Positions 1 through 64,000 of a DNA stretch of 64,000 bases are shown here, piece after piece (position 1 is the first letter of the stretch; every line of letters begins with the position of its first letter). This DNA comes from an uncultured Actinomycetota bacterium (GTDB lineage Bacteria > Actinomycetota > Actinomycetes > JAFAQI01): positions 1 to 64,000 of the forward strand of contig CAVYQE010000001.1 of the NCBI GenBank assembly GCA_963770565.1, written 5' to 3'. The translations under genes were made by a program, and so were the position numbers. The notes beneath the pieces were generated by a model. That model was not told where the DNA came from, made no database searches, and saw only the letters and a list, made by a program, of their open reading frames with translations.

Positions 1-676
1 GAGATGCACGAGGAGATGCGGGCCGCGGCGACGGGGCTGCTGTTCGAGAAAGCGGCCCGGCTGCGCGGACGAAATCCACATGCTCGAAACGCTCGACAAG
101 CAGGGCGACATCGACGAGGCATGCTCAGCCGGAAGTGTTTTACATCGATCCGAAAAAAGGGCTCGCCGGCTTGCGCAAAGTGCTCCATCTGGGCCGAGAC
201 GCCGCGGACGATCGAAGGGGTCGATATCGCCCACCTCGCGGGCGGCGAAACGGTGGCCAGCCTCGTCCCGCTTCATCGACAGCATGCCGTTCAAGCCGGG
301 CTACAAGCGATTCAAAATTCGGGCCGTCGCCGGGGTGGACGATTTCAAGAGCATCCACGAAGTCGTCTCGCGACGGTTCCAGCGGCTCTCCGACGAATTC
401 GGGGATTGTTCCCGACATCCTGCTCGTCGACGGAGGTCAGGGGCGATTGAACACGGCGCTGGTGACCTTCCGCGAGTTGGGCCTCACGCCGCCGACGGTG
501 ATCTCGCTGGCCAAGCGGGAAGAAGAGGTTTACGTCCCCGGCTACGGCGGAGCCGCTCCGCCTGAGCCGCCATGCGTTCGCCCTGCGGCTGCTGCAATAT
601 GTCCGCGACAGAGGCGCACCGCTTCGCCCAGCAATACCACCATCTGCTGCAGAAGAAATCGCAGATGGGGGAGTGA
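1..676 (+). CDS. uvrC: Excinuclease ABC subunit C, C-terminal part (5' truncated, frameshifted)
   Basis: Stitched frames give FEKAARLRD..IEGVDIAHLAG..YKRFKIR..DDFKSIHEVVSRRF..PDILLVDGG..ISLAKREE..LQYVRDEAHRFA, all UvrC motifs; TGA at 674-676. Confidence 0.9.
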
Positions 677-717
677 ACGCGGCCGCGTGAGGCCGGCGCT
701 GGGAGGCATCGAGACCG

Positions 718-830
718 GCCGCGGCGAGGGGATGCTGGCCGCGAAAAGGGGGCGGGAGTCGATTTCGCCCGCTGAACGACCCGTAGTGCCAACCGCCATC
801 ATGGCGAAATCGACTCCCGACCCCCTTTCG
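718..830. repeat. Left part of a 210-bp-family palindromic repeat
   Basis: Inverted arms gggagtcgatttcgcc / ggcgaaatcgactccc; matches units at 55948-56915; the unit continues at 4265-4315. Confidence 0.85.
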
Positions 831-3800
831 CGGCTGTACTGGGTTTTCAGCGGGTGACACGAAAATCCTCGCGATTGACCATCCCTTCTTGTGGTAAGTG
901 CAGCGGTGTTTCGGAGGCGAGAAGGGGGGCCAGCAGGCCGGGTTGCCGGTCTGGAGTGATGGAGGTCTACGATCTGCCGCGCTGTCCGGGCCCATTGAAC
1001 GCCTGAGCCATGCCTTGAAAACTCCTGAAGGAACCCATTCAAGACCCGGAGAGGAATGTTTTCATCCACAGGTCCCCGTAGCCGCAGCCGTCAGGCCGCA
1101 ACCAAGTTTTTACACGAGGTCACGGAAAAACCGAGAGCGAGAAGCACGGCGGCATGACAGATCGGGAACACTAATCCTCGCTAATCAGCACTAATCAGCA
1201 TCCATACGCACGATTGCGCGTGTTCCTAAAACCGGCTGTACTGGGTTTTCAGCGGGTGACGCGAAAATCCTCGGCGATTCGCGCATCGCCCCTTGTGGTA
1301 AGCGTAGCGGTGTTTCGGAGGCGAGAAGGGGGCCAGCAGGCCGGGTTGCCGGTCTGGAGTGATGGAGGTCTACGATCTGCCCGCGCTGTCCGCCCCCATT
1401 GAACGCCTGAGCCATGCCTTGAAAACTCCTGAAGGAACCCATTCAAGACCCGGGGAGAGAATGTTTTCATCCACAGGACTGCCGTAGCGAGACCGTCAGG
1501 CCGCAACCAAGTTTTTACACGAGGTCACGGAAAAACCGAGAACGAGAAAGCACGGCGGCATGACAGATCGGGAACACTAATCATCGCTGATTAGCGCTTA
1601 ATTAGCCGCCGATTAGTGTTCCTAAAACCGGCTGTACTGGGTTTTCAGCGGGTGACACGAAAATCCTCGCGATTAACGCATCCCTTCTTGTGGTAAGTGC
1701 AGCGGTGTTTCGGAGGCGAGAAGGGGGCCAGCAGGCCGGGTTGCCGGGTCTTGGAGTGATGGAGGTCTACGATCTGCCGCGCTGTCCGCCCCCCATTGAA
1801 CGCCTGAGCCATGCCTTGAAAACTCCTGGAGGAACCCATTCAAGACCCGGGGAAATGTTTTCATCCACAGAATTCATGGCACAGCCGTCAGGCCGCAACC
1901 AAGTTTTTACACGAGGTCACGGAAAAACCGAGAGCGAGAAAGCACGGCGGCATGACAGATCGGGAACACTAATCATCGCTGATTACGCGTTAATTACCGC
2001 ACGATTAGTGTTTCCTAAAACCGGCTGTACTGGGTTTTCAGCGGGTGACACGAAAATCCTCGGCGAATCGGCACATCCCTCTCTTGTGGTAAGTGCAGCG
2101 GTGTTTCGGAGGCGAGAAGGGGGCCAGCAGGCCGGGTTGCCGGTCTGGAGTGATGGAGGTCTACGATCTGCCGCAGTGTCCCCCCCATTGAACGCCTGAG
2201 CCATGCCTTGAAAACTCCTGAAGGAACCCATTCAAGACCCGGAAATGTTTTCATCCACAGATTGCATAGCGCAGCCGTCAGGCCGCAACCAAGTTTTTAC
2301 ACGAGGTCACGGAAAAACCGAGAGCGAGAAAGCACGGCGGCATGACAGATCGGGAACACTAATCATCGCTGATTAGCGCTAATTAGGCGCCGATTAGTGT
2401 TCCTAAAACCGGCTGTACTGGGTTTTCAGCGGGTGACACGAAAATCCTCGCGATTCGCGCATCCCTTCTTGTGGTAAGTGCAGCGGTGTTTCGGAGGCGA
2501 GAAGGGGGCCAGCAGGCCGGGTTGCCGGTCTGGAGTGATGGAGGTCTACGATCTGCCGCGCTGTCCGCCCCCCATTGAACGCCTGAGCCATGCCTTGAAA
2601 ACTCCTGGAGGAACCCATTCAAGACCCGGAAATGTTTTCATCCACAGATTGCATAGCGCAGCCGTCAGGCCGCAACCAAGTTTTTACACGAGGTCACGGA
2701 AAAACCGAGAGCGAGAAAGCACGGCGGCATGACAGATCGGGAACACTAATCATCGCTGATTAGCGCTAACCGTTGCGCCGATTAGTGTTCCTAAAACCGG
2801 CTGTACTGGGTTTTCAGCGGGTGACACGAAAATCCTCGCGATTCGCGCATCCCTTCTTGTGGTAAGTGCAGCGGTGTTTCGGAGGCGAGAAGGGGGCCAG
2901 CAGGCCGGGTTGCCGGTCTGGAGTGATGGAGGTCTACGATCTGCCGCGCTGTCCGCCCCCCATTGAACGCCTGGGCGATGCCTTGAAAAATCCTGGAGGA
3001 ACCCATTCAAGACCCGGAATACCCGGAAATGTTTTCATCCACAGATTGCATAGCGCAGCCGTCAGGCCGCAACCAAGTTTTTACACGAGGTCACGGAAAA
3101 ACCGAGAGCGAGAAAGCACGGCGGCATGACAGATCGGGAACACTAATCAGCGCGATTAGCGCTAATTAGCGCCATTAGTGTCTCCTAAAACCGGCTGTAC
3201 TGGGTTTTGAGTGGGTGACACGAAAATCCTCGCGATTTGCGCATCCCCTCTTGTTATGAGCGCAGCGGTGTTTCGGAGGCGAGAAGGGTGCCAGCAGGCC
3301 GGGTTGCCGGCCTGGAGTGATGGAGGTCTACGATCTGCCGCGCTGTCCGCCCCCCATTGAGCGCCTGAGCCATGCCTTGAAAAATCCTGGAGGAACCCAT
3401 TCAAGACCCGGAATACCCGGAAATGTTTTCATCCACAGATTGCATAGCGCAGCCGTCAGGCCGCAACCAAGTTTTTACACGAGGTCACGGAAAAACCGAG
3501 AGCGAGAAAGCACGGCGGCATGACAGATCGGGAACACTAATCCTCGCTAATCAGCACTAATCAGCGCGAATTAGCGCCGATTAGTGTTCCTAAAACCGGC
3601 TGTACTGGGTTTTCAGCGGGTGACACGAAAATCCTCGCGATTCGCGCATCCCTTCTTGTGGTAAGCGTAGCGGTGTTTCGGAGGCGAGAAGGGTGCCAGC
3701 AGGCCGGGTTGCCGGCCTGGAGTGATGGAGGTCTACGATCTGCCGCGCTGCCCGCCCCCATTGAACGCCTGAGCCATGCCTTGAAAAATCCTGGAGGAAC

Positions 3801-4264
3801 CCATTCAAGACCCGGAATACCCGGAAATGTTTTCATCCACAGATTGCATACGCAGCCGTCAGGCCGCAACCAAGTTTTTACACGAGGTCACGGAAAAACC
3901 GAGAGCGAGAAAGCACGGCGGCATGACAGATCGGGAACACTAATCCTCGCTAATCAGCACTAATCAGCGCTAATTAGCTGCCGATTAGTGTTCCTAAAAC
4001 CGGCTGTACTGGGTTTTCAGCGGGTGACGAGAAAATCCTCGCGATTTGCGCATCCCCTCTTGTGATAAGTGCAGCGGTGTTTCGGAGGCGAGAAGGGGGC
4101 CAGCAGGCCGGGTTGCCGGCCTGGAGTGATGGAGGTCTACGATCTGCCGCGCTGTCCGCCCCCATTGAACGCCTGAGCCATGCCTTGAAAATCCTGGGGG
4201 CCTAGGGGCAAAGCCCCCAGTCTGTGCTTGCCCGCCGAAGGAGCCCACTCAAGACCCGGAATAC
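831..4264. repeat. Tandem array of ~388-405 bp units (8 full units plus a terminal variant)
   Basis: cggctgtactggg starts at 831, 1233, 1629, 2022, 2410, 2798, 3192, 3597, 4001; near-identical units. Confidence 0.97.
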
Positions 4265-4400
4265 CCCCCTTTGGCAACGCCAGCCGGTAGATATGCCGGT
4301 TCTCGGACAGTCTCCTCGTGTCCTGATCTTGGCTTGTTTATTGCTGCCTCTATCTCGGGGCGGGATGGCGGCGGCTCGAGCCGCCGCCACGCCGATTTCG

Positions 4401-5095
4401 TCACGGTCGCCACTCCACCTCGACCACTCCCGGAATGCCGGCCAACGTCTCGACGATCGGCGGCGTTCGATTGTCGATCAATTGCGCGCTCCATTCCAGA
4501 TCGCAGCGCAGCCTTCGCAGCCGAGTCGCCGAGACGTATTTCACGGCGCACGACAAGATGCGAAAATTCGCGGCCGTCAAATCGTCGCGAATTCGCTGTT
4601 CCGTCGGGCCGTCGTCGCCGGCGACGAGCAGCAGCGTCGCCCGGCGATCGCGGTCCATTCGATTCTCGACGGATTTCAGGACCGAAAGGACGAGCATACC
4701 GCTCGCGAGCATGGTCAGGCCCAGCCCGATTTGTCCGCCGCCGAAGCACAGCCCCATCACAGTGACGAACCACAGCGTGGCGGCGGTCGTGACGCCGATC
4801 ACCAGATTCCCGCGGCGAGAATCACTCCGCCGCCGATGAACCCCATGCCCGACAAGATGCCCAGCGGCAAGCGCATCAGATCGAGCATTACGAACGAATC
4901 GGCATGGCGGCCCGACATGCCCAGCAGCAGGTTGGCCTGGATCATGGCCGCGCTGGCCGCCAGGCCGACCAGAATCGTCGTGCGCATTCCCGCCGCGCGA
5001 CCGTGCTCGCCGCGATTGAGGCCGATCAGCGCCCCGGCCGCCAGCGACAGCGCGAAGCGGATCGCGATTTCATCCCAACTCAGGTAGGTCGCCAT
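4401..5095 (-). CDS. MgtC/SapB family membrane protein (frameshifted)
   Basis: GALIGLNR..AAGMRTTILVG..ILSGMGFIGGGVI..GVTTAATLW motifs across ORFs 4799-5095 and 4401-4802. Confidence 0.88.
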
Positions 5096-5309
5096 AAACG
5101 CTCGCGGGTGATCGAAAAACCGGGCAGCGGCATTCTATCACGACGGCGCGCCTCGTAGCCGAATTGCTTCGAAAATACGGTTGAACTCCCGGCGACGCAA
5201 AAGTGCCGCCCCGCGGCATGACAACGCGCTGGAATTCCGTGGCTCGGGTAACTTGGGCGATCCGAATTCCGGCGAATTCGGCTACGGGCGGCTCGGGTGC
5301 GCTATCCTG

Positions 5310-6850
5310 TTAGGCCAGATCCCGATCTTCGAAGAGCACCAAGGCCAACAGCATCGCGACCGTGCAATAAAGCACGCAATAGCCCAAGACGGCCCACAGA
5401 TAGATCGCCGGCACCGGGTTGCCCGTCGAGACCGTCGCCTCGATATCGAAATTATCGAGCACGGGAAACACCGCCGCCATCAATTGCCCGACGAAGCGAA
5501 TGATGCCATACGTATCGCCGATCCGCGAGACGACGAGCATCGGCACCAAATGCCCGACGACATACACCGAACAGCACACGATGAGATTGGCCAGCATCGG
5601 CAGCCGTGTGGACAGCGCCACCCCGACCGCCGCCAGCGTCACCGTTTCGAGAAACGCCAGAAACAAGCCCGGCACCGAAGAGATCATCGGCTGAAAGCAG
5701 GCTTGCCAGACCGGCTCGAGCTGGGCCCCTTCGCGGGCGTCGTAGACCACTTTGTAAGAAACGGTGAGCAAAAACAGCGCCCCGAGGAAGAGAAACATCA
5801 GGGCCGCGGGGAGCACGACTCCCAGGAATTTGCCGAGGATGAATTGCCGCCGGCCGATCGGCTTCGAGAGCACGGTCATCGCCGTGCGGCCTTCGATCTC
5901 GCTGGAGATCGATTCGCTGGCCGTCCAAATCGCCACGATGATCGCCAAAACCTTGATCAGCATCGACGTCGGAGAGCTTGAGCATCTTGACGTCGTCGCC
6001 AAACGTGTTGTAGGGAACGAAGATCGTGCCACGATGATGGCGAAGCCGAGGCCATCACCACTTAAAACAGCGGCTGGACCATCACTTCGCGGGCCGTGGC
6101 CAGACCGATCGCCGTGATCTTCGGGCAGGCGAGCTTGAACGCCAAAAACAGCCCGACCAATCCAATCAGGGCGAAGGCCGTCTCAGGAATCGCCGCGACC
6201 TCGGGATATTCTTCGGCCGTCTTGCCGGTGAACGAAGGCTAGCCGGCTGATCGCCGAGATTCGTCACCGCCAATACGGATTTATCGCCATAGAACAGATT
6301 GTTTTCGGTGGCGACCTCATTGCTCTCGCTCTTGGCGCGCTCTTCCGAATGGCGCGGATCGACTTCATCCACTTGTAAGGCTCGTTATGAACGAGCGAGA
6401 TTTTCGATTCCTTGGCCTGGTTGATGATCCCATACTCGACGAGCCGCAGCGTGAGATCCTGATCGCTCTTGATCTCGAGCGACTTCAGTTCGGCCGGGCG
6501 GATATCCAAATCGACTATTTGATCCTTGGCTTTGGGAGGGATCGTCTCCGAGACGTCCAAGCTCCCCGCCGTCGGCAGCCGCCGCAACGACCGCAGCAGA
6601 TCGGCCACGGGCACGATCGGCGAGGCCGCCAGCGCCCCCACGGCGATGATCGCCGCCAGCAGCAGCACGGGGGTCACGAATCCTTCGCGCAGGCTATCGT
6701 TGAGAAAGTTCCCCACCGCCGCGACAAAAGTCGCGCCATGCCATAGACGATCGCCAGCACCAGCAGGCCCAGCCCGGCCCCAATGCCGATCAGCCACGGG
6801 GGGGTGAGCCAGGTGGAAAGCGTGGCCAACGGCAAGAGGGTCGAAATCAT
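5310..6850 (-). CDS. ABC-2 type transporter permease with N-terminal extension (frameshifted)
   Basis: [31 protein letters not shown] and C-terminal LFEDRDLA; hydrophobic N-terminus in upstream frames. Confidence 0.75.
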
Positions 6851-6913
6851 GCAACAACTCGGTATCTCTACCTATCGCGAACCATCGCGGCGCGGTGGCC
6901 GCTGACCAGTGGC

Positions 6914-7208
6914 TCAGAATCGAATCTCGAAAGCTGGGAACTCGGACGTGGCCGGAGCGGTCGCGACCGCGGCGTCGTGAATGAAACGTTTCATTTCCGT
7001 TCGAAGCCGATCGAGAAACCGATCGAGTTCGCCGGAGCCGCCCCTCGGCCACGAGCTGCACGCGGCCATCGCTCAGGTTGCGAACGAACCCGGTCACGGC
7101 GAACTGCTCCGCGATCCGTTCGGCCGTATAGCGAAAACCGACCCCTTGCACGCGGCCGCTGAAATAGATCGTCCTCCGCTCCCGCAATTCATCGCCGCTC
7201 ACAGGCAT
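6914..7208 (-). CDS. acyP: Acylphosphatase (frameshifted)
   Basis: [32 protein letters not shown]. Confidence 0.9.
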
Positions 7209-7296
7209 CTCTCCTCCGGGTCGCGCGGCCACCGGGGCCCGAATTCAGTATAGCGCGACATGCGGAGCCATTCCAGGGGCTAGCGTGGCGGCTAGC

Positions 7297-7388
7297 GGTA
7301 TAGTTCGCGTTTCAGATCGTACTCCTCACGCTCCGCGTGAGGAATTCTTCACGCGGAGCGTGAAGACTACTTCGAAACTGTACCACCA
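7297..7388. repeat. REP-like palindrome
   Basis: cctcacgctccgcgtgagg..ttcacgcggagcgtgaag with outer arms ggtatagtt/aactgtacc. Confidence 0.65.
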
Positions 7389-7470
7389 CCGTGTGGCGGA
7401 CGGCGGCTCCCAAGCAATCCGGCTAACGAACATGGCCCCTCCGACCCAACCCCCCCCCGGCCCCCGACCC

Positions 7471-8200
7471 AGGATGCGAAAAATCGGCCCTTCGAGACTT
7501 CGAAAGTTTATTCCCTATTTGTTCCGCTCGCGCCGGCGTGGTCGAGCGAAGCTGTTTCGACCGATCGAAAGTTGCCGCCGGCTTTTTCAGGTAGCCGCCG
7601 CAATTATGCGGCGGGGATTCGGCAGGGAAAGAACGTCGGCAGCCCCCTCGGGAGTCGGAAAGGTCGTCGAGTTGGCGTCATTCGTTTTTCGATTTGCTTA
7701 TTCGGAAATCCGCGAAAATCCGTGCAATCCGCGGCAAGAAACAAGCATTTTGCCGCGGATTGCGCGGATTTTCGCGGATCGAGGAGAAGCGTGAGCGGGC
7801 AGTCTTTAGCAGGGATCGTATCGACGTTTATGCCGTTTTTTGTTCCGGGTTTTGGAAAGGACGGCAGGCGATCAAGGAACCCGGTAGGGTTCCCAGACAT
7901 TAGCCGGTGGTTGAGGCCGTCAGGCCGATACCACCGGTCGTGAAATCGAATAATCCCTATTGCACCCCGATAGGGGTGCCAGCGCTCTGCGACCCCTACC
8001 GGGGTCGAAGCAAGTTTTTCGCGTTCCGATACCGGCGGTGTCGGCCTGCGGCCTCAACCGCCGGCTAATGTCTGCCATCCCTATCGGGATGAATTTCATG
8101 CCACCTCGGAGTCGGAATTGTGCGAGTACGTGGGCGGAACAAAAACCGACCAAAAAACGAACTCGAATTCCACTTCGAAACCGCACAGATTGCACAGCCG
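7471..8200. mobile_element. MITE-like shell with REP cargo
   Basis: Ends resemble those of 32539-32968; flanked by cccccgaccc at 7461-7470 and 8202-8211; internal palindromic REPs at ~7700-7780 and ~7880-8090. Confidence 0.6.
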
Positions 8201-8297
8201 ACCCCCGACCCCCGACCCCCGACCCCGAATTGACGGCTGCGGCTCTCGCTGGTCTAATGAAAATACTCATCGCTTTTCGCCTTTTCGCGAGGTTCCC

Positions 8298-9551
8298 GTG
8301 ACCACCGAAACACGACCCGACAGCGATCCTTTCCCTCCGGCCGAGGCCGTCAACAAGCCGGGCGAACCGCGCTCCGCGGGGCGGAGGGCCGCCGATGGCA
8401 GCTTGTTGGCCGATCGCGTGAAATCGCTGCAATTGTCGCCGGACGTGACGGCCGGCCGATTCCGCTGGGGATTGCTCAAGTGGCTCGTGCTGCTGGCGAT
8501 CGTCGTCGGCGGCGGCCGTGGTCGGCCAGCATCTATCTCGGCCGGCAAGACCGGCAACGCCGATGCCAAACCGGCCGACGGCAAATCGGCGGCAGGCGGC
8601 GGCCATGCGATGCCGGTAGATCCCAATGCCGGCGACGTGATTCTCGAATCCAAAGGCTACGTGATCCCCGTGCATGAAATCCTCGTCAGCCCGAAAATCT
8701 CCGGGCATGGTCGAGAAGCTCGACATCATCGAAGGGCAGCACGTCGAGCAGGGCAAGCGTGCTCGCCGTTTTGGAGAGTGTGGATTACAAGGCCGAACTG
8801 GAGCACGCCCAGGCTGTCCTCGACGGCGGCCAAGCAGACGGCTCTTGGAACTGCAAAATGGCAGTCGCCCGGAAGAAATCGAGGAGGCCGCGGCCGAGGG
8901 GCCGAAGCGAACGAGCAACTCACGCAGCTTAAATCGACCTTCGAGCGGACGAAGCGGTTGCACGATTTGGGAACCAAGGTGCGTCACCGACAACGAATTC
9001 GAAATTGCCGAGGCCGCCTATCGGGCGATGGTCCGCAAGGTCAACCGGCTCACCAGCGCCTATAATCTGATGAAGCTCGGCCCGCGGGTCGAGAAGATCG
9101 ACGCGGCCAAAGCCGACGTGGCCCTGGCGCAGGCCGATTTGGACAAGGCGCAAATGGCGGTTCGACAATTGCACTGTCCGCGCCCCGGTCTCCGGCACGA
9201 TCCTCAAGAAAAACGCCGAAGAAGGGAACATCGTCAACCCGATCGTCTTCAACGGCTCGTATAGCATCTGCACGATGGCCAACCTCGCCGATCTTGAAGT
9301 GGACCTGTCGATCCAAGAGCGCGACATCTCGAATGTGTTCGTCGGTCAGAAGTGCAAGATTCACACCGAAGCCTATCCCGATCAAAATCTGCGACGGATT
9401 CGTGTCGCGGCTGATGCCGACGGCCGATCGGGCGAAGGGAGCGATCCCGGTGCGCGTGAAGCTGAAGATCCCCGACGAGGGAAGAGGGAGTTTATTTCAA
9501 GCCGGAGATGGGGGCGGTGGTGTCGTTTTACAAGAAGGGGCTAGGGAATAG
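8298..9551 (+). CDS. HlyD-family efflux periplasmic adaptor (frameshifted)
   Basis: ILESKGYV..VSPKISG..DIIEGQHVEQG..RAPVSGTIL..MANLADLEVDLSIQERDI..PTADRAKG. Confidence 0.85.
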
Positions 9552-9597
9552 GGGTGAGGGGCTAGGGGAGCGAGCGCAAGCGGGGATGTGAGGCGAC

Positions 9598-10403
9598 ATG
9601 GCGAAGCAGTCGAGTTCAGAGTTTTGGTATCCGTTCATTCAGTTGCGCCCGGTGAAGGGTCTGCGATTCGAGTTCCTCGCCCCTCACCCCTCGCCCCGAT
9701 CCCTATTGTCCGCGTCGGCGGCGTGCATAAGTTTTTCACGCGCGGCAGCGAGCAGGTCGATGTGCTCAACGATCTGACGCTCACCGTGCCCGACGGCGAG
9801 TTCATGGCCTTGATGGGCCCCAGCGGCTCGGGCAAGACCACGCTCTTGAATTTGATCGCCGGCCTCGATCGGCCGACGCAGGGCGAGGTGTGGGTCGGCG
9901 AGGAACTCGATCTCGCGGATGTCGGAGAGCCAACTGGCTCGTTGGCGGACGCGGCATATCGGCTTCGTGTTTCAGTTCTATCATTTGCTTCCGGTGTTGA
10001 CCGCTTATGAGAACGTCGAGCTGCCGCTGCTGCTGTTGCCGATCTCCGCGGCGGCGCGGCGGCGGCAGGTGCTCACGGCCCTGGAACTCGTCGGCCTCGA
10101 GCCATCGCATGCATCATCGGCCCGGGCAGCTTTCCGGCGGGCAGCAGCAGCGGGTCGGCATCGCGCGGGCGATCGTCACCGATCCGACGCTGATCGTCGC
10201 CGACGAGCCGACCGGCGATCTCGACGCCAAAAGCGCCGAGGAGATTCTCGACCTGATTGACCGAGCTGCACACGGCCTTGCAAAAGACGATCATCCTCGT
10301 GACGCACGACCACCGCGCCGCCCAGCGTGCCCACCGCATCTTGCACCTGGAAAAGGGCCAGCTCGTGGCCGACGAACGCACGATGCCGGCCGTGGCGAAA
10401 TGA
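9598..10403 (+). CDS. ABC transporter ATP-binding protein, LolD/MacB-like (frameshifted)
   Basis: [36 protein letters not shown]. Confidence 0.92.
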
Positions 10404-10530
10404 TGGCCGCTTTTTCGAAACGATGGAGCCGGTGCACGCAGCGTGCCCCAGGCGAGTCTGCCGTCACGCCCTGGGGCACGCCCTCCGCTTTGCTCCAGGC
10501 TCCCGCACCCAGATTTGCGATCCCGCTGCC

Positions 10531-11785
10531 ATGCAATTCATCCGCCTGATCCTGAAAAACCTTCGCCGCAATTTGCTGCGGACGAGCCTCACGGCGCTGG
10601 GCACGATGGCCCTGGTGTTCGTGGTCACGCTCGTCTGGTCGATCCTCTCGTTTCTCGATCAACAGACCGCCGAAAAGAGCAACAACTTCAAGGCGATCAT
10701 CACCGAGCGGTGGCAGATTCCCAGCCGCATGCCTTTTGCCTACGCCGCCGCTCTGGCCGACGGCGGCGGCCCGGCGGCCCGGCGATATCCACCCGCTGGA
10801 TTCGATGAGCTGGCAGTTTTATGGCGGCACGACCGATCCGGGCAAGATGACCCGCGAGAGCATGATGTTCGCCTTCGCGCTGGAGCCGAAGAAGCTGGCC
10901 ACGATGATGGACGATCTCGACGATCTTCCAGCCCCCGAGGCCAAGCGAACTCAGGCGAATATCAAGAAGCTCGAGGAGAACAAGCGGGGGATCATCGTCG
11001 GCCGCGAGCGGCTGGCGGCGATGAACAAGCGGGTCGGCGAGCGGATCAAGATCTACAGCATGAACTACAAGGGCATCGACCTGGAATTCGACATCGTCGG
11101 CACCTTTCCCGACGGCCGCTACAACCAGACGGCCGCCATGAACCGCGACTATCTCAACGACGCGCTCGACGACTATCCGCGGACCCACGCCGGCCAGCGG
11201 CACCATCCGATGGCCGACGCCAGTTTGAACCTCGTCTGGCTGCGCGTGGCCGATTCGACCGCGTTTCACGCGGATCGCGGGGCAGGTCATGTCGTCGCCG
11301 AATTTCACCAGCCCGGCGGTGAAATGCGAAACGGCGTCGTCGGGGATCGCCTCGTTTCTCGACGCCTACAAGGATCTGATCTGGGGCGATGCGGTGGCTG
11401 TTTCGCCGGCGATCCTGTTCACGCTGTCGCTGATTTTGGCCAACGCGATCAGCATCAACGTCCGCGAGCGGCGGATGGAGGTCGCGGTGTTCAAGGTGCT
11501 CGGCTTTCGCCCCGGGCACATCCTCGGCGATGGTGATCGGCGAGGCGGTGATGATCGGCGCGCTGTCCGGCCTGGCGAGCGCGGCGATCACATATCTGGT
11601 GGTGGACAAGGCGATCGGGGGGCTTGAAGTTTCCGATCGCGTTTTTCCCGGCGTTTTATATCCCGATCGAGGCGATCTGGTGGGGCCTGGCGATTGGCGC
11701 GCTGACTTCGCTGGCCGGCAGCATCATGCCGGCCTGGACGGCCTGCCGGATCAAGGTGTCGGAAGTGTTCGCGCGGGTGGCATGA
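10531..11785 (+). CDS. FtsX/MacB-like ABC permease (frameshifted)
   Basis: [36 protein letters not shown]. Confidence 0.87.
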
Positions 11786-11853
11786 CTAAAAACGTCGGAA
11801 CCGACTCGCGCTCCCGATCCTGCGCGTCCTCTCATTCCTCGTTCTCGCCCGAA

Positions 11854-12837
11854 TCATTTCTGAAACGCAAACACGCATTTCCAATCGTTTTTCATGTTCA
11901 CGACGGTCCAGCCGCGCGACTTGGCCTCGGTCAGGCCTTTATCGAGCCGGCCCACGTGCGATGCGCGGTCGTAGGCGTATTCGCGGCTGGCGTCGGTGTG
12001 ATGCACGATCAGGCCGAAGCCCGGGCTGCCGCCGGCGGTCGTCCATTCGAGCATCTGCAAGTCGCCGTCGGAGTTGCCGAAGGCCATGATCGGCCGCCGG
12101 CCGATGACCTGTTGGATGCCGACCGGCTTGCCGCGCCCGTCGTCGATAAAACCGATCTCGGGAAGCTTGACGATCACTGGACGGCCCTGGCGGAACTCGA
12201 ATTTCAGCTTGCCGCGGCTGCCGATGACCTGCTCCGGCGGGACGCCATATAGCTTCTCGGTGAATGGCCGCATGAATTCGACGCCGCCGCCGGACACAAT
12301 GAAAGTCTTGAAACGATTGGCCCGCAAATAGTCGAGCAGTTCCACCATCGGCTGGTAGGTCAACTCCGTGTAGCGATGCTTGAATCGCGGGTGGGTGGCG
12401 GTGGCCGCCCAGGTCTTGACGATCCGGTCGAATTCGCCGGTGGTCATGCCGGCGTGGGTCGCCTCGACGACGGCCGCGATGGCGGGCTCTCCGCCGGAGA
12501 GCGCCGTTTTCAGATCGCCGGCCAGGATCGCCTTGAACGGCGCTTTCTCCTTCCACTCCGGATGCAGCGGCGAAAGCGCCTTGATCCGATCGAGGGCAAA
12601 GACCATTTCCACGTACAGCGGCTGCTCGCACCACAGCGTGCCGTCGTTGTCGAAGGCGGCGATGCGATCCGCGGGAGCGACGAACGCTTTGTCGCGCGGA
12701 TCGGTCACGCGGGCGACGAAATCGACGATCGCCCGCTTCGCCGGACCGTCGTTCCACGAGGGAAGCGGATCGGCGGCAGAGGCCGCGGACGCAAGCAACG
12801 CCAACAGAACAGCCAGAACGCGAGTCGCTGCACGCAT
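11854..12837 (-). CDS. Secreted HAD-family hydrolase / acid phosphatase
   Basis: Signal peptide; DPLPSWNDG, FDNDGTLW, GNSDGD motifs. Confidence 0.9.
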   Translation of the reverse strand: MRAATRVLAVLLALLASAASAADPLPSWNDGPAKRAIVDFVARVTDPRDKAFVAPADRIAAFDNDGTLWCEQPLYVEMVFALDRIKALSPLHPEWKEKAPFKAILAGDLKTALSGGEPAIAAVVEATHAGMTTGEFDRIVKTWAATATHPRFKHRYTELTYQPMVELLDYLRANRFKTFIVSGGGVEFMRPFTEKLYGVPPEQVIGSRGKLKFEFRQGRPVIVKLPEIGFIDDGRGKPVGIQQVIGRRPIMAFGNSDGDLQMLEWTTAGGSPGFGLIVHHTDASREYAYDRASHVGRLDKGLTEAKSRGWTVVNMKNDWKCVFAFQK

Positions 12838-12924
12838 CGTTTCTCCAATTCGAGTTGGGATTTCCAGCGGATTGCATCCTACTCGCAGTCGCAATCCTCG
12901 GCCTTCTCGCGACGCGGCCGATGT

Positions 12925-12990
12925 CGAGCAGGAGTAGGATCAGGATTAGGATCAGGAATGGGATTACGAGAACGAATAGGGGTAGGATTC
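12925..12990. repeat. 6-bp microrepeat element (ggagta/ggatca type)
   Basis: gattacgagaacga also occurs inverted at 63970-64000. Confidence 0.55.
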
Positions 12991-13022
12991 ATCCGGCGAA
13001 CCGGGCAGTTGCCGCCCCGCGC

Positions 13023-14310
13023 TCAATCCGCCAGGTGGAACAGCCGCTTGAAGGCTTCCAAGCAGCCCGTGCGGATGCCCATGCCGCGATTCGTCGCGGA
13101 TCCGCTCCAGCGGCGGGTGGAGCATCTTGTTCACGTACCGCTCGAACGACGCGGCGGATTTCCTCGCGCTGCGGCTCGGTCAGGTTCGGCAGCTTGTTGA
13201 ACAGCCGCACGCAGTTCCTGATCGCGCAGCTCTTGCCAGCTTCGCCGCAGCCGCTGGATGATCGGCCCGGTCGCCCGATGGTGCAAATCGTCCATGAACC
13301 GCCGCGTTTCGTCTTCGATGATCGCCACCGCGGCGGGCAGTTCGCCGTCGCGATCGCGGCGATTCCGCTGGCAAACCGCTTCCAGGTCGTCGATCGAATA
13401 CAGATACACGCCCAGGCGATCGCCGATCGCCGGCTCGAAATCGCGCGGCACCGCCAGATCGAGAATCAACAGCGGCCGCTGATAGCGGCTCGCGCCTCGA
13501 TCCGCTGAAACCGGTCGAGCGTCACGATCGGCTCGGCTGCCCCGGTCGTGCTGACCACCAGGTCGGCCGCGACGAGCCCTTCGTCGAGCTGCTCCCAAGC
13601 GGCGGCCCGGCCCGCCGAATTGCTCGGCCATCGCGGCGGCCCGCTCGGCGTTGCGATTGACGATCGTCAGTCTGCCGGGCCCCTTCGTCGCGCAAGATAG
13701 CGCAGGGCCTCCTCGCCCATTTCCCCGGCGCCGATCACTAGCACTTGCTTGTCGTCGAAGCGATCGAAGATGTCGCTGGGCGAAATCGCCGACGGCGACG
13801 CTGGCGATGCTCACCCGCTTGCGATAGAGCGACGTTTCGTTCGCCACGCGCTTGGCCACGCGCAGGGCCGCTTGAAACATCTCGTGCGTCAGCGGGCCGG
13901 CGCTTTGCTGCTGTTGGGCCAGCTCGATAGGCCTGCTTCACCTGGGCCAGGATCTGCGGCTCGCCGAGCACCATGCTGTCGAGACTGGCCGCCACGTTGA
14001 ACAGATGCCGCACCGCCGCCTCCCCCGATTGCTCGAACAGATCGTCGAAGATCGCGAGACAGATCCAGCCCGTGAAACTCGGCCAGAAACTCGGCAACCT
14101 GCTGATGGCTCGGCCCTCGGCGCGTCGGTCTCCCAGGCGGTGTAGAGTTCGACCCGATTGCAGGTCGAAAGCAGCACGGCCTCGGCGGCGGGGAACCGTC
14201 GCCGCCAGAGGTCGAGCGCCTCCGGCCGCCTGCGCGGGATTGAAGGCCAGCCGCTCGCGGAGCGCGAGCGACGCATTATGATGGCTGCAGCCGATCATTT
14301 GCAACTTCAT
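13023..14310 (-). CDS. hemA: Glutamyl-tRNA reductase (frameshifted)
   Basis: [40 protein letters not shown] motifs. Confidence 0.93.
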
Positions 14311-15369
14311 GGGACGAGGTCTCCCCGAAGCGGCGACGCGATCCCTGTCGGTCTTCGACCCTGAGGCTCGAGACGCCGAAGGGGTCGCGGCGAAACGGGT
14401 GGTCGAAGTCGCGGCTAAACTTGGCGCCAGTCTCCGCTCGCCGCTCTCTGCTCCCTGTTCCTGCTCCCTGCTCCGGCTAGCCGCTCGTCCGTCGTGCTCG
14501 GTGTGGCCGAGCAACTGGGCCGCCAGAAAAATCGCCAGAAATCCGAAGCTGGCCACCGTGAGATAGGCCACTTTGCGTCCCCGCCGGGCCGGCCGATAGA
14601 GCGCGCTGAACAGCGCCGCCACAAACAGCCAGCCGAACAGCCCCGCCGATCGCCAGACGATCGCGTCGCTCCAGGGCAGCGCATAATGCTGACCATGCTG
14701 GTCGGATGAGCGCTGATCAGATTAATGACGATCCCGGACGCCAGGCCCGCTCCGACCATCAGCGCCGAGATCACGATCGCCCGGCTGTTGGCCCGTTCGA
14801 GCCATTCGAGACTGGGCAAGCGGAGCCTCACGACGAAGCCGCTGCCTGCGGGACGTCGTCCGGGCGCGTCGGCCTTCGTTCCGCTGCGGGAGAGCCGCTT
14901 GAGCCGATTCGACTGCAACAAATACATCGCCCCGGCCACGAAGCCGATCATCACGGCCACGGTCCCCAGAAGCCAAAACGTGCCGTGGATCGCCCCCCAA
15001 ATCTGGGCGGCCGGCGTCTGCGGCAAACGGCTCGTGCGAAGCAAAATGGGCCGCCGCGATCAACGCCAGCGCCAGCGGCAAGATGAACACCCCGCTCGCC
15101 GCCATCCGGTGAAGCAGCGACAGATAGAGATACACGGCCACCAGCGCGCGGCCGCCAGCAGATACCATTCATACGCGCTCGACAGCGGGACGCTCGCCGC
15201 CGTCGCCGCCCGAGACGCCAGAAACAGCGCCTCGGCCACCAGTCCGGCTGCCGCGAACCCGACCGCCAACGCCCCCCGCCAGCGGCCCCGAACGCCCCCC
15301 CGCACCAGCTCCAAGCGCCAGCGCGACCGCATAACTGCCGGCAAAACAAAGCGTCGTGATTCCAGCCAT
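14307..15369 (-). CDS. Cytochrome c assembly protein, CcsA-like (frameshifted)
   Basis: Multi-TM; [33 protein letters not shown]; overlaps the hemA start. Confidence 0.78.
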
Positions 15370-15629
15370 CGCAGACCGCCCGGAGGGGAGCATCTCGCAA
15401 TCAAGCCATTCTCTTGATTCTACCCAGAATCGGGGCGATCGTCTGCCGGGGAGGGATGGCCGAGGTTCCGCGAAACGAGGCATTCGACCGTCTCGGAGCG
15501 GATAGCAGTCTTGTTCCGCGAGCCTCGCAGCGAAGGCGTCGATCTGCGTGGAATCCGATAGGGCTCCCGGATTGGTTTGGGCGGCCTGCGCAACAGGCAT
15601 TCGACATCGCGAAAGAGAAACGCGCGAAT

Positions 15630-16256
15630 TCACCCGCCCGGCCGAGAGTTGTCTCGTAGCTTGGCTGCGACGAGGTCGCGAAGTCCATCTGCGACGAGCT
15701 TGCACTGGCGCATTTCCTCGATCACCGCCTCGCAGAGCGACCAATAATGCTCCCAGGCGTCGGTCCCCACGATGCTTGCGAAGTCGACGTGGGTTGGAGC
15801 GAGTTGCCGCTCATACTCCTCAAGCCGCTCGACGCGATCCGCGAGCTTTTCAAGGCCGCGGCGCAGTTGGCGAGTGCGTCGCCTTGGGATTTACGATCCA
15901 CATCGCCAGGCCGTTCCGCCCTTGCTTTGATTGCACTTGCCGCAGGCGGGGACGAGATTGGCGATTTCGGAAATGTACCCGGTGGGGCGGCGGTTGTTCA
16001 CGATCGGCCGCAGGTGGTCCCATTCGCTCGATTTATCGCCGCAATAGGCGCAGCGGACGTCGCGCGGCGTCCAGGCCCAGGATCGCGAGCGAGCGCTCGA
16101 TCTCGGCCGCCGTCGGCTGGATCACGGGGATGATCTGGCCGACGGCCGCATTGGTGATGCTCGATTTCCGCGAGACCATCGTTTGGACCGAGGGCATCTT
16201 GAACGCGGCCAAGATCAGCTTCTCGCCGCAAATCGTCGTTGCCAGCCGATCGTCAC
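15630..16256 (-). CDS. HNH endonuclease (frameshifted; absent from the ORF track)
   Basis: Stitched translation ..CAYCGDKSSEWDHLRPIV..NLVPACGKCNQSKG..; GTG start overlaps the upstream TGA. Confidence 0.8.
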
Positions 16257-16538
16257 TTGCCGCGGCCTCCCTTGGCGGGCCGCCGCGCCTGCCGGCCGTC
16301 GAACCGCTTCAGCAGCCGCGTCGCTGCTTCCAACGGTTCGGTGCCGCAGGCCGAGGCGAACCGGCAGAATTCCAGCAAGTCGATTCGCCGCTGGCCTGTC
16401 TCGACATTCGAGACCCAGCTATGGGGCACTTTGAGGCTTGGTGGCCAAATCTCGCTGGGTGAGCCCGGCCGTTTCTCGCATGCTGCGCAACTCGGCGCGA
16501 AGCATCGCGTAGTCCGAAGTGTGAACGGATTTTTCCAT
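16253..16538 (-). CDS. XRE-family HTH regulator (frameshifted)
   Basis: MEKSVHT..GLTQRDLA..SWVSNVETGQRRIDLLEF. Confidence 0.85.
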
Positions 16539-16699
16539 TGCTCCAATTATGGGAACATGTTACGATGCTTGGAAATTCGGAGCAGCCGACCTCCCAGCGC
16601 ACGCGCGGTCGAAAGTCGGCGGCGGCCCTGACGGCGCTTTGGTTCGACGTCACCAACGACAACCTTTTCCTTGGCGTTCCTGGCGTCTTGGCGGTTCAT

Positions 16700-17087
16700 A
16701 TGAAAGAGCTTAAGCTCGACGTCCCCACCTACAACGCCAATTACTACCCCAACGATGTCGCGAGCGGTCGCAGGCCGGAATTCGGCGAACCGACCGTGCC
16801 GGTCCTGATTCGCGACGCGGCAGGAGTGCGCATCGCAGCTCGGGATCGCACAAACAGGACGAGGATTTCGCGCCCGACATTCAAATCGAGCGGCAGCCGA
16901 ACGGTTGGATGATCTTCTTGCATCCATTGGGAGGCAGCGATCCGTGCGGCTACGTGTATTTCCTCGACGACGGAAGGAGTTTCTCGTCAAAGAATCGGCC
17001 GGCGGTCCGACCCCGAATATCCGCATCTTGAAACCCGGCGAAAGAGTGCCCGACATCGACGGCCCCGCCCGTGAGCGGCCGGGGTGA
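16700..17087 (+). CDS. Hypothetical protein (frameshifted)
   Basis: Stitched MKELKLDVPT..PDIQIERQPNGWMIFLHP..VYFLDDGRSF. Confidence 0.55.
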
Positions 17088-17207
17088 CCTTGCGGGTTTC
17101 CGGCGGGGATTCCCGGCGGGGAGTCCCGAGGTTCGGGCGGCGGGCGCGTGGCGGCTGTCGGCGGGCCCTCGGTAGTGTGCTAAGATCGTGTGCAACCCTG
17201 CCGCCCG

Positions 17208-17426
17208 CTAACGATTTCCGCCAGGCCGATTCGTCCACCGCATCTGCGGAATGAATCGGACCTCATTGATGAGCGGCGCATTGAACGGGCATTTTTCCGG
17301 TTCGGCTGGGAGCAAGTTGCGAATGGCCCAGACGCCAAACGGGCAAAGAGCCGCCACGGCAGTCACCACGACGAACAGCGTCTGCAGGCTGGATTGGAAG
17401 CGGCGGCGGGGAGCGGGAGGGGTCAT
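17208..17426 (-). CDS. Small protein with RFxSLxTL-type N-terminal motif
   Basis: MTPPAPRRRFQSSLQTLFVVVTAVAAL. Confidence 0.5.
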   Translation of the reverse strand: MTPPAPRRRFQSSLQTLFVVVTAVAALCPFGVWAIRNLLPAEPEKCPFNAPLINEVRFIPQMRWTNRPGGNR

Positions 17427-17640
17427 GCCGCGATCATAGCGGATGCAATGGACACCTGCCCATCTTGACTGTCTTGCTTGTTGGACTAGCCTGTCTCGAA
17501 GTCTCGTCTGCATAGCATCTTGCGGGTTCGCACCGCCGGTTCGGCAAAAATACGAAGACGATCGTTTGACCTAAGTCCTTTGGTATGATATAATTAGGTC
17601 AAAGTATGAGTGGCTTGCGCGCCGATAGGAAAAGCAAAGC

Positions 17641-18074
17641 ATGGAACTGTCTTTTGCGTTTTTGGCTAATATGGCCGACCACCTTGCCGATGGGCGGATG
17701 ATCGTGATTGGACCTGATTTCGACATAGCAAGCTGCCCCCAGTTTCCGTTCGTCGTGCCGATTGCATTTGTTGTAAAAATGAAGGTCGAACCAGAGGAGG
17801 TCGGTCAGCCTCATACGATCAAGGTCGATTATCGGAAACCCGATGGAACATGCGCGAACCGCTTGGTGTCGAAACCCGCTTCGACACGATCATAAATCAA
17901 AATGATCCGACCAAAGCATCCAGTGCCTCTATTATCGTGAACGCAGGAATGCTTGCCGAAACTGCTGGGGATTATGTATTCCACATTTTCGTAGATGGGG
18001 TTGAAGTCAAGTCGTTGCCAATGACCGTACAGTTGCACGGAATGGTCGGGCAAATCGTGAGGCGATTGCAATGA
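17641..18074 (+). CDS. DUF6941-like protein (one frameshift)
   Basis: MELSFAFLA..DGRMIVIG..AGDYVFHIFVDG; AT-richer than flanks. Confidence 0.6.
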
Positions 18075-18358
18075 CAATCATAAACAACACGACCGGCGCG
18101 ACGAAAATCGAGTGCGGTCGTCCTTCTGGTGCCCCTATTGCATGTGGCGTCTTTCTCGGATCATCCATTGCCATAGTCGGCGTTCTTTCACTGGACACCG
18201 GTTCGGTAGGGAAAACCGCAGCGACTTCCTTACACCTTGGTTGCTCGAACCTAGATGAACAGTCCATTTGGGACGACTTGGATCGAGAAGCCATGAGCGC
18301 GGTTAGGATCGACGGGATTGCCGATTACCTTCGGTCATCGGGGCAAGCGTCGGCATGA
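18071..18358 (+). CDS. Hypothetical protein, possible antitoxin
   Basis: ATGA overlap with the upstream gene; acidic C-terminus; lies just before a MazF-like gene. Confidence 0.4.
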   Translation: MTIINNTTGATKIECGRPSGAPIACGVFLGSSIAIVGVLSLDTGSVGKTAATSLHLGCSNLDEQSIWDDLDREAMSAVRIDGIADYLRSSGQASA

Positions 18359-18364
18359 TGTCTC

Positions 18365-18763
18365 GTGGCTGTACCGAAACGAATCTGCCTCGGAACGATC
18401 ATCCTTGCCCCTGTTCGGGAACCTGTAAACCGAACTCTTATAGCGCCGCACTTTTCAATTGTTCTTAATCCGCAGTCCGAAATCGATGGCGGCTTAGACC
18501 TTCGCGTTGCGGTAATCAGCACGTCTTTCGATTATCCACTGCGATCGGGATGGTTCGATATGCTGTGGCAGCCCGGCGGCCATCCGATAACCGGACTAAC
18601 TGACCGATGCGTTGTAAAAGCCACTTGGATCGACACTGTTCCGCAATCGACAATTATCGGCATTAAGGGTCGATCACCTGCCACTACTTATCGACTTGTC
18701 AAAAACTGGCTCGCCGATAAGGAACGCGAAATGATTCGACGCGCGAACCCACCCGCGTCATGA
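18365..18763 (+). CDS. PemK/MazF-like toxin
   Basis: GTIILAPV..PHFSIVL..VAVISTS..TGLTDRCVVKATW pattern. Confidence 0.6.
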   Translation: MAVPKRICLGTIILAPVREPVNRTLIAPHFSIVLNPQSEIDGGLDLRVAVISTSFDYPLRSGWFDMLWQPGGHPITGLTDRCVVKATWIDTVPQSTIIGIKGRSPATTYRLVKNWLADKEREMIRRANPPAS

Positions 18764-18896
18764 CTGTCACAATTCTGCCGCTCTTCCGCCGATTGCAGTG
18801 TTTCGGAGAGCGGCCCGCGTCTTGAAGGCGGAGGCGTCTTGTAATCGTCCGAAGGGTGTCGCTGCGCGTGGCTGGGTTCGGTTTTCCATCTCTCCG

Positions 18897-19065
18897 CTAG
18901 GGCTTGCCTAGCATCCGGCGGCACGGCCTCTGTAATCGCTTGGGAGCGTTTCCAGCCGCGTTCGGCAGCTAGGCCATCAAGCTCGTCAAGCAACTCGCTC
19001 GGCACGCTCGCGGCAACCACAGTGGTCTTGCCCTCGGGATTGGCCACCTTGCGCCCCCGCCGCAC
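18897..19065 (-). CDS. Ribbon-helix-helix (CopG-like) protein
   Basis: VVAASVPSELLDELDGLAAERGWKRSQAITEAV. Confidence 0.6.
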
Positions 19066-19323
19066 TGCTTGCCGATCGCCGAACGGGCCGACTCTTCAAG
19101 TATGGGCAACCGCGGCGACCGGCAAGCAGTGGCACGCCGGGAACGACAGTGCCACTACTTGGCGGCTGCCCTAAACCGGCCGAGCTTCGCCGAATGACGC
19201 GACCGCAGCCGCCAAGCGAGTGCGCGGCGACCGACCGGCGCGCCGCACTGCTTGCCGATCGCCGAACGGGCCGACTCTTCAAGTATGGGCAACCGCCGCG
19301 ACCGACCGGCAAGCAGTGGCACG
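19059..19323. repeat. REP doublet (gcactgcttgccg..cggcaagcagtggcac)
   Basis: Two direct copies at ~19059-19135 and ~19241-19323; related copy at ~46965-47070. Confidence 0.75.
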
Positions 19324-19587
19324 CGGCGATTGGTCGAATTCCCACCGTTTAGAACGGTTTGCGGTCAACTGCCTGGACATTTTGCGTCCTTTCGACGCAA
19401 AAGGTGGCAATGCGCCGTCGGTCGCCCAGCAGCGTCAAGTCCTGCTTGGCCAACGGCTTTCGTCCGATCGTCGAAAATGATGAGTTTCCGGCGCATGATT
19501 TGCAGCCTCGCCACGGCCATTCCACTTCGGAACGCGGGACTCTCGGGGGGGCGTCCCCACGACCTTCACTCACGGAGGAACACGGCC

Positions 19588-19857
19588 ATGTTGGTTCTCA
19601 GTCGCAAGGCGGGCGAGCAAATTCGCATCGGCAACAACATCACGCTGACGGTCGTCGAGATTCAGGGCAATCGCATGCGGTTGGGGATCGACGCCCCACG
19701 CGAATGCAAAATTCTGCGGAGCGAACTCCGCCAGCGGTCGGCCCCGGCCGAGCGCGGCGATTGTGTGCCGGCGAACGGCCGCCCCTCGTATGTCGAGTTC
19801 GAGTTGCCGGCGCTGGTGGGCGAAAGCCTGTTGGCGTTCAGCGGCGCGCCGGTTTGA
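19588..19857 (+). CDS. csrA: Carbon storage regulator
   Basis: MLVLSRKAGEQIRIG..RLGIDAP..ILRSEL; GGAGG RBS. Confidence 0.93.
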   Translation: MLVLSRKAGEQIRIGNNITLTVVEIQGNRMRLGIDAPRECKILRSELRQRSAPAERGDCVPANGRPSYVEFELPALVGESLLAFSGAPV

Positions 19858-19875
19858 TGGTTCCGCGGCGAACTC

Positions 19876-21042
19876 TCAAAGGTGCTGTTCGCCGACTTCC
19901 CCCACCTCGCCGATGGGCAGGTCGCTCAATCCGGGCGTCCGCGGCTGCCAGGCGCTTCGCTGCCAATTGTCGATCGGGGGATGCTCGGTGACGATCGCCG
20001 GGACGGCCAGCAACAGATCGCGCGACAGAGCCCAGACGAACGGCTCGTACATCGCCCTCAACTCGGCCAATTTCGGCTCGATCACCGCCAAGTCGTGCAT
20101 CTCGACGCCGGCCTCCTTGAGCCGCGCGGCGAGCCAGCGAAGCTGTTCGATCGGCAAGCGATCGGGATTCGTCACGCCGGATTCCAGCCTGAGCACGAGC
20201 GACAGATCGACGACGGCATGGCGCGCCATGGCAAAGGTGAGTTGGGCGCGGTAGGAGTCGTTCCCCTTCAGTCCGGCGAGGAGAAACGTGCAGGTGTCGA
20301 GCATCGTGGTCACGGCCGCCAGCCAGCTTTGATTGTCGTGCTGCGAGCGGTAATAGCCCAACAGCGGAAACGAGAGTTGGCTTTCCAACAACTCGGCGCA
20401 CCACCGCTCCCATTCGGCGAGCAACTGCTCGCCGGCCACGATGTTGCCCGCCCGAGCGAAGCGGAGCAGCACTTCGCTGGCCGCAGGGGGCGATCCGGCC
20501 CGCGCGTCGAGCAGCGAGATCGTCACCTCGCGCCGCGAAAAGGCCTGATACAAGACAGGCATGTAGCTGAACACCAAGGCCAGAAATCCGAAGCCCAGGC
20601 CGGTTTCGGCCACCGCCAGCAGGCGGCCCAGCGGGGAGGCGGGCGTGATGTCGCCATAGCCGAGCGTGAAAAAGGTCACGCCGCTGGCATAGAGATAGGT
20701 CGCGAGGCTGACGACCTGATCGGAATGGGGCATGTCGATCGTGTGCATCGGGTTGCCGAGCGACCAATTCAACACCGCAAACCCGACGATCAACGCCACC
20801 ATCCAATTGGCGAACAGCCCCAGCAACGACAGCGGGCCGAACCAACCGAGCATCGACTCGCGTCGCTTTCCCCGCCGAATCCGCACAGCGACAGCGCGCG
20901 ATATCGCCCATGTCGTGCGATAATACAGCCGCACATAGCGGAAGCGGCGCATCACCTGGCGGGGCAACACCGTCGCCTCGAAGGCGTCGAACAGCATGAA
21001 CAAAATGAGCAGCACGCTGGCCGCTGCGATGATGGCCCACAT
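19876..21042 (-). CDS. Potassium channel family protein
   Basis: TFFTLGYGD selectivity filter with flanking TM helices. Confidence 0.9.
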   Translation of the reverse strand: MWAIIAAASVLLILFMLFDAFEATVLPRQVMRRFRYVRLYYRTTWAISRAVAVRIRRGKRRESMLGWFGPLSLLGLFANWMVALIVGFAVLNWSLGNPMHTIDMPHSDQVVSLATYLYASGVTFFTLGYGDITPASPLGRLLAVAETGLGFGFLALVFSYMPVLYQAFSRREVTISLLDARAGSPPAASEVLLRFARAGNIVAGEQLLAEWERWCAELLESQLSFPLLGYYRSQHDNQSWLAAVTTMLDTCTFLLAGLKGNDSYRAQLTFAMARHAVVDLSLVLRLESGVTNPDRLPIEQLRWLAARLKEAGVEMHDLAVIEPKLAELRAMYEPFVWALSRDLLLAVPAIVTEHPPIDNWQRSAWQPRTPGLSDLPIGEVGEVGEQHL

Positions 21043-21384
21043 GGCGTCCCCCGGCGGATCGACATTTTCACCTCCCATGCTACAATCGGCCGTCCGGCAG
21101 GCAACGGCAAACGGGGGGCGATGGGCGGTGTCTTTTTTTTGGTAGCGCCCGGGCTTTGATTGCCAGGGGCTCATTGGCCGACGCGAGTCGGTAGTTTTGG
21201 GTAATCCAGGCATTCATCCTGGCAGCCAGACCGGAGGAAGGCCCCTTGTGCCCGCTTCAGCGGCCCTCTCCTTCCGGCTCGAGCCGCCTGCCACGCCGAT
21301 GCGGCACAGCGGTCTGCTTGGCGGCGATCAGCGGGACAAATCGTATCGAACCAAATCGTATCGGGCATTGAAACTGGGCGAATC

Positions 21385-22374
21385 ATGAATCGACTCCGGA
21401 TCGGGCTGTTGTTTTGCGTGGTCGTCGCGGGGTGCGGTCAACTTAGACGATAGACGCGCGCCCTCAATCACATCCCGTTGCGGCCAACAAGTCGGCCCAA
21501 ATTCCTGCAACGGCGCCCCTTTCGCTCTCTGCGGAGCGACGCGGTTTTCACACTCACATCATTCGCAAATCCAGTCCTGGAAAGCCGGCTCCTGCGCCAC
21601 CGGCCGACGTTTTCACCTTGGTGCATTACACTTGCCGGTCGGACAGCTTGCCGCCTATCTGACTCTCGATCCGCACGACGGCGCTCGACACCCGGCGATC
21701 ATTTGGATTACCGGCGGCGATTGCAACTCGATCGACGACGTTTGGTCTCCTCAGCCGGCAAATAACGATCAATCGGCCGCCGCGTACCGCAAAGCGGGGA
21801 TCGTGATGATGTTTCCCTGGTTGCGTGGCGGCAACGACAACCCCGGAGTCAAAGAGGGGTATCTCGGGGAAGTGGACGACGTATTGGCCGCCGCCGACTT
21901 CTTGAAAAGCCGGAAGTATGTCGATCCGCAGCGAATCTACCTCGGCGGCCACAGCACGGGAGGCACGCTTGTGCTCCTCGTGGCCGAATGCTCCGACCGC
22001 TTTCGAGCTGTGTTCTCGTTTGGCCCGGTGGGGAGATCCGGTCGTCTATGCCAGCGAATATGCGCCCCCGGTGGATTCTTCCATGATGGGCAAGAGATAT
22101 GGCCGCGGGTCACCGCTCTTTTGGTTGCGGTCGATCAAAAAGCCGACATTCGTCTTCGCGGGGGGAAGAAAAACCGTCCAACCTTCACCAACTGACAAAT
22201 ATGGCCAAATCCTCGCCGGCGTCGCGGGCGAAGTTCTATGTCGTTCCACGTGCGACCCATTTCACGATCCTGGCGCCGATGAATCGGCTGATCGCAGGAA
22301 AAATCCTGCGTGATACCGGACCGGAAACCAATCTGGCGTTCACGACCGAGGAGCTTGCAAAGCTGCTCCCCTAG
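21385..22374 (+). CDS. Alpha/beta hydrolase, S9-like (frameshifted)
   Basis: GHSTGG nucleophile elbow; GEVDDVLAA; HFTILAP. Confidence 0.82.
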
Positions 22375-22501
22375 GAGAGTGTTCCGAGAACCGGCATATC
22401 TTCCGGCGGGCATTGCCAAAGGGGGTCGGGAGTCGATTTCGCCATGATGCCGAGTTGGCGGTTGTTCAGGGCGTTAGCAATTGACTGCCCCGACCCCTTT
22501 C
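22374..22501. repeat. 210-bp-family repeat, inverted partial copy
   Basis: aaagggggtcgggagtcgatttcgcc..ccgacccctt; left part is the reverse complement of 4265-4315. Confidence 0.7.
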
Positions 22502-22559
22502 GCGCGAGCTCCCCTCGCCGCGGCCGGTTCTTGGACAGGCTCCTCGGGTGGCGGCGCGG

Positions 22560-25485
22560 TTATTTCCCGCCCTTCGCCGGCGGATGGCGGACGATCTCGA
22601 CCGTCGCGAACAGGGCCTCGTCGTCGAACCGCAGCGTGGCCATCACTTCGTCGAGATTGGCGAGGAAGCGAGCAAACGATGAGTGCTCGTCGAGTCCCGG
22701 ATTCTGCTTCGAGTCGGCCCGATTACCATGAACGCTGCATACGACCATGTCGTGCGCTGCGTCGAATTCATAATGCCCATGCTCGGGGCAGAAATAGCGC
22801 ACGCCATATTTCAGCTCCGAAAGCCGCTCAACGTCGTCGAGCGGTGCGTCGTACAGCTTCGAGAGGGTGTAGATCGCCACGGCGTTGTGGTGGCAGGCCA
22901 GCCGGGACTTTTCCGCCCAATAGAGATCGAGCTGACTGCGGAGCCGATCCAGGCGCTTTGCGATTGAACCGCACCAGAAGCTGCACCGGCTCGGCCGCCG
23001 GCCCGGCCGGATTTGCCTCGGCATCAATCACCTGCTTCAAAATTTCCGGCTTCGTCGCGGCGACCAATTGATTGCCGACCAGCGCCACATGCAGCCGCAG
23101 CTTGATCGCGTAGACCTGGAAGCTGAACACATACTGCACGTGCTGCTTGTAATCGGGCAAGCGATAGGCGTCGAAATGCGTCGCCAGCCCGAAGACGTTG
23201 TCGTCCTTGAGCGGAATACGTTTCGAAAGTTGCTCGAGCAGCCGGGCCGCTTTGTCGCGGTCTTCCACGTCGATCGTCACATAGGTCGGCATCGTGGCCG
23301 CCGCGAGCATCGTCGAGACGATCATCTGCTCGTCGATCGACACATGTTGGATCAGCGGCAGATCGAGCGGGCGGAACCGCGTCGGATCGATTTCCAGCAC
23401 CGTGTCGTCGTCGCAGAAATGGAGCGAAGCCCGATCGCCGAGCCACTTGAGATCGGCCAGCGTCGGATCGGCTTGCAACGACTTCGGCGACGCCCGGCAA
23501 ATCGCGGACGAAATTGCCGATCGCCGCCCGCCCCGGCACCGCGGCCAGCGACACCACGGCCGACGACGCGATATGCCGCGTGTCGATCGTTTGCGGCTTG
23601 TCGGCCAGTCGCGACCGCAGCTCGTGATACAGCCCGCCGTTGGCGAACGGCAAGATGCACGTCTCCAGCTTCACCTGCGGCTCGACGGTGATTCGCACGG
23701 CGATCGGGTCGAACACGGTCCGCCAAAACTGCTCGTAACGCTGCTTATAGCGATCGTATTCCGCCTGCTCTTCCTGCGAGACTTTGAGGACCGAGAGTTC
23801 GCAATTGGGCGTGAGATACTTGAGCCGATTGTGCAGCGAGCAGGTGCAGGTGTCGTGGGCCGCGTCGATCGAATACGCTCCGCCGTGCGGGCAAACGACT
23901 TTGCTCGGATCGACGAAATGCCCCTCGACCAGGTCGTTGATCGACGTGGGGGATTTGCCGTTCTCCATCCGATACATGAGCGAGGCATTGTTCAGCATCA
24001 CCAGATTGTTGAAACATTCCAATCGCCGCTTCTCGGAGATCTTTGCCGCCGGCGAAATCATCCGGCGAATGAACGCTTCGGAGGCGAACAGATAGCCGGA
24101 GTTGGCATCGTCGCTCGGCGGCAACAGCGTCGTGACATATTGGTAGTCGAGCGCGTCGTACAGCCGCGGGGCAATGCCCGTCGCCGCGTCGATCACGTCG
24201 CGAATCGCCCGATGCGAATTGGAATAGATCACATAGTCGCCGTGCGTCGCCACGAACGAGCTGACGACTCGGTCGTTCGTGTAGCGGGCGGCGATCTTGT
24301 GCCCGCGATAGTTGAATTCCTGCTCGACCAGATCGGGATGCTGCTGTTTCGTTTCGGCGAGCCAGGCATCGGCGGCCGCCTGAAACAATTCCGGCTTTTT
24401 GAGCCGCAGGATCAGCGTCACGTCGGTCCCTTCGAGCACGAACGGATCGGACCCCGCGATCGCCAATTCCGAGACGGCGCCGCCGGCGAACAGCTTCGTC
24501 AGCGGATCGCGGCGGAGGCAAAGCTGCTCTTCGAGTTTCTGCTGCACGCGGTTGTCCTGGGCGGTGACCGTGAACAGCCGCAGCAAACTATCGCCCCAAT
24601 CGACGCTCAGATCGAGCACTTCGCCCGCCGCCTTGAGCGAATGAAAGTGCAAGAAGTATTGATCCTCGGGGATCAGCCTGGCGATATCGGCCCGCTTCGG
24701 CTGGCGCTTGTCTTTCGCCAATTTCTCGTCGAGCAATTGCCGATAGGGGAGCGATTGCATGGTCGGCGGCGTGAGCTGATTGATGAGCACGTTCAGATCG
24801 CCCTGGCGATGCCCGCCGCTGAGCGTCGCCGGCTGCAGGGCTTCGTGAACGGCCAGCGAGCCCGGTCACTATGTCGTACAGATCGGCTTCGAGATCGGTC
24901 GCGGGCCGGGCCGGCTTCGGCAGCGGGGGCGGACGCACGCCATAGCGCTGCTCCGATTGCAGCAGCACGTATTGAAAGAACGTCTCGTCGGGATAGAGCG
25001 TCAGCAGATCGCGAAAATACTCGTTCTGCTGCTCGGCCCATTGCTGGAAGATCGATCCGCGACCCGGTCGCCTCGGCGGGGATCGGGATCTCGATGTCCC
25101 CCTGCCGCACGTCCACGTGCCGCGAGCCGTCGAGATTCTCCGTCACCGATTCATACGAGAGCCGCACCTTCGCGACCCCCTTGCCGCGCAACCGGCCGAA
25201 AAACTCCGCATGCTTCTGATGAAATCGCGTCTGGGGCGGATAGACCAAATACGCATTGCGATCGAGCGGCGCGCAACCGCAGATAATTGCTCTTCTCGAA
25301 TTCCTCGGCCAGAAACGGCTGCTCGAGCTTGAGCGAAAATGCGAACGACTGCGCCATCCTTGTCGCGATACACTTCCACTTTGTGGCTGAACGGCGAGCG
25401 GATCAGGCGCCGCAGCCGCGCGCAACGCGCAAACCCCAATGAAAGCGCCAGAGCGCAGAGTGCCACGACAAGTGCACATCCGCAT
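22560..25485 (-). CDS. Large exported hypothetical protein (frameshifted)
   Basis: Consecutive ORF pieces with coding-like GC bias; signal-like N-terminus; two CPxxGxY..CSxH motifs. Confidence 0.7.
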
Positions 25486-25818
25486 GACGGTTTCTCCGAT
25501 TCTCGGGTGAGACGAATTGGCTGGGAGCTGGCGCGAGGGTCGAGGCGATGAAAAGTGGACGACCGGAAAGGGGTCGGGAGTCGGTTTCGCCATTGCGCAT
25601 CTGCAATTGCCGAACGTCCAACGAGGCGAAATCGAGTCCCAACCGCCGGCCCCGGCTACTGTCAATTACCCGGCCACGCCGCGCGGAGTTTCAAGCGTGT
25701 CGCGCAGGACGATACTTATGTCGGTGCGCGGGGCACAGAGCGGTGGCAGGGATTTGCATCGCAGGCCGCGGGGTCTCAGATCGGTGCGCGCGTCAGACAG
25801 CGCCGGTCGCGCCGGCCA

Positions 25819-26286
25819 TCAGCGCCGGAGCATGGCTGCTTGCCGAGAGAAAATGATCGCCCCCGCGACGCTCAGAATGGCGATCGAGGCAAAGATCGGC
25901 AGCGCCGCCGTGGTGCGATCGACGAACTGCTTGAGGCGCGGAATTCGGGACAAGGCTTCGTTCGCCGCGGCACAGAGCAACGCGGCATACGACCAGGTCA
26001 TGTATTGATAATGCCGCCAGAGCCAGTTGCGAATCCGCCGGCGGTAGACGATTTGTGCCGTCGCTCCGCCGATGATGAGCAAATTGATCAGCGCCAGCAG
26101 GTGAAAGATGTTGAATCGCCCCGTGATTTGATAAATTCCGAGCGCCGACAGACAGTTGCCGAACATGCCGGCAATATAGACTCGGCCCATCCAAACATGC
26201 CATCGCGACCCCTTCGGCGTCGACAGGATCGCTCCGCCGATCGCCAGCGAAAGCACAGCACACAGATAATGAAGCGATCCGAGCAT
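25819..26286 (-). CDS. DUF2306-like membrane protein
   Basis: KGSRWHVWMGRVY..FNIFHLL..HYQYMTWSY. Confidence 0.75.
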   Translation of the reverse strand: MLGSLHYLCAVLSLAIGGAILSTPKGSRWHVWMGRVYIAGMFGNCLSALGIYQITGRFNIFHLLALINLLIIGGATAQIVYRRRIRNWLWRHYQYMTWSYAALLCAAANEALSRIPRLKQFVDRTTAALPIFASIAILSVAGAIIFSRQAAMLRR

Positions 26287-26395
26287 CGGTCAATGAGTAG
26301 GTGGCCGCGGCCTGAGGCGCTATGAGGTGAACCCGGCCGTTCGTCATCGACGCGGATCGGCGACTCACGGCCCCGATTCGAAAAGACAGGGCCGT

Positions 26396-27708
26396 TTATT
26401 CCTGCACGCGAATCGTCCGCTGCGGCCACTCCTTCACTTCCCTGACGAGCTTTTTCAAAGAGCCCTCGATCAGCGGTCCGGGCTGGCCTTTGCCGGTCGA
26501 AAGATTGCGGGTGTTGAACAGGGCGGCGATGTTCACGTTGTCGGGCAAATGGATGAGTTCGGTCGAAGTGCCGTCGAGGCTGCCGTTGTGCTCGAAAGCG
26601 ACTCGGCCCCGTTTGAGACGGTGAACCGACCAGCCGCATCCGTAATACGAAGTTTTCGGAGTGCCGTCCGGCTTCTGCCCGACCGCGCCGGCCGGCCGCC
26701 CCAGCATGGTGGCAATCATCGCCGGCTTCAACAGCGGCGAATGATCCGGATCGTCGAACGCCGAAGCGAACCGGGCCAAATCCACCGCCGAGGCGATCCA
26801 GCCGCCGTGAGAATCCATCGCCCCGATGCACCAGCCGCCGTACGGCCAGGGAACTTTTTGGCCGAGATTCTTTGCGAACACCGATCGGCCCGGCCCGGAT
26901 TTCTCGTAGTAAGTCACTTCGCCCGGCGCCCGGTCTTCTTCGAGCGTCTTGCCGAGCCGCATCTCATGAATCCCCAGCGGATGGAGCACGTTTTTTTGGA
27001 CGTACAATCCATAGTGCTCGCCCGTGACGCGCTCGATCACGCGCCCCAGCACGCAAAAGCCGAAATTGGAATAGACGTATTTCGTGCCCGGCGCGAAATC
27101 GAGCGGCATCCCTTCCATATAGCGAATGATCTGCCGCTGCCGCGCCGGCGGCTTGTGCCGAAAGCCTTGGCGATCGCAACGCTGCGAAACATCGGATCGA
27201 ACGATTTGATCGAATCCCAGCCCCCCGTGTGATGCAGCAATTCCAGCACGGTGATCTGCTTGAGCCGCGGGTCGGGCTTCGCGTCCTTGCCGGCATAGGG
27301 CTTCAGGCCGAGCAGCTCGAACGGCTTGTCGTCGAGGCGGAGCTTGCCGCGCTCGACCAACTGGAGAATGGCGACCGCGGTGAACGGCTTCGAAATGCTG
27401 GCGATCCGGAACAGCGACGTCGGTTCGACCGGCGCCTTTGTCTTGCGGTCGGCATAGCCGAAGCCGCGGGCATAGACCACGCGGCCATCCTTGATGATGG
27501 CGAGCGATCCCCCGGGGATGCCATGCTCCGCGATGAAACGGCTCATCAGCTTGTCGAACGCGGCGAGTTCCGGCACCTCGACGCCGGTGATCACGACCGG
27601 CTTGGCCGGCTGCTCGATCCCGGGGCTCGGGGCGCGGCGGCAGCGACACTGCTCACCGCGGCCGGCCAGGCGGCGATCAGGCCGATGAAAACGAGCCACT
27701 TGGACCAT
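26396..27708 (-). CDS. Serine hydrolase, beta-lactamase class C-like (frameshifted)
   Basis: FRIASISK (SxxK), YSN, HNGS motifs; signal peptide. Confidence 0.9.
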
Positions 27709-27912
27709 CCGAAGTTTTCCGCCGCTATCGAAAGAAATCGCACGATTCGTCTCCTGATGAAATCAAACAGAGCGGTGTCTCGCCGCGACCAGCGACGAAA
27801 TCCTCCGGCCGTGTCGCTCGCGGCGCCAAGCCACTTGGAAGTCGATTCTAAATGCCTACAATTCCTTCTGTCCACGCTTGCGTCCGCCAAATTCGCGAAT
27901 TTCGAGAGTTTT

Positions 27913-29092
27913 ATGACGAGTTCCTATATCCTGTCCGGCTGCCGCACGCCGATCGGCCGGTTTCTGGGCGGTCTGGCGGCGCTTCCCGCCCCGGAGTTGG
28001 GGGCCGCTGTGGTCCGCGAGGCGATCGTTCGCGCCGGCGTCGCCCCGGCGGCGATCGAAGAAGCGATCATGGGCTGCGTGCTTCCGGCGGGCGTCGGCCA
28101 GGCGCCGGCCCGGCAGGCGGCGCTCAAAGCCGGGGTTCCCCCCACGGTCGCCGCGGTGACCATCAACAAGGTCTGCGGCTCGGGGCTCAAGGCCGTCATG
28201 CTGGCCGATCAGGCGATTCGCTGCGGCGACGCGCGGCTGATCGTCGCCGGCGGCATGGAGAGCATGAGCCGGGCCCCGTTTCTTGCTGACCGGGGCCCGC
28301 GAGGGGTGGAAATTCGGCCCGCAGAAGGTGCTCGATTCGATGCTGCACGACGGCCTGTGGTGCGCGTTCGAAGACGTGTCGATGGGGGCCGAAGCGGATT
28401 ACATCGCGTCGAGCCGCGAAGTGAATCGCGGCGATCAAGATGCTTTCGCTCTGGAAAGCCATCGTCGGGCGGTTGCGGCGATCGAGCATGGGCTGTTCGA
28501 CGCCGAGATCGTGCCGATCGTCGTGCCGGGCCGCAACGGAGAGACGCGCGTCGCCCGCGACGAAGGGCCGCGGAGCGATTCGACCCTCGAAGGGCTCGCG
28601 AAGCTGCGCCCCTCGTTTGCCACCGATGGGACCGTCACGGCCGGCAACGCCTCGCAACTCAGCGACGGAGCGGCGGCGCTGATCGTCGCCGACGAGCGGC
28701 TGGCGAGCGACAGCAACTCACCGCTCAAGGCGCGGATCGTCGCGGCGGCCACTTCGGGCGTTCCGCCGAAAGAAATCTTCATCGCCCCGGTGACGGCGAT
28801 CGAGCGCGTGCTGGAAAAAGCGCGGCTCAAGCTGTCCGACATCGACTTGGTCGAACTGAACGAAGCCTTCGCCGCCCAATGCCTCGCCTGCATGAGGCCG
28901 CTCGGCCTCGATCCGGCGAAGACGAACGTCAGCGGCGGCGCGATTGCGCTGGGCCATCCGATCGGGGCCAGCGGAGCGCGAGTGCTCGTGACGCTGATTT
29001 ACAACCTGAAACGCCTCGGCCTGAAGCGCGGCCTGGCCTCGCTCTGCCTCGGCGGCGGAAATGCCGTGGCCATGATCGTGGAACGGCAGTGA
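27913..29092 (+). CDS. Acetyl-CoA C-acyltransferase / thiolase (frameshifted)
   Basis: [26 protein letters not shown]. Confidence 0.94.
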
Positions 29093-29199
29093 CGCGCGCG
29101 ATGGGCGCACGACTCAATCGGTCGAACTGTCAAATTAGATGCAAACTAAACCACGAACCACAATCCAAAGCCTGAAATTCTTGCGGACTCTCCTTCGAG

Positions 29200-29628
29200 A
29201 TGCGCCATCACGACTTCGCTGATAATATCTTCGATTGGATTAACGCTCTTCCGCCGCTTTGGCACTGGCTGATTGCCGGGGTCGGCGCGTTCCTGGGGCT
29301 CGTCTTTTTTGGCGGGCTCGTTTCAGAAGGTGAGGGCTGGGATCCGATCTTTACGACGCGGAACAAGCGCGAATTGCTCGTCGGAACGTTTACTTCGGCG
29401 CTCTGGGGCGCGATTGGCCTCATCTTATCAATCGTATTTCTTGCGCCGTGCCTGACCTTGTGGGGCTTATGGAAATGCAACGTCACATTATCGGAGGTGG
29501 TCGGCCTCCCGCTCGGATTGGCGTTGATGCTTGGATTCGTGTACAGTGTCGTGAAGATCGTCGATTGGCGGCGGCTGAGGCGCCATCGGAAACTTCTCGA
29601 TCAGCCGCGTAAGCCGAATCGGAATTGA
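29200..29628 (+). CDS. Hypothetical membrane protein
   Basis: Intact 142-aa ORF with 3 hydrophobic segments. Confidence 0.6.
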   Translation: MRHHDFADNIFDWINALPPLWHWLIAGVGAFLGLVFFGGLVSEGEGWDPIFTTRNKRELLVGTFTSALWGAIGLILSIVFLAPCLTLWGLWKCNVTLSEVVGLPLGLALMLGFVYSVVKIVDWRRLRRHRKLLDQPRKPNRN

Positions 29629-29663
29629 ATAATTCAGCACTGCCGAGGAGCTACTCGAGGACC

Positions 29664-29846
29664 ATGATTCAGCCCGATCCGATCGTTGAAGAAGTGCGAA
29701 AAGTGCGCGACGCTTATGCGGCACGATTCAATTATGACCTACGGCTGATCTTCGCCGATTTGAAACGGCAAGAGGCGGTGCGCGGCACGAAGCCGGCCCC
29801 TTCGGACCCGAAATGCGACCCTCCAATCGATTCCGACGGCGAATGA
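29664..29846 (+). CDS. Small hypothetical protein (DPIVEEVR type)
   Basis: DPIVEEVRKVRDAYAARFNYDL; GAGG RBS. Confidence 0.65.
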   Translation: MIQPDPIVEEVRKVRDAYAARFNYDLRLIFADLKRQEAVRGTKPAPSDPKCDPPIDSDGE

Positions 29847-29870
29847 GTCCGCCGATTTGCCGATTCAATC

Positions 29871-30077
29871 ATGAGCCTATCGATCGATGTCGAACGCGAA
29901 CACGACGGCTGATGGATCGCCGAAGTAGGCGAGCTATCCGGCGCTTTGGCCTACGGCGCGACCCGGGACGAAGCGATTGCTCATGCGCAGGCGGCGCGCC
30001 TGAAAATCATCGCCGACCGGCTTGAACAAGCGGAGCCGGTTCCCGAATTGAACGACATCTTTTCGAGCGCGACATGA
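29871..30077 (+). pseudogene. HicB-like antitoxin with in-frame stop and frameshift
   Basis: MSLSIDVEREHDG*WIAEV..LAYGATRDEAIA..IIADRLEQ. Confidence 0.65.
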
Positions 30078-30099
30078 GCCGATGCGCGCAAGCATTTGA

Positions 30100-30290
30100 C
30101 AGGCTTCGCGTCGGCTAGGCCCGGCATGGCGGAGGCCGTGGCGACGTTGCCGTTTACTTCCAGGAATTTGGTGTTCGAGTTGATCCACGAGCCGTCGCGC
30201 TGGCGCTTGGCCAGTTCGACCGGCAGGTCGTGCCGCCAATCGTGCTTTACGCCTTTGTCGTCCTCGATCTCGTTTCGGCCGACGGGCCTT
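30100..30290 (-). pseudogene. C-terminal remnant of a prenyltransferase/squalene-oxidase-repeat protein
   Basis: HDWRHDL..LAKRQRDGSWIN..ATA; no N-terminal part. Confidence 0.5.
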
Positions 30291-30297
30291 GCCGCGA

Positions 30298-31032
30298 TCA
30301 GCGGAGAGCCTGCGCGACGAGGATTCCGCCGACCGCGATCAGGCCCGCGTAGACGGCCCGAAAGAAACCGTCTCCTTGCAGCCGGTGATTGAGCGCCCGT
30401 CCGATCGGAATCGCAATCAGGATGCCCGGCAGCGACATCAGGGAGTAGCGAGTCACGTCGGGAATCCACAGGCCGCATGCCACGTATCCGGCCAACACGA
30501 CCAAGCTCACCGGCAGAAAATAACCTTGCAAGGTCGCGCGAAATCGTTGCGGAGACCACTGCCGTAGCGAGCCATACACGGCCAGCGGCGGCCCGTTCAT
30601 TCCATACGCGCCCCCCAACACGCCGGAGCAAAAGCCGGCGCCGAACAGCCACAGCAGATGGTCCTTCTCCAAACGGAGTTTCCTTTTCGCGAACAGCGAA
30701 TAGAGGGCAAATCCGCTCACGACCAGGCCCAATAGCAGTTTCACGATCTGATCGCTCTCGCGCGTCAGCAACAGCAGCCCCAAGGGAACACCGAACAGCG
30801 CAAACACAATGAGCCACGCCGCGCTGCGAAACTCGATCTTCCGCCAATCTTGCGCAATGATCAAACCGGCCACGACAACCGACACCAGCACGGCCACCGG
30901 CGCAGCGACCGGGATCGGGATCCGCAGCGCCAACAACGGAACCGCGATCAACGCCTCGCCGAACCCGAATGTCGAGCGAATCAACGTCGCGCAGAAAACT
31001 ACGATCAACACGTGAATCGTCGTGGGATCCAT
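30298..31032 (-). CDS. TauE/SafE sulfite exporter family
   Basis: FGFGEAL..GGAYGMNGPP..FRATLQGYF. Confidence 0.88.
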   Translation of the reverse strand: MDPTTIHVLIVVFCATLIRSTFGFGEALIAVPLLALRIPIPVAAPVAVLVSVVVAGLIIAQDWRKIEFRSAAWLIVFALFGVPLGLLLLTRESDQIVKLLLGLVVSGFALYSLFAKRKLRLEKDHLLWLFGAGFCSGVLGGAYGMNGPPLAVYGSLRQWSPQRFRATLQGYFLPVSLVVLAGYVACGLWIPDVTRYSLMSLPGILIAIPIGRALNHRLQGDGFFRAVYAGLIAVGGILVAQALR

Positions 31033-31130
31033 CAGTCGGCGGCGCCCCGGTCGGGTTCCATAGGGTCGGAATTGCCAGCCAGGCGTTGTGCGAATCGCGA
31101 CTCGACGCGATGCTCAACCGGCCGGCGAGG

Positions 31131-32168
31131 TCAGCCGCCGGCGGTGGGTCGCGCCGGCGATTCGCGCAGGCAGCAATCCGCGGGGCAAATATCGTGACTC
31201 GGCCCGAATGCACCCACCGCGGGACGTTCCCCGCCGCCCTCGATCCGCTCGACGATCAACTCGCGAATCATCCGAATGAAGCGCGGATGCGTGCCGACGG
31301 TTGCGGCCCGGACCATTGTGATTCCAAGCTCGTCGCAAACGGCGCGGGCTGCGACGTCGAGATCGTAAATCACTTCCACATGATCGGAGATAAATCCGAT
31401 GGGGACGATCACCACGTCGCCGGCCCCCTCGGTCATCGCCGTGCGCAGCCAATCACAGATGTCCGGCTCCAGCCAGGGCTGGCTGGGCGGCCCGCTGCGG
31501 CTTTGAAACGCCAGTTGCCACGATTCGCGGCCGACGCCCTCCGCAACCAGCCGGGAAGCTTCACGCAGTTGCTCCTCGTAGCGGCAGCCGTTAGCCATCG
31601 CCAGCGGAATGCTGTGAGCCGTGAAGGCCAGCCGCACGCCGTCGCGCCGCGCGGCGGGAATCCGCTCGATGGCCGCGCGCGTCCGGTCGATCATCGGCTC
31701 GATGAACCCCGGATGATTGAAGAACACGCGGAGCTTTTCGATCCGCGGCGCGGCCGGCCCGACTTCCGCGCGGGCCTGCTCGATGTTCTCGCGATACTGC
31801 CGGCAGCCTGAGTAAGAACTGTAAGCCGACGTGAAAAACGCCAGCGCCCGACGAACGCCATTTGTTGCCATCCGCCGCAGCGTATCGGGCAACAGCGGAT
31901 GCCAATTGCGATTGCCCCAATAAATCGGCAGCCGCGGCCCCTGAGCTTCCAATTCCGCCTCGAGCGCCGCTATCAGGGCCCGATTCTGGGCATTGAGCGG
32001 GCTGACGCCGCCGAATTGCCGATAATGCTCGGCCACAGCCAGCATCCGCTCGCGCGGCACATTCTTCCCTCGGAGCACGTTTTCCAAAAACGGCAGCACG
32101 TCATCCATCCCCTCGGGCCCGCCGAAGGAGACGATCAAGATCGCGTCGTATTGCGTTGAATCCGTCAT
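31131..32168 (-). CDS. hemH: Ferrochelatase
   Basis: SFGGPE, GGVSP, FTAHSIP, FQSRSG, PIGFISDHVEVIYDLD. Confidence 0.95.
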   Translation of the reverse strand: MTDSTQYDAILIVSFGGPEGMDDVLPFLENVLRGKNVPRERMLAVAEHYRQFGGVSPLNAQNRALIAALEAELEAQGPRLPIYWGNRNWHPLLPDTLRRMATNGVRRALAFFTSAYSSYSGCRQYRENIEQARAEVGPAAPRIEKLRVFFNHPGFIEPMIDRTRAAIERIPAARRDGVRLAFTAHSIPLAMANGCRYEEQLREASRLVAEGVGRESWQLAFQSRSGPPSQPWLEPDICDWLRTAMTEGAGDVVIVPIGFISDHVEVIYDLDVAARAVCDELGITMVRAATVGTHPRFIRMIRELIVERIEGGGERPAVGAFGPSHDICPADCCLRESPARPTAGG

Positions 32169-32417
32169 AGCGCCATTGTAAACTTGAATCGCGAACTCGG
32201 CACCCCGAGCGCCGGAGTTCGACGACAATTCATCGGCAACCTGCGATTGCGATATGCATCGAGACCGAACCTGTCGAACCAAGGCCTGCACATGGCGATA
32301 AGCCCCCCAAGCGATGTCATCGAATCCTTGGAGCCGCTGATTTTCACCGTCCGTGACCGCTGCATGATCTGAGGTTGTGCCGAGCCGGCTCAAGTGCGCA
32401 AGTCATTGCCCCACATG

Positions 32418-33604
32418 GTATTCCGGGTCTTGAGTGGATTCCTCCGGCGGGCAAGCACCAGACTAGGAGATCCCCAGGATTTTCAAGGCATCGCTCAGGC
32501 GTTCAAGGGGGGTGGGCAGCGCGGCAGATCGTAGACCTAGGCTGTGAAAAATCGGCCCTTCGAGAATTCGAAGGTTTATCCGCTTTTTGTTCCGGTCAGG
32601 CATGCGCGGCGTGGTCACCGAGGCTGTTTCGACAGCAATCAACCCCAACGGGGTTACGGCTCTAGCCCAGGGTTGATTGCCGCAGGCAATCTACCCTGGG
32701 TTCTAATCGGCGCAACACATTTACAACCCCAACGGGGTTGCGGCCGACGCCGCACGTCGGCGCGGGCCGCAACCCCGTTGGGGTTGTGAAGAAACAGGAT
32801 TTGTTGCCTTTCGAACCCAGGGTAGGCCGCTGGCGCGGCCAACCCTGGGCTAGAGCCGTAACCCCATTGGGGTTGAAGCAAAGGCGCGGCAGCGTCCGAT
32901 CGCGGAACAAAAACCGACCAAACCGCCGATTCCAATTCGACCTGAAACGGTCATGAATTTCACAGCCAATCGTAGACCTCCATCACTCCAGACCGGCAAC
33001 CCGGCCTGCTGGCACCCTTCTCGCCTCCGAAACAGCGCCACGCTTACCAAAAGGGGCGATGCGCGAATCACGAGGATTTTCGCTTCACCCACTCAAAACC
33101 CAGTACAGCCGGTTTTGGGAACACTAATCGGCGCTAATTAGCGCTAATTAGCGAGGATTAGCGCTGATTAGCGAGGATTAGTGTTCCTGATCTGTCATGC
33201 CGCCATGCTTTCTCGCTCTCGGTTTTTCCGTGACCTCGTGTAAAAACTTGGTTGCGGCCTGACGGCTGCCCTATGCAATCTGTGGATGAAAACATTTCCG
33301 AGAATTCCGGTTATTCCGGGTCTTGAGCGGGTTCCTCCAGGATTTTCAAGGCATGGCTCAGGCGTTCAAGGGGGGCGGGCAGCGCGGCTCGTCTCGACGG
33401 TTGGAGGATAGGAATAAGCTCGCAAACCACGGAAAAATGGCCCGACAGCCGGCATTCCGACAGATCGTAGCTCCATCACTCCAGACCGGCAGCCCGGCCT
33501 GCTGGCACCCTTCTCGCCTCCGAAACACCACTACACTTACCACAAGGGGCGATGCGCGAATCCCGAGGATTTTCGTATCACCCACTCAAAACCCGGTACA
33601 GCCG
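32418..33604 (-). repeat. Inverted X-Y-X copy of the 831-4264 element
   Basis: Same two ends (cggctgtac / cccggaatac) and the same terminal variant with gcttgcccgccg. Confidence 0.9.
32539..32968. mobile_element. 430-bp MITE-like element with 11-bp target duplication
   Basis: Ends ggctgtgaaa / tttcacagcc; atcgtagacct at 32528-32538 and 32969-32979; internal ccccaacggggtt REPs. Confidence 0.85.
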
Positions 33605-34062
33605 CTCCACAGTCGGATGCGCCGAACCGGTCACAGTTTGTGACCAGTTCGAGTCGCCGGGGCGCCGCGTATCGCCCCTGGGCGTTTACGGAGCATGTTG
33701 ATGGACGCCAACGTCCTTCGTAGCGATCGAGCCGTTCGAATGAGTGTGTTTTTGGTGAGGACTTTCGTGCGGCTACGCGAGCAGATCGCCGCGAACCAAG
33801 CGATCGTCAAACGATTGGCTGAAATCGACCGGACGCTGCTCGCCCACGATAGGCCCTGCGGGATCTTTATCAAAAGCTCTTGCCGCTACTGCAGCCGCCG
33901 CCTCAGCCGCCGCGCCGCCGTATCGGCTTCGGCGCGGCAGCCGGAGGTGACGGCTGAACCGACGACCCGAATCCCCCAAAATTCGAAATCCAAACACAAT
34001 TGCCGGGCACTGCTGTCTGCGGTAAAATTGGGAAAAATGGGCTCATCCACGGAGACGCCGAC

Positions 34063-34317
34063 ATGGACACATTCCCTCCCGATCTTGAAGCCTATGTCCA
34101 ATCCAAGCTCGCGACCGGTCAGTTCGGCTCGCGCGATGAGTTTGCGGCCGAGGCAGTCCGCGTCTACCGCGATCTCGAATCCAGCCGCAGCAAATTCAAG
34201 TCCGACGTCGAGGCCGCTATCGACGAGGCGAATCGCGGACTGGCCGCACCGCTCGATATCGACGCCATCAAGGCCGAATTGATCGCCGAACTCGCTCCCG
34301 ACGGGCTACTGCTCTGA
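34063..34317 (+). CDS. ParD-like RHH antitoxin
   Basis: PPDLEAYVQSKLATGQFGSRDE..AVR..AIDEANRG. Confidence 0.7.
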   Translation: MDTFPPDLEAYVQSKLATGQFGSRDEFAAEAVRVYRDLESSRSKFKSDVEAAIDEANRGLAAPLDIDAIKAELIAELAPDGLLL

Positions 34318-34372
34318 TGGCCCGCAGCCGCGACGTTCCGGCGATCTGGCAAAACGAGTAGATCATAGCGGT

Positions 34373-35524
34373 TCAACGTTCGTTTCCCGCCGCTTGCCGC
34401 ACCGGCTCGGGCAGTTCGTAGCCATAGCGCCGCAAATACTCGGCGCAGCGGCTGCGAATCTTGTCGATCAAGCGATCTTCCAGATCCCATTTGTTCGGTC
34501 GATAGCTCTTCACGCCGTCGAGATATTTCGCGACCGCGGGCCGCGCCGTTTCGAAATCGCCGAGTTTCAGCCGCTGATAGATCGCCTCAAGCTGAGGCAG
34601 CGGATCGGCCACGAGGTCTTCGTAGCGCAGTTCGTAGAAGTTCTCGTCGGGGATCAAGGCCCGCTCTTGCTCGAATCGCTCGTACATCAGTTCGAACATC
34701 TCGAACACGTGCTCTTCCAGCGGCCGTTCGCGGCGAATTTGCAGCGACACGGCGTCGTTCATCCGCGTCCACGTGCGTATCGCCGAGGGAATCACCGCCC
34801 GCGGATCGCGCACGATGTGGACGAATCGTGCGTCCGGATAAAGCTCGAGCAGCATCCGCACACGAGCCGTATGGCCGGGTGATTTGCAAACGATCCGGGC
34901 CGCCGGGTTTTTCAGATTCTGCCGCCGCATGAACCAGTCCAACGCTGCGAGCCAGCGCCGGCGTTTATCCGCGGGCAGTTTTTGCAGCGTGAGATAATCG
35001 GTGTGAAACGGGCGATTCGGAAATGCCCATTCCAAATACGGCGAACCGACCCCGAGGTTCATCAGCGCGAATTCGTCCTCTTGAGGCCGCTCGAAGCCGA
35101 ACGCCATTTCGTCCATCGGCCGCGTCTTGGGAATCATCCACCCCAGCCAACGGCCGAGCAATCGCGCGGAGAGCAAAAAATGCCGCGGGGCCATGCAGTC
35201 GTAGGTCGTGGGATAGATGAATCGCGGGTCTTGCACGAGCAATTCGTGCAACAGCGTCGTGCCGGTCCGCCAATGTCCCAGGACGAACAGCGGCGGATGC
35301 GTCAGGGGAGTGCGGCGGCGCTGCCGGCCGTAAACCGCTTCGCTGCTCCAGGCCAGCGCCAGATTGAACCAGGCGACGATCGAAATGACGATCGCCATCG
35401 GAATCCGCGTCGGCGAGACGGCGAATCGATTGTCGGCCAGCAGCTTGAACCAAACGCCCGGCGTCATCCCATGCCACGGGCGCGGCGTCCGCATCGGCAG
35501 CGTTGTTCTCTTTTCTTTGCTCAT
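34373..35524 (-). CDS. Sulfotransferase
   Basis: GHWRTGTTLLH, KSPGH, HIVRDP, LRYEDLV. Confidence 0.92.
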   Translation of the reverse strand: MSKEKRTTLPMRTPRPWHGMTPGVWFKLLADNRFAVSPTRIPMAIVISIVAWFNLALAWSSEAVYGRQRRRTPLTHPPLFVLGHWRTGTTLLHELLVQDPRFIYPTTYDCMAPRHFLLSARLLGRWLGWMIPKTRPMDEMAFGFERPQEDEFALMNLGVGSPYLEWAFPNRPFHTDYLTLQKLPADKRRRWLAALDWFMRRQNLKNPAARIVCKSPGHTARVRMLLELYPDARFVHIVRDPRAVIPSAIRTWTRMNDAVSLQIRRERPLEEHVFEMFELMYERFEQERALIPDENFYELRYEDLVADPLPQLEAIYQRLKLGDFETARPAVAKYLDGVKSYRPNKWDLEDRLIDKIRSRCAEYLRRYGYELPEPVRQAAGNER

Positions 35525-35884
35525 CTTCCGGTTCAAATTCGAATTGCCAAATCGAGTCGCCGGCGGCAGGGATCGCCGCCAGCGCGTCGGGACCGGCTGA
35601 CGTCGTGCGCCGCTGGGGCGGCCCGACTCGTCGGGTTGCTCCATTCTACCACGAACGGGGATCGCTTCGACCCGGCCGGTTTCCCAATACTTGGATCGGC
35701 GGTTGGCGACCTCCGATTGCCAAACTCCGCCATGCCTTGCCCGGATCGCCCTGCCGTTATTCTCTGCCAACGATCGGCGGAAACCGGGAAAGCTGAATGG
35801 CCCCGACTGGGTTTGGTGCAGCGGCCGCCGCCGGGAGGCCGAGTTGACTAAAGCGCGATGAGATGCGACCCGCCGCGCCCCCCT

Positions 35885-36313
35885 GGGCTGTGCAAAATCA
35901 GCCGTCCGAATGTTCAAAGTTTTTCCGCTTTTTGTTCCGCTCGGGCATGCGCGGCGTGGTCGGCCGAGGCTGTTTCGACAGCAATCAACCCCAACGGGGT
36001 TGCGGCCTCAGCCCAGGGTTGATTGCCGCAGGCAATCTACCCTGGGTTCGAATCGGCGCAACACCCTTTCAACCCCAACGGGGTTGGGGCCGACGTCGCA
36101 CGTCGGCGCAGGCCGCAACCCCGTTGGGGTTGTGAAGAAACAGGATTTGTTGCCTTTCGAACCCAGGGTAGGCCGCTGGCGCGGCCAACCCTGGGCTAGA
36201 GCCGTAACCCCGTTGGGGTTGAAGCAAGGCGCGGCAGCGTCTGATCGCGGAACAAAAACCGACCAAACCGCCGATTCCAATTCGACCTGAGACGGTCACA
36301 AATTTCACAGCCT
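35885..36313. mobile_element. Second copy of the 430-bp MITE-like element
   Basis: Highly similar to 32539-32968, same ends. Confidence 0.85.
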
Positions 36314-36427
36314 ACCCCGCCCCCCCCTCCCGCCTACGCGTGGCCGTTGCTCCGCCCCCTGGCGGCCGTTGCCCTTGGCGGCGCTCGACTACCACTCCCT
36401 TCCCCGCGACGAGGCCTTACGTTGCCC

Positions 36428-37211
36428 ATGCCTGCCCCCCTGCTGTCGATCTCGGTTGATCTCGAATCCCGTGCGACCAACGGTTCGATCTTTTCGGGCG
36501 AGACTTTGAGCTGGACGATTCGCCGACTGGTCGATTTGCTCACGGCCGAGCGCGTGAGTGCAACTTGGGTGGGCGCGATCCGGCCGGCTCGCAGGAAATC
36601 GGCTGGGCAGTCGAGACCGATTGCGGCCATGAAGCCGGCCTCTTGGCGGGCGAGGATTGGTCGGGGTACGAAAACGGCCGCAGTCGATTCGCCACGCAAT
36701 GCGTGCGCCGGATGCGGCAAGCGGAGCAGGCCCGCATCCCCCTGACGACAGTGGCCATCGCGGGGGGCGCACTGCGCTGCGCATTGGGAATTGCTCGTTC
36801 GCTTGGGGATCTCCGGCATCCTTGCCGATCGGCCGGCAACGATCGCGGCGCTTTCGACCTCGCTCGTCGCCCGGCGGAATCGCTCCCTTGCGATACGGTC
36901 TCTGGCAATTGGCCGACGACCTGCGATTCCAGGGAGCAGGCCGGCTGGGAGAGCGATTTGCCGCTCGCAGCATGTGCCGGGCGATCGATCGGCGGATCGC
37001 GACGGGAGTCGCGGGCCATCTCACGATCGATGCCCCGGCGATCGCCAAGCAATCGAGCACGAAACTCGACAGCTTACGCGACGTGCTGCGCCATATCGCA
37101 CGGCGCGAACGGGAAGGGCAAGTTCAAGCCGGCTCGGTGGCCCAAACCATTGCCCGCTTGGCCGCCCCGCGGCTGAGCCGCGCAGCCCACTCGATCCTCC
37201 GCGCAGCCTGA
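36428..37211 (+). CDS. Hypothetical, polysaccharide-deacetylase-like (frameshifted)
   Basis: LSISVDLE..LVDLL..SATW..GHE; C-terminus AAHSILRAA. Confidence 0.5.
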
Positions 37212-37264
37212 AAGAGCGCGCGAGGCTGCCCAACACGGCGGCGGGAGCGAGCCGCCGCGCCGCG

Positions 37265-37448
37265 TCAGGTTTGTTCTTTGAACGTGGCCCAGCTCAAGTA
37301 GCCGAGAATGGCCTGCGCAAATGATGGCGCCGATGTCCATGCCCATATTGGCGCGATCGAAGGGAAATTTGATCGCCGCGTCGAGCCCGAACAGGCAAAA
37401 GATCAATAGCGCGATCGCCATCCCGAAAATGGTCAGGGCCTTAGCCAT
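37265..37448 (-). CDS. Small 2-TM membrane protein (frameshifted)
   Basis: MAKALTIFG..FGLD..PF..MD..ILGYLSWATFKEQT. Confidence 0.7.
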
Positions 37449-37703
37449 CAGGTGCTTCCTCGAAGTCGGCAGACACAGCCGTGGTTCAAGCTATTCAGTA
37501 TAGTTGGACGAACGGCAGTGTCACCTGCCTGAATCCCCCATCTTTCCCGGATTGTAGCGGGCCATGATTCGCGGCTCGTCGCGGCCCTACCCACGATTTT
37601 CGGCCCCAGGGCTTGATTTGCTTTAGTCAACAGCTTACATAGCAATTGCTTACGGCAAAGGGGGTTGGCCATCCGAAAGCCGAAAATATCGAAAAAAGTC
37701 GAT

Positions 37704-38861
37704 ATGAACAGCTTAGCACCACTCTCCGACTCGGGTTGGGACGACTTTCGCCGGCAAATGCCGGCCGCCGCCGCTTGGGCCTATTTCGATCATGCGGCCG
37801 TGGCGCCGCTACCCGCCGCCGCTGCCGAGGCGATGATCGCCTGGTGCGGGATTCGGCCGCCCGCGGAGTGCGGGCTGGCTCGACTGGAAAGCCCGCCGAG
37901 AATCGTTGCGGCAGCGGGCCGCGAGCCTGCTCGTGTGCAGCCGGAGGAGATCGCCCTGATCCGCAGCACCACCGAGGGGATCAATCTCGTGGCCGAGGGA
38001 TTCCCTTGGCAGCCGGGCGATAATGTGGTGACGCTGGCCGACGAGTTTCCCTCGAATCTCTATCCGTGGATGAATCAGGCCCGCCGCGGCGTCGAGACGC
38101 GCCGCGTCGCCACCGACGAGGGGCGCGTCGATCTCGATCGGCTCGCCACAGCCTGCGACGAGCGCACCCGGATCGTCGCAATCAGTTGGATCGGCTATGC
38201 CAGCGGCTGGCGCAACGATCCGGCCGCCGTAGCGGAAATCGCCCATCGCCGCGGGGCGCTTCTTTTCCTCGATGCGATCCAAGGACTCGGCGCGTTTCCG
38301 CTCGACGTCGGCCGCGCGGCCGTCGATTTCCTGGCCGCCGACGGGCATAAATGGCTGCTCGGGCCGGAAGGGGCCGGCGTCTTTTTCATTCGCCGCGAGC
38401 ATCTCGAGCGGTTGCAGCCGATCGGCGTGGGGTGGAACAGCGTGGCCCAGGCGTCGGACTTCACGCACATCGAGTTGACCTTCAAGGATTCGGCCGCCCG
38501 CTTCGAGGGAGGCTCGTCGAACATGGTCGGCTTCGCCGGGCTCGACGCCAGCCTGGAACTGCTGCTCCGCTGCGACATCGGGGCGATTTCCCAACGCATT
38601 CTGGCCCTGACCGATCTCGCCTGCCGCCGCTTGGGCGAGGCGGGCGCGATCATCGCCAGCCACCGCGACGATCCAGCCCATGCCTCGGGCATCGTCTCGT
38701 TCGACTTGCCCGGCCGCGATTTGCCCGCCATCCGCCGCCATCTGCAAGACCGCCGGATTCTCCTCAGTTGCCGCGCGGGAAAACTCCGCATCAGCCCTCA
38801 TGCCTATAACAACGCCGACGACATCGAGCGGCTGATCGAGGAGATCGAAAACCTTGGATGA
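37704..38861 (+). CDS. Class V PLP-dependent aminotransferase (cysteine desulfurase-like)
   Basis: YFDHAA, DAIQ, ADGHKWLLGPEG, RISPHAYN. Confidence 0.92.
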   Translation: MNSLAPLSDSGWDDFRRQMPAAAAWAYFDHAAVAPLPAAAAEAMIAWCGIRPPAECGLARLESPPRIVAAAGREPARVQPEEIALIRSTTEGINLVAEGFPWQPGDNVVTLADEFPSNLYPWMNQARRGVETRRVATDEGRVDLDRLATACDERTRIVAISWIGYASGWRNDPAAVAEIAHRRGALLFLDAIQGLGAFPLDVGRAAVDFLAADGHKWLLGPEGAGVFFIRREHLERLQPIGVGWNSVAQASDFTHIELTFKDSAARFEGGSSNMVGFAGLDASLELLLRCDIGAISQRILALTDLACRRLGEAGAIIASHRDDPAHASGIVSFDLPGRDLPAIRRHLQDRRILLSCRAGKLRISPHAYNNADDIERLIEEIENLG

Positions 38862-38984
38862 ACCCGGGATAATCGAGCAGGGCTCGGCAAGGCCGCCGCG
38901 GCGCTTCGCAATCGCAGGCGGCTCGGCGCGCCGCAGCTCTCGAAGAATCCGATTGCACCTTCAGCCATTGCTCATCGACGACCG

Positions 38985-39242
38985 GCGCCCGGCACTGGCA
39001 GACTGCGCTTGCCAGTGGCACACGGCGCTCGGCGCATGATCGCCTTTCGCTTCCGCGAAAGAATGTGCGCTCTTTCGCGGAGCGAAAGGCGACAATGGCT
39101 CGTCCGGCACGGACAACCGCGCACGTGTGCCACGGGCAAGCAACGTCTGCCCGTGCTGCGCTGCCGCTCGCTCTCTACTCGCCGCTCATCGACAGCCGGC
39201 GCCCCCGGCACTGGCAGACTGCGCTTGCCAGTGCCACCCGCC
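38985..39242. repeat. Cluster of different REP-like palindromes
   Basis: cactggcagactgcgcttgccagtg twice; tttcgcttccgcgaaag..ctttcgcggagcgaaa; cacgggcaag..gcccgtg. Confidence 0.7.
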
Positions 39243-39248
39243 GGGTGA

Positions 39249-39966
39249 TCAACGACGGGCGTCTCGCTTCGCGTCTTCCATCGGCTTTGATCCGTAAACA
39301 AGCTTTCGAAGCCGCTCCGTTGTCGTATCATCATCGAGGAACTCCACGTCGCCGTTCCAATGCAATACCATAGCCCCACCGTTGTGGCGGCTCGAAATCG
39401 ACAGCAACTTGGACTTGTCAACCCCGAGAACGGCGTCGGTCGCGGCTAGATCCCGGGGCTCCGACCAAGCGATCCGCGAGTTCGAGACCTCGGTGACCGC
39501 GACGGTGTTCCGCAGGTTGCGCTGTCTTCCGCGCCATCGGTTCGTTCCAAACTGTATTTGGCCCGACGATAGCGAGGTAGGAAACCGAAGAGTCACGGCG
39601 GTCCGCGCTGGGGCAGCGGAAGACGCTCGGCATCTCTCCAATCAGGGCTTTGTTGTGCGGTCCGTTCCATGGTTCGTCGAAGCGATACCGTTCGAACAAC
39701 GGTATCTGCCCCAGATACGGTAGTAGTAAAGTACGCCAACTGTGTATAGGTTTTCCGCTGCCATCGACAACATCGGCCGGCGGAAGCATGCCGTGGTCGA
39801 GACGGTAGGCGCGGATAGCCATTCCGATCAGGGCTAGATTTCGCTTGCACCTGTTGCGCGCGTCGTTGTCATCAAGCGGCGAGCGCAGATCGACGACGAT
39901 CAGGCCTACCCATATCGCGGCAGCCGCAACGCCGAGTAATGATCCGATTACAGCAAGCCTTTTCAT
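39249..39966 (-). CDS. DUF1559-domain protein (frameshifted)
   Basis: CKRNLALIGMA..HSWRTLLLPYL..DEPWNGPHN..WSEPRD..HNGG..GDV. Confidence 0.85.
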
Positions 39967-40192
39967 GAGCAACCTGCGAACAGCGAATGAATGCCGTCCT
40001 CGGTATAACTAACACGACGGCAGTGCCATTCCAGACAGTCACCGATTTGGCTATTTGACCAGAGCGTGGGCAATTGGGCAAGTTCGTTGCGAGCGCTGGA
40101 GCGGCGGATTTTAGCGGCGCGATTGGAGTGCGATTCGCCGGCGGCCGAGCCGACGGCGCATCGTGAGCGGATTGAAGGCTGACGCCGGTTCG

Positions 40193-40333
40193 GGCGACCT
40201 TCCAGCCCGTCACCCTTTGCCCTCGCTTCCCCCTTCGCAATCTGCTCCCCTCGCGACATCCCCGCCATGGCTCGAAATCAGCTCGCCTCCCCTCCCCGCC
40301 GCGCTCAAAACGTGTCTGTCTGGACTGGTTCCC
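40193..40333. repeat. ~140-bp conserved segment ending in the GTGWCTGTCTGGA motif, copy 1
   Basis: Direct repeat of 41496-41640. Confidence 0.8.
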
Positions 40334-40383
40334 AGATTACGTAGGATGCTCTTCCGCCTTGATTGTGACCCCCTCTAAAATGG

Positions 40384-41205
40384 TTATTCGCCGTCGGCAC
40401 TGTCCGCTTCGGGCAAGATCATACACCCCGGCAGACGCGCACCGAGTTCCTTGAGGCCGCTCTTGGTTATCCGCGTGCGGTAGACCTCAAGTCGCTTCAG
40501 CCGGCGGAGCGAGCAGATGTCGTCGATGCACTTGTCGCTGACCCGATCTCTGTACAAGCCGAGTTCCTCGAGGTTTTCGAACCGACGGAGAACCTTCCCG
40601 GATCGGTCGGTGATCGGTGCATTGAGATCAAGAATGCGCAATGTCCGTTGGCATGCGAGGTATTCAAGCCCGGCGTCGGTTGCTTTGGTTGCCCGCAGCC
40701 GGAGAACCTCCAAATGCTTGAGAGCAGCGAGCCTTTGCATTCCCGAATCGGTGATGTTTGCTCCTCCGATGCCCAGGCCTTTGACCGTGGTGAATCGACA
40801 GATTTCACCGAGAAGTTCGTCTGTGACGCCGTCGTCCATTCGGATACAGGCAATGTCCTGGAAGTAGTCGTCGCCGAGCGCAACGAAGCCACTTGGGCGC
40901 AGGAGGGCCGACGGGCCACTTTTGAGACGTCGGATTGATCGGACTCGCGAGAGGCTCGTAGTTCGGATCATAATAGGGACGATGATTCGTATACGAGGGG
41001 TAGTCAACAAGCACGCGCCATGGATCCGGTTCCCAGTCGTAGGTGATGCGCCCATCGAGTTGGCGAATCTTCTGGGAAAGGCGCGCACACTTCTGCCGTG
41101 CTTCGTGACGATCCCAAGCGACACTCCGATCGCCGTCGTCACCAATAGCAACGTGCGAAGGCTGAATCGCGGCCGCCGCAATCTTCGGATGAATGAACTC
41201 CACAT
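40384..41205 (-). CDS. Leucine-rich repeat protein with RFSLRTLL N-terminus (frameshifted)
   Basis: ITDSGM..L..L.VLRL..TDAGLEYL repeats; LPGCMI C-cap. Confidence 0.85.
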   Translation of the reverse strand: MWSSFIRRLRRPRFSLRTLLLVTTAIGVSLGIVTKHGRSVRAFPRRFANSMGASPTTGNRIHGACLLTTPRIRIIVPIMIRTTSLSRVRSIRRLKSGPSALLRPSGFVALGDDYFQDIACIRMDDGVTDELLGEICRFTTVKGLGIGGANITDSGMQRLAALKHLEVLRLRATKATDAGLEYLACQRTLRILDLNAPITDRSGKVLRRFENLEELGLYRDRVSDKCIDDICSLRRLKRLEVYRTRITKSGLKELGARLPGCMILPEADSADGE

Positions 41206-41495
41206 GCCGCACCTATCGGCTACGCGCCGGGATTGATCTTGCACGATGCAATTATGTACGACAAGTTCGTCCGGCGCCAATCGCACTGAAAATAAACGTA
41301 GCCGGCGTTCTTGCCTTTCCCCAGGTACTGTTCCAGTGCAAACCAGTTGGGTAATGTACTTCGTCGCGACCCCCGGTTGATCCTGGATCATGATTTGGGG
41401 AAGCGGAGTATTGAAGAATTGGGCGTCGATCACGTCCGTGTCCTTGCCTTTGCCTTTCAGTTGGGCGGCGAAGGCTTTCTTGTCGTATGCAAGAA

Positions 41496-41640
41496 GGCGA
41501 CCTTCCAGCCCAGCCGCCGTTTTCTTTCGCCTCTCAGCTTCCCGCTCTCCTCCCCTCGCGACATCCCCGCCATGGCTTGAAATCAGCTCGCCGCGCGCTC
41601 CGCGGCGTGGTCAATATGTGACTGTCTGGACTTGTTCCCC
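41496..41640. repeat. ~140-bp conserved segment, copy 2
   Basis: Shares ggcgaccttccagccc, tcccctcgcgacatccccgccatggct, gaaatcagctcgcc, ctgtctggact with copy 1. Confidence 0.8.
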
Positions 41641-41817
41641 CATTACCATCATCCGAAGTCGCCCTAATTCCAAGCTGACGGCCAGCAACTGTGGTTTTTG
41701 ACGTTCTTGCAACGACTTATCACTCGGGACTTATACACCATAACCGTTCCGGTGATCGCCAGCCAATCATTTCAACCACGCAGATCGCATTGTTTTGGGT
41801 ACACCATCGAGCGCTTC

Positions 41818-42554
41818 TCACCTCACCCGCCCGAGCACATGCACAAGCACATTTGACGCTTCGTCAATTGGCTGAAACTGCAGCGAGCCGAATTCGCTAA
41901 TGACATCCAATCCGGCGGCGACGTAAGCGGTCAGAAGTTCATTCCGAGTTACGAGCGCGACACTATACTCTTCACTGGCCACAATCGCGCCGGCAGCGCT
42001 GCGATAGTCCACATGGCACGTAGACGTCTGGCTGATCCAATCCCGAGTACACCTAAACTCTACCACAACCGGCCCAATAGCTGGCATATCAATCAGCTTC
42101 CTGGCGCTCGTAGTTGCTTTTGCCCAATTGTCGAAATCGTGCATAAACTGTACAACAACGATCCGACCGTGTTTTTCTAAAAGCGATCCAGCTGCGATAA
42201 GCGCCGCAATACGATCATTCACACCTATAAACTCGGAAATCACGTTGAACGCAAAAAGCACAAGGTCAAACGGTCCGTCAAGACAGCCAGTTAGAAAATC
42301 GAAGCACTTCACCGTCACGTGTGACGATTTAATCTGTGCGGCGGCATAATCAGCTCGTCCACGATCTTTTTCGATGCCGACTAGGTCGATCTCAGGCAGC
42401 CGTTCGCTAAGTGCCGACAAAAGTCTGCCCGTGCCACAACCAATCTCCAATACACGTCCGCATTCTCGGCTAATCTAGTCAGCGCAGATATGTCGCTTGT
42501 AATGCCCGCCATCCGGCAGGCAAAATAGTCGATGGCATTCGGAGAATGGCTCAC
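41818..42554 (-). CDS. Class I SAM-dependent methyltransferase, AT-richer (one frameshift)
   Basis: LEIGCGTGR, FDLVLFAFN; AAGGAG RBS before GTG. Confidence 0.85.
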
Positions 42555-43008
42555 CGTATCGCTCCTTTCAATCAAATTGCTTCTGGTTAACGACTGTAAC
42601 CGCGAGCCTATTTTTACACCCAGCAAGGCCAACGGATCCAGTTCGGCGTTTCACACTCGTCTGCGATGCTCGTTGTTCGCTCGGTGCGACCACGCCATCC
42701 ACGCATAACAATCGGGCGTAACTCGCATTCCGTGTCCATCTATTCTTACCAAGGTTCCAGACGACGCCATTCCAGACAGTCACCCATTAGACCACGTTGC
42801 AGACGCGAGGCAAGTTTGTTCCGAGCCTGGGAGCGGATGATCGCGGCGGCGCACGGGCCCTTTCAGACCGGACCTTTTCAGACAGTCACTTTGGCACGGT
42901 TTTCTCACACCGGCCCTTGCCTCACCTCCGCAACTTCGTTGAATCGGTGACTGCCTGGAGCTGCTTCTCGTGACTGTCTGGAACTGCTTCACGCTTTCCG
43001 CGCCACGT

Positions 43009-43575
43009 TAGTGGCCAAACAGGCGTTCCCCCGGCAAAGGGCCGGGCGGGGACGCCGCCGCTCCACCGGCCCCGTGCCGGTGGACGGAAACGTTTGGTCA
43101 CTACAACGCCTCCGCTTCACGCTTTCCGCGCGACGTTAGTGGCCAAACATGCGTTCCCCCGGCACAGGGCCGGGCGGGGACGTCCCCGCTCCACCGGCCC
43201 CGTGCCGGTGGACGGAAACGTTTGGTCACTAGTGGCCAAACATGCGTTCCCCCGGCACAGGGCCGGGTGGGGACGCTCTCGCTCCATCGGCCCCATGCCG
43301 GTGGACGGAAGTGTTTGCGCGCTAGTGGCCAAACATGCGTTCCCCCGGCTCAGGGCCGGGCGGGGACGCTCTCGCTCCATCGGCCCCATGCCGGTGGACG
43401 GAAGTGTTTGCGCCACTAGTGGCCAAACATGCGTTCCCCCGGCTCAGGGCCGGGCGGGGACGCCCCCGCTCCACCGGCCCCGTGCCGGTGGACGGAACCG
43501 TTTGGTCACTAGTGGCCAAACATGCGTTCCCCCGGCACAGGGCCGGGCCGGGACGCCGCCGCTCCACCGGCCCCG
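43009..43575. repeat. Tandem array of ~93-bp palindromic units (5 full plus 1 partial)
   Basis: tagtggccaaac..gtttggtcacta arms with an internal ccaccggc/gccggtgg hairpin. Confidence 0.92.
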
Positions 43576-43756
43576 GGCAGCGCTGAGAGTGGGGCAATTG
43601 CCCGGTTCCCCTCTCGACTTGCCCCCGGCGGCGGGCCAGAATGAGGCCGAGACTTCAGCCCTCGCGAGCGGGCCGACGGGCGCGTCCCTTGGCGAGCTGT
43701 CTGCCGGCGCTCGGAGTGAAGCCCCCCGGAGCCGTCGCCGCCCGTCCGAGATTCCG

Positions 43757-45409
43757 ATGCCGAAAGCCACGAGTTACGACGAAGTCCCCTATCCGCGATT
43801 GGCGTTTCCGCTCACGCATCCTTCGCATTTGGGCACGATTGGGCGGCTGTTGGGGATGGCGCCGGCCGCCGTCGAATCGTGTCGCGTGCTGGAACTCGGC
43901 TGCGCGAGCGGCAGCAATCTCGTGCCGATGGCCTATGGTCTGCCGCAGAGCCGGTTCGTGGGGATCGATTTGTCGGAGCGGCAGATCGCCGACGGCCAGC
44001 AGTTCGTCGCCGCGCTGGGCTTGAACAACGTCCGCCTGACGCGGCTCGATATCCGTCAAGCCGGCGAGCAATTGCAGGCCGCAGGGCCGTTCGATTACAT
44101 CATTGCCCACGGCATCTATTCCTGGATTCCCGATCCCGTGAAAGACGCCTTGCTGGCGGCTTGCAACCGGCTGCTGGCGCTCAGCGGGATCGCCTATGTC
44201 AGCTACAACTGCTATCCGGGCTGCCAGGGGCGCGACATGCTCCGGCAGATGAGTCAGTACCACGCCCGCCAGGCCGCCGGCCCGCGCGAATATGCCGCGA
44301 TAACGCGGCAGTTTCTCGAGTGGCTGCGCCAGGGGCTCGGCACCGGCGACGACGCCTATCGCGGCGCGCTGCGGCAGCAGGTCGAGGATCTCGCGCAAGT
44401 GCCCGACGAGGTGCTGTTGCACGACGATCTCGAAGGGGACAACGACCCGCGCTTCTTCCATCAATTCATGGCCCACGCGGCGGAGCACGGCCTGCGCTAT
44501 CTAGGCGACGCCTACTTCGGGCAAATGTTCGGCGCCGGGATCCAACCGGCGGCGCTGGAAAAAATCCGTCATGCGGGCGATCGGCTGGCCTTCGAGCAAT
44601 ACCTCGACTTCCTCTACGGCCGCTCGTTGCGCACGACGCTCTTGTGCCGCGCGGAAATCGGAGTGACCGGCGAGATTGCCTCCGAAGGAGTGCGCCACCT
44701 TTGGATCGCGGGCGCGGCGCGGCCGGTTTCCGCGACGAACGTCCCGCTCGACCTGGCGTCGCTGCGTTTGGACGGCGACGCCCCGATCGTTTTTCGCAGC
44801 GACGAATGCACGCTCTCGGTCGCGACGCCGGTCGGCAAGGCCGCCCTGTTCGAACTGGCGCTGGCCGCGCCGAAACCGATCCGCTTCGAGACGCTGCTCG
44901 ATCGGGTGCGGATTCGGCTGGCGGCCCAGCCGGCGGCCGCGGGCAGTCCGCCGCCTGTCCAGCCGACCACCGAGGGGAATCGCGCCGCGGCCGCCGCGAT
45001 CGAGCGGCAGTTGATCGAAATGACAGTCGAGTGGTTTGCCATGCGGCTGCTGGAATTGCAGGCCGCCTGCCCGCCGATCGCGACCGAGGCCGGCGCGCGG
45101 CCGGTGGCCAGCGCCGTTGCGCGGCATCAAGCGGCGCGGGGCTGGTGGCGCGTCACCAATCTTTTTCACCGCCGGATTCGGCTGGATGGCGAGTTGGGCG
45201 GGCGGATCATCGCGTTGCTCGACGGCCGCCACGATCGGGCCGCGATCGTCGAATCGCTCGTCGAGCCGGTCCGGAGCGGCCAAGTCGTGGTCCGCATCGA
45301 CGGTCGATCGCTGAGCGATCCGGACCGGATTCGTCCGCTTTTGAAAGAGCGGATCGAGGTCTGCCTCGAGGATTTCGCCCGCCATGGATTGTTGATGGAG
45401 CCGGCATGA
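43757..45409 (+). CDS. SAM methyltransferase with regulatory domain, Rickettsia PKMT-like, paralog 1
   Basis: SYDEVPY..VLELGCASGSN..FDYIIAHG..SW..SYNxYPG..EQYLDF. Confidence 0.88.
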   Translation: MPKATSYDEVPYPRLAFPLTHPSHLGTIGRLLGMAPAAVESCRVLELGCASGSNLVPMAYGLPQSRFVGIDLSERQIADGQQFVAALGLNNVRLTRLDIRQAGEQLQAAGPFDYIIAHGIYSWIPDPVKDALLAACNRLLALSGIAYVSYNCYPGCQGRDMLRQMSQYHARQAAGPREYAAITRQFLEWLRQGLGTGDDAYRGALRQQVEDLAQVPDEVLLHDDLEGDNDPRFFHQFMAHAAEHGLRYLGDAYFGQMFGAGIQPAALEKIRHAGDRLAFEQYLDFLYGRSLRTTLLCRAEIGVTGEIASEGVRHLWIAGAARPVSATNVPLDLASLRLDGDAPIVFRSDECTLSVATPVGKAALFELALAAPKPIRFETLLDRVRIRLAAQPAAAGSPPPVQPTTEGNRAAAAAIERQLIEMTVEWFAMRLLELQAACPPIATEAGARPVASAVARHQAARGWWRVTNLFHRRIRLDGELGGRIIALLDGRHDRAAIVESLVEPVRSGQVVVRIDGRSLSDPDRIRPLLKERIEVCLEDFARHGLLMEPA

Positions 45410-46960
45410 CGACGAGCTACGACCAGATCCCGTATCCGCGGCATACCTATTGGTTCACGCATCCCGATCGGCTGGCGACGCTCGGCGCCCTGCATGGGAT
45501 GAATCCGCCGCCGGTGGAGACCTGCCGGGTGTTGGAACTCGGCTGTGCCGCCGGCTCGAATCTGACTCCGATGGCTTATGCGCTGCCGGGGGCGACGTTC
45601 GTCGGCGTCGACATCTCGGCGCGGCAAATCGCCGAGGGGCAACGGTTCATCAACGCGGTCGGGCTCGAGAACATTCAGCTCGCGGCGGTCAACATTCGCG
45701 CGTATCGACGAGAGTTTCGGCCGCTTCGACTATATCATCGCCCACGGAGTCCATTCGTGGGTTCCCGCCGACGTGCAAGAGGCGATTCTGCGGGTCTGCG
45801 GCCGGCATTTGACCGAGCAGGGGGTGGCGCTGGTGAGCTACAACGCCTACCCCGGCTGCCATCTGCGGCAAATGGTGCGCGGGATGGCCCAGTTTCACGT
45901 GCGCGACATCGACGATCCGGCGGAGAAGGTCGGCCAGCTTCATGCGCTGGTGCGGTTTCTCGCGGATTCGCTGAGCGACGACTCCAAAGTCTATCGCCGC
46001 ATCCTGCAGAGCGAAGCCGCGCGGCTGGCGATGCTCAGCGAGCCGTTCATCCTGCACGACGTATTCGAAGACGCCAATCTGCCCGTCTATTTCCATGAGT
46101 TCGTCGCGCAAGCCGCGGCCCACGGTTTGCAATATCTGGCCGAGGCGCTGCCGCTCGACCCGCGGCGGGCCGAGATTGCGCCGGCCTTGCTGGCCGAGTT
46201 CGATCGCGCCGGCGATCCGATCGCCTATGAGCAGCATCTCGATTTTCTCGACGGAACCGCCTTTCGACGCACGCTGATCTGCCGCGATTCGCTGCCGCTC
46301 GATCGCGCAATGCAGGCCCCGCCGCTCGAGCGGTTCTTGATTGCTTCACAGGCCGCTCCGACCGCGGCCGCTCCCGATTTGCACGGCGACGGCTCGGAGG
46401 AATTCGCCGCCCGCAAGGGGCAAATTGCGGCCGCGCTGCGTTGCGACCGGCCGATCGCCAAGGCGGCGCTCGTCACGCTCTTCGAGAGCTTCCCGCGGGC
46501 GTTGCCCTATGCGACGACTTTGAATTCGGCCGCCGAACGGCTCGGCCGGCGTCCAACGCCCGACGACGATCGCGAGTTGCGCGGCGTGTTGCTGGGCGGG
46601 TTCAACGTGGGGGCGATCGAACTTCATCGTTGGCAACCGGCGTTGGCCGATGGCGTCGGTGTTCGCCCCGAAGCCAGTCCGATGGCTCGCTATGAAGTGT
46701 CGCAAGGCTGGGAAGCGACAACGCTCTGGCATGAGCGATTGATTTTGACGCAGGCCGTTTTGCGTCATCTGATCATCAGTCTCGACGGCCACCGCGACCG
46801 CGAGCAAATCGCCGCCGATCTCACTTCCGCCATTCTCGCCGATCAACTTTCGAATCCCGGCGACGCGATGCGCTCGAAATCGGAAATCCGCGGCGAAGTC
46901 GATCGGCAGCTCGAAGCGGCGCTGCGCGATCTGGCCCGCGCGGCCGTGTTGATTGCCTAA
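45406..46960 (+). CDS. SAM methyltransferase with regulatory domain, PKMT-like, paralog 2 (frameshift near 45700)
   Basis: SYDQIPY..VLELGCAAGSN..FDYIIAHG..SYNAYPG..EQHLDF; ATGA overlap. Confidence 0.88.
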
Positions 46961-47100
46961 AGCGTGCCACTGCTTGGCGGCTGCCGGCGGGCTGCACTGC
47001 TTGCCGCCCGCCGAATACGGCGACTCTCAAAGCATCGTCTACCGCGGCGGACGGCAAGCAGTGGCACGACCGACCTCACCGAACGACCGTGCCACTGCTC

Positions 47101-49041
47101 TCATGGCTCCAGGTCGATCCCGCGATAGAGCGGCAGGTAGCGGTAGTAAATCTCCAGCGTGCAGAGGGCGAGGCTGGTCATATAGATGCGGCCGCCGGTG
47201 CGGGTGTCGATGTCGCCGATCGCGCCGCCGCGCGGGGCCCAGCTTCCCGCGCGATGCCCGGCCCGCTCTTGCATGCGCCAGCAGCGTTTCGCGCATCGCG
47301 GCGTTCCACTGTTGCCAGGCCTCGCCGCCGACATTGTGCATGACTTGCGTGGCGTAGTACCAGTAATAGATATTCGGCCAGCGCGTGTTCGGCAGCGCTT
47401 TGCCGCATCAGGTGGCGGATGCCTTCGCGGAGGCCCGGCTGATCTTCCCGCCAGCCCAGATACTGCCGGCAGAGCAGGCCCTCGGCCGTCATCGTCGGCG
47501 ACGGACTGCGGCCCCGGCTGATAGGCGAACAGGCCCCCGTGGCGGCCAGCCCGCACCGTGTCGAGAAATCGGCCGGCATGGCGGAAAGCCGACTTGGGGA
47601 CTTTGAGATAAGCGTTCTTGCCGCTCTTGCAGCGCCATGAGCTGCCAGCCTTCGACGCTCGTATCCCCCTCTTCGCCCGGATGATAGCGCCAGCCTCCGC
47701 GGCGGTGCTGGGCATGGACGATGAAGTCGATCGCCCGCTGCGCCGCGGGGCGGAGCGACTCGTCGCCCGACATGGCCAGCGCCTCGCAGAGCACGATCGA
47801 GGCCAATCCGTGGGCATACATCCGCCCGCTGCCGGCGCCTTGCAGATCGCCGTCGGGCTTTTGATGCGCGACGATCCATTGCAAGCCATGCTCGATGGAA
47901 TCCCGATACCGGCCCTGATTCGGCGATTGCCCCGCGCCGAGAAAGGGCAACAGCGCCAGGGCGGTCGCGGCCATGTCGGACCGCTCCCCCCTTCGCCGTC
48001 GCATTGGCCGTTGCAATCGCCGACGCGATCGAACCGATCGAGCGACCAACTGCCGTCGCGGGCTTGATGGTGATTGAGCCAGTGCAAACCGGCCGCGACG
48101 GCCGCCTCGGTATGGATCGAACCCCCCTCTTCATCGACCATTTCGCGGCGAATGCGCGGATCGCGCCCTTCGAGCATCCGGCGGCGCGATGGCGTTTTTA
48201 CGGCCGCGATCACTTTCGCCAGCTCGGGCAGACCGCCCCGCGCATCCCGCGGCAGCGCCAGCTCATCCGCGCCGCGTTGGGCCTCGAGATCGGCCGGATT
48301 TCGCGGGATCGCGACGGTGTGGCTGGCGTGGACAGGCTTGTGGGTCGCCGGCGCTGGCTGCAAATGGGCGAGCGGCTTGGCCGTGATCGTGGAGGCGAGA
48401 GCCTGCCGATCGTCGTGCCGGAGCAGCGACCAAAGCCCGTAGGCCGCTCCGGCCGTCAACAGCAACAGGGCCGCCCAAGGCCAAATCGAGCGAAGCGGCC
48501 GACGCGCAGCCGGCGGTGTTTCCAGCGGCCCCGGTCGCACGAGTTTGGCCACCGGCGGGAGCGGAGGGGGAAGTTTCGGCAGCGGCGGCGGCTCGACCGG
48601 ACGCGCCTTGACCAACTTGGCCACGGGCACGCTCGGCGCGGCCGGTACAACCGCCGGCGCCGGCTTTCGAGCTCGTGCCGGATTTCGAAGTGGCACGGGC
48701 CGGTGCGTTGGCGCCGCGGCCTTGGTCACGGGGGGAATCGGCGTAACCCGCGCCGCCAGCAGTCGTTCGGCCTGGCGCTGCTGCTCGAGCGTGAGTTCGA
48801 TACTCGCGCCGCAATGCAAGCAGTCGGCCACCATCAGCCAAACGCGCACCGACATCGTGCGCGCCGCAATCGGGGCAGGCGCAAGCCAAAACATCGCCAT
48901 TGAGCCAAATTGCCGACTTCGCGGCCGCAGCAGCGGCGACTTTCGGGGCGGCTTTGGTCTTGGCCGCCGTTTTGTGCGCGGTGGGCGCCCCTTCGGCTCG
49001 TGGCGAGCCAGTCGTCGAATCGGAATCTTTATGGAGTTCAT
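47101..49041 (-). CDS. Prenyltransferase/squalene-oxidase-repeat protein with Cys- and Pro-rich N-terminus (frameshifted)
   Basis: GLHWL..HQ..DGSW, ALALLPFLGAG, MYAHGLA, GGWRY, LEIYYRYLPLY. Confidence 0.85.
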   Translation of the reverse strand: MNSIKIPIRRLARHEPKGRPPRTKRRPRPKPPRKSPLLRPRSRQFGSMAMFWLAPAPIAARTMSVRVWLMVADCLHCGASIELTLEQQRQAERLLAARVTPIPPVTKAAAPTHRPVPLRNPARARKPAPAVVPAAPSVPVAKLVKARPVEPPPLPKLPPPLPPVAKLVRPGPLETPPAARRPLRSIWPWAALLLLTAGAAYGLWSLLRHDDRQALASTITAKPLAHLQPAPATHKPVHASHTVAIPRNPADLEAQRGADELALPRDARGGLPELAKVIAAVKTPSRRRMLEGRDPRIRREMVDEEGGSIHTEAAVAAGLHWLNHHQARDGSWSLDRFDRVGDCNGQCDGEGGSGPTWPRPPWRCCPFSARGNRRIRAGIGIPSSMACNGSSRIKSPTAICKAPAAGGCMPTDWPRSCSARRWPCRATSRSAPRRSGRSTSSSMPSTAAEAGAIIRAKRGIRASKAGSSWRCKSGKNAYLKVPKSAFRHAGRFLDTVRAGRHGGLFAYQPGPQSVADDDGRGPALPAVSGLAGRSAGPPRRHPPPDAAKRCRTRAGRISITGTTPRKSCTMSAARPGNSGTPRCAKRCWRMQERAGHRAGSWAPRGGAIGDIDTRTGGRIYMTSLALCTLEIYYRYLPLYRGIDLEP

Positions 49042-49355
49042 CCATCATTCGACACACGATTGGCCGCGATTCGGCGGAATTTCTGCAACGGCGACTCGGC
49101 CCCTTCAACACCGTGCGTTGCGCCCGGCGCAATTCGCCGCCAGGCGGCAGGGCCAGTCGCCCTGTCGTCCGGCGTCCCTGTCGTCCGGCGTCTTTCGGGC
49201 CGCGCAGCGCAGGGCAACCGCCGGTTCCGTTTCCGCGTTTCTCCCGAAAGTCATTTGGCTTGCGGCCCGTAGCGGTTAATATACATGAGGCACGGCACGC
49301 GCTCAAATCGCCCGTGCGCTCGATCGGCAAAAACTTGGAATCGGAAGGGGACCGG

Positions 49356-50298
49356 ATGGCGACGGAGATTCGAAGCTGCGTCGCGGAGTTGGAGGCCAAC
49401 ATGGCCCAGGTCGTCCTGGGCAAACCTCACGTCATTCGGATGTGCATCGTCACACTCTTGGCCGGCGAGCATCTGCTGCTGGAAGACGTTCCCGGCGTCG
49501 GCAAGACCCTGGTCGCCAAGGCGCTGGCCAAGAGCGTCAGCGGCGACTTCTGCCGCATCCAATTCACTCCCGATCTGCTTGCCGAGCGACATCATCGGCA
49601 GCAGCCTGTTTCAGGCCCCCACCGGCGAATTCGTATTCAGCCGCGGCCCCGTGTTCGCCAATATCGTGCTGGCCGACGAAATCAACCGCACGACGCCCCG
49701 CACGCAAAGCGCGCTGCTGGAGGCGATGAGCGATCGGCAGGTCTCGGTCGATGGGCAATCGCATCCCTTGCCGTTGCCCTTCATGGTGATCGCCACGCAA
49801 AACCCGTTCGAATTCGAGGGCACCTATCCGCTGCCGGAAAGCCAACTCGATCGGTTCTTGATGCGGATTTCGATCGGCTATCCGGGGCGGGGCGACGAAT
49901 TGCAGGTGCTCTCGGCGCATCGCGGCGGCGAGCCGGTCGATGCGTTGCGGCCGGTCGTCGATGGCGATCGAATTCGCACGTTGCAGGAATCGGTCCGCCA
50001 GGTCGCCGTCGACGAGGCGATTCAAGAGTACCTGCTCGATATCATCGACGCGACGCGCCGCTGCGACGAGCTGCAGGTCGGCGCGAGCACGCGCGGTGCG
50101 CTCTGCCTGTATCGCGCGAGCCAGGCCCTGGCGGTGATCGAGGGGCGCGATTTCGTGATTCCCGACGACGTGAAGCGGTTGGCCGTGGCCGTGCTCGCCC
50201 ACCGCGTGATTGCCAAGAGCTACGCTCACGCCGGGCAGCGTCACGCCTTGGAGCAGTTGATCGAGCGGCTGGTCGATCGTGTCGCCGTGCCGGAATAG
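49356..50298 (+). CDS. MoxR AAA+ ATPase (frameshifted)
   Basis: EDVPGVGKT, RIQFTPDLLP, LADEINR, ATQNP, QLDRF. Confidence 0.93.
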
Positions 50299-50354
50299 CC
50301 GGCCGTGTCGCCGTGCCGGAACAGCCGGCCGTGTCGCCGTGCCGGAAAGCCGGT
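50279..50354. repeat. 26-bp tandem repeat x3
   Basis: gtgtcgccgtgccggaa(t/c)agccggcc spanning the MoxR stop. Confidence 0.8.
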
Positions 50355-50416
50355 CGCGACGCACGCGGATTCCCGTGGCATTGGAACGTTTTCGCCAACC
50401 TCAACCGAAGCCTATT

Positions 50417-51586
50417 ATGTTTTTCCGGGGACGAACGCGATTGACCCGCGAAGGATACTACTTCGTCGTCATCTTGGCGCTGGTGCTGGTGCGGGCGTCG
50501 ATGAAAGACATCAATCTCATGCTGGCTTTCGCCGGGATGATGGTCGGAGCGATCTATTTCAATTGGTTTGCCCTGCGAATCATGCTCCGCAAGCTCACGC
50601 TTCGCCGCCGGCTGCCCGACGCGGTCTCGGCCGGCGAGATGGCGGTGATCGAGTTGGAAGCGTCGAGCCCGCATCGTGCGACGGGCATCGAGGTCGAGGA
50701 CGCCTTCGAGTTGGCCGATTCGCCGCGGCGTGAAGACCACGGCCGCGGCCTGGCGATCTTCCCGCAACTTGTCGGCAGGCAGCCGGCGCGGGTTGCCTAT
50801 CGGGTGCGGTTCGGGCGGCGCGGGCGCTATCGATTCGGGCCGATCCGGGCGACGAGCCGATATCCGTTTCGGCTGATTTCACGGACGATCGCATTCCGGC
50901 AACCGGAGCAGCTCATCGTGCTGCCGCGGCTGGGGCGGTTGACGAGCCGCTGGGCCGGGCTCCGCCGCGCGGCGGAGCCGGGCACGCATCACGTGTTTCA
51001 ACGGCAAGGATTGAGCGAAGGCGATTTCTATGGCATGCGCGATTGGCGCTCCGGCGACAGCAAGCGGCTGATTCATTGGCGCACTTCCGCGCGCCGCGGC
51101 AGCCTCATGGTTCGGCAGTTCGAGCAGCCGCGGAGCGAGAATCTGACGTTGCTCGTCGACCTCTGGCAGCCCAGCGAGCCGACGCCCGCGCAGGAAGAGA
51201 ATGTCGAATTGGCGGTGAGCTTCGCCGCCACCGTCGTAGCCGACACCTGCCGGCGCGGCGGCTGCCGATTGCGGCTGGTCGTGGCGGGCCGCGAACAGGT
51301 CGCCGTCGACGGCGGCGCGTCGCGGGCGTTGGCGGCCGACGCGCTCGCGCGGCTGGCGGTTGCCGAAGCGGCGCCGATCGCGCGCGGCGAATTATTCGAG
51401 CCATTCGGAATCGAGCGTCCGCCGACCGGTCGGCTGGTGCTCATCAGCACGCGCCCCGAGAGTCGCGCGGCTACCGGCGCGGCCGGCGCGCATGCCGCGG
51501 CGCCGCGGCACAGCGGGACGGCGGCGCGGCTGCTGCACATCGACGCCGGCAGCGACCAACTCTTCGAGTATTTCCAAATCGACTGA
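50417..51586 (+). CDS. DUF58 protein
   Basis: RRGRY..DFYGMRDWRSGD..IHWRTSAR..LMVRQFE. Confidence 0.9.
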   Translation: MFFRGRTRLTREGYYFVVILALVLVRASMKDINLMLAFAGMMVGAIYFNWFALRIMLRKLTLRRRLPDAVSAGEMAVIELEASSPHRATGIEVEDAFELADSPRREDHGRGLAIFPQLVGRQPARVAYRVRFGRRGRYRFGPIRATSRYPFRLISRTIAFRQPEQLIVLPRLGRLTSRWAGLRRAAEPGTHHVFQRQGLSEGDFYGMRDWRSGDSKRLIHWRTSARRGSLMVRQFEQPRSENLTLLVDLWQPSEPTPAQEENVELAVSFAATVVADTCRRGGCRLRLVVAGREQVAVDGGASRALAADALARLAVAEAAPIARGELFEPFGIERPPTGRLVLISTRPESRAATGAAGAHAAAPRHSGTAARLLHIDAGSDQLFEYFQID

Positions 51587-51613
51587 AATCCCCGGCCCGG
51601 ACCACGGCTCACG

Positions 51614-54137
51614 ATGCGCCTGCCGCAGATTCACCTTCGAACGCCCCCCGCGATTGCCGCAGCCAAGCCGTCGGCGCAGCGCATGCCAAGCCGCCGGCGC
51701 AGGCCCCGCTCGGGGCGGAACGGCTGTTGCAGATCAATGTCGCCCTGCTCGTGCCGTTGGGCGCATTGATGCTGGGCATGGGAGAGCGCAGCATGACGCT
51801 CCCCGCCGTCGTCGGCATCGTGGCGCTGGCTTCGATTTTCGTCACCGATCAATGGGGCTGGTTCCGGCTGAATCGGATGGTGGCCAATGCCGTCGCGATT
51901 TTAGCGACGGTCGCCTCGGTCGTGCTGTTCATCTCCGCGACGAGCGAAGAGCAACTCACGACGATCGCCAATTTGCTGGTCTATCTGCAAATCGTGCTGT
52001 TGCTGCAGAAGAAAAACGTCCGGCTGTATTGGCAACTGCTGGTGCTCAGCGGGTTGGAAGTCGTGGTGGCGACGGCGCTCGATTCGAGCCTGCTGTTCGG
52101 AGCGCTGTTGGTGGTGTATTTGTTCGTGGCGTTGGCCGCGCTGGGATTGATTTTCGTGCTCTGCGAAGCCGAATCCCATGCCGAGCGCGGCGGAGCGCCG
52201 CATTCCGTGGCCGTCCCTCCGTGCGGCGCCGGTCCGCACTGCGCCGGCGCGGTGGCCGCTCGCGCGGGGAATTCGCGTCGTGGCCGAGCCGCCGGCCGAT
52301 CTGTCGCGGCAACTTCTCGGAGCGGGAATCTTCTGGCGGACCACCGGCATCGGGGTCGGCGCTGATCGTCGCCGCTGTCTGCTTCTTCTTTCTACCGCGG
52401 TTCGGCAAGGCGCTCGTCGAGGTCGCCGGTCAGCAGACTCTGATCGGTTACAATCCGACGGTCAAGCTCGGCGACATGGGGCCGCTCTTGCAGAATCCCG
52501 AAATCGTCATGCAGGCCCGCTTTCGCAATGCGGCCGGCGCGCCGCTCGCGCCGACGAGTCCCCCTTTGCTGCGCGGCTCGCTGCTCAATGATTATCATCG
52601 CGGGGAATGGAAGCTCAGCGGCGTCGGCACACGGTCTCGCGATCGGCTTGCCACCGCTCCGGACGATCCCGGCTTGGTCCGCGAACTCATCACGATCGAG
52701 CCGCTCAGCGACCCGGTGCTGTTCGGCGTCTATCCTCCGTATCGCTCCGGGTCGGTGCGGTCGAATCGGCACGTGCGGTACGATCCCGATCGGCAGCGAC
52801 TCGTCCGCACCAATGGCGAGGTGCAATCGCAAGAATTCTCCTATGAGATTCTCACGACCGGATTGGTGAACGGCCGGCAGGTGCGGCTGGTTCCCCTGCT
52901 CGATCCGCGGGAAGTCGCCATGCCCGATCTGTTGCAGCTTCCCGACAAACGGCCGCGGGGCACGGCGGCTTCGCCCGCACCGCCGATCGACCGGCGCGAC
53001 GCGCTCACCGGCCTGCGGGCCTTTGCCGCCCGCACGATCCGCGCGGCGAACATCCCGGCCGGCGATGCCTATGCCGAGGCCCGCGCGCTCGAGCGGGCCC
53101 TCAGCCGGCCGCCGTTCGAATATACGCTCGATCGGCCGCCGGCCACCGCCGGAATCGATCCGATCGAGGATTTCGTCACGCACAATCCGCGGGGGCACTG
53201 CGAATACTTTGCCACGCGCCCTGACGCTGATGCTCCGCAGCCAGGGGATTCCGGCCCGGATGGTGATCGGCTTTCACGGCGGCGATTGGAATCCCAACGG
53301 CTATTATTACGACGTGCGGCAGCTTCATGCCCATGCCTGGGTCGAGGCTTATCTCGATCCGCAACAAGTGCGCAAAGTCGCCGCGGGCGGAAATGCCGCC
53401 CGACCTGTCGTTCGGCGAGGGGGCCTGGCTGATTTTGGATCCGACTCCGGCCGCTCAAGCGGCCGACGCCTCCGCCGAAGGCTCGTTTCTGTCGTCGCTC
53501 GCCGATTTCTCGCACTACGTGCAAATGCTGTGGACGACTTATGTCGTCGGCCTCAATTCCGACCGGCAGGATCGGGCGATTTACCGGCCGCTGTCCAACT
53601 TCGTCCAGGCGCTGAAAAAGCTCGTGACTCATCCGAAACAGGCGGTATCGGACATCGTCGCCCATCTCCGACATTGGCTGTTCGGCGGAGGCAAGCCAAC
53701 CGACAGCCGGTTCGATTGGTATGTGCTGGCGGCCTTGGCGCTGCTGGCGCTGGCCGCTTTTCTTGTCTATCGGCTGGGGCGGCGGATCGTGCGAGCCTGC
53801 CGGCGGGCCGGCAAACGCCGCCGCTCATCGGCCGTCGCCCGCAGCCGCGTCGGATTCTATCGCCGCTTCGAGATGATCTTGGCGCGGCATGGCATCCGCC
53901 GCAAGCAGGGGGAAACGCCGCTCGAGCTGGCCCATCGCGCGGGCCGAGCGTCTGGGCGGCGATCTCGGCCGGCACCGCGCCGCCGCGTTGCCGCCGCGTC
54001 TGGTCGCCAACTTCTACCGCGTCCGCTTCGGCCGCGCCGTTCTCGACCCCGCCGAAACCGATGCGATTGCCCGGATGCTCGTCGAAGTCAACGAAGGACT
54101 GGAGGCGGGACGTGGGGAACGAGGGACGCGGGGCTAG
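51614..54137 (+). CDS. DUF3488/transglutaminase (TgpA-like) membrane protein (frameshifted; start uncertain)
   Basis: TM N-terminus; GHCEYFA, GIPARMVIGF, HAHAWVEAY, LDPTP. Confidence 0.88.
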
Positions 54138-54840
54138 CGACTCTCTCGGCGGGGGTCCGTGGCCCGGCAGCGGCGCGAGTTGGGGACGAGGGAGGTTTGT
54201 CTTCGAGTGCTTGGTGCCATGCCCGCAGCCCGATCTTGCAGAAGCTGCTCGCCAGAAAGCCGAAAAACCCTCCGAGGATCGCCGCCGAGATCGAGCCGAC
54301 GAGCATTTCCGGCGCGGTGGTTCTGGTCCAATAGGCATACGCGAGGCTGCTGAGCGTGCCCCCCAGCGCCGCGCCGGCCAGCGTGAGGATGGTGACCGAT
54401 CGCCCCAGCGGCGTCCGCTCGCGCAGCCGGCTGGGGCCGTTGGCGACTTGATCGGGCAAAGGGGCGCCCCTCGCTGGAGCGGCCTCGCCGTGCGTCGACA
54501 TCGCGGCCTCCTTCGGCGTTGAGCCGCGTTCCCAACGCGTTGCCCACCACATGAAATATCACCAGCAACAAATAGACGCACAGAACAATCGAGGCCAAGG
54601 GCCCGACCTCGCGCATCACGCCGAACAGCAGGCAACAGCCCGTGACCGCGAACATCAACGTCCGCAATCGAAATTGCAGGCCACGCGCCGCAGGCCGCTC
54701 ACGCTCGGGCGCAGGCGACGAAACCGTTGCGGGCGTCAGGTCCGGCACGACCGGTTCGCCGCGCTGCGAGTCAACTCCGCGCTGAGCCGGCTTGGCCGCG
54801 GTGGAAGTCGCTTCCGACATGCGAGCCCTCGACATTTCAT
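54134..54840 (-). CDS. Hypothetical membrane protein with QFRLRTL motif (frameshifted)
   Basis: LQFRLRTLMF..HVVGNALGT..SAAILGGFFGFL. Confidence 0.6.
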
Positions 54841-55109
54841 TCGCGGTTCCCCGCCGCCCGTCCGCTACGATCATGGTCGCTACGATCATTGCCGCTACGA
54901 TCATGGCTCGGGTCGCGGGAACACCGTTCGTTTTGCCCGTCCAAATCACTGGGCAAAAACGATACCACCGCGGCCATGCCACCGGTGGGCATTATAGCAG
55001 CCGCTCTGGCGGCGGCGAAGCGGGGCCATCGAGGAGCCTGTCCGAGACCGGCCGCGGCGAGGGGGCCAGTGGTCGATCGGCCGAAAGGGGTCGGGAGTCG
55101 AATTTCGCC

Positions 55110-55935
55110 CGGTGAACGACCCGTAGAGCAATCGGCGTTTGATGAACTCCACAGACGCTCGATCAGCTTCAGATTGGGCAAGTCCACCGGAAGGTAAGAA
55201 GCGTGATCCCCAACTCCGTAGCCAGGGCATGGACTACGCGTTGCGCTGGTAACGGGCGTTGTCGAGCACCACGGTGATGGGACCGATCAAGCTTTTGGCG
55301 GCAATCTTCCGCAACAATTCGCACATCGTCTCGGTGTTCACGACCGTCGTGTTGGTCACGTAGGTCAGTTGCCGGGTCACGGCATTCCGGGCTCCGAGCA
55401 CGTTGAACCGCTGCCGTCCCGACGCCGCCCGCACCCACAATCTCACGAACGACCACAGGCAGCACAGAAATGTCCCATAGACAAAATGGGCCGCATCCAC
55501 GAAGAAGACGTGCCCTTGACCCCCTTGGGCAACGTCCACCGGAAGGTGTCAACTGTCGGCGATTATCGGACAGACTGCTTCAAGCGACACGCCCTCGAGA
55601 CTTTTTTTGGGGGGAGTGGCACTCGATGCATCGCCACTCATCCCCATCCCTTTCATGAATTTCCTGACCTGGGTCGGACCACGCCGGAGGCCGGTCATTT
55701 TCTCGATCCGCTCGGCGGCCTCCGCCACGCTTCGGACCGGCTCTTTCTCGAACGATTCACGGATCAAATCCCGGTACGAAGCCAATTCGCTGGTGGGCCC
55801 CTTCCTGTTCCATTCTCGCAAACCGTCGAGGCCGCTAGTCCGAAAGGCCTCGACCGCGCGTTCCACTGTGGCCCTGCCTACCAGAGCGATCTTTGCCGCT
55901 ACCACTCGAGTAAACCGAATGGCGGCCAGAGCGAG
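55110..55935 (-). mobile_element. IS630-family transposase, degenerate or mosaic
   Basis: HTH part GRATVER..GLDGL..; FFVDAAHF, LDNARYQ, PNLKLIERLW; A7G slippery site at 55601-55608. Confidence 0.85.
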
Positions 55936-55947
55936 GATGCGCGCCGC

Positions 55948-56915
55948 AAAGGGGTCGGGAGTGCGATTTCGCCCGCTGAACGACCCCGTTCCCAACCGGC
56001 ATCATGGCGAAATCGATTCCTGACCCCCTTTTGGCAACGTCCACCGGAAGGTAAGGCGATTATCGGACAGACTGCTAGTCGAGCGCACGCCCTCGCTAGC
56101 GCGTTGGGCTAGTGGGACCACTCGATAAACCATGGCGGCGAGGGGATGCGCCGCGAAAGGGGTCGGGAGTCGATTTCGCCCGCTGAACGACCCGTAGTAC
56201 CAACCGGCATCATGGCGAAATCGATTCCCGACCCCCTTTTGGCAACGTCCACCGGAAGGTAAGGCGGTTATCGGACAGACTGCTAGTCAAGCGCACGCCC
56301 TCGCTAGCGCGTCGGGCTAGTGGGACCACTCGATAAACCATGGCGGCGAGGGGGTGCTCGCCGCGAAAGGGGTCGGGAGTCGATTTCGCCCGCTGAACGA
56401 CCCGTAGTACCAACCGGCATCATGGCGAAATCGATTCCCGACCCCCTTTTGGCAACGTCCACCGGAAGGTAAGGCGGTTCTCGGAGAGGCTCCTAGCCAA
56501 GCGCACGCCCTCGCTAGCGCGTCGGGCTAGTGTGGCCGCTCGATAATTTGTCGCGGCGAGGGGATGCGCGCCGCGAAAGGGGTCGGGAGTCGATTTCGCC
56601 CGCTGAACGACCCGTCAGCGCCAACCGGCATCATGGCGAAATCGATTCCCGACCCCCTTTTGGCAACGTCCACCGGAAAGTAAGGCGGTTATCGGAGAGG
56701 CTCCTAGCCAAGCGCACGCCCTCGCTAGCGCGTCGGGCTAGTGGGACCACTCGATAAACCATGGCGGCGAGGGGATGCGCGCCGCGAAAGGGGTCGGGAG
56801 TCGATTTCGCCCGCTGAACGACGCGTAGTGCCAACCGGCATCATGGCGAAATCGACTCCCGCCCCCCTTTGGCAACGCCCACCGGAAGGTAAGCCGGCTG
56901 CTCGGACAGGCTGCT
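55948..56915. repeat. Tandem array of ~210-bp units (4 full plus 1 partial)
   Basis: aaaggggtcgggagt at 55948, 56156, 56366, 56576, 56787; also at 55084. Confidence 0.95.
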
Positions 56916-57794
56916 AGGGCGTCAAGCAGAGCCCGACCAGGATGTCGTAGAAAGCATGGCTGCCGGCGGCGATCCCGAATCCGCGATAGACGAACAGCAC
57001 CGCGAAGAACGCCCCCGCCACGAAGCGGAACAGAAATGTCGAGAGTTCCAACGGCTGGCCGTGAGGGCCGATATAGTGCGCGGCCGAGAAGAGCACGCTG
57101 GTGATCAGCACCGCTCCGACCAACGCTTGCCGGGGCGTGCAGCCGGCCAACTTCAGCCCCCACGCCGCCAACGGCAGCAAAGTCAACCGAAACAGCACTT
57201 CCTCATAAATGCCCGCCCCGAAAAATGCGACCAGCTTGCCCGCGCCGTGCAGGGCGCCGCTGAGAATCGAGGCCGAGACGGGCCAGTCGCACTGGGCCGG
57301 CAGAAACATCGATAACAGCGATCCTTGAAGGCGGGCAATCACCACCAGCGCCAGCGCCAGCAGCAGGCATTCGGCAAACATCGCATACAGCACCCCCGGC
57401 ACGACCCGCCAGGGTTGCCCCGTCGTATGATGCCAGCCGAGCAGAATCCCGATGGTCAAGACGGGGAGCAGAAAGTATTGGCCGAAGCCCAGCAGATCGA
57501 GCAGTTGGCGGAGCCAGACGTCGGCGCCGTTGCGCATCGCCTGGGCGCCGAGCCAGATCACGCCCGCTTCGTAGAGAACCAGCAGCGGAGCGATGAAGGC
57601 CAGGCAGGTGAGCGGTCGGCGCGATTGCTGCCAATAATACCCGCTCGCCTGGGGCCAGATGCACGTATTGCCGAAAAGCGTTGCAAGCACAGCGAGCGGG
57701 GAGAGACGATGATTGGAAGGCGAGGGAGTCGGCTGCTCGCCGTGGAACTTCCTTGTGAGATCGCGATGACTTGTCGCGCCGGCCATATTGATCA
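56914..57794 (-). CDS. CPBP-family intramembrane glutamic protease (start uncertain)
   Basis: EEVLFR, FSAAH, HAFYD. Confidence 0.9.
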
Positions 57795-57897
57795 TCGGAG
57801 TCGCTCCGCCAACCCTTGAAAACTTGGCCACCGCGCGTTGCCCTCTGCACGACCGCTGAAAACCGCACGCCGCTCGCAATCTTTTCGTTCCGTTGCG

Positions 57898-57982
57898 ACA
57901 CAAGCCCGACGCGCAAGCGAGAGAATCGGCGCGGCGCCGCCGGCCACCCGTATTCCCTCGCTAGCGCGTCGGGCTAGAGTGG
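57898..57982. repeat. REP doublet
   Basis: agcccgacgcgcaagcgag / ctcgctagcgcgtcgggct; the right arm is also part of the 210-bp unit. Confidence 0.7.
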
Positions 57983-58186
57983 CGTGACATTGCGCACGCG
58001 GCGCGAACGCCGCCAACCCCGTGCCGACGATCCTTTGTTGCCGCCGGTCGCGATGGGGTCACTGCCGGCTGCAATCGAACGGCCGGCTGCAATCGAACGG
58101 CGGCCTGCAATAGAAATGCGGCCTGCCGCAGCCCGAAATCTCCGAACAATCGAGCCCTGCGGTCCACCGCAATCGAGGCTGAAATG

Positions 58187-58968
58187 TCAGCCGTAGCGGG
58201 CCAGAATCCGCCGCACCAAGCCGGGAAAAGCCCGATTGAGCCGGCAGATCAGTCCCCCGCGAAAGTTCGGTATGATCTCCGCCTTGCCGCGGCGGATCGC
58301 CCGCACCGTCGCGCGGGCCACGGCAGCCGCCGAAACTCCGGGCTGCTCGGGCCAGAGCGTATTGCCGGTGCGCTCGACGACGTGCTCGAAGAACTCGGTT
58401 TCCGTCGAGCCGGGGCTGACCAGCAGCACGTCGATGCCGAGTTGCACGAACTCCGCCCGCAGCGCATCGCTCAACCCGCGGAGCGCGAATTTCGTCGCGC
58501 AGTATTCGCTGGTCCGCGGCACGGCGAAGTGGCCGAGAATCGAGCCGATATTGACGACAATCGGCTTGCGCCTTGCGCAACAGCGGCAGCGCCTCGCGGA
58601 TGAATTCGGCGGCTGCGAAAAGATTCACCTCGAAAAGCCGCCGCAGCCGCTCCGGGCCGGCCTCGTCGAATCGGCCGACGGCGCCGACGCCGGCATTGTT
58701 GACCAGCACGTCGAGGCCGCCGAAACGCTCTGGGCCCGCTCGAGCGCCGCCCGCCGCAGCGCCGGATCGGTCACGTCGCCGACGACGCATTCGGCCCGCC
58801 CACCGGCGGCCCCGATCGCGGCCGCTACCTGCTCGAGCAGCTCGGCGCGGCGGGCGACGAGCACGACGGGCGATCCTCGGCGAGCCAATTCGAGCGCGAT
58901 TGCCCGACCGATTCCGCCGGAAGCGCCGGTGACGAGCGATCGCGACCGCTGATTGTGCGATGGGCCAC
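58187..58968 (-). CDS. SDR-family oxidoreductase (frameshifted)
   Basis: TGASGGIG, NNAG, YCATK. Confidence 0.9.
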
Positions 58969-58974
58969 GGGAAA

Positions 58975-60302
58975 TCAGCCTTGGGCTTGACCGTTGCCGA
59001 ACTGACCGGCGGGTATGGCCGTTGGTGCTGGAGGGGGTCAGCCGCGGCCGGATCTCGGTGGCCTCCTCGCGAATCCGGCCGAGATGGTTTTCCGCGATCC
59101 GGCAATGGATGACCACGCGGCTGTCATGGTAGCTCTTCGAGAGCACCTCGCCATGCGCAGCCAAGAAGGCTTGCAGGCGGCCATTCTCGACCCCCGTCTC
59201 GATATCGACGTCAACAAAGCTCCGGCTCAGCGCCTCGCTCACCGCTCCGGCGAGCTGCGCCATGCCGACGCCGCTCCGGCGCTGATCGGCAGGGCAGTGG
59301 GATAACGGACCAGCAGGCCATTGAGATTCCGCGGCTCGGCGGCGTCAACTTTGTTGAGCACCAGGATCGTGTCCTTGGCTTCGATGCCGAGTTCCTCGAG
59401 CACGGCGTAAACCGCCGCGATCTGATCGGCGGCGGCGGGATTGCTCGCGTCGGCCACGTGCAGCAGCAGATTCGCCTGCCGGGCCTCTTCGAGCGTCGCC
59501 TTGAAGCTGGCGATCAAATGGTGCGGCAGGTCGCGAATGAACCCGACCGTGTCGCTCAGCAAGACCGGCCCCCAGCCGGGCAATTGCCAGCGGCGGGTGC
59601 GCGTGTCGAGCGTGGCGAAGAGCTTGTCTTCGGCCAACACCTGGCTCCCCGTCAGCTTGTTCAACAGCGTGCTCTTGCCGGCATTCGTATAGCCGACCAG
59701 CGAGACGGTCATGCGGTCGCGGCGGGCGGCGACTTCGCGCTCCTTGCGGCGTTGGATGCCCTTGAGTTCGACCCCCAGATCGTGAATCCGCTTTTCCACC
59801 AAGCGGCGGTCCACTTCCAACTGCTTTTCGCCGGGGCCGCGCATGCCGATCCCCATTTTGATCCGCGACAGATGCGTCCACATCCGTTTGAGCCGCGGCA
59901 ACGCATATTGAAGCTGGGCCATTTCCACGGCCAAGCGGGCTTCGTATGTCTTCGCGCGGCCCGCGAAAATGTCGAGGATCAGCTCGGTGCGATCGACCAC
60001 CTTGATGCTCAGTGCCTGTTCGAGATTTCGGACCTGAGCGGGCGAGAGATCGTTGTCGAAGAGCACCACGTCGGCCTCCTTGCCGGCGGCGAGTTGCTCG
60101 AGTTCGACCAGCTTCCCCTTGCCGAGATAGGTGGTCATGTCGGGGGCTTCGCGGCGCTGCGTCAGCCGCCCGACGACCCGCGCCCGGCCGTTTCGGCCAG
60201 GCCCTCCAATTCGTCGAGGGGATGCTCGTAATCCGTGCGCTCGGTCAGCAGAACGCCGACGAGAATCGCCGCTTCACTGGCGATGCTCTCGGTCCGTTTC
60301 AT
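58975..60302 (-). CDS. hflX: GTPase HflX (frameshifted)
   Basis: GPGEKQLEVDRR, GYTNAGKS, LFATLD, DTVGF, NKVD. Confidence 0.95.
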
Positions 60303-60509
60303 TTCAGTCACGGTGGGATTGGTCCTCCCTGTTGGATGTCGGCGATAGTCGATCCAGGTTGCGGTGGCCCGGCTATTCCATTCTAACATGCCGCGCCTGG
60401 GGCGGGAAAATCCGTCCGATGGCGGACAAACGATTTTTTCCGCCCCCAACCGCCCCAAACCGAATTCCGCGGTCGAAAAACAGCCCCCTGGCCGGCCCGC
60501 CGCTGATTC

Positions 60510-61775
60510 TCAGGACACTTGGGAGCGGGAATTGTTCGCATGTTCCGCCGGGACGGCCAGTTTTCGATAGGCGCCCCGCCGAGTTCTTCGAGGCAGGCCA
60601 GCACCGTCGGGTCGTCTCGCCCGGCGGCCATGACGGTCACGATCGGCTGCCCGGCTCGGATCGAAGCGCCGGCGGCCGGAATGTCGGCCACGACCGGCCA
60701 CTCCGCAGCGCCGTTTTGCATTTCCACCCATTCCACGAATCGCGTGCCGACGATCGCATCGGCCGTCGCATGGAGAATCGCTTTGCCGTTGATCCGGGAT
60801 TCGTCGGCCAGGTCGCGACGTTGTCGCGCGGCATCGAATCGAACCGGCGACCGTTCCGGGCCGATGAACTCGCGGCAGGCCGCCACGTGCCAGCCCACGG
60901 CGCTCGTTCCGCCGGCCCGTTCCAGCACTTCGACCGATGCCGGATAGCGGGGATTGACCTCGATGGTCCAAATCTCATCGCCGGCCAGAATGAAATCGAC
61001 GCCGAACAACCCCGTCAGTTCGAATGCCTCGGCAACAACCGATCCCAGCCGATCGAGCCGGCCGCCCAACGCGGGGGAAACGGCCAGCGGCCCGATCGAA
61101 CCGCAATAACGGAACCGATCGTTCGCCCCCCGCGCAACGCCGCACCACGGCAGCCCGAGGAGTTGCCGCGAAATGCCCCAGCAGATTGCCCCGTCGCGAG
61201 CCGCCAGATACACGGCGCTCGCCGGCAGCCCAGCGATTCGTTGTTGGAAATAGCACCGCGGCAAATCGCCAGTCTGCCCCGGCTCGCCGCCCTGCGCCGC
61301 CGCACCGACCCAAGGCTCAATGCGACAGCCGCCCGAAGAGGCCGCCGGTTTTACCAGCCACGAGCCATCGGTCGGCACGTCGGCTGCGAAAAGCGAACAG
61401 CCCGGCACGCAAAACCCTTCCGCCCGCAGCACTTCTGCCAGTCGCAACGGATCGCGCACCGCGCGCAGCGCCGCGCCGCCGACGCCGTAAAGCTGCCGGC
61501 TCGCGGCCAGCCGATCCACCAGGGCCGGATGGTTTTCGATCCCGCCGGTATACATCCACGGCCCGGCGGGCGCGGCCGCGAGCGACCGATTCCAGGCCCT
61601 GGGGATAGTCGAATCACGCGTTCGGCGCGGCCGCAGGCGAGCAAATCGCGATCCGCGAACAGGTCGGCTGCCCAAACTTTCAGGCCGGCGCGGCGGGCCG
61701 ACGCGGCCGCGGCCCGCGCGCTGGCCCCGACGATGGCCAGCGGCAGCCCGCCATCCGGCCGATCGACCGGCTCAT
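60510..61775 (-). CDS. ATP-grasp protein, H4MPT/methanofuran C1-pathway type (frameshifted)
   Basis: GASARAAA..AADLFAD..YTGGIEN..KPAASSGG..GLFGVDF..EVNPR. Confidence 0.8.
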
Positions 61776-62215
61776 CGCAAGAATTGTTGGCACCAATAGC
61801 ACGACCCATCGGTGGCAGTATAGGCCGCCACGCCGATCCAATGGTAGCCGGGATTGAGGATATTCGCCCGATGGCCGGGGGAATTCATCCACGAGACCAT
61901 GACCTCTTGGGTGCTACGCTGGCCCCAAGCGATATTCTCGGCCACGCCGATCGACGAGTGCTGCATGTTATGGCTATTGGTCATCCAGGCCGCATGGCGG
62001 CGGGTCGTCTGTTCCAACTGCGGAGCGATTTTCAAGGCGGCCAGTCCGTAGCGGGCCCGCTGGGCATTCGCCGCATCGAGCATCGCCTGCTCCACACCGC
62101 CGAGCGTCGTCTGCGAGGCTTTCGGAGCCTTTGGAGCTATCGGAGCTTTTGGCGCGGGCGTCGCGACGACGCCGAGCGACAAGACGAGCGCGAACTTCAC
62201 ACAAGCTGAGAGCAT
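61772..62215 (-). CDS. CAP (SCP) domain secreted protein
   Basis: AENIAWG..WMNSPGHRANIL..YWCQQF; AGGAGG RBS. Confidence 0.93.
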   Translation of the reverse strand: MLSACVKFALVLSLGVVATPAPKAPIAPKAPKASQTTLGGVEQAMLDAANAQRARYGLAALKIAPQLEQTTRRHAAWMTNSHNMQHSSIGVAENIAWGQRSTQEVMVSWMNSPGHRANILNPGYHWIGVAAYTATDGSCYWCQQFLR

Positions 62216-62456
62216 GATTCCTCCTGAAAACAAAACGGGGACACAAACAAACCGATTTGTGCCGGCAACCCTCTCGTGGCAACCATCCGATGGCTGACGG
62301 GCTCAACCGGCCAAGGCTGGAACTTGCCGCTGGCCAACCGGTTCCCGACGTGTCTGAGGTGGGAGGGAACCCGATGGGGCAAACTGCGTTGAGTTTGCGG
62401 GCAAGTTCCCGTCAAGCATAGCCGCGAGCTGGCCTTTGACAAGGGGGCCACCCCCG

Positions 62457-62838
62457 TAGGACGGCTCTCCCGAGCCGTCCAGAGTTCACCGGACTGCTCG
62501 GAAGAACCACGCTCCCCAGACGAGGACGGCTCGGGAGAGCCGGCTTTACGTTGACCAGACGGCTCGGGAGAGCCGTCCTACATTGACCAGACGGCTCGGG
62601 AGACGGGCTTTACGTTGACCAGACGGCTCGGGAGAGCCGTCCTACATTGACCAGACGGCTCGGGAGAGCCGGCTTACGTTGGGCAGACGGCTCGGGAGAG
62701 CCGGCTTTACGTTGGGCGGACGGCTCGGGAGAGCCGTCCTACATTGACCAGACGGCTCGGGAGAGCCGGCTTACGTTGGGCAGACGGCTCGGGAGAGCCG
62801 TCCTACGTTGGGCAGACGGCTCGGGAGAGCCGTCCTAC
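62457..62838. repeat. GTAG-type REP array: 10 tandem ~32-bp units plus one inverted copy
   Basis: gacggctcgggagagccg core at 62525-62815 with 32-33 bp spacing; gtaggacggctctcccgagccgtc at 62457. Confidence 0.93.
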
Positions 62839-62871
62839 TGGCGGGACGCCGCTTCCACATTGGGCGGCGTG

Positions 62872-63860
62872 TCAGAACGGCTCGCCTGCCCCAACCCCGC
62901 TGGCGATGCGAATCGGATAGCCCAATCGCTTGTTGACCAGGTTCACGAGTGGTTGGCCCGCCAGATAACGCCGTAGATTCTCGCAAAACATCGCCGTGAT
63001 GTCGTCGGCGCGGCGGCGCTCTCGCCGCCGACGTGCGGGCTGATGATCACGTTCGGCAGTTCCCAGAGCGGGCTGGCGGTCGGCAGCGGTTCGATCTCGG
63101 CCACGTTGACCCCCGCGCCGAAGAGCTGCCCGGATTCCAACGCGGCGACAAGATCGCGCTCGATGACGATCGGCCCGCGGGCGACGTTGATCAGGATCGC
63201 GCCGCGCCGCATCAGCGCCAGCCGCCGGGCGTCGATCATCCCCCGCGACTGATCGTTGAGCGGCAGGGTCAGCACGAGGACGTTGACCAGGGGCAGGAGG
63301 GCATCGAGTCGGTCGGCCGGCCAGAGTTCGGCGACGTGCGGCGGCCGATCGACCGGAAACATGTCGGTCGCGAGAATCCGCGTGCCGAATGCCGCCAGCG
63401 CTTCGGCAATGCGCCGCCCGACGCCCCCCAAGCCGACGATGCCCACCGTCGCGCCGTGCAGATCGCGAACCGGCCGGCGAATGTACTCCTTCGCCTGTTG
63501 GGCTCGGAAGAAAGTCGGCCAGCCGCGAATCAAACCCAACAGCATGGCCATCGCCGTCTCGCAAACCTGATAGGCCAGCACGCCGGCAATGTTCGTGATC
63601 ACGATCGGCGATTCGACGACCGAAGGGACGAGCAGATGGTCGAGCCCCGCCGCCGACGATTGAATCCATTTGAGCCGACCGAGCCGCACCACTTCATCCC
63701 ACGGCGTCGGCACCTTGGGATGCCCGCAAAAAATGTCGGCCCGGAGAATCTGCGCCGCGATCCCATCTTGCCCGGCGTTGACCAACTCGGCCCCCGGCGC
63801 GGCGGCCTGAATCCGATCCAAATGACGTTGTTCCAGCGGATAGCAGAGAACGATGCGCAT
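62872..63860 (-). CDS. D-2-hydroxyacid dehydrogenase (frameshifted)
   Basis: GLGGVG, INVARG, EPLP..SPLW, SPHVGG. Confidence 0.92.
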
Positions 63861-64000
63861 GGCAAACTGCGGAGCAGGGAGCGACGGATTCCGATGGCAG
63901 GCGACTGCAATTGTGGCGTTTTCCCCCGGCGTGACAAGGGGGCTTCCCGCCGCAAAGGGCGGCCCGATGCCTACTCCTACTCCTACTCGTTCTCGTAATC

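Follow-up and report, generated by a model that had tools for sequence, protein, structure and literature searches.

Does a short motif repeated around a run of small, AT-rich genes mark a new way of capturing genes, or something more ordinary? The locus that raised this question lies at 39–43 kb of the window, the 64,000-nucleotide stretch at the start of a contig (C1 below) filed under an uncultured Actinomycetota bacterium. A sequence-only reading of the window had seen three co-oriented minus-strand genes here (methyltransferase, LRR and DUF1559), bounded by the motif, and had proposed an integron-like capture array using a different recombination site. The repetition is real: GTGACTGTCTGGA, a 13-mer, occurs eight times in the window with up to two mismatches, against 0.58 expected (the mean of 100 shuffles, the largest of which gave 3). 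Four copies are exact, at 40030–40042(-), 41618–41630(+), 42771–42783(-) and 42970–42982(+); three carry one mismatch, at 40312(+), 42877(-) and 42947(+), and one carries two, at 40201(-). Every spacer around the three genes holds the motif. Our answer, which we would put at a probability of about one half, is that small non-coding elements of a lineage-specific family, miniature repeats of the MITE, ERIC or Correia type whose mobility we infer, carry the 13-mer as their terminal inverted repeat. In our judgement an ordinary miniature mobile repeat of this kind is a likelier explanation than a new system of gene capture.

The first 397 kb of C1 are compositionally foreign to the remaining assembly; the contig is chimeric. 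This stretch belongs to an uncultured Pirellulales organism, a planctomycete, whose HisRS is 78% identical to that of the nearest genome. Self-matching repeats make up 14.5% of it, compared with 2.7% in a stretch of the same length from the remainder of C1, and the window alone contains several long-period tandem arrays. Arrays of GTAG-tagged hairpins are also found within these 397 kb. With housekeeping genes alongside, the 39–43 kb locus appears to be chromosomal. The motif keeps to this foreign DNA: at up to one mismatch there are 14 matches in C1:1–397 kb and none for the reversed control, whereas the remaining 4 Mb of the assembly give two matches against five for the control.

Across the locus GC drops to 0.49–0.61 (about 39.2–42.8 kb), from 0.65–0.72 on either side, which bears out the AT-richness noticed at the outset. 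The left edge of this block, just past the DUF1559 stop, is taken up by hairpin repeats that belong to a different family, present as two 43-nt copies with the core CACTGGCA...TGCCAGTG (38985..39243, from a self-repeat search), without a motif copy. The DUF1559-family gene follows (39249..39972, minus strand; PF07596, E 1.9e-17; GC 0.584), split into two overlapping ORFs, 39418–39972 and 39249–39641, of which the C-terminal piece scores E 0.067. Its start is faced, 57–64 nt off, by the terminal exact motif (40042–40030) of a solo module at 40023..40134(-), an element body with no recognisable far repeat (nhmmer E 7.3e-17). Beyond it lies a full element of 124 bp, E1a (40201..40324, plus strand; E 3.8e-18), ending in GTGTCTGTCTGGA at 40312–40324(+) and GTGACGGGCTGGA at 40201–40213(-); it begins 59 nt past the stop of the next gene and sits within a 148-bp repeat copy, 40193–40340. 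That gene (40384..41212, minus strand; GC 0.581) has a planctomycete-type N terminus and is read in at least two frames, as ORFs 40805–41212 and 40384–41433. Its LRR call is weak, PF24758 reaching 21.2 bits against a cut-off of 27, and we refer to it as LRR-like. A second full element, E6 (41503..41630, plus strand, 128 bp; E 3.9e-19), has an exact motif at 41618–41630(+) and a degenerate far repeat at 41503–41517; it lies 187 nt past the methyltransferase stop, within the 151-bp copy 41496–41646.

The methyltransferase itself (41818..42556, minus strand) is SAM-dependent by its matches to six Methyltransf families and has a GC of 0.52. Its ORF 41818–42450 is collinear with residues 9–216 of the one homologue detected in a search of 5.8 billion clusters; a GTG with a Shine-Dalgarno sequence, at 42556, is in a different frame. 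No counterpart was found in five related genomes. Another solo module (42765..42879, minus strand; E 1.9e-23) points its terminal exact motif, 42783–42771, at the methyltransferase start, and the longer form of the motif, GGTGACTGTCTGGAATGGC, lies on the minus strand 5′ of both this gene and DUF1559, just as the earlier reading had it. The cluster of motifs that it placed to the right of the methyltransferase is there too: a short full element of 83 bp, E2n (42877..42959, plus strand; E 5.4e-16), ends in GTGACTGTCTGAA (42889–42877, minus) and GTGACTGCCTGGA (42947–42959, plus), and the extra exact copy at 42970..42982(+) arose when 23 bp at the E2n end were duplicated in tandem (42947–42990). 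At the right edge, between the elements and a PKMT-type methyltransferase gene, stands a tandem array of an unrelated hairpin-bearing repeat with 93-bp and 128-bp periods (42986..43575), outside the motif family. Of the original gene calls, then, the shared orientation, DUF1559 and the SAM methyltransferase stand, while the LRR assignment falls below its cut-off and both the LRR-like and DUF1559 genes are split. Because MoxR, TgpA and a second PKMT gene in the window are split as well, these frameshifts may be assembly indels rather than decay.

What ties the motif copies together is the DNA between them. The 13-mer forms the terminal inverted repeats of a non-coding, homologous element of 83–128 bp, present as six full copies, and fragments, at four loci (40–43, 87, 197 and 348 kb) that span 308 kb. 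The full elements are 40201–40324, 41503–41630, 42877–42959, 87788–87907, 197003–197112 and 348302–348425, and all six have the motif at both ends, inverted, around a shared interior. A family profile of the ~95-nt body plus the motif (nhmmer) recovered nine strong copies (E <= 1.8e-14) and a weaker one (1.3e-5), all within C1:40–349 kb; no element copy lies outside C1:1–397 kb. The conserved segment of about 140 bp noted earlier is also real, and is this same element with its surroundings: 40193–40340 and 41496–41646 are 80.8% identical over 151 columns and are its sole two copies in the assembly. Their mismatches are of all kinds, and by eye we ruled out mutagenesis of the DGR type between them. 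E1a and E6, the closest copies, share a further 16 nt past the repeat on the gene side. Together with E5 they are the full elements that follow a gene, and the three form one subfamily (body identity 0.68–0.83) with the same orientation relative to the preceding gene.

The ends are conserved as sequence. At all 13 terminal pairs it is the identity of the bases that is maintained, with no compensatory change, and this is easier to reconcile with an end recognised by a protein than with selection for an RNA or DNA fold. Fold z-scores of the single-stranded DNA were, in listed order, -0.39, -3.04, -2.63 (E2n), 0.05, -0.66, -4.08 and -0.78; no consistent hairpin was found across the elements, and only the 13-bp terminal stem recurs. 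The 13-mer is neither self-complementary nor tagged with GTAG or CGTC, and inspection of all copies with 60-nt flanks revealed no dyad partner.

At 87 kb, an ORF for a membrane protein of 98–122 residues (87321–87689) is bracketed by inward-facing motifs, 87788(-) and 87286(+), and a 39-nt direct repeat holding the motif flanks a unit made of the ORF and an element body. At 348 kb a 114-residue ORF (348479–348823) lies between motifs at 348952(-), which is degenerate, and 348413(+); its homologues occur in just two of 401 Pirellulales genomes, and neither has comparable flanking inverted repeats. Six of eight homologues of this ORF carry a precomputed Imm40 label; neither hmmscan (E <= 1) nor searching the assembly for the family reproduced it, and we set it aside. 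Four or five small low-GC orphan genes have elements on both sides; the methyltransferase, the LRR-like gene and the 87-kb and 348-kb ORFs have GC of 0.52–0.58, compared with 0.62–0.67 in neighbouring genes. For ~10 elements in ~350 spacers, a rough estimate by hand gives ~0.26 adjacent pairs by chance, and the bracketing looks non-random. Other copies sit elsewhere: one 454 nt past HisRS, one between a small ORF and ribBA, and three partial ones within a non-coding tandem unit of 600 bp, which is pieced together from two further dispersed families and has its duplication breakpoint inside the element. The proposal that motifs mark cargo boundaries therefore holds for low-GC single genes at three loci, so that the copies are not scattered without relation to cargo, and fails for those beside HisRS and ribBA and in the tandem unit. 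C1:1–397 kb has 76 low-GC segments, and about three quarters of them, comparing coordinates by eye, have no copy nearby.

The chimera determines how searches of other genomes are to be read. When the assembly's nominal relatives were searched, exact copies of the motif turned up in G000 (seven) and in one of 40 other genomes (one); five nominal-relative genomes showed no DNA similarity to 36–47 kb, and no orthologue of a neighbouring aminotransferase was found among the nominal relatives. The chimeric contig explains these negatives, which are no evidence about real relatives. Turning to better comparisons, in the five genomes with the closest HisRS the motif had 22 one-mismatch matches against 20 for the reversed control, none exact, and element DNA had just two short, weak matches; synteny around the aminotransferase was absent in the real relatives. 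Of 401 Pirellulales genomes, 24 had one or two exact copies and none had more, which is absence or chance level. The motif was also absent from 80 metagenome loci around aminotransferase homologues (the best 63% identical) and a plasmid collection gave no match. Viral contigs yielded 11 single matches to a 16-base pattern, one of which fits the profile, over the motif alone; we judge these, roughly, to be chance. The element family was found in no other genome searched.

How might such a family have come to look like a cassette array? We suggest that it is one of the many dispersed and tandem repeat families that fill the intergenic DNA in this Pirellulales organism, and that its members act like miniature, non-autonomous repeats that transpose or recombine, with an enzyme probably encoded outside the 397 kb moving or copying them in trans. 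Their preferred sites may be AT-rich spacers next to small genes that were acquired recently or evolve fast. Three adjoining spacers so occupied, two of them by a local pair of 150-bp duplicates, would give the look of an array. The literature describes much that is similar. Bacterial MITE-like intergenic repeats include ERIC, Correia/NEMIS, RUP and Nezha, and some families with terminal inverted repeats are possibly moved by tyrosine transposases (PMC3733652); MITEs have terminal inverted repeats of at least 10–15 bp around a short non-coding interior (PMC11602168); and TIME elements insert into AT-rich DNA, and pairs of them mobilise the DNA between (PMC4133298). Like MITEs, our elements are short (83–128 bp) and non-coding, with terminal inverted repeats of at least 13 nt around a homologous interior, and they occur within one genome as several dispersed copies in both orientations, in spacers adjoining coding sequences, with fragments and nested or tandem copies.

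The copies beside HisRS and ribBA and in the tandem unit, where there is no cargo, count in favour of the repeat-element reading, as do the repeat-rich host and the failure to find recombinase or attC features. Other observations count against it. Typical MITEs leave target-site duplications of 2–10 bp, whereas all six full elements and two outer pairs showed just 2–3-bp matches at inconsistent offsets, so strict membership of the MITE class is unsupported; nor did the 397 kb contain a partner transposase with matching ends. Copy number is low for MITEs, the 397 kb holding six full copies; the family is private as far as we searched, and its members gather on either side of small low-GC genes. 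That four such genes are flanked on both sides, against the ~0.26 adjacent pairs of the rough estimate, also counts against this reading, as do the 16 nt shared by E1a and E6 past the repeat and the uniform, gene-relative orientation of the E1a/E6/E5 subfamily.

An alternative is that each low-GC gene with its flanking motifs is a single-gene mobile unit, either a cassette recombining through the 13-bp core in the manner of integrons, pdif modules or invertons, or a composite bounded by two miniature elements, with the enzyme elsewhere in the genome. We consider this unlikely. In its favour, inward-facing motifs bracket the methyltransferase (42771- / 41618+, both exact) and the LRR-like gene (41503-, degenerate / 40312+), and likewise the 87-kb and 348-kb ORFs; the bracketed genes have the low GC and, for the methyltransferase and 348-kb ORF, the sparse homologues described above. 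The 39-nt repeat at 87 kb flanks its unit as attL and attR would, and two elements in direct repeat enclose the LRR-like gene. Miniature-element pairs are known to mobilise DNA between them (PMC4133298, PMC13367494). The homologous DNA, however, lies outside the gene-bearing segments, which share the 13-mer alone, and no single recombination scheme fits, body orientation being inverted around the methyltransferase and direct around the LRR-like gene. The 348-kb homologues without flanking repeats, and a motif at chance level or absent in 401 Pirellulales genomes, also speak against it.

No enzyme came to light in the available DNA either. C1:1–397 kb has no integrase, RAYT, TnpB-type, rve or resolvase/invertase gene. 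The assembly's 15 Phage_integrase matches all lie elsewhere, the nearest at C1:961954, in line with the original remark that no integrase is present, and the whole assembly has no Y1_Tnp match, so that the suggested RAYT or tyrosine-recombinase neighbourhood did not materialise. The sole transposase trace in the 397 kb is a degraded DDE_Tnp_1 at 264242–265027, whose unrelated flanks have no motif-like ends. All of this bears on ~397 kb of an organism most of whose genome is missing.

Integron attC sites have RYYYAAC and GTTRRRY cores and are conserved in hairpin structure while varying in sequence. Inspection of the motif copies and boundaries for these cores and for an 11-6-11 dyad gave nothing, and Rfam returned nothing relevant for 36–46 kb, nor for the loci at 87 and 197 kb; like the earlier reading, we found no canonical attC. 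What did survive of the integron comparison is the topology: compact co-oriented single genes, each followed at its 3′ end by an imperfect inverted-repeat site in one orientation, with an inverted core after the gene and a direct core before the next. Unlike an integron array, the locus lacks IntI, the motif ends a homologous 83–128-bp element whose interior is conserved in sequence and folds inconsistently, extra solo modules stand 5′ of genes, and copies occur outside any array. The pdif site is 28 bp long, with two ~11-bp recombinase-binding arms around a 6-bp spacer. In Acinetobacter, pdif (XerC/D) modules resemble our units in that oppositely oriented short sites bracket accessory genes and the recombinase acts in trans (PMC6449649, PMC5790767 and PMC13141974); those are single 28-bp sites on plasmids, shared by adjacent modules, whereas here, at an apparently chromosomal locus, the 13-mers show no two-arm site and come in pairs 57–100 nt apart with a conserved body between. 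As in invertons, inverted repeats flank a segment: 41613–41630 and 42771–42788, 18 nt long and 89% complementary, hold exact 13-mers 1140 nt apart.

Mobile insertion cassettes belong with the composites bounded by two miniature elements. Both they and TIME-COMPs (PMC4133298 and PMC13367494) carry non-transposase genes between two small inverted-repeat elements in AT-rich surroundings, as our loci do; here, the putative composites lack flanking duplications and Tn3-type 38-bp ends, flanking copies are 60–83% rather than nearly identical, and mobility is our supposition. REP/BIME and RAYT/TIRYT systems, which share the mosaic intergenic arrangement and the GTAG-tagged hairpin arrays seen in these 397 kb, are built on a palindromic unit of 20–40 bp that bears a GTAG or CGTC tag and is accompanied by a RAYT gene (PMC3733652), unlike the untagged, non-palindromic 13-mer. 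Taken together, a MITE-flanked or site-specific cassette survives as an outside chance. We are a shade more doubtful of its fullest form, in which single accessory genes, packaged between inverted 13-bp cores, would be inserted, excised or flipped in trans by an unseen recombinase or transposase, the 83–128-bp elements being joined ends between units.

The elements could instead be cis-regulatory, although we regard this too as doubtful. The ~100-nt body would carry promoter-like boxes, T(T/C)G(C/G)C(T/C/G), then 16–17 nt, a TCAAAT-like hexamer, and the 13-mer 1–10 nt further on; the motif would be an operator or conserved transcript start, and a full element a bidirectional control region for accessory genes. 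By eye, the alignment keeps the 16–17-nt spacing before the motif in all nine modules inspected, and the motif points towards the starts of five genes, namely DUF1559, the methyltransferase, both ORFs at 87 and 348 kb and, through the degenerate far repeat, the LRR-like gene. Conservation by sequence, not pairing, is what a protein-binding site would show, and miniature repeats can activate neighbouring transcription, to judge from the section 'Transcription activation by TIMEs' in PMC4133298. Yet a consensus scan found no sigma-70-like promoter at any module (three sites elsewhere in 38.8–43.7 kb, against 1.4 expected), the -10-like hexamers lack A at position 2, four copies face the 3′ ends of convergent genes, and distances to start codons range from 57 to ~320 nt. 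Sigma-54 and ECF promoter readings of the motif were ruled out by eye. Mis-assembly of a low-coverage, error-rich part of the chimeric contig, suggested by its foreign composition and its split genes, is very improbable, since the copies differ by substitutions and lie in unique surroundings at four loci separated by as much as 308 kb, indel errors could not make a 13-mer family with homologous bodies, and the contig join is 354 kb from the array.

The main practical use of this work is to caution that the contig's first ~397 kb come from a different organism than the rest of the assembly, and that taxonomy-based 'relatives' are consequently the wrong comparison for anything in the window. If the miniature-repeat reading is right, the large class of small inverted-repeat elements in intergenic DNA gains one private family, and the locus illustrates how a cassette array can be imitated by elements of this sort. 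Were the mobile-unit reading true, it would be integron- or pdif-like gene shuffling with an unrelated site, the first in Planctomycetota, and a new-site system in a phylum whose mobile-element biology has been little explored.

The contig that carries the window is a chimeric join between a ~397-kb Pirellulales fragment and the genome of another organism, and the window does not come from the organism that names the assembly. GC content is 0.629 over positions 1-385 kb against 0.689 for the remainder of the contig, and the tetranucleotide profile of the fragment correlates with that of every other part at r = 0.89-0.90, compared with 0.997-1.000 among the other parts themselves. A likelihood-ratio scan places the switch in composition at 396-398 kb, with the fragment's signature in all 40 ten-kb windows of 0-400 kb and in none elsewhere; because the first 350 kb served to train the model, its sole independent test is the 350-396 kb interval. 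Of the assembly's 90 low-GC segments, 76 lie within 1-384 kb. There are two HisRS genes, one in the fragment and one on contig C8, 39% identical to each other; that of the fragment shares 78% identity with the HisRS of a Pirellulales MAG. The aminotransferase adjoining the low-GC array at ~39.2-43 kb has orthologues (57-61%) in all five of the nearest Pirellulales genomes, and a search of the assembly's nominal genus found none. Relatives chosen by assembly taxonomy are therefore misleading for the window and, since it belongs to the Pirellulales fragment, negatives against them are uninformative on its real relatives. Our view of the true source organism spans ~397 kb.

The sequence-only reading had proposed an integron-like gene-capture array here, built on a recurring 13-nt motif, GTGACTGTCTGGA. 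The motif is where that reading put it: the window holds eight matches at up to two mismatches, against a mean of 0.58 and a maximum of 3 in 100 dinucleotide-preserving shuffles. Four are exact (40030(-), 41618(+), 42771(-) and 42970(+)), three have one mismatch (40312(+), 42877(-) and 42947(+)) and one has two (40201(-)). A longer form, GGTGACTGTCTGGAATGGC, sits on the minus strand ahead of both the methyltransferase and the DUF1559 gene, as described, and the AT-richer block is genuine (GC 0.49-0.61 over 39.2-42.8 kb vs 0.65-0.72 outside). At up to one mismatch, the fragment holds 14 copies against none for a reversed control; the other 4 Mb of the assembly holds 2 against 5. So too the '140-bp segment' is real, as a pair (40193-40340 and 41496-41646) 80.8% identical over 151 aligned columns, with no further copy in the assembly.

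What are these segments? Aligned on the motif, all copies share ~60-110 nt of homologous sequence 5' of it, and a profile of this module picks out nine copies strongly (E from 1.9e-23 to 1.8e-14) and a tenth more weakly (1.3e-5), all within 40-349 kb of the contig. In six copies a second, inverted motif closes the far end, making complete elements of 83-128 bp: E1a (40201-40324), E6 (41503-41630), E2n (42877-42959), E3 (87788-87907), E4 (197003-197112) and E5 (348302-348425). The two '140-bp segments' are E1a and E6. Solo modules with no recognisable far repeat run 40134>40023 and 42879>42765, and a third, degenerate module lies near 348992>348940; at 42947-42990 an element end is repeated as a 23-bp tandem duplicate, and a short fragment lies at 87286. 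The 13 terminal pairs are kept by sequence, with no compensatory changes (0/13) and mismatches that just break pairs. Fold z-scores (-0.39, -3.04, -2.63, 0.05, -0.66, -4.08 and -0.78) reveal no consistent fold beyond the terminal stem, and Rfam gave no relevant match across 36-46 kb or at the loci at 87 and 197 kb.

The elements are dispersed repeats bounded by terminal inverted repeats, and they would function in a MITE-like way, a reading to which we give roughly an even chance (about 0.5). Their closest known counterparts are the MITE-like intergenic repeats of bacteria, which in PMC3733652 and PMC11602168 are non-coding, 70-300 bp long with TIRs of 15-30 bp, and lie beside genes. We do not file the elements as proven MITEs because a search around them found no flanking target-site duplications. 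With integron cassettes, and with Acinetobacter pdif modules as far as the partial source describes them, the array shares topology alone. That much of the gene-capture proposal stands; the motif core is not of integron type, what the site interiors conserve is sequence rather than structure, and the 397 kb have no match to Phage_integrase, Y1_Tnp, TnpB-type, rve or resolvase. A single DDE_Tnp_1 trace (264242-265027) has three in-frame stops, and no motif-like ends were found at it.

The fragment is rich in other repeats, which make up 14.5% of it by self-matching against 2.7% of an equal stretch of the remaining contig; many of its low-GC segments are themselves repeat arrays. A ~220-bp long-hairpin element, present at 197198-197380 (L008:388-570), recurs in at least 12 other places over 7.9-355 kb, its copies 70-80% identical and all within the fragment; for a 341-nt stretch, the RNA fold z-scores of the two strands are -6.8 and -7.7, and Rfam has no match. 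A ~180-bp module with CTAATCAGCG/GATTAGTG mini-palindromes is matched some 30 times or more, for the most part in tandem with periods of ~300-400 bp; it lies at window 831-4197 (8.5 units of 394-404 bp) and at ~33.1, 103.8, 114.2, 185.5-186.3 and 342.6-345.4 kb. In the window alone, tandem periods are 394-404, 210, 93 and 32 bp. The motif family is therefore one of many non-coding repeat families in the fragment. Arrays of a 32-bp hairpin repeat occupy 62525-62838 and about 88.0-88.2 kb (L006:2200-2450); they start with GTAG, as do the GTAG-tagged REPs of PMC3733652, and the assembly has no RAYT (Y1_Tnp) gene. The 210-bp unit (4.8 tandem copies, 55901-56917) has a closely similar relative beside E5 (L013:3930-4050). 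A 600-bp non-coding tandem unit is headed by three partial element copies, with the duplication breakpoint inside an element; the rest is a mosaic of the ~220-bp hairpin element and the ~180-bp module.

Of the gene labels, Pfam bears out DUF1559 and SAM methyltransferase; LRR scores under the curated cut-off. The DUF1559 and LRR-like genes each occupy two frames, and the methyltransferase ORF, collinear with residues 9-216 of its sole detected homologue (55%), has a well-placed GTG start in a different frame. A MoxR-type AAA ATPase (48900-50298) and a TgpA-like gene (51043-53432) are each divided between two overlapping ORFs, pointing to many indel errors, or else to genuine frameshifts, in the fragment. 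A tandem pair of PKMT-type methyltransferase paralogues (Methyltransf, MethyTransf_Reg and PKMT_2nd domains) lies at 43600-46960, the second broken into two ORFs (43879-46098 and 45578-46960); upstream of the first, a 93-bp unit bearing a TCCACCGG...CCGGTGGA hairpin is repeated 4.7 times in tandem (43137-43575) and artificially lengthens the ORF of that gene (43094-45409). Because these genes are split too, the array frameshifts are possibly assembly indels and not proof of decay.

Motif copies directly flank five low-GC genes, four of them on both sides: DUF1559 (GC 0.584), LRR-like (0.581), methyltransferase (0.52), a membrane ORF at 87321-87689 (0.545) and a minus-strand 114-aa ORF at 348479-348823 (L013:4480-4823; 0.565). 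Four adjacent-spacer pairs are seen against ~0.26 by chance, on a rough estimate from ~10 elements and ~350 spacers. The full elements 3' of a gene (E1a, E6 and E5) are mutual closest relatives (body identity 0.68-0.83), identically oriented to it, and at 87 kb a motif-containing 39-nt direct repeat stands on both sides of the block formed by the ORF and the element body. Homologues of the bracketed genes are scarce: a search of five related genomes did not find the methyltransferase, and of 401 Pirellulales genomes two carry homologues of the 114-aa ORF, neither with comparable flanking repeats; homologues of this ORF bear a precomputed Imm40 label (PF15569, polymorphic-toxin immunity) that hmmscan did not reproduce for the ORF.

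That such genes move as single units is unlikely, and several element copies are unrelated to cargo (E4 lies 454 nt downstream of HisRS; E3 has a small ORF on one side and ribBA on the other; the three partial copies are those of the 600-bp tandem unit). For the bracketed genes the closest parallel is the composite between two miniature elements; PMC4133298 has TIMEs preferring AT-rich targets and co-mobilising genes between two elements. Local duplication, AT-rich target preference, such co-mobilisation or site-specific cassette exchange could each give rise to the bracketing. A promoter or operator module is a still more doubtful role: weak boxes can be spotted by eye, but a consensus promoter scan did not flag them. 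To an assembly artefact we give almost no weight. The MITE-like elements were found in none of the other genomes (including 401 of Pirellulales), metagenome loci, plasmids and viral contigs searched, and so form, among those sequences, a private family of known kind. It is their bracketing of orphan genes that deserves a second look.
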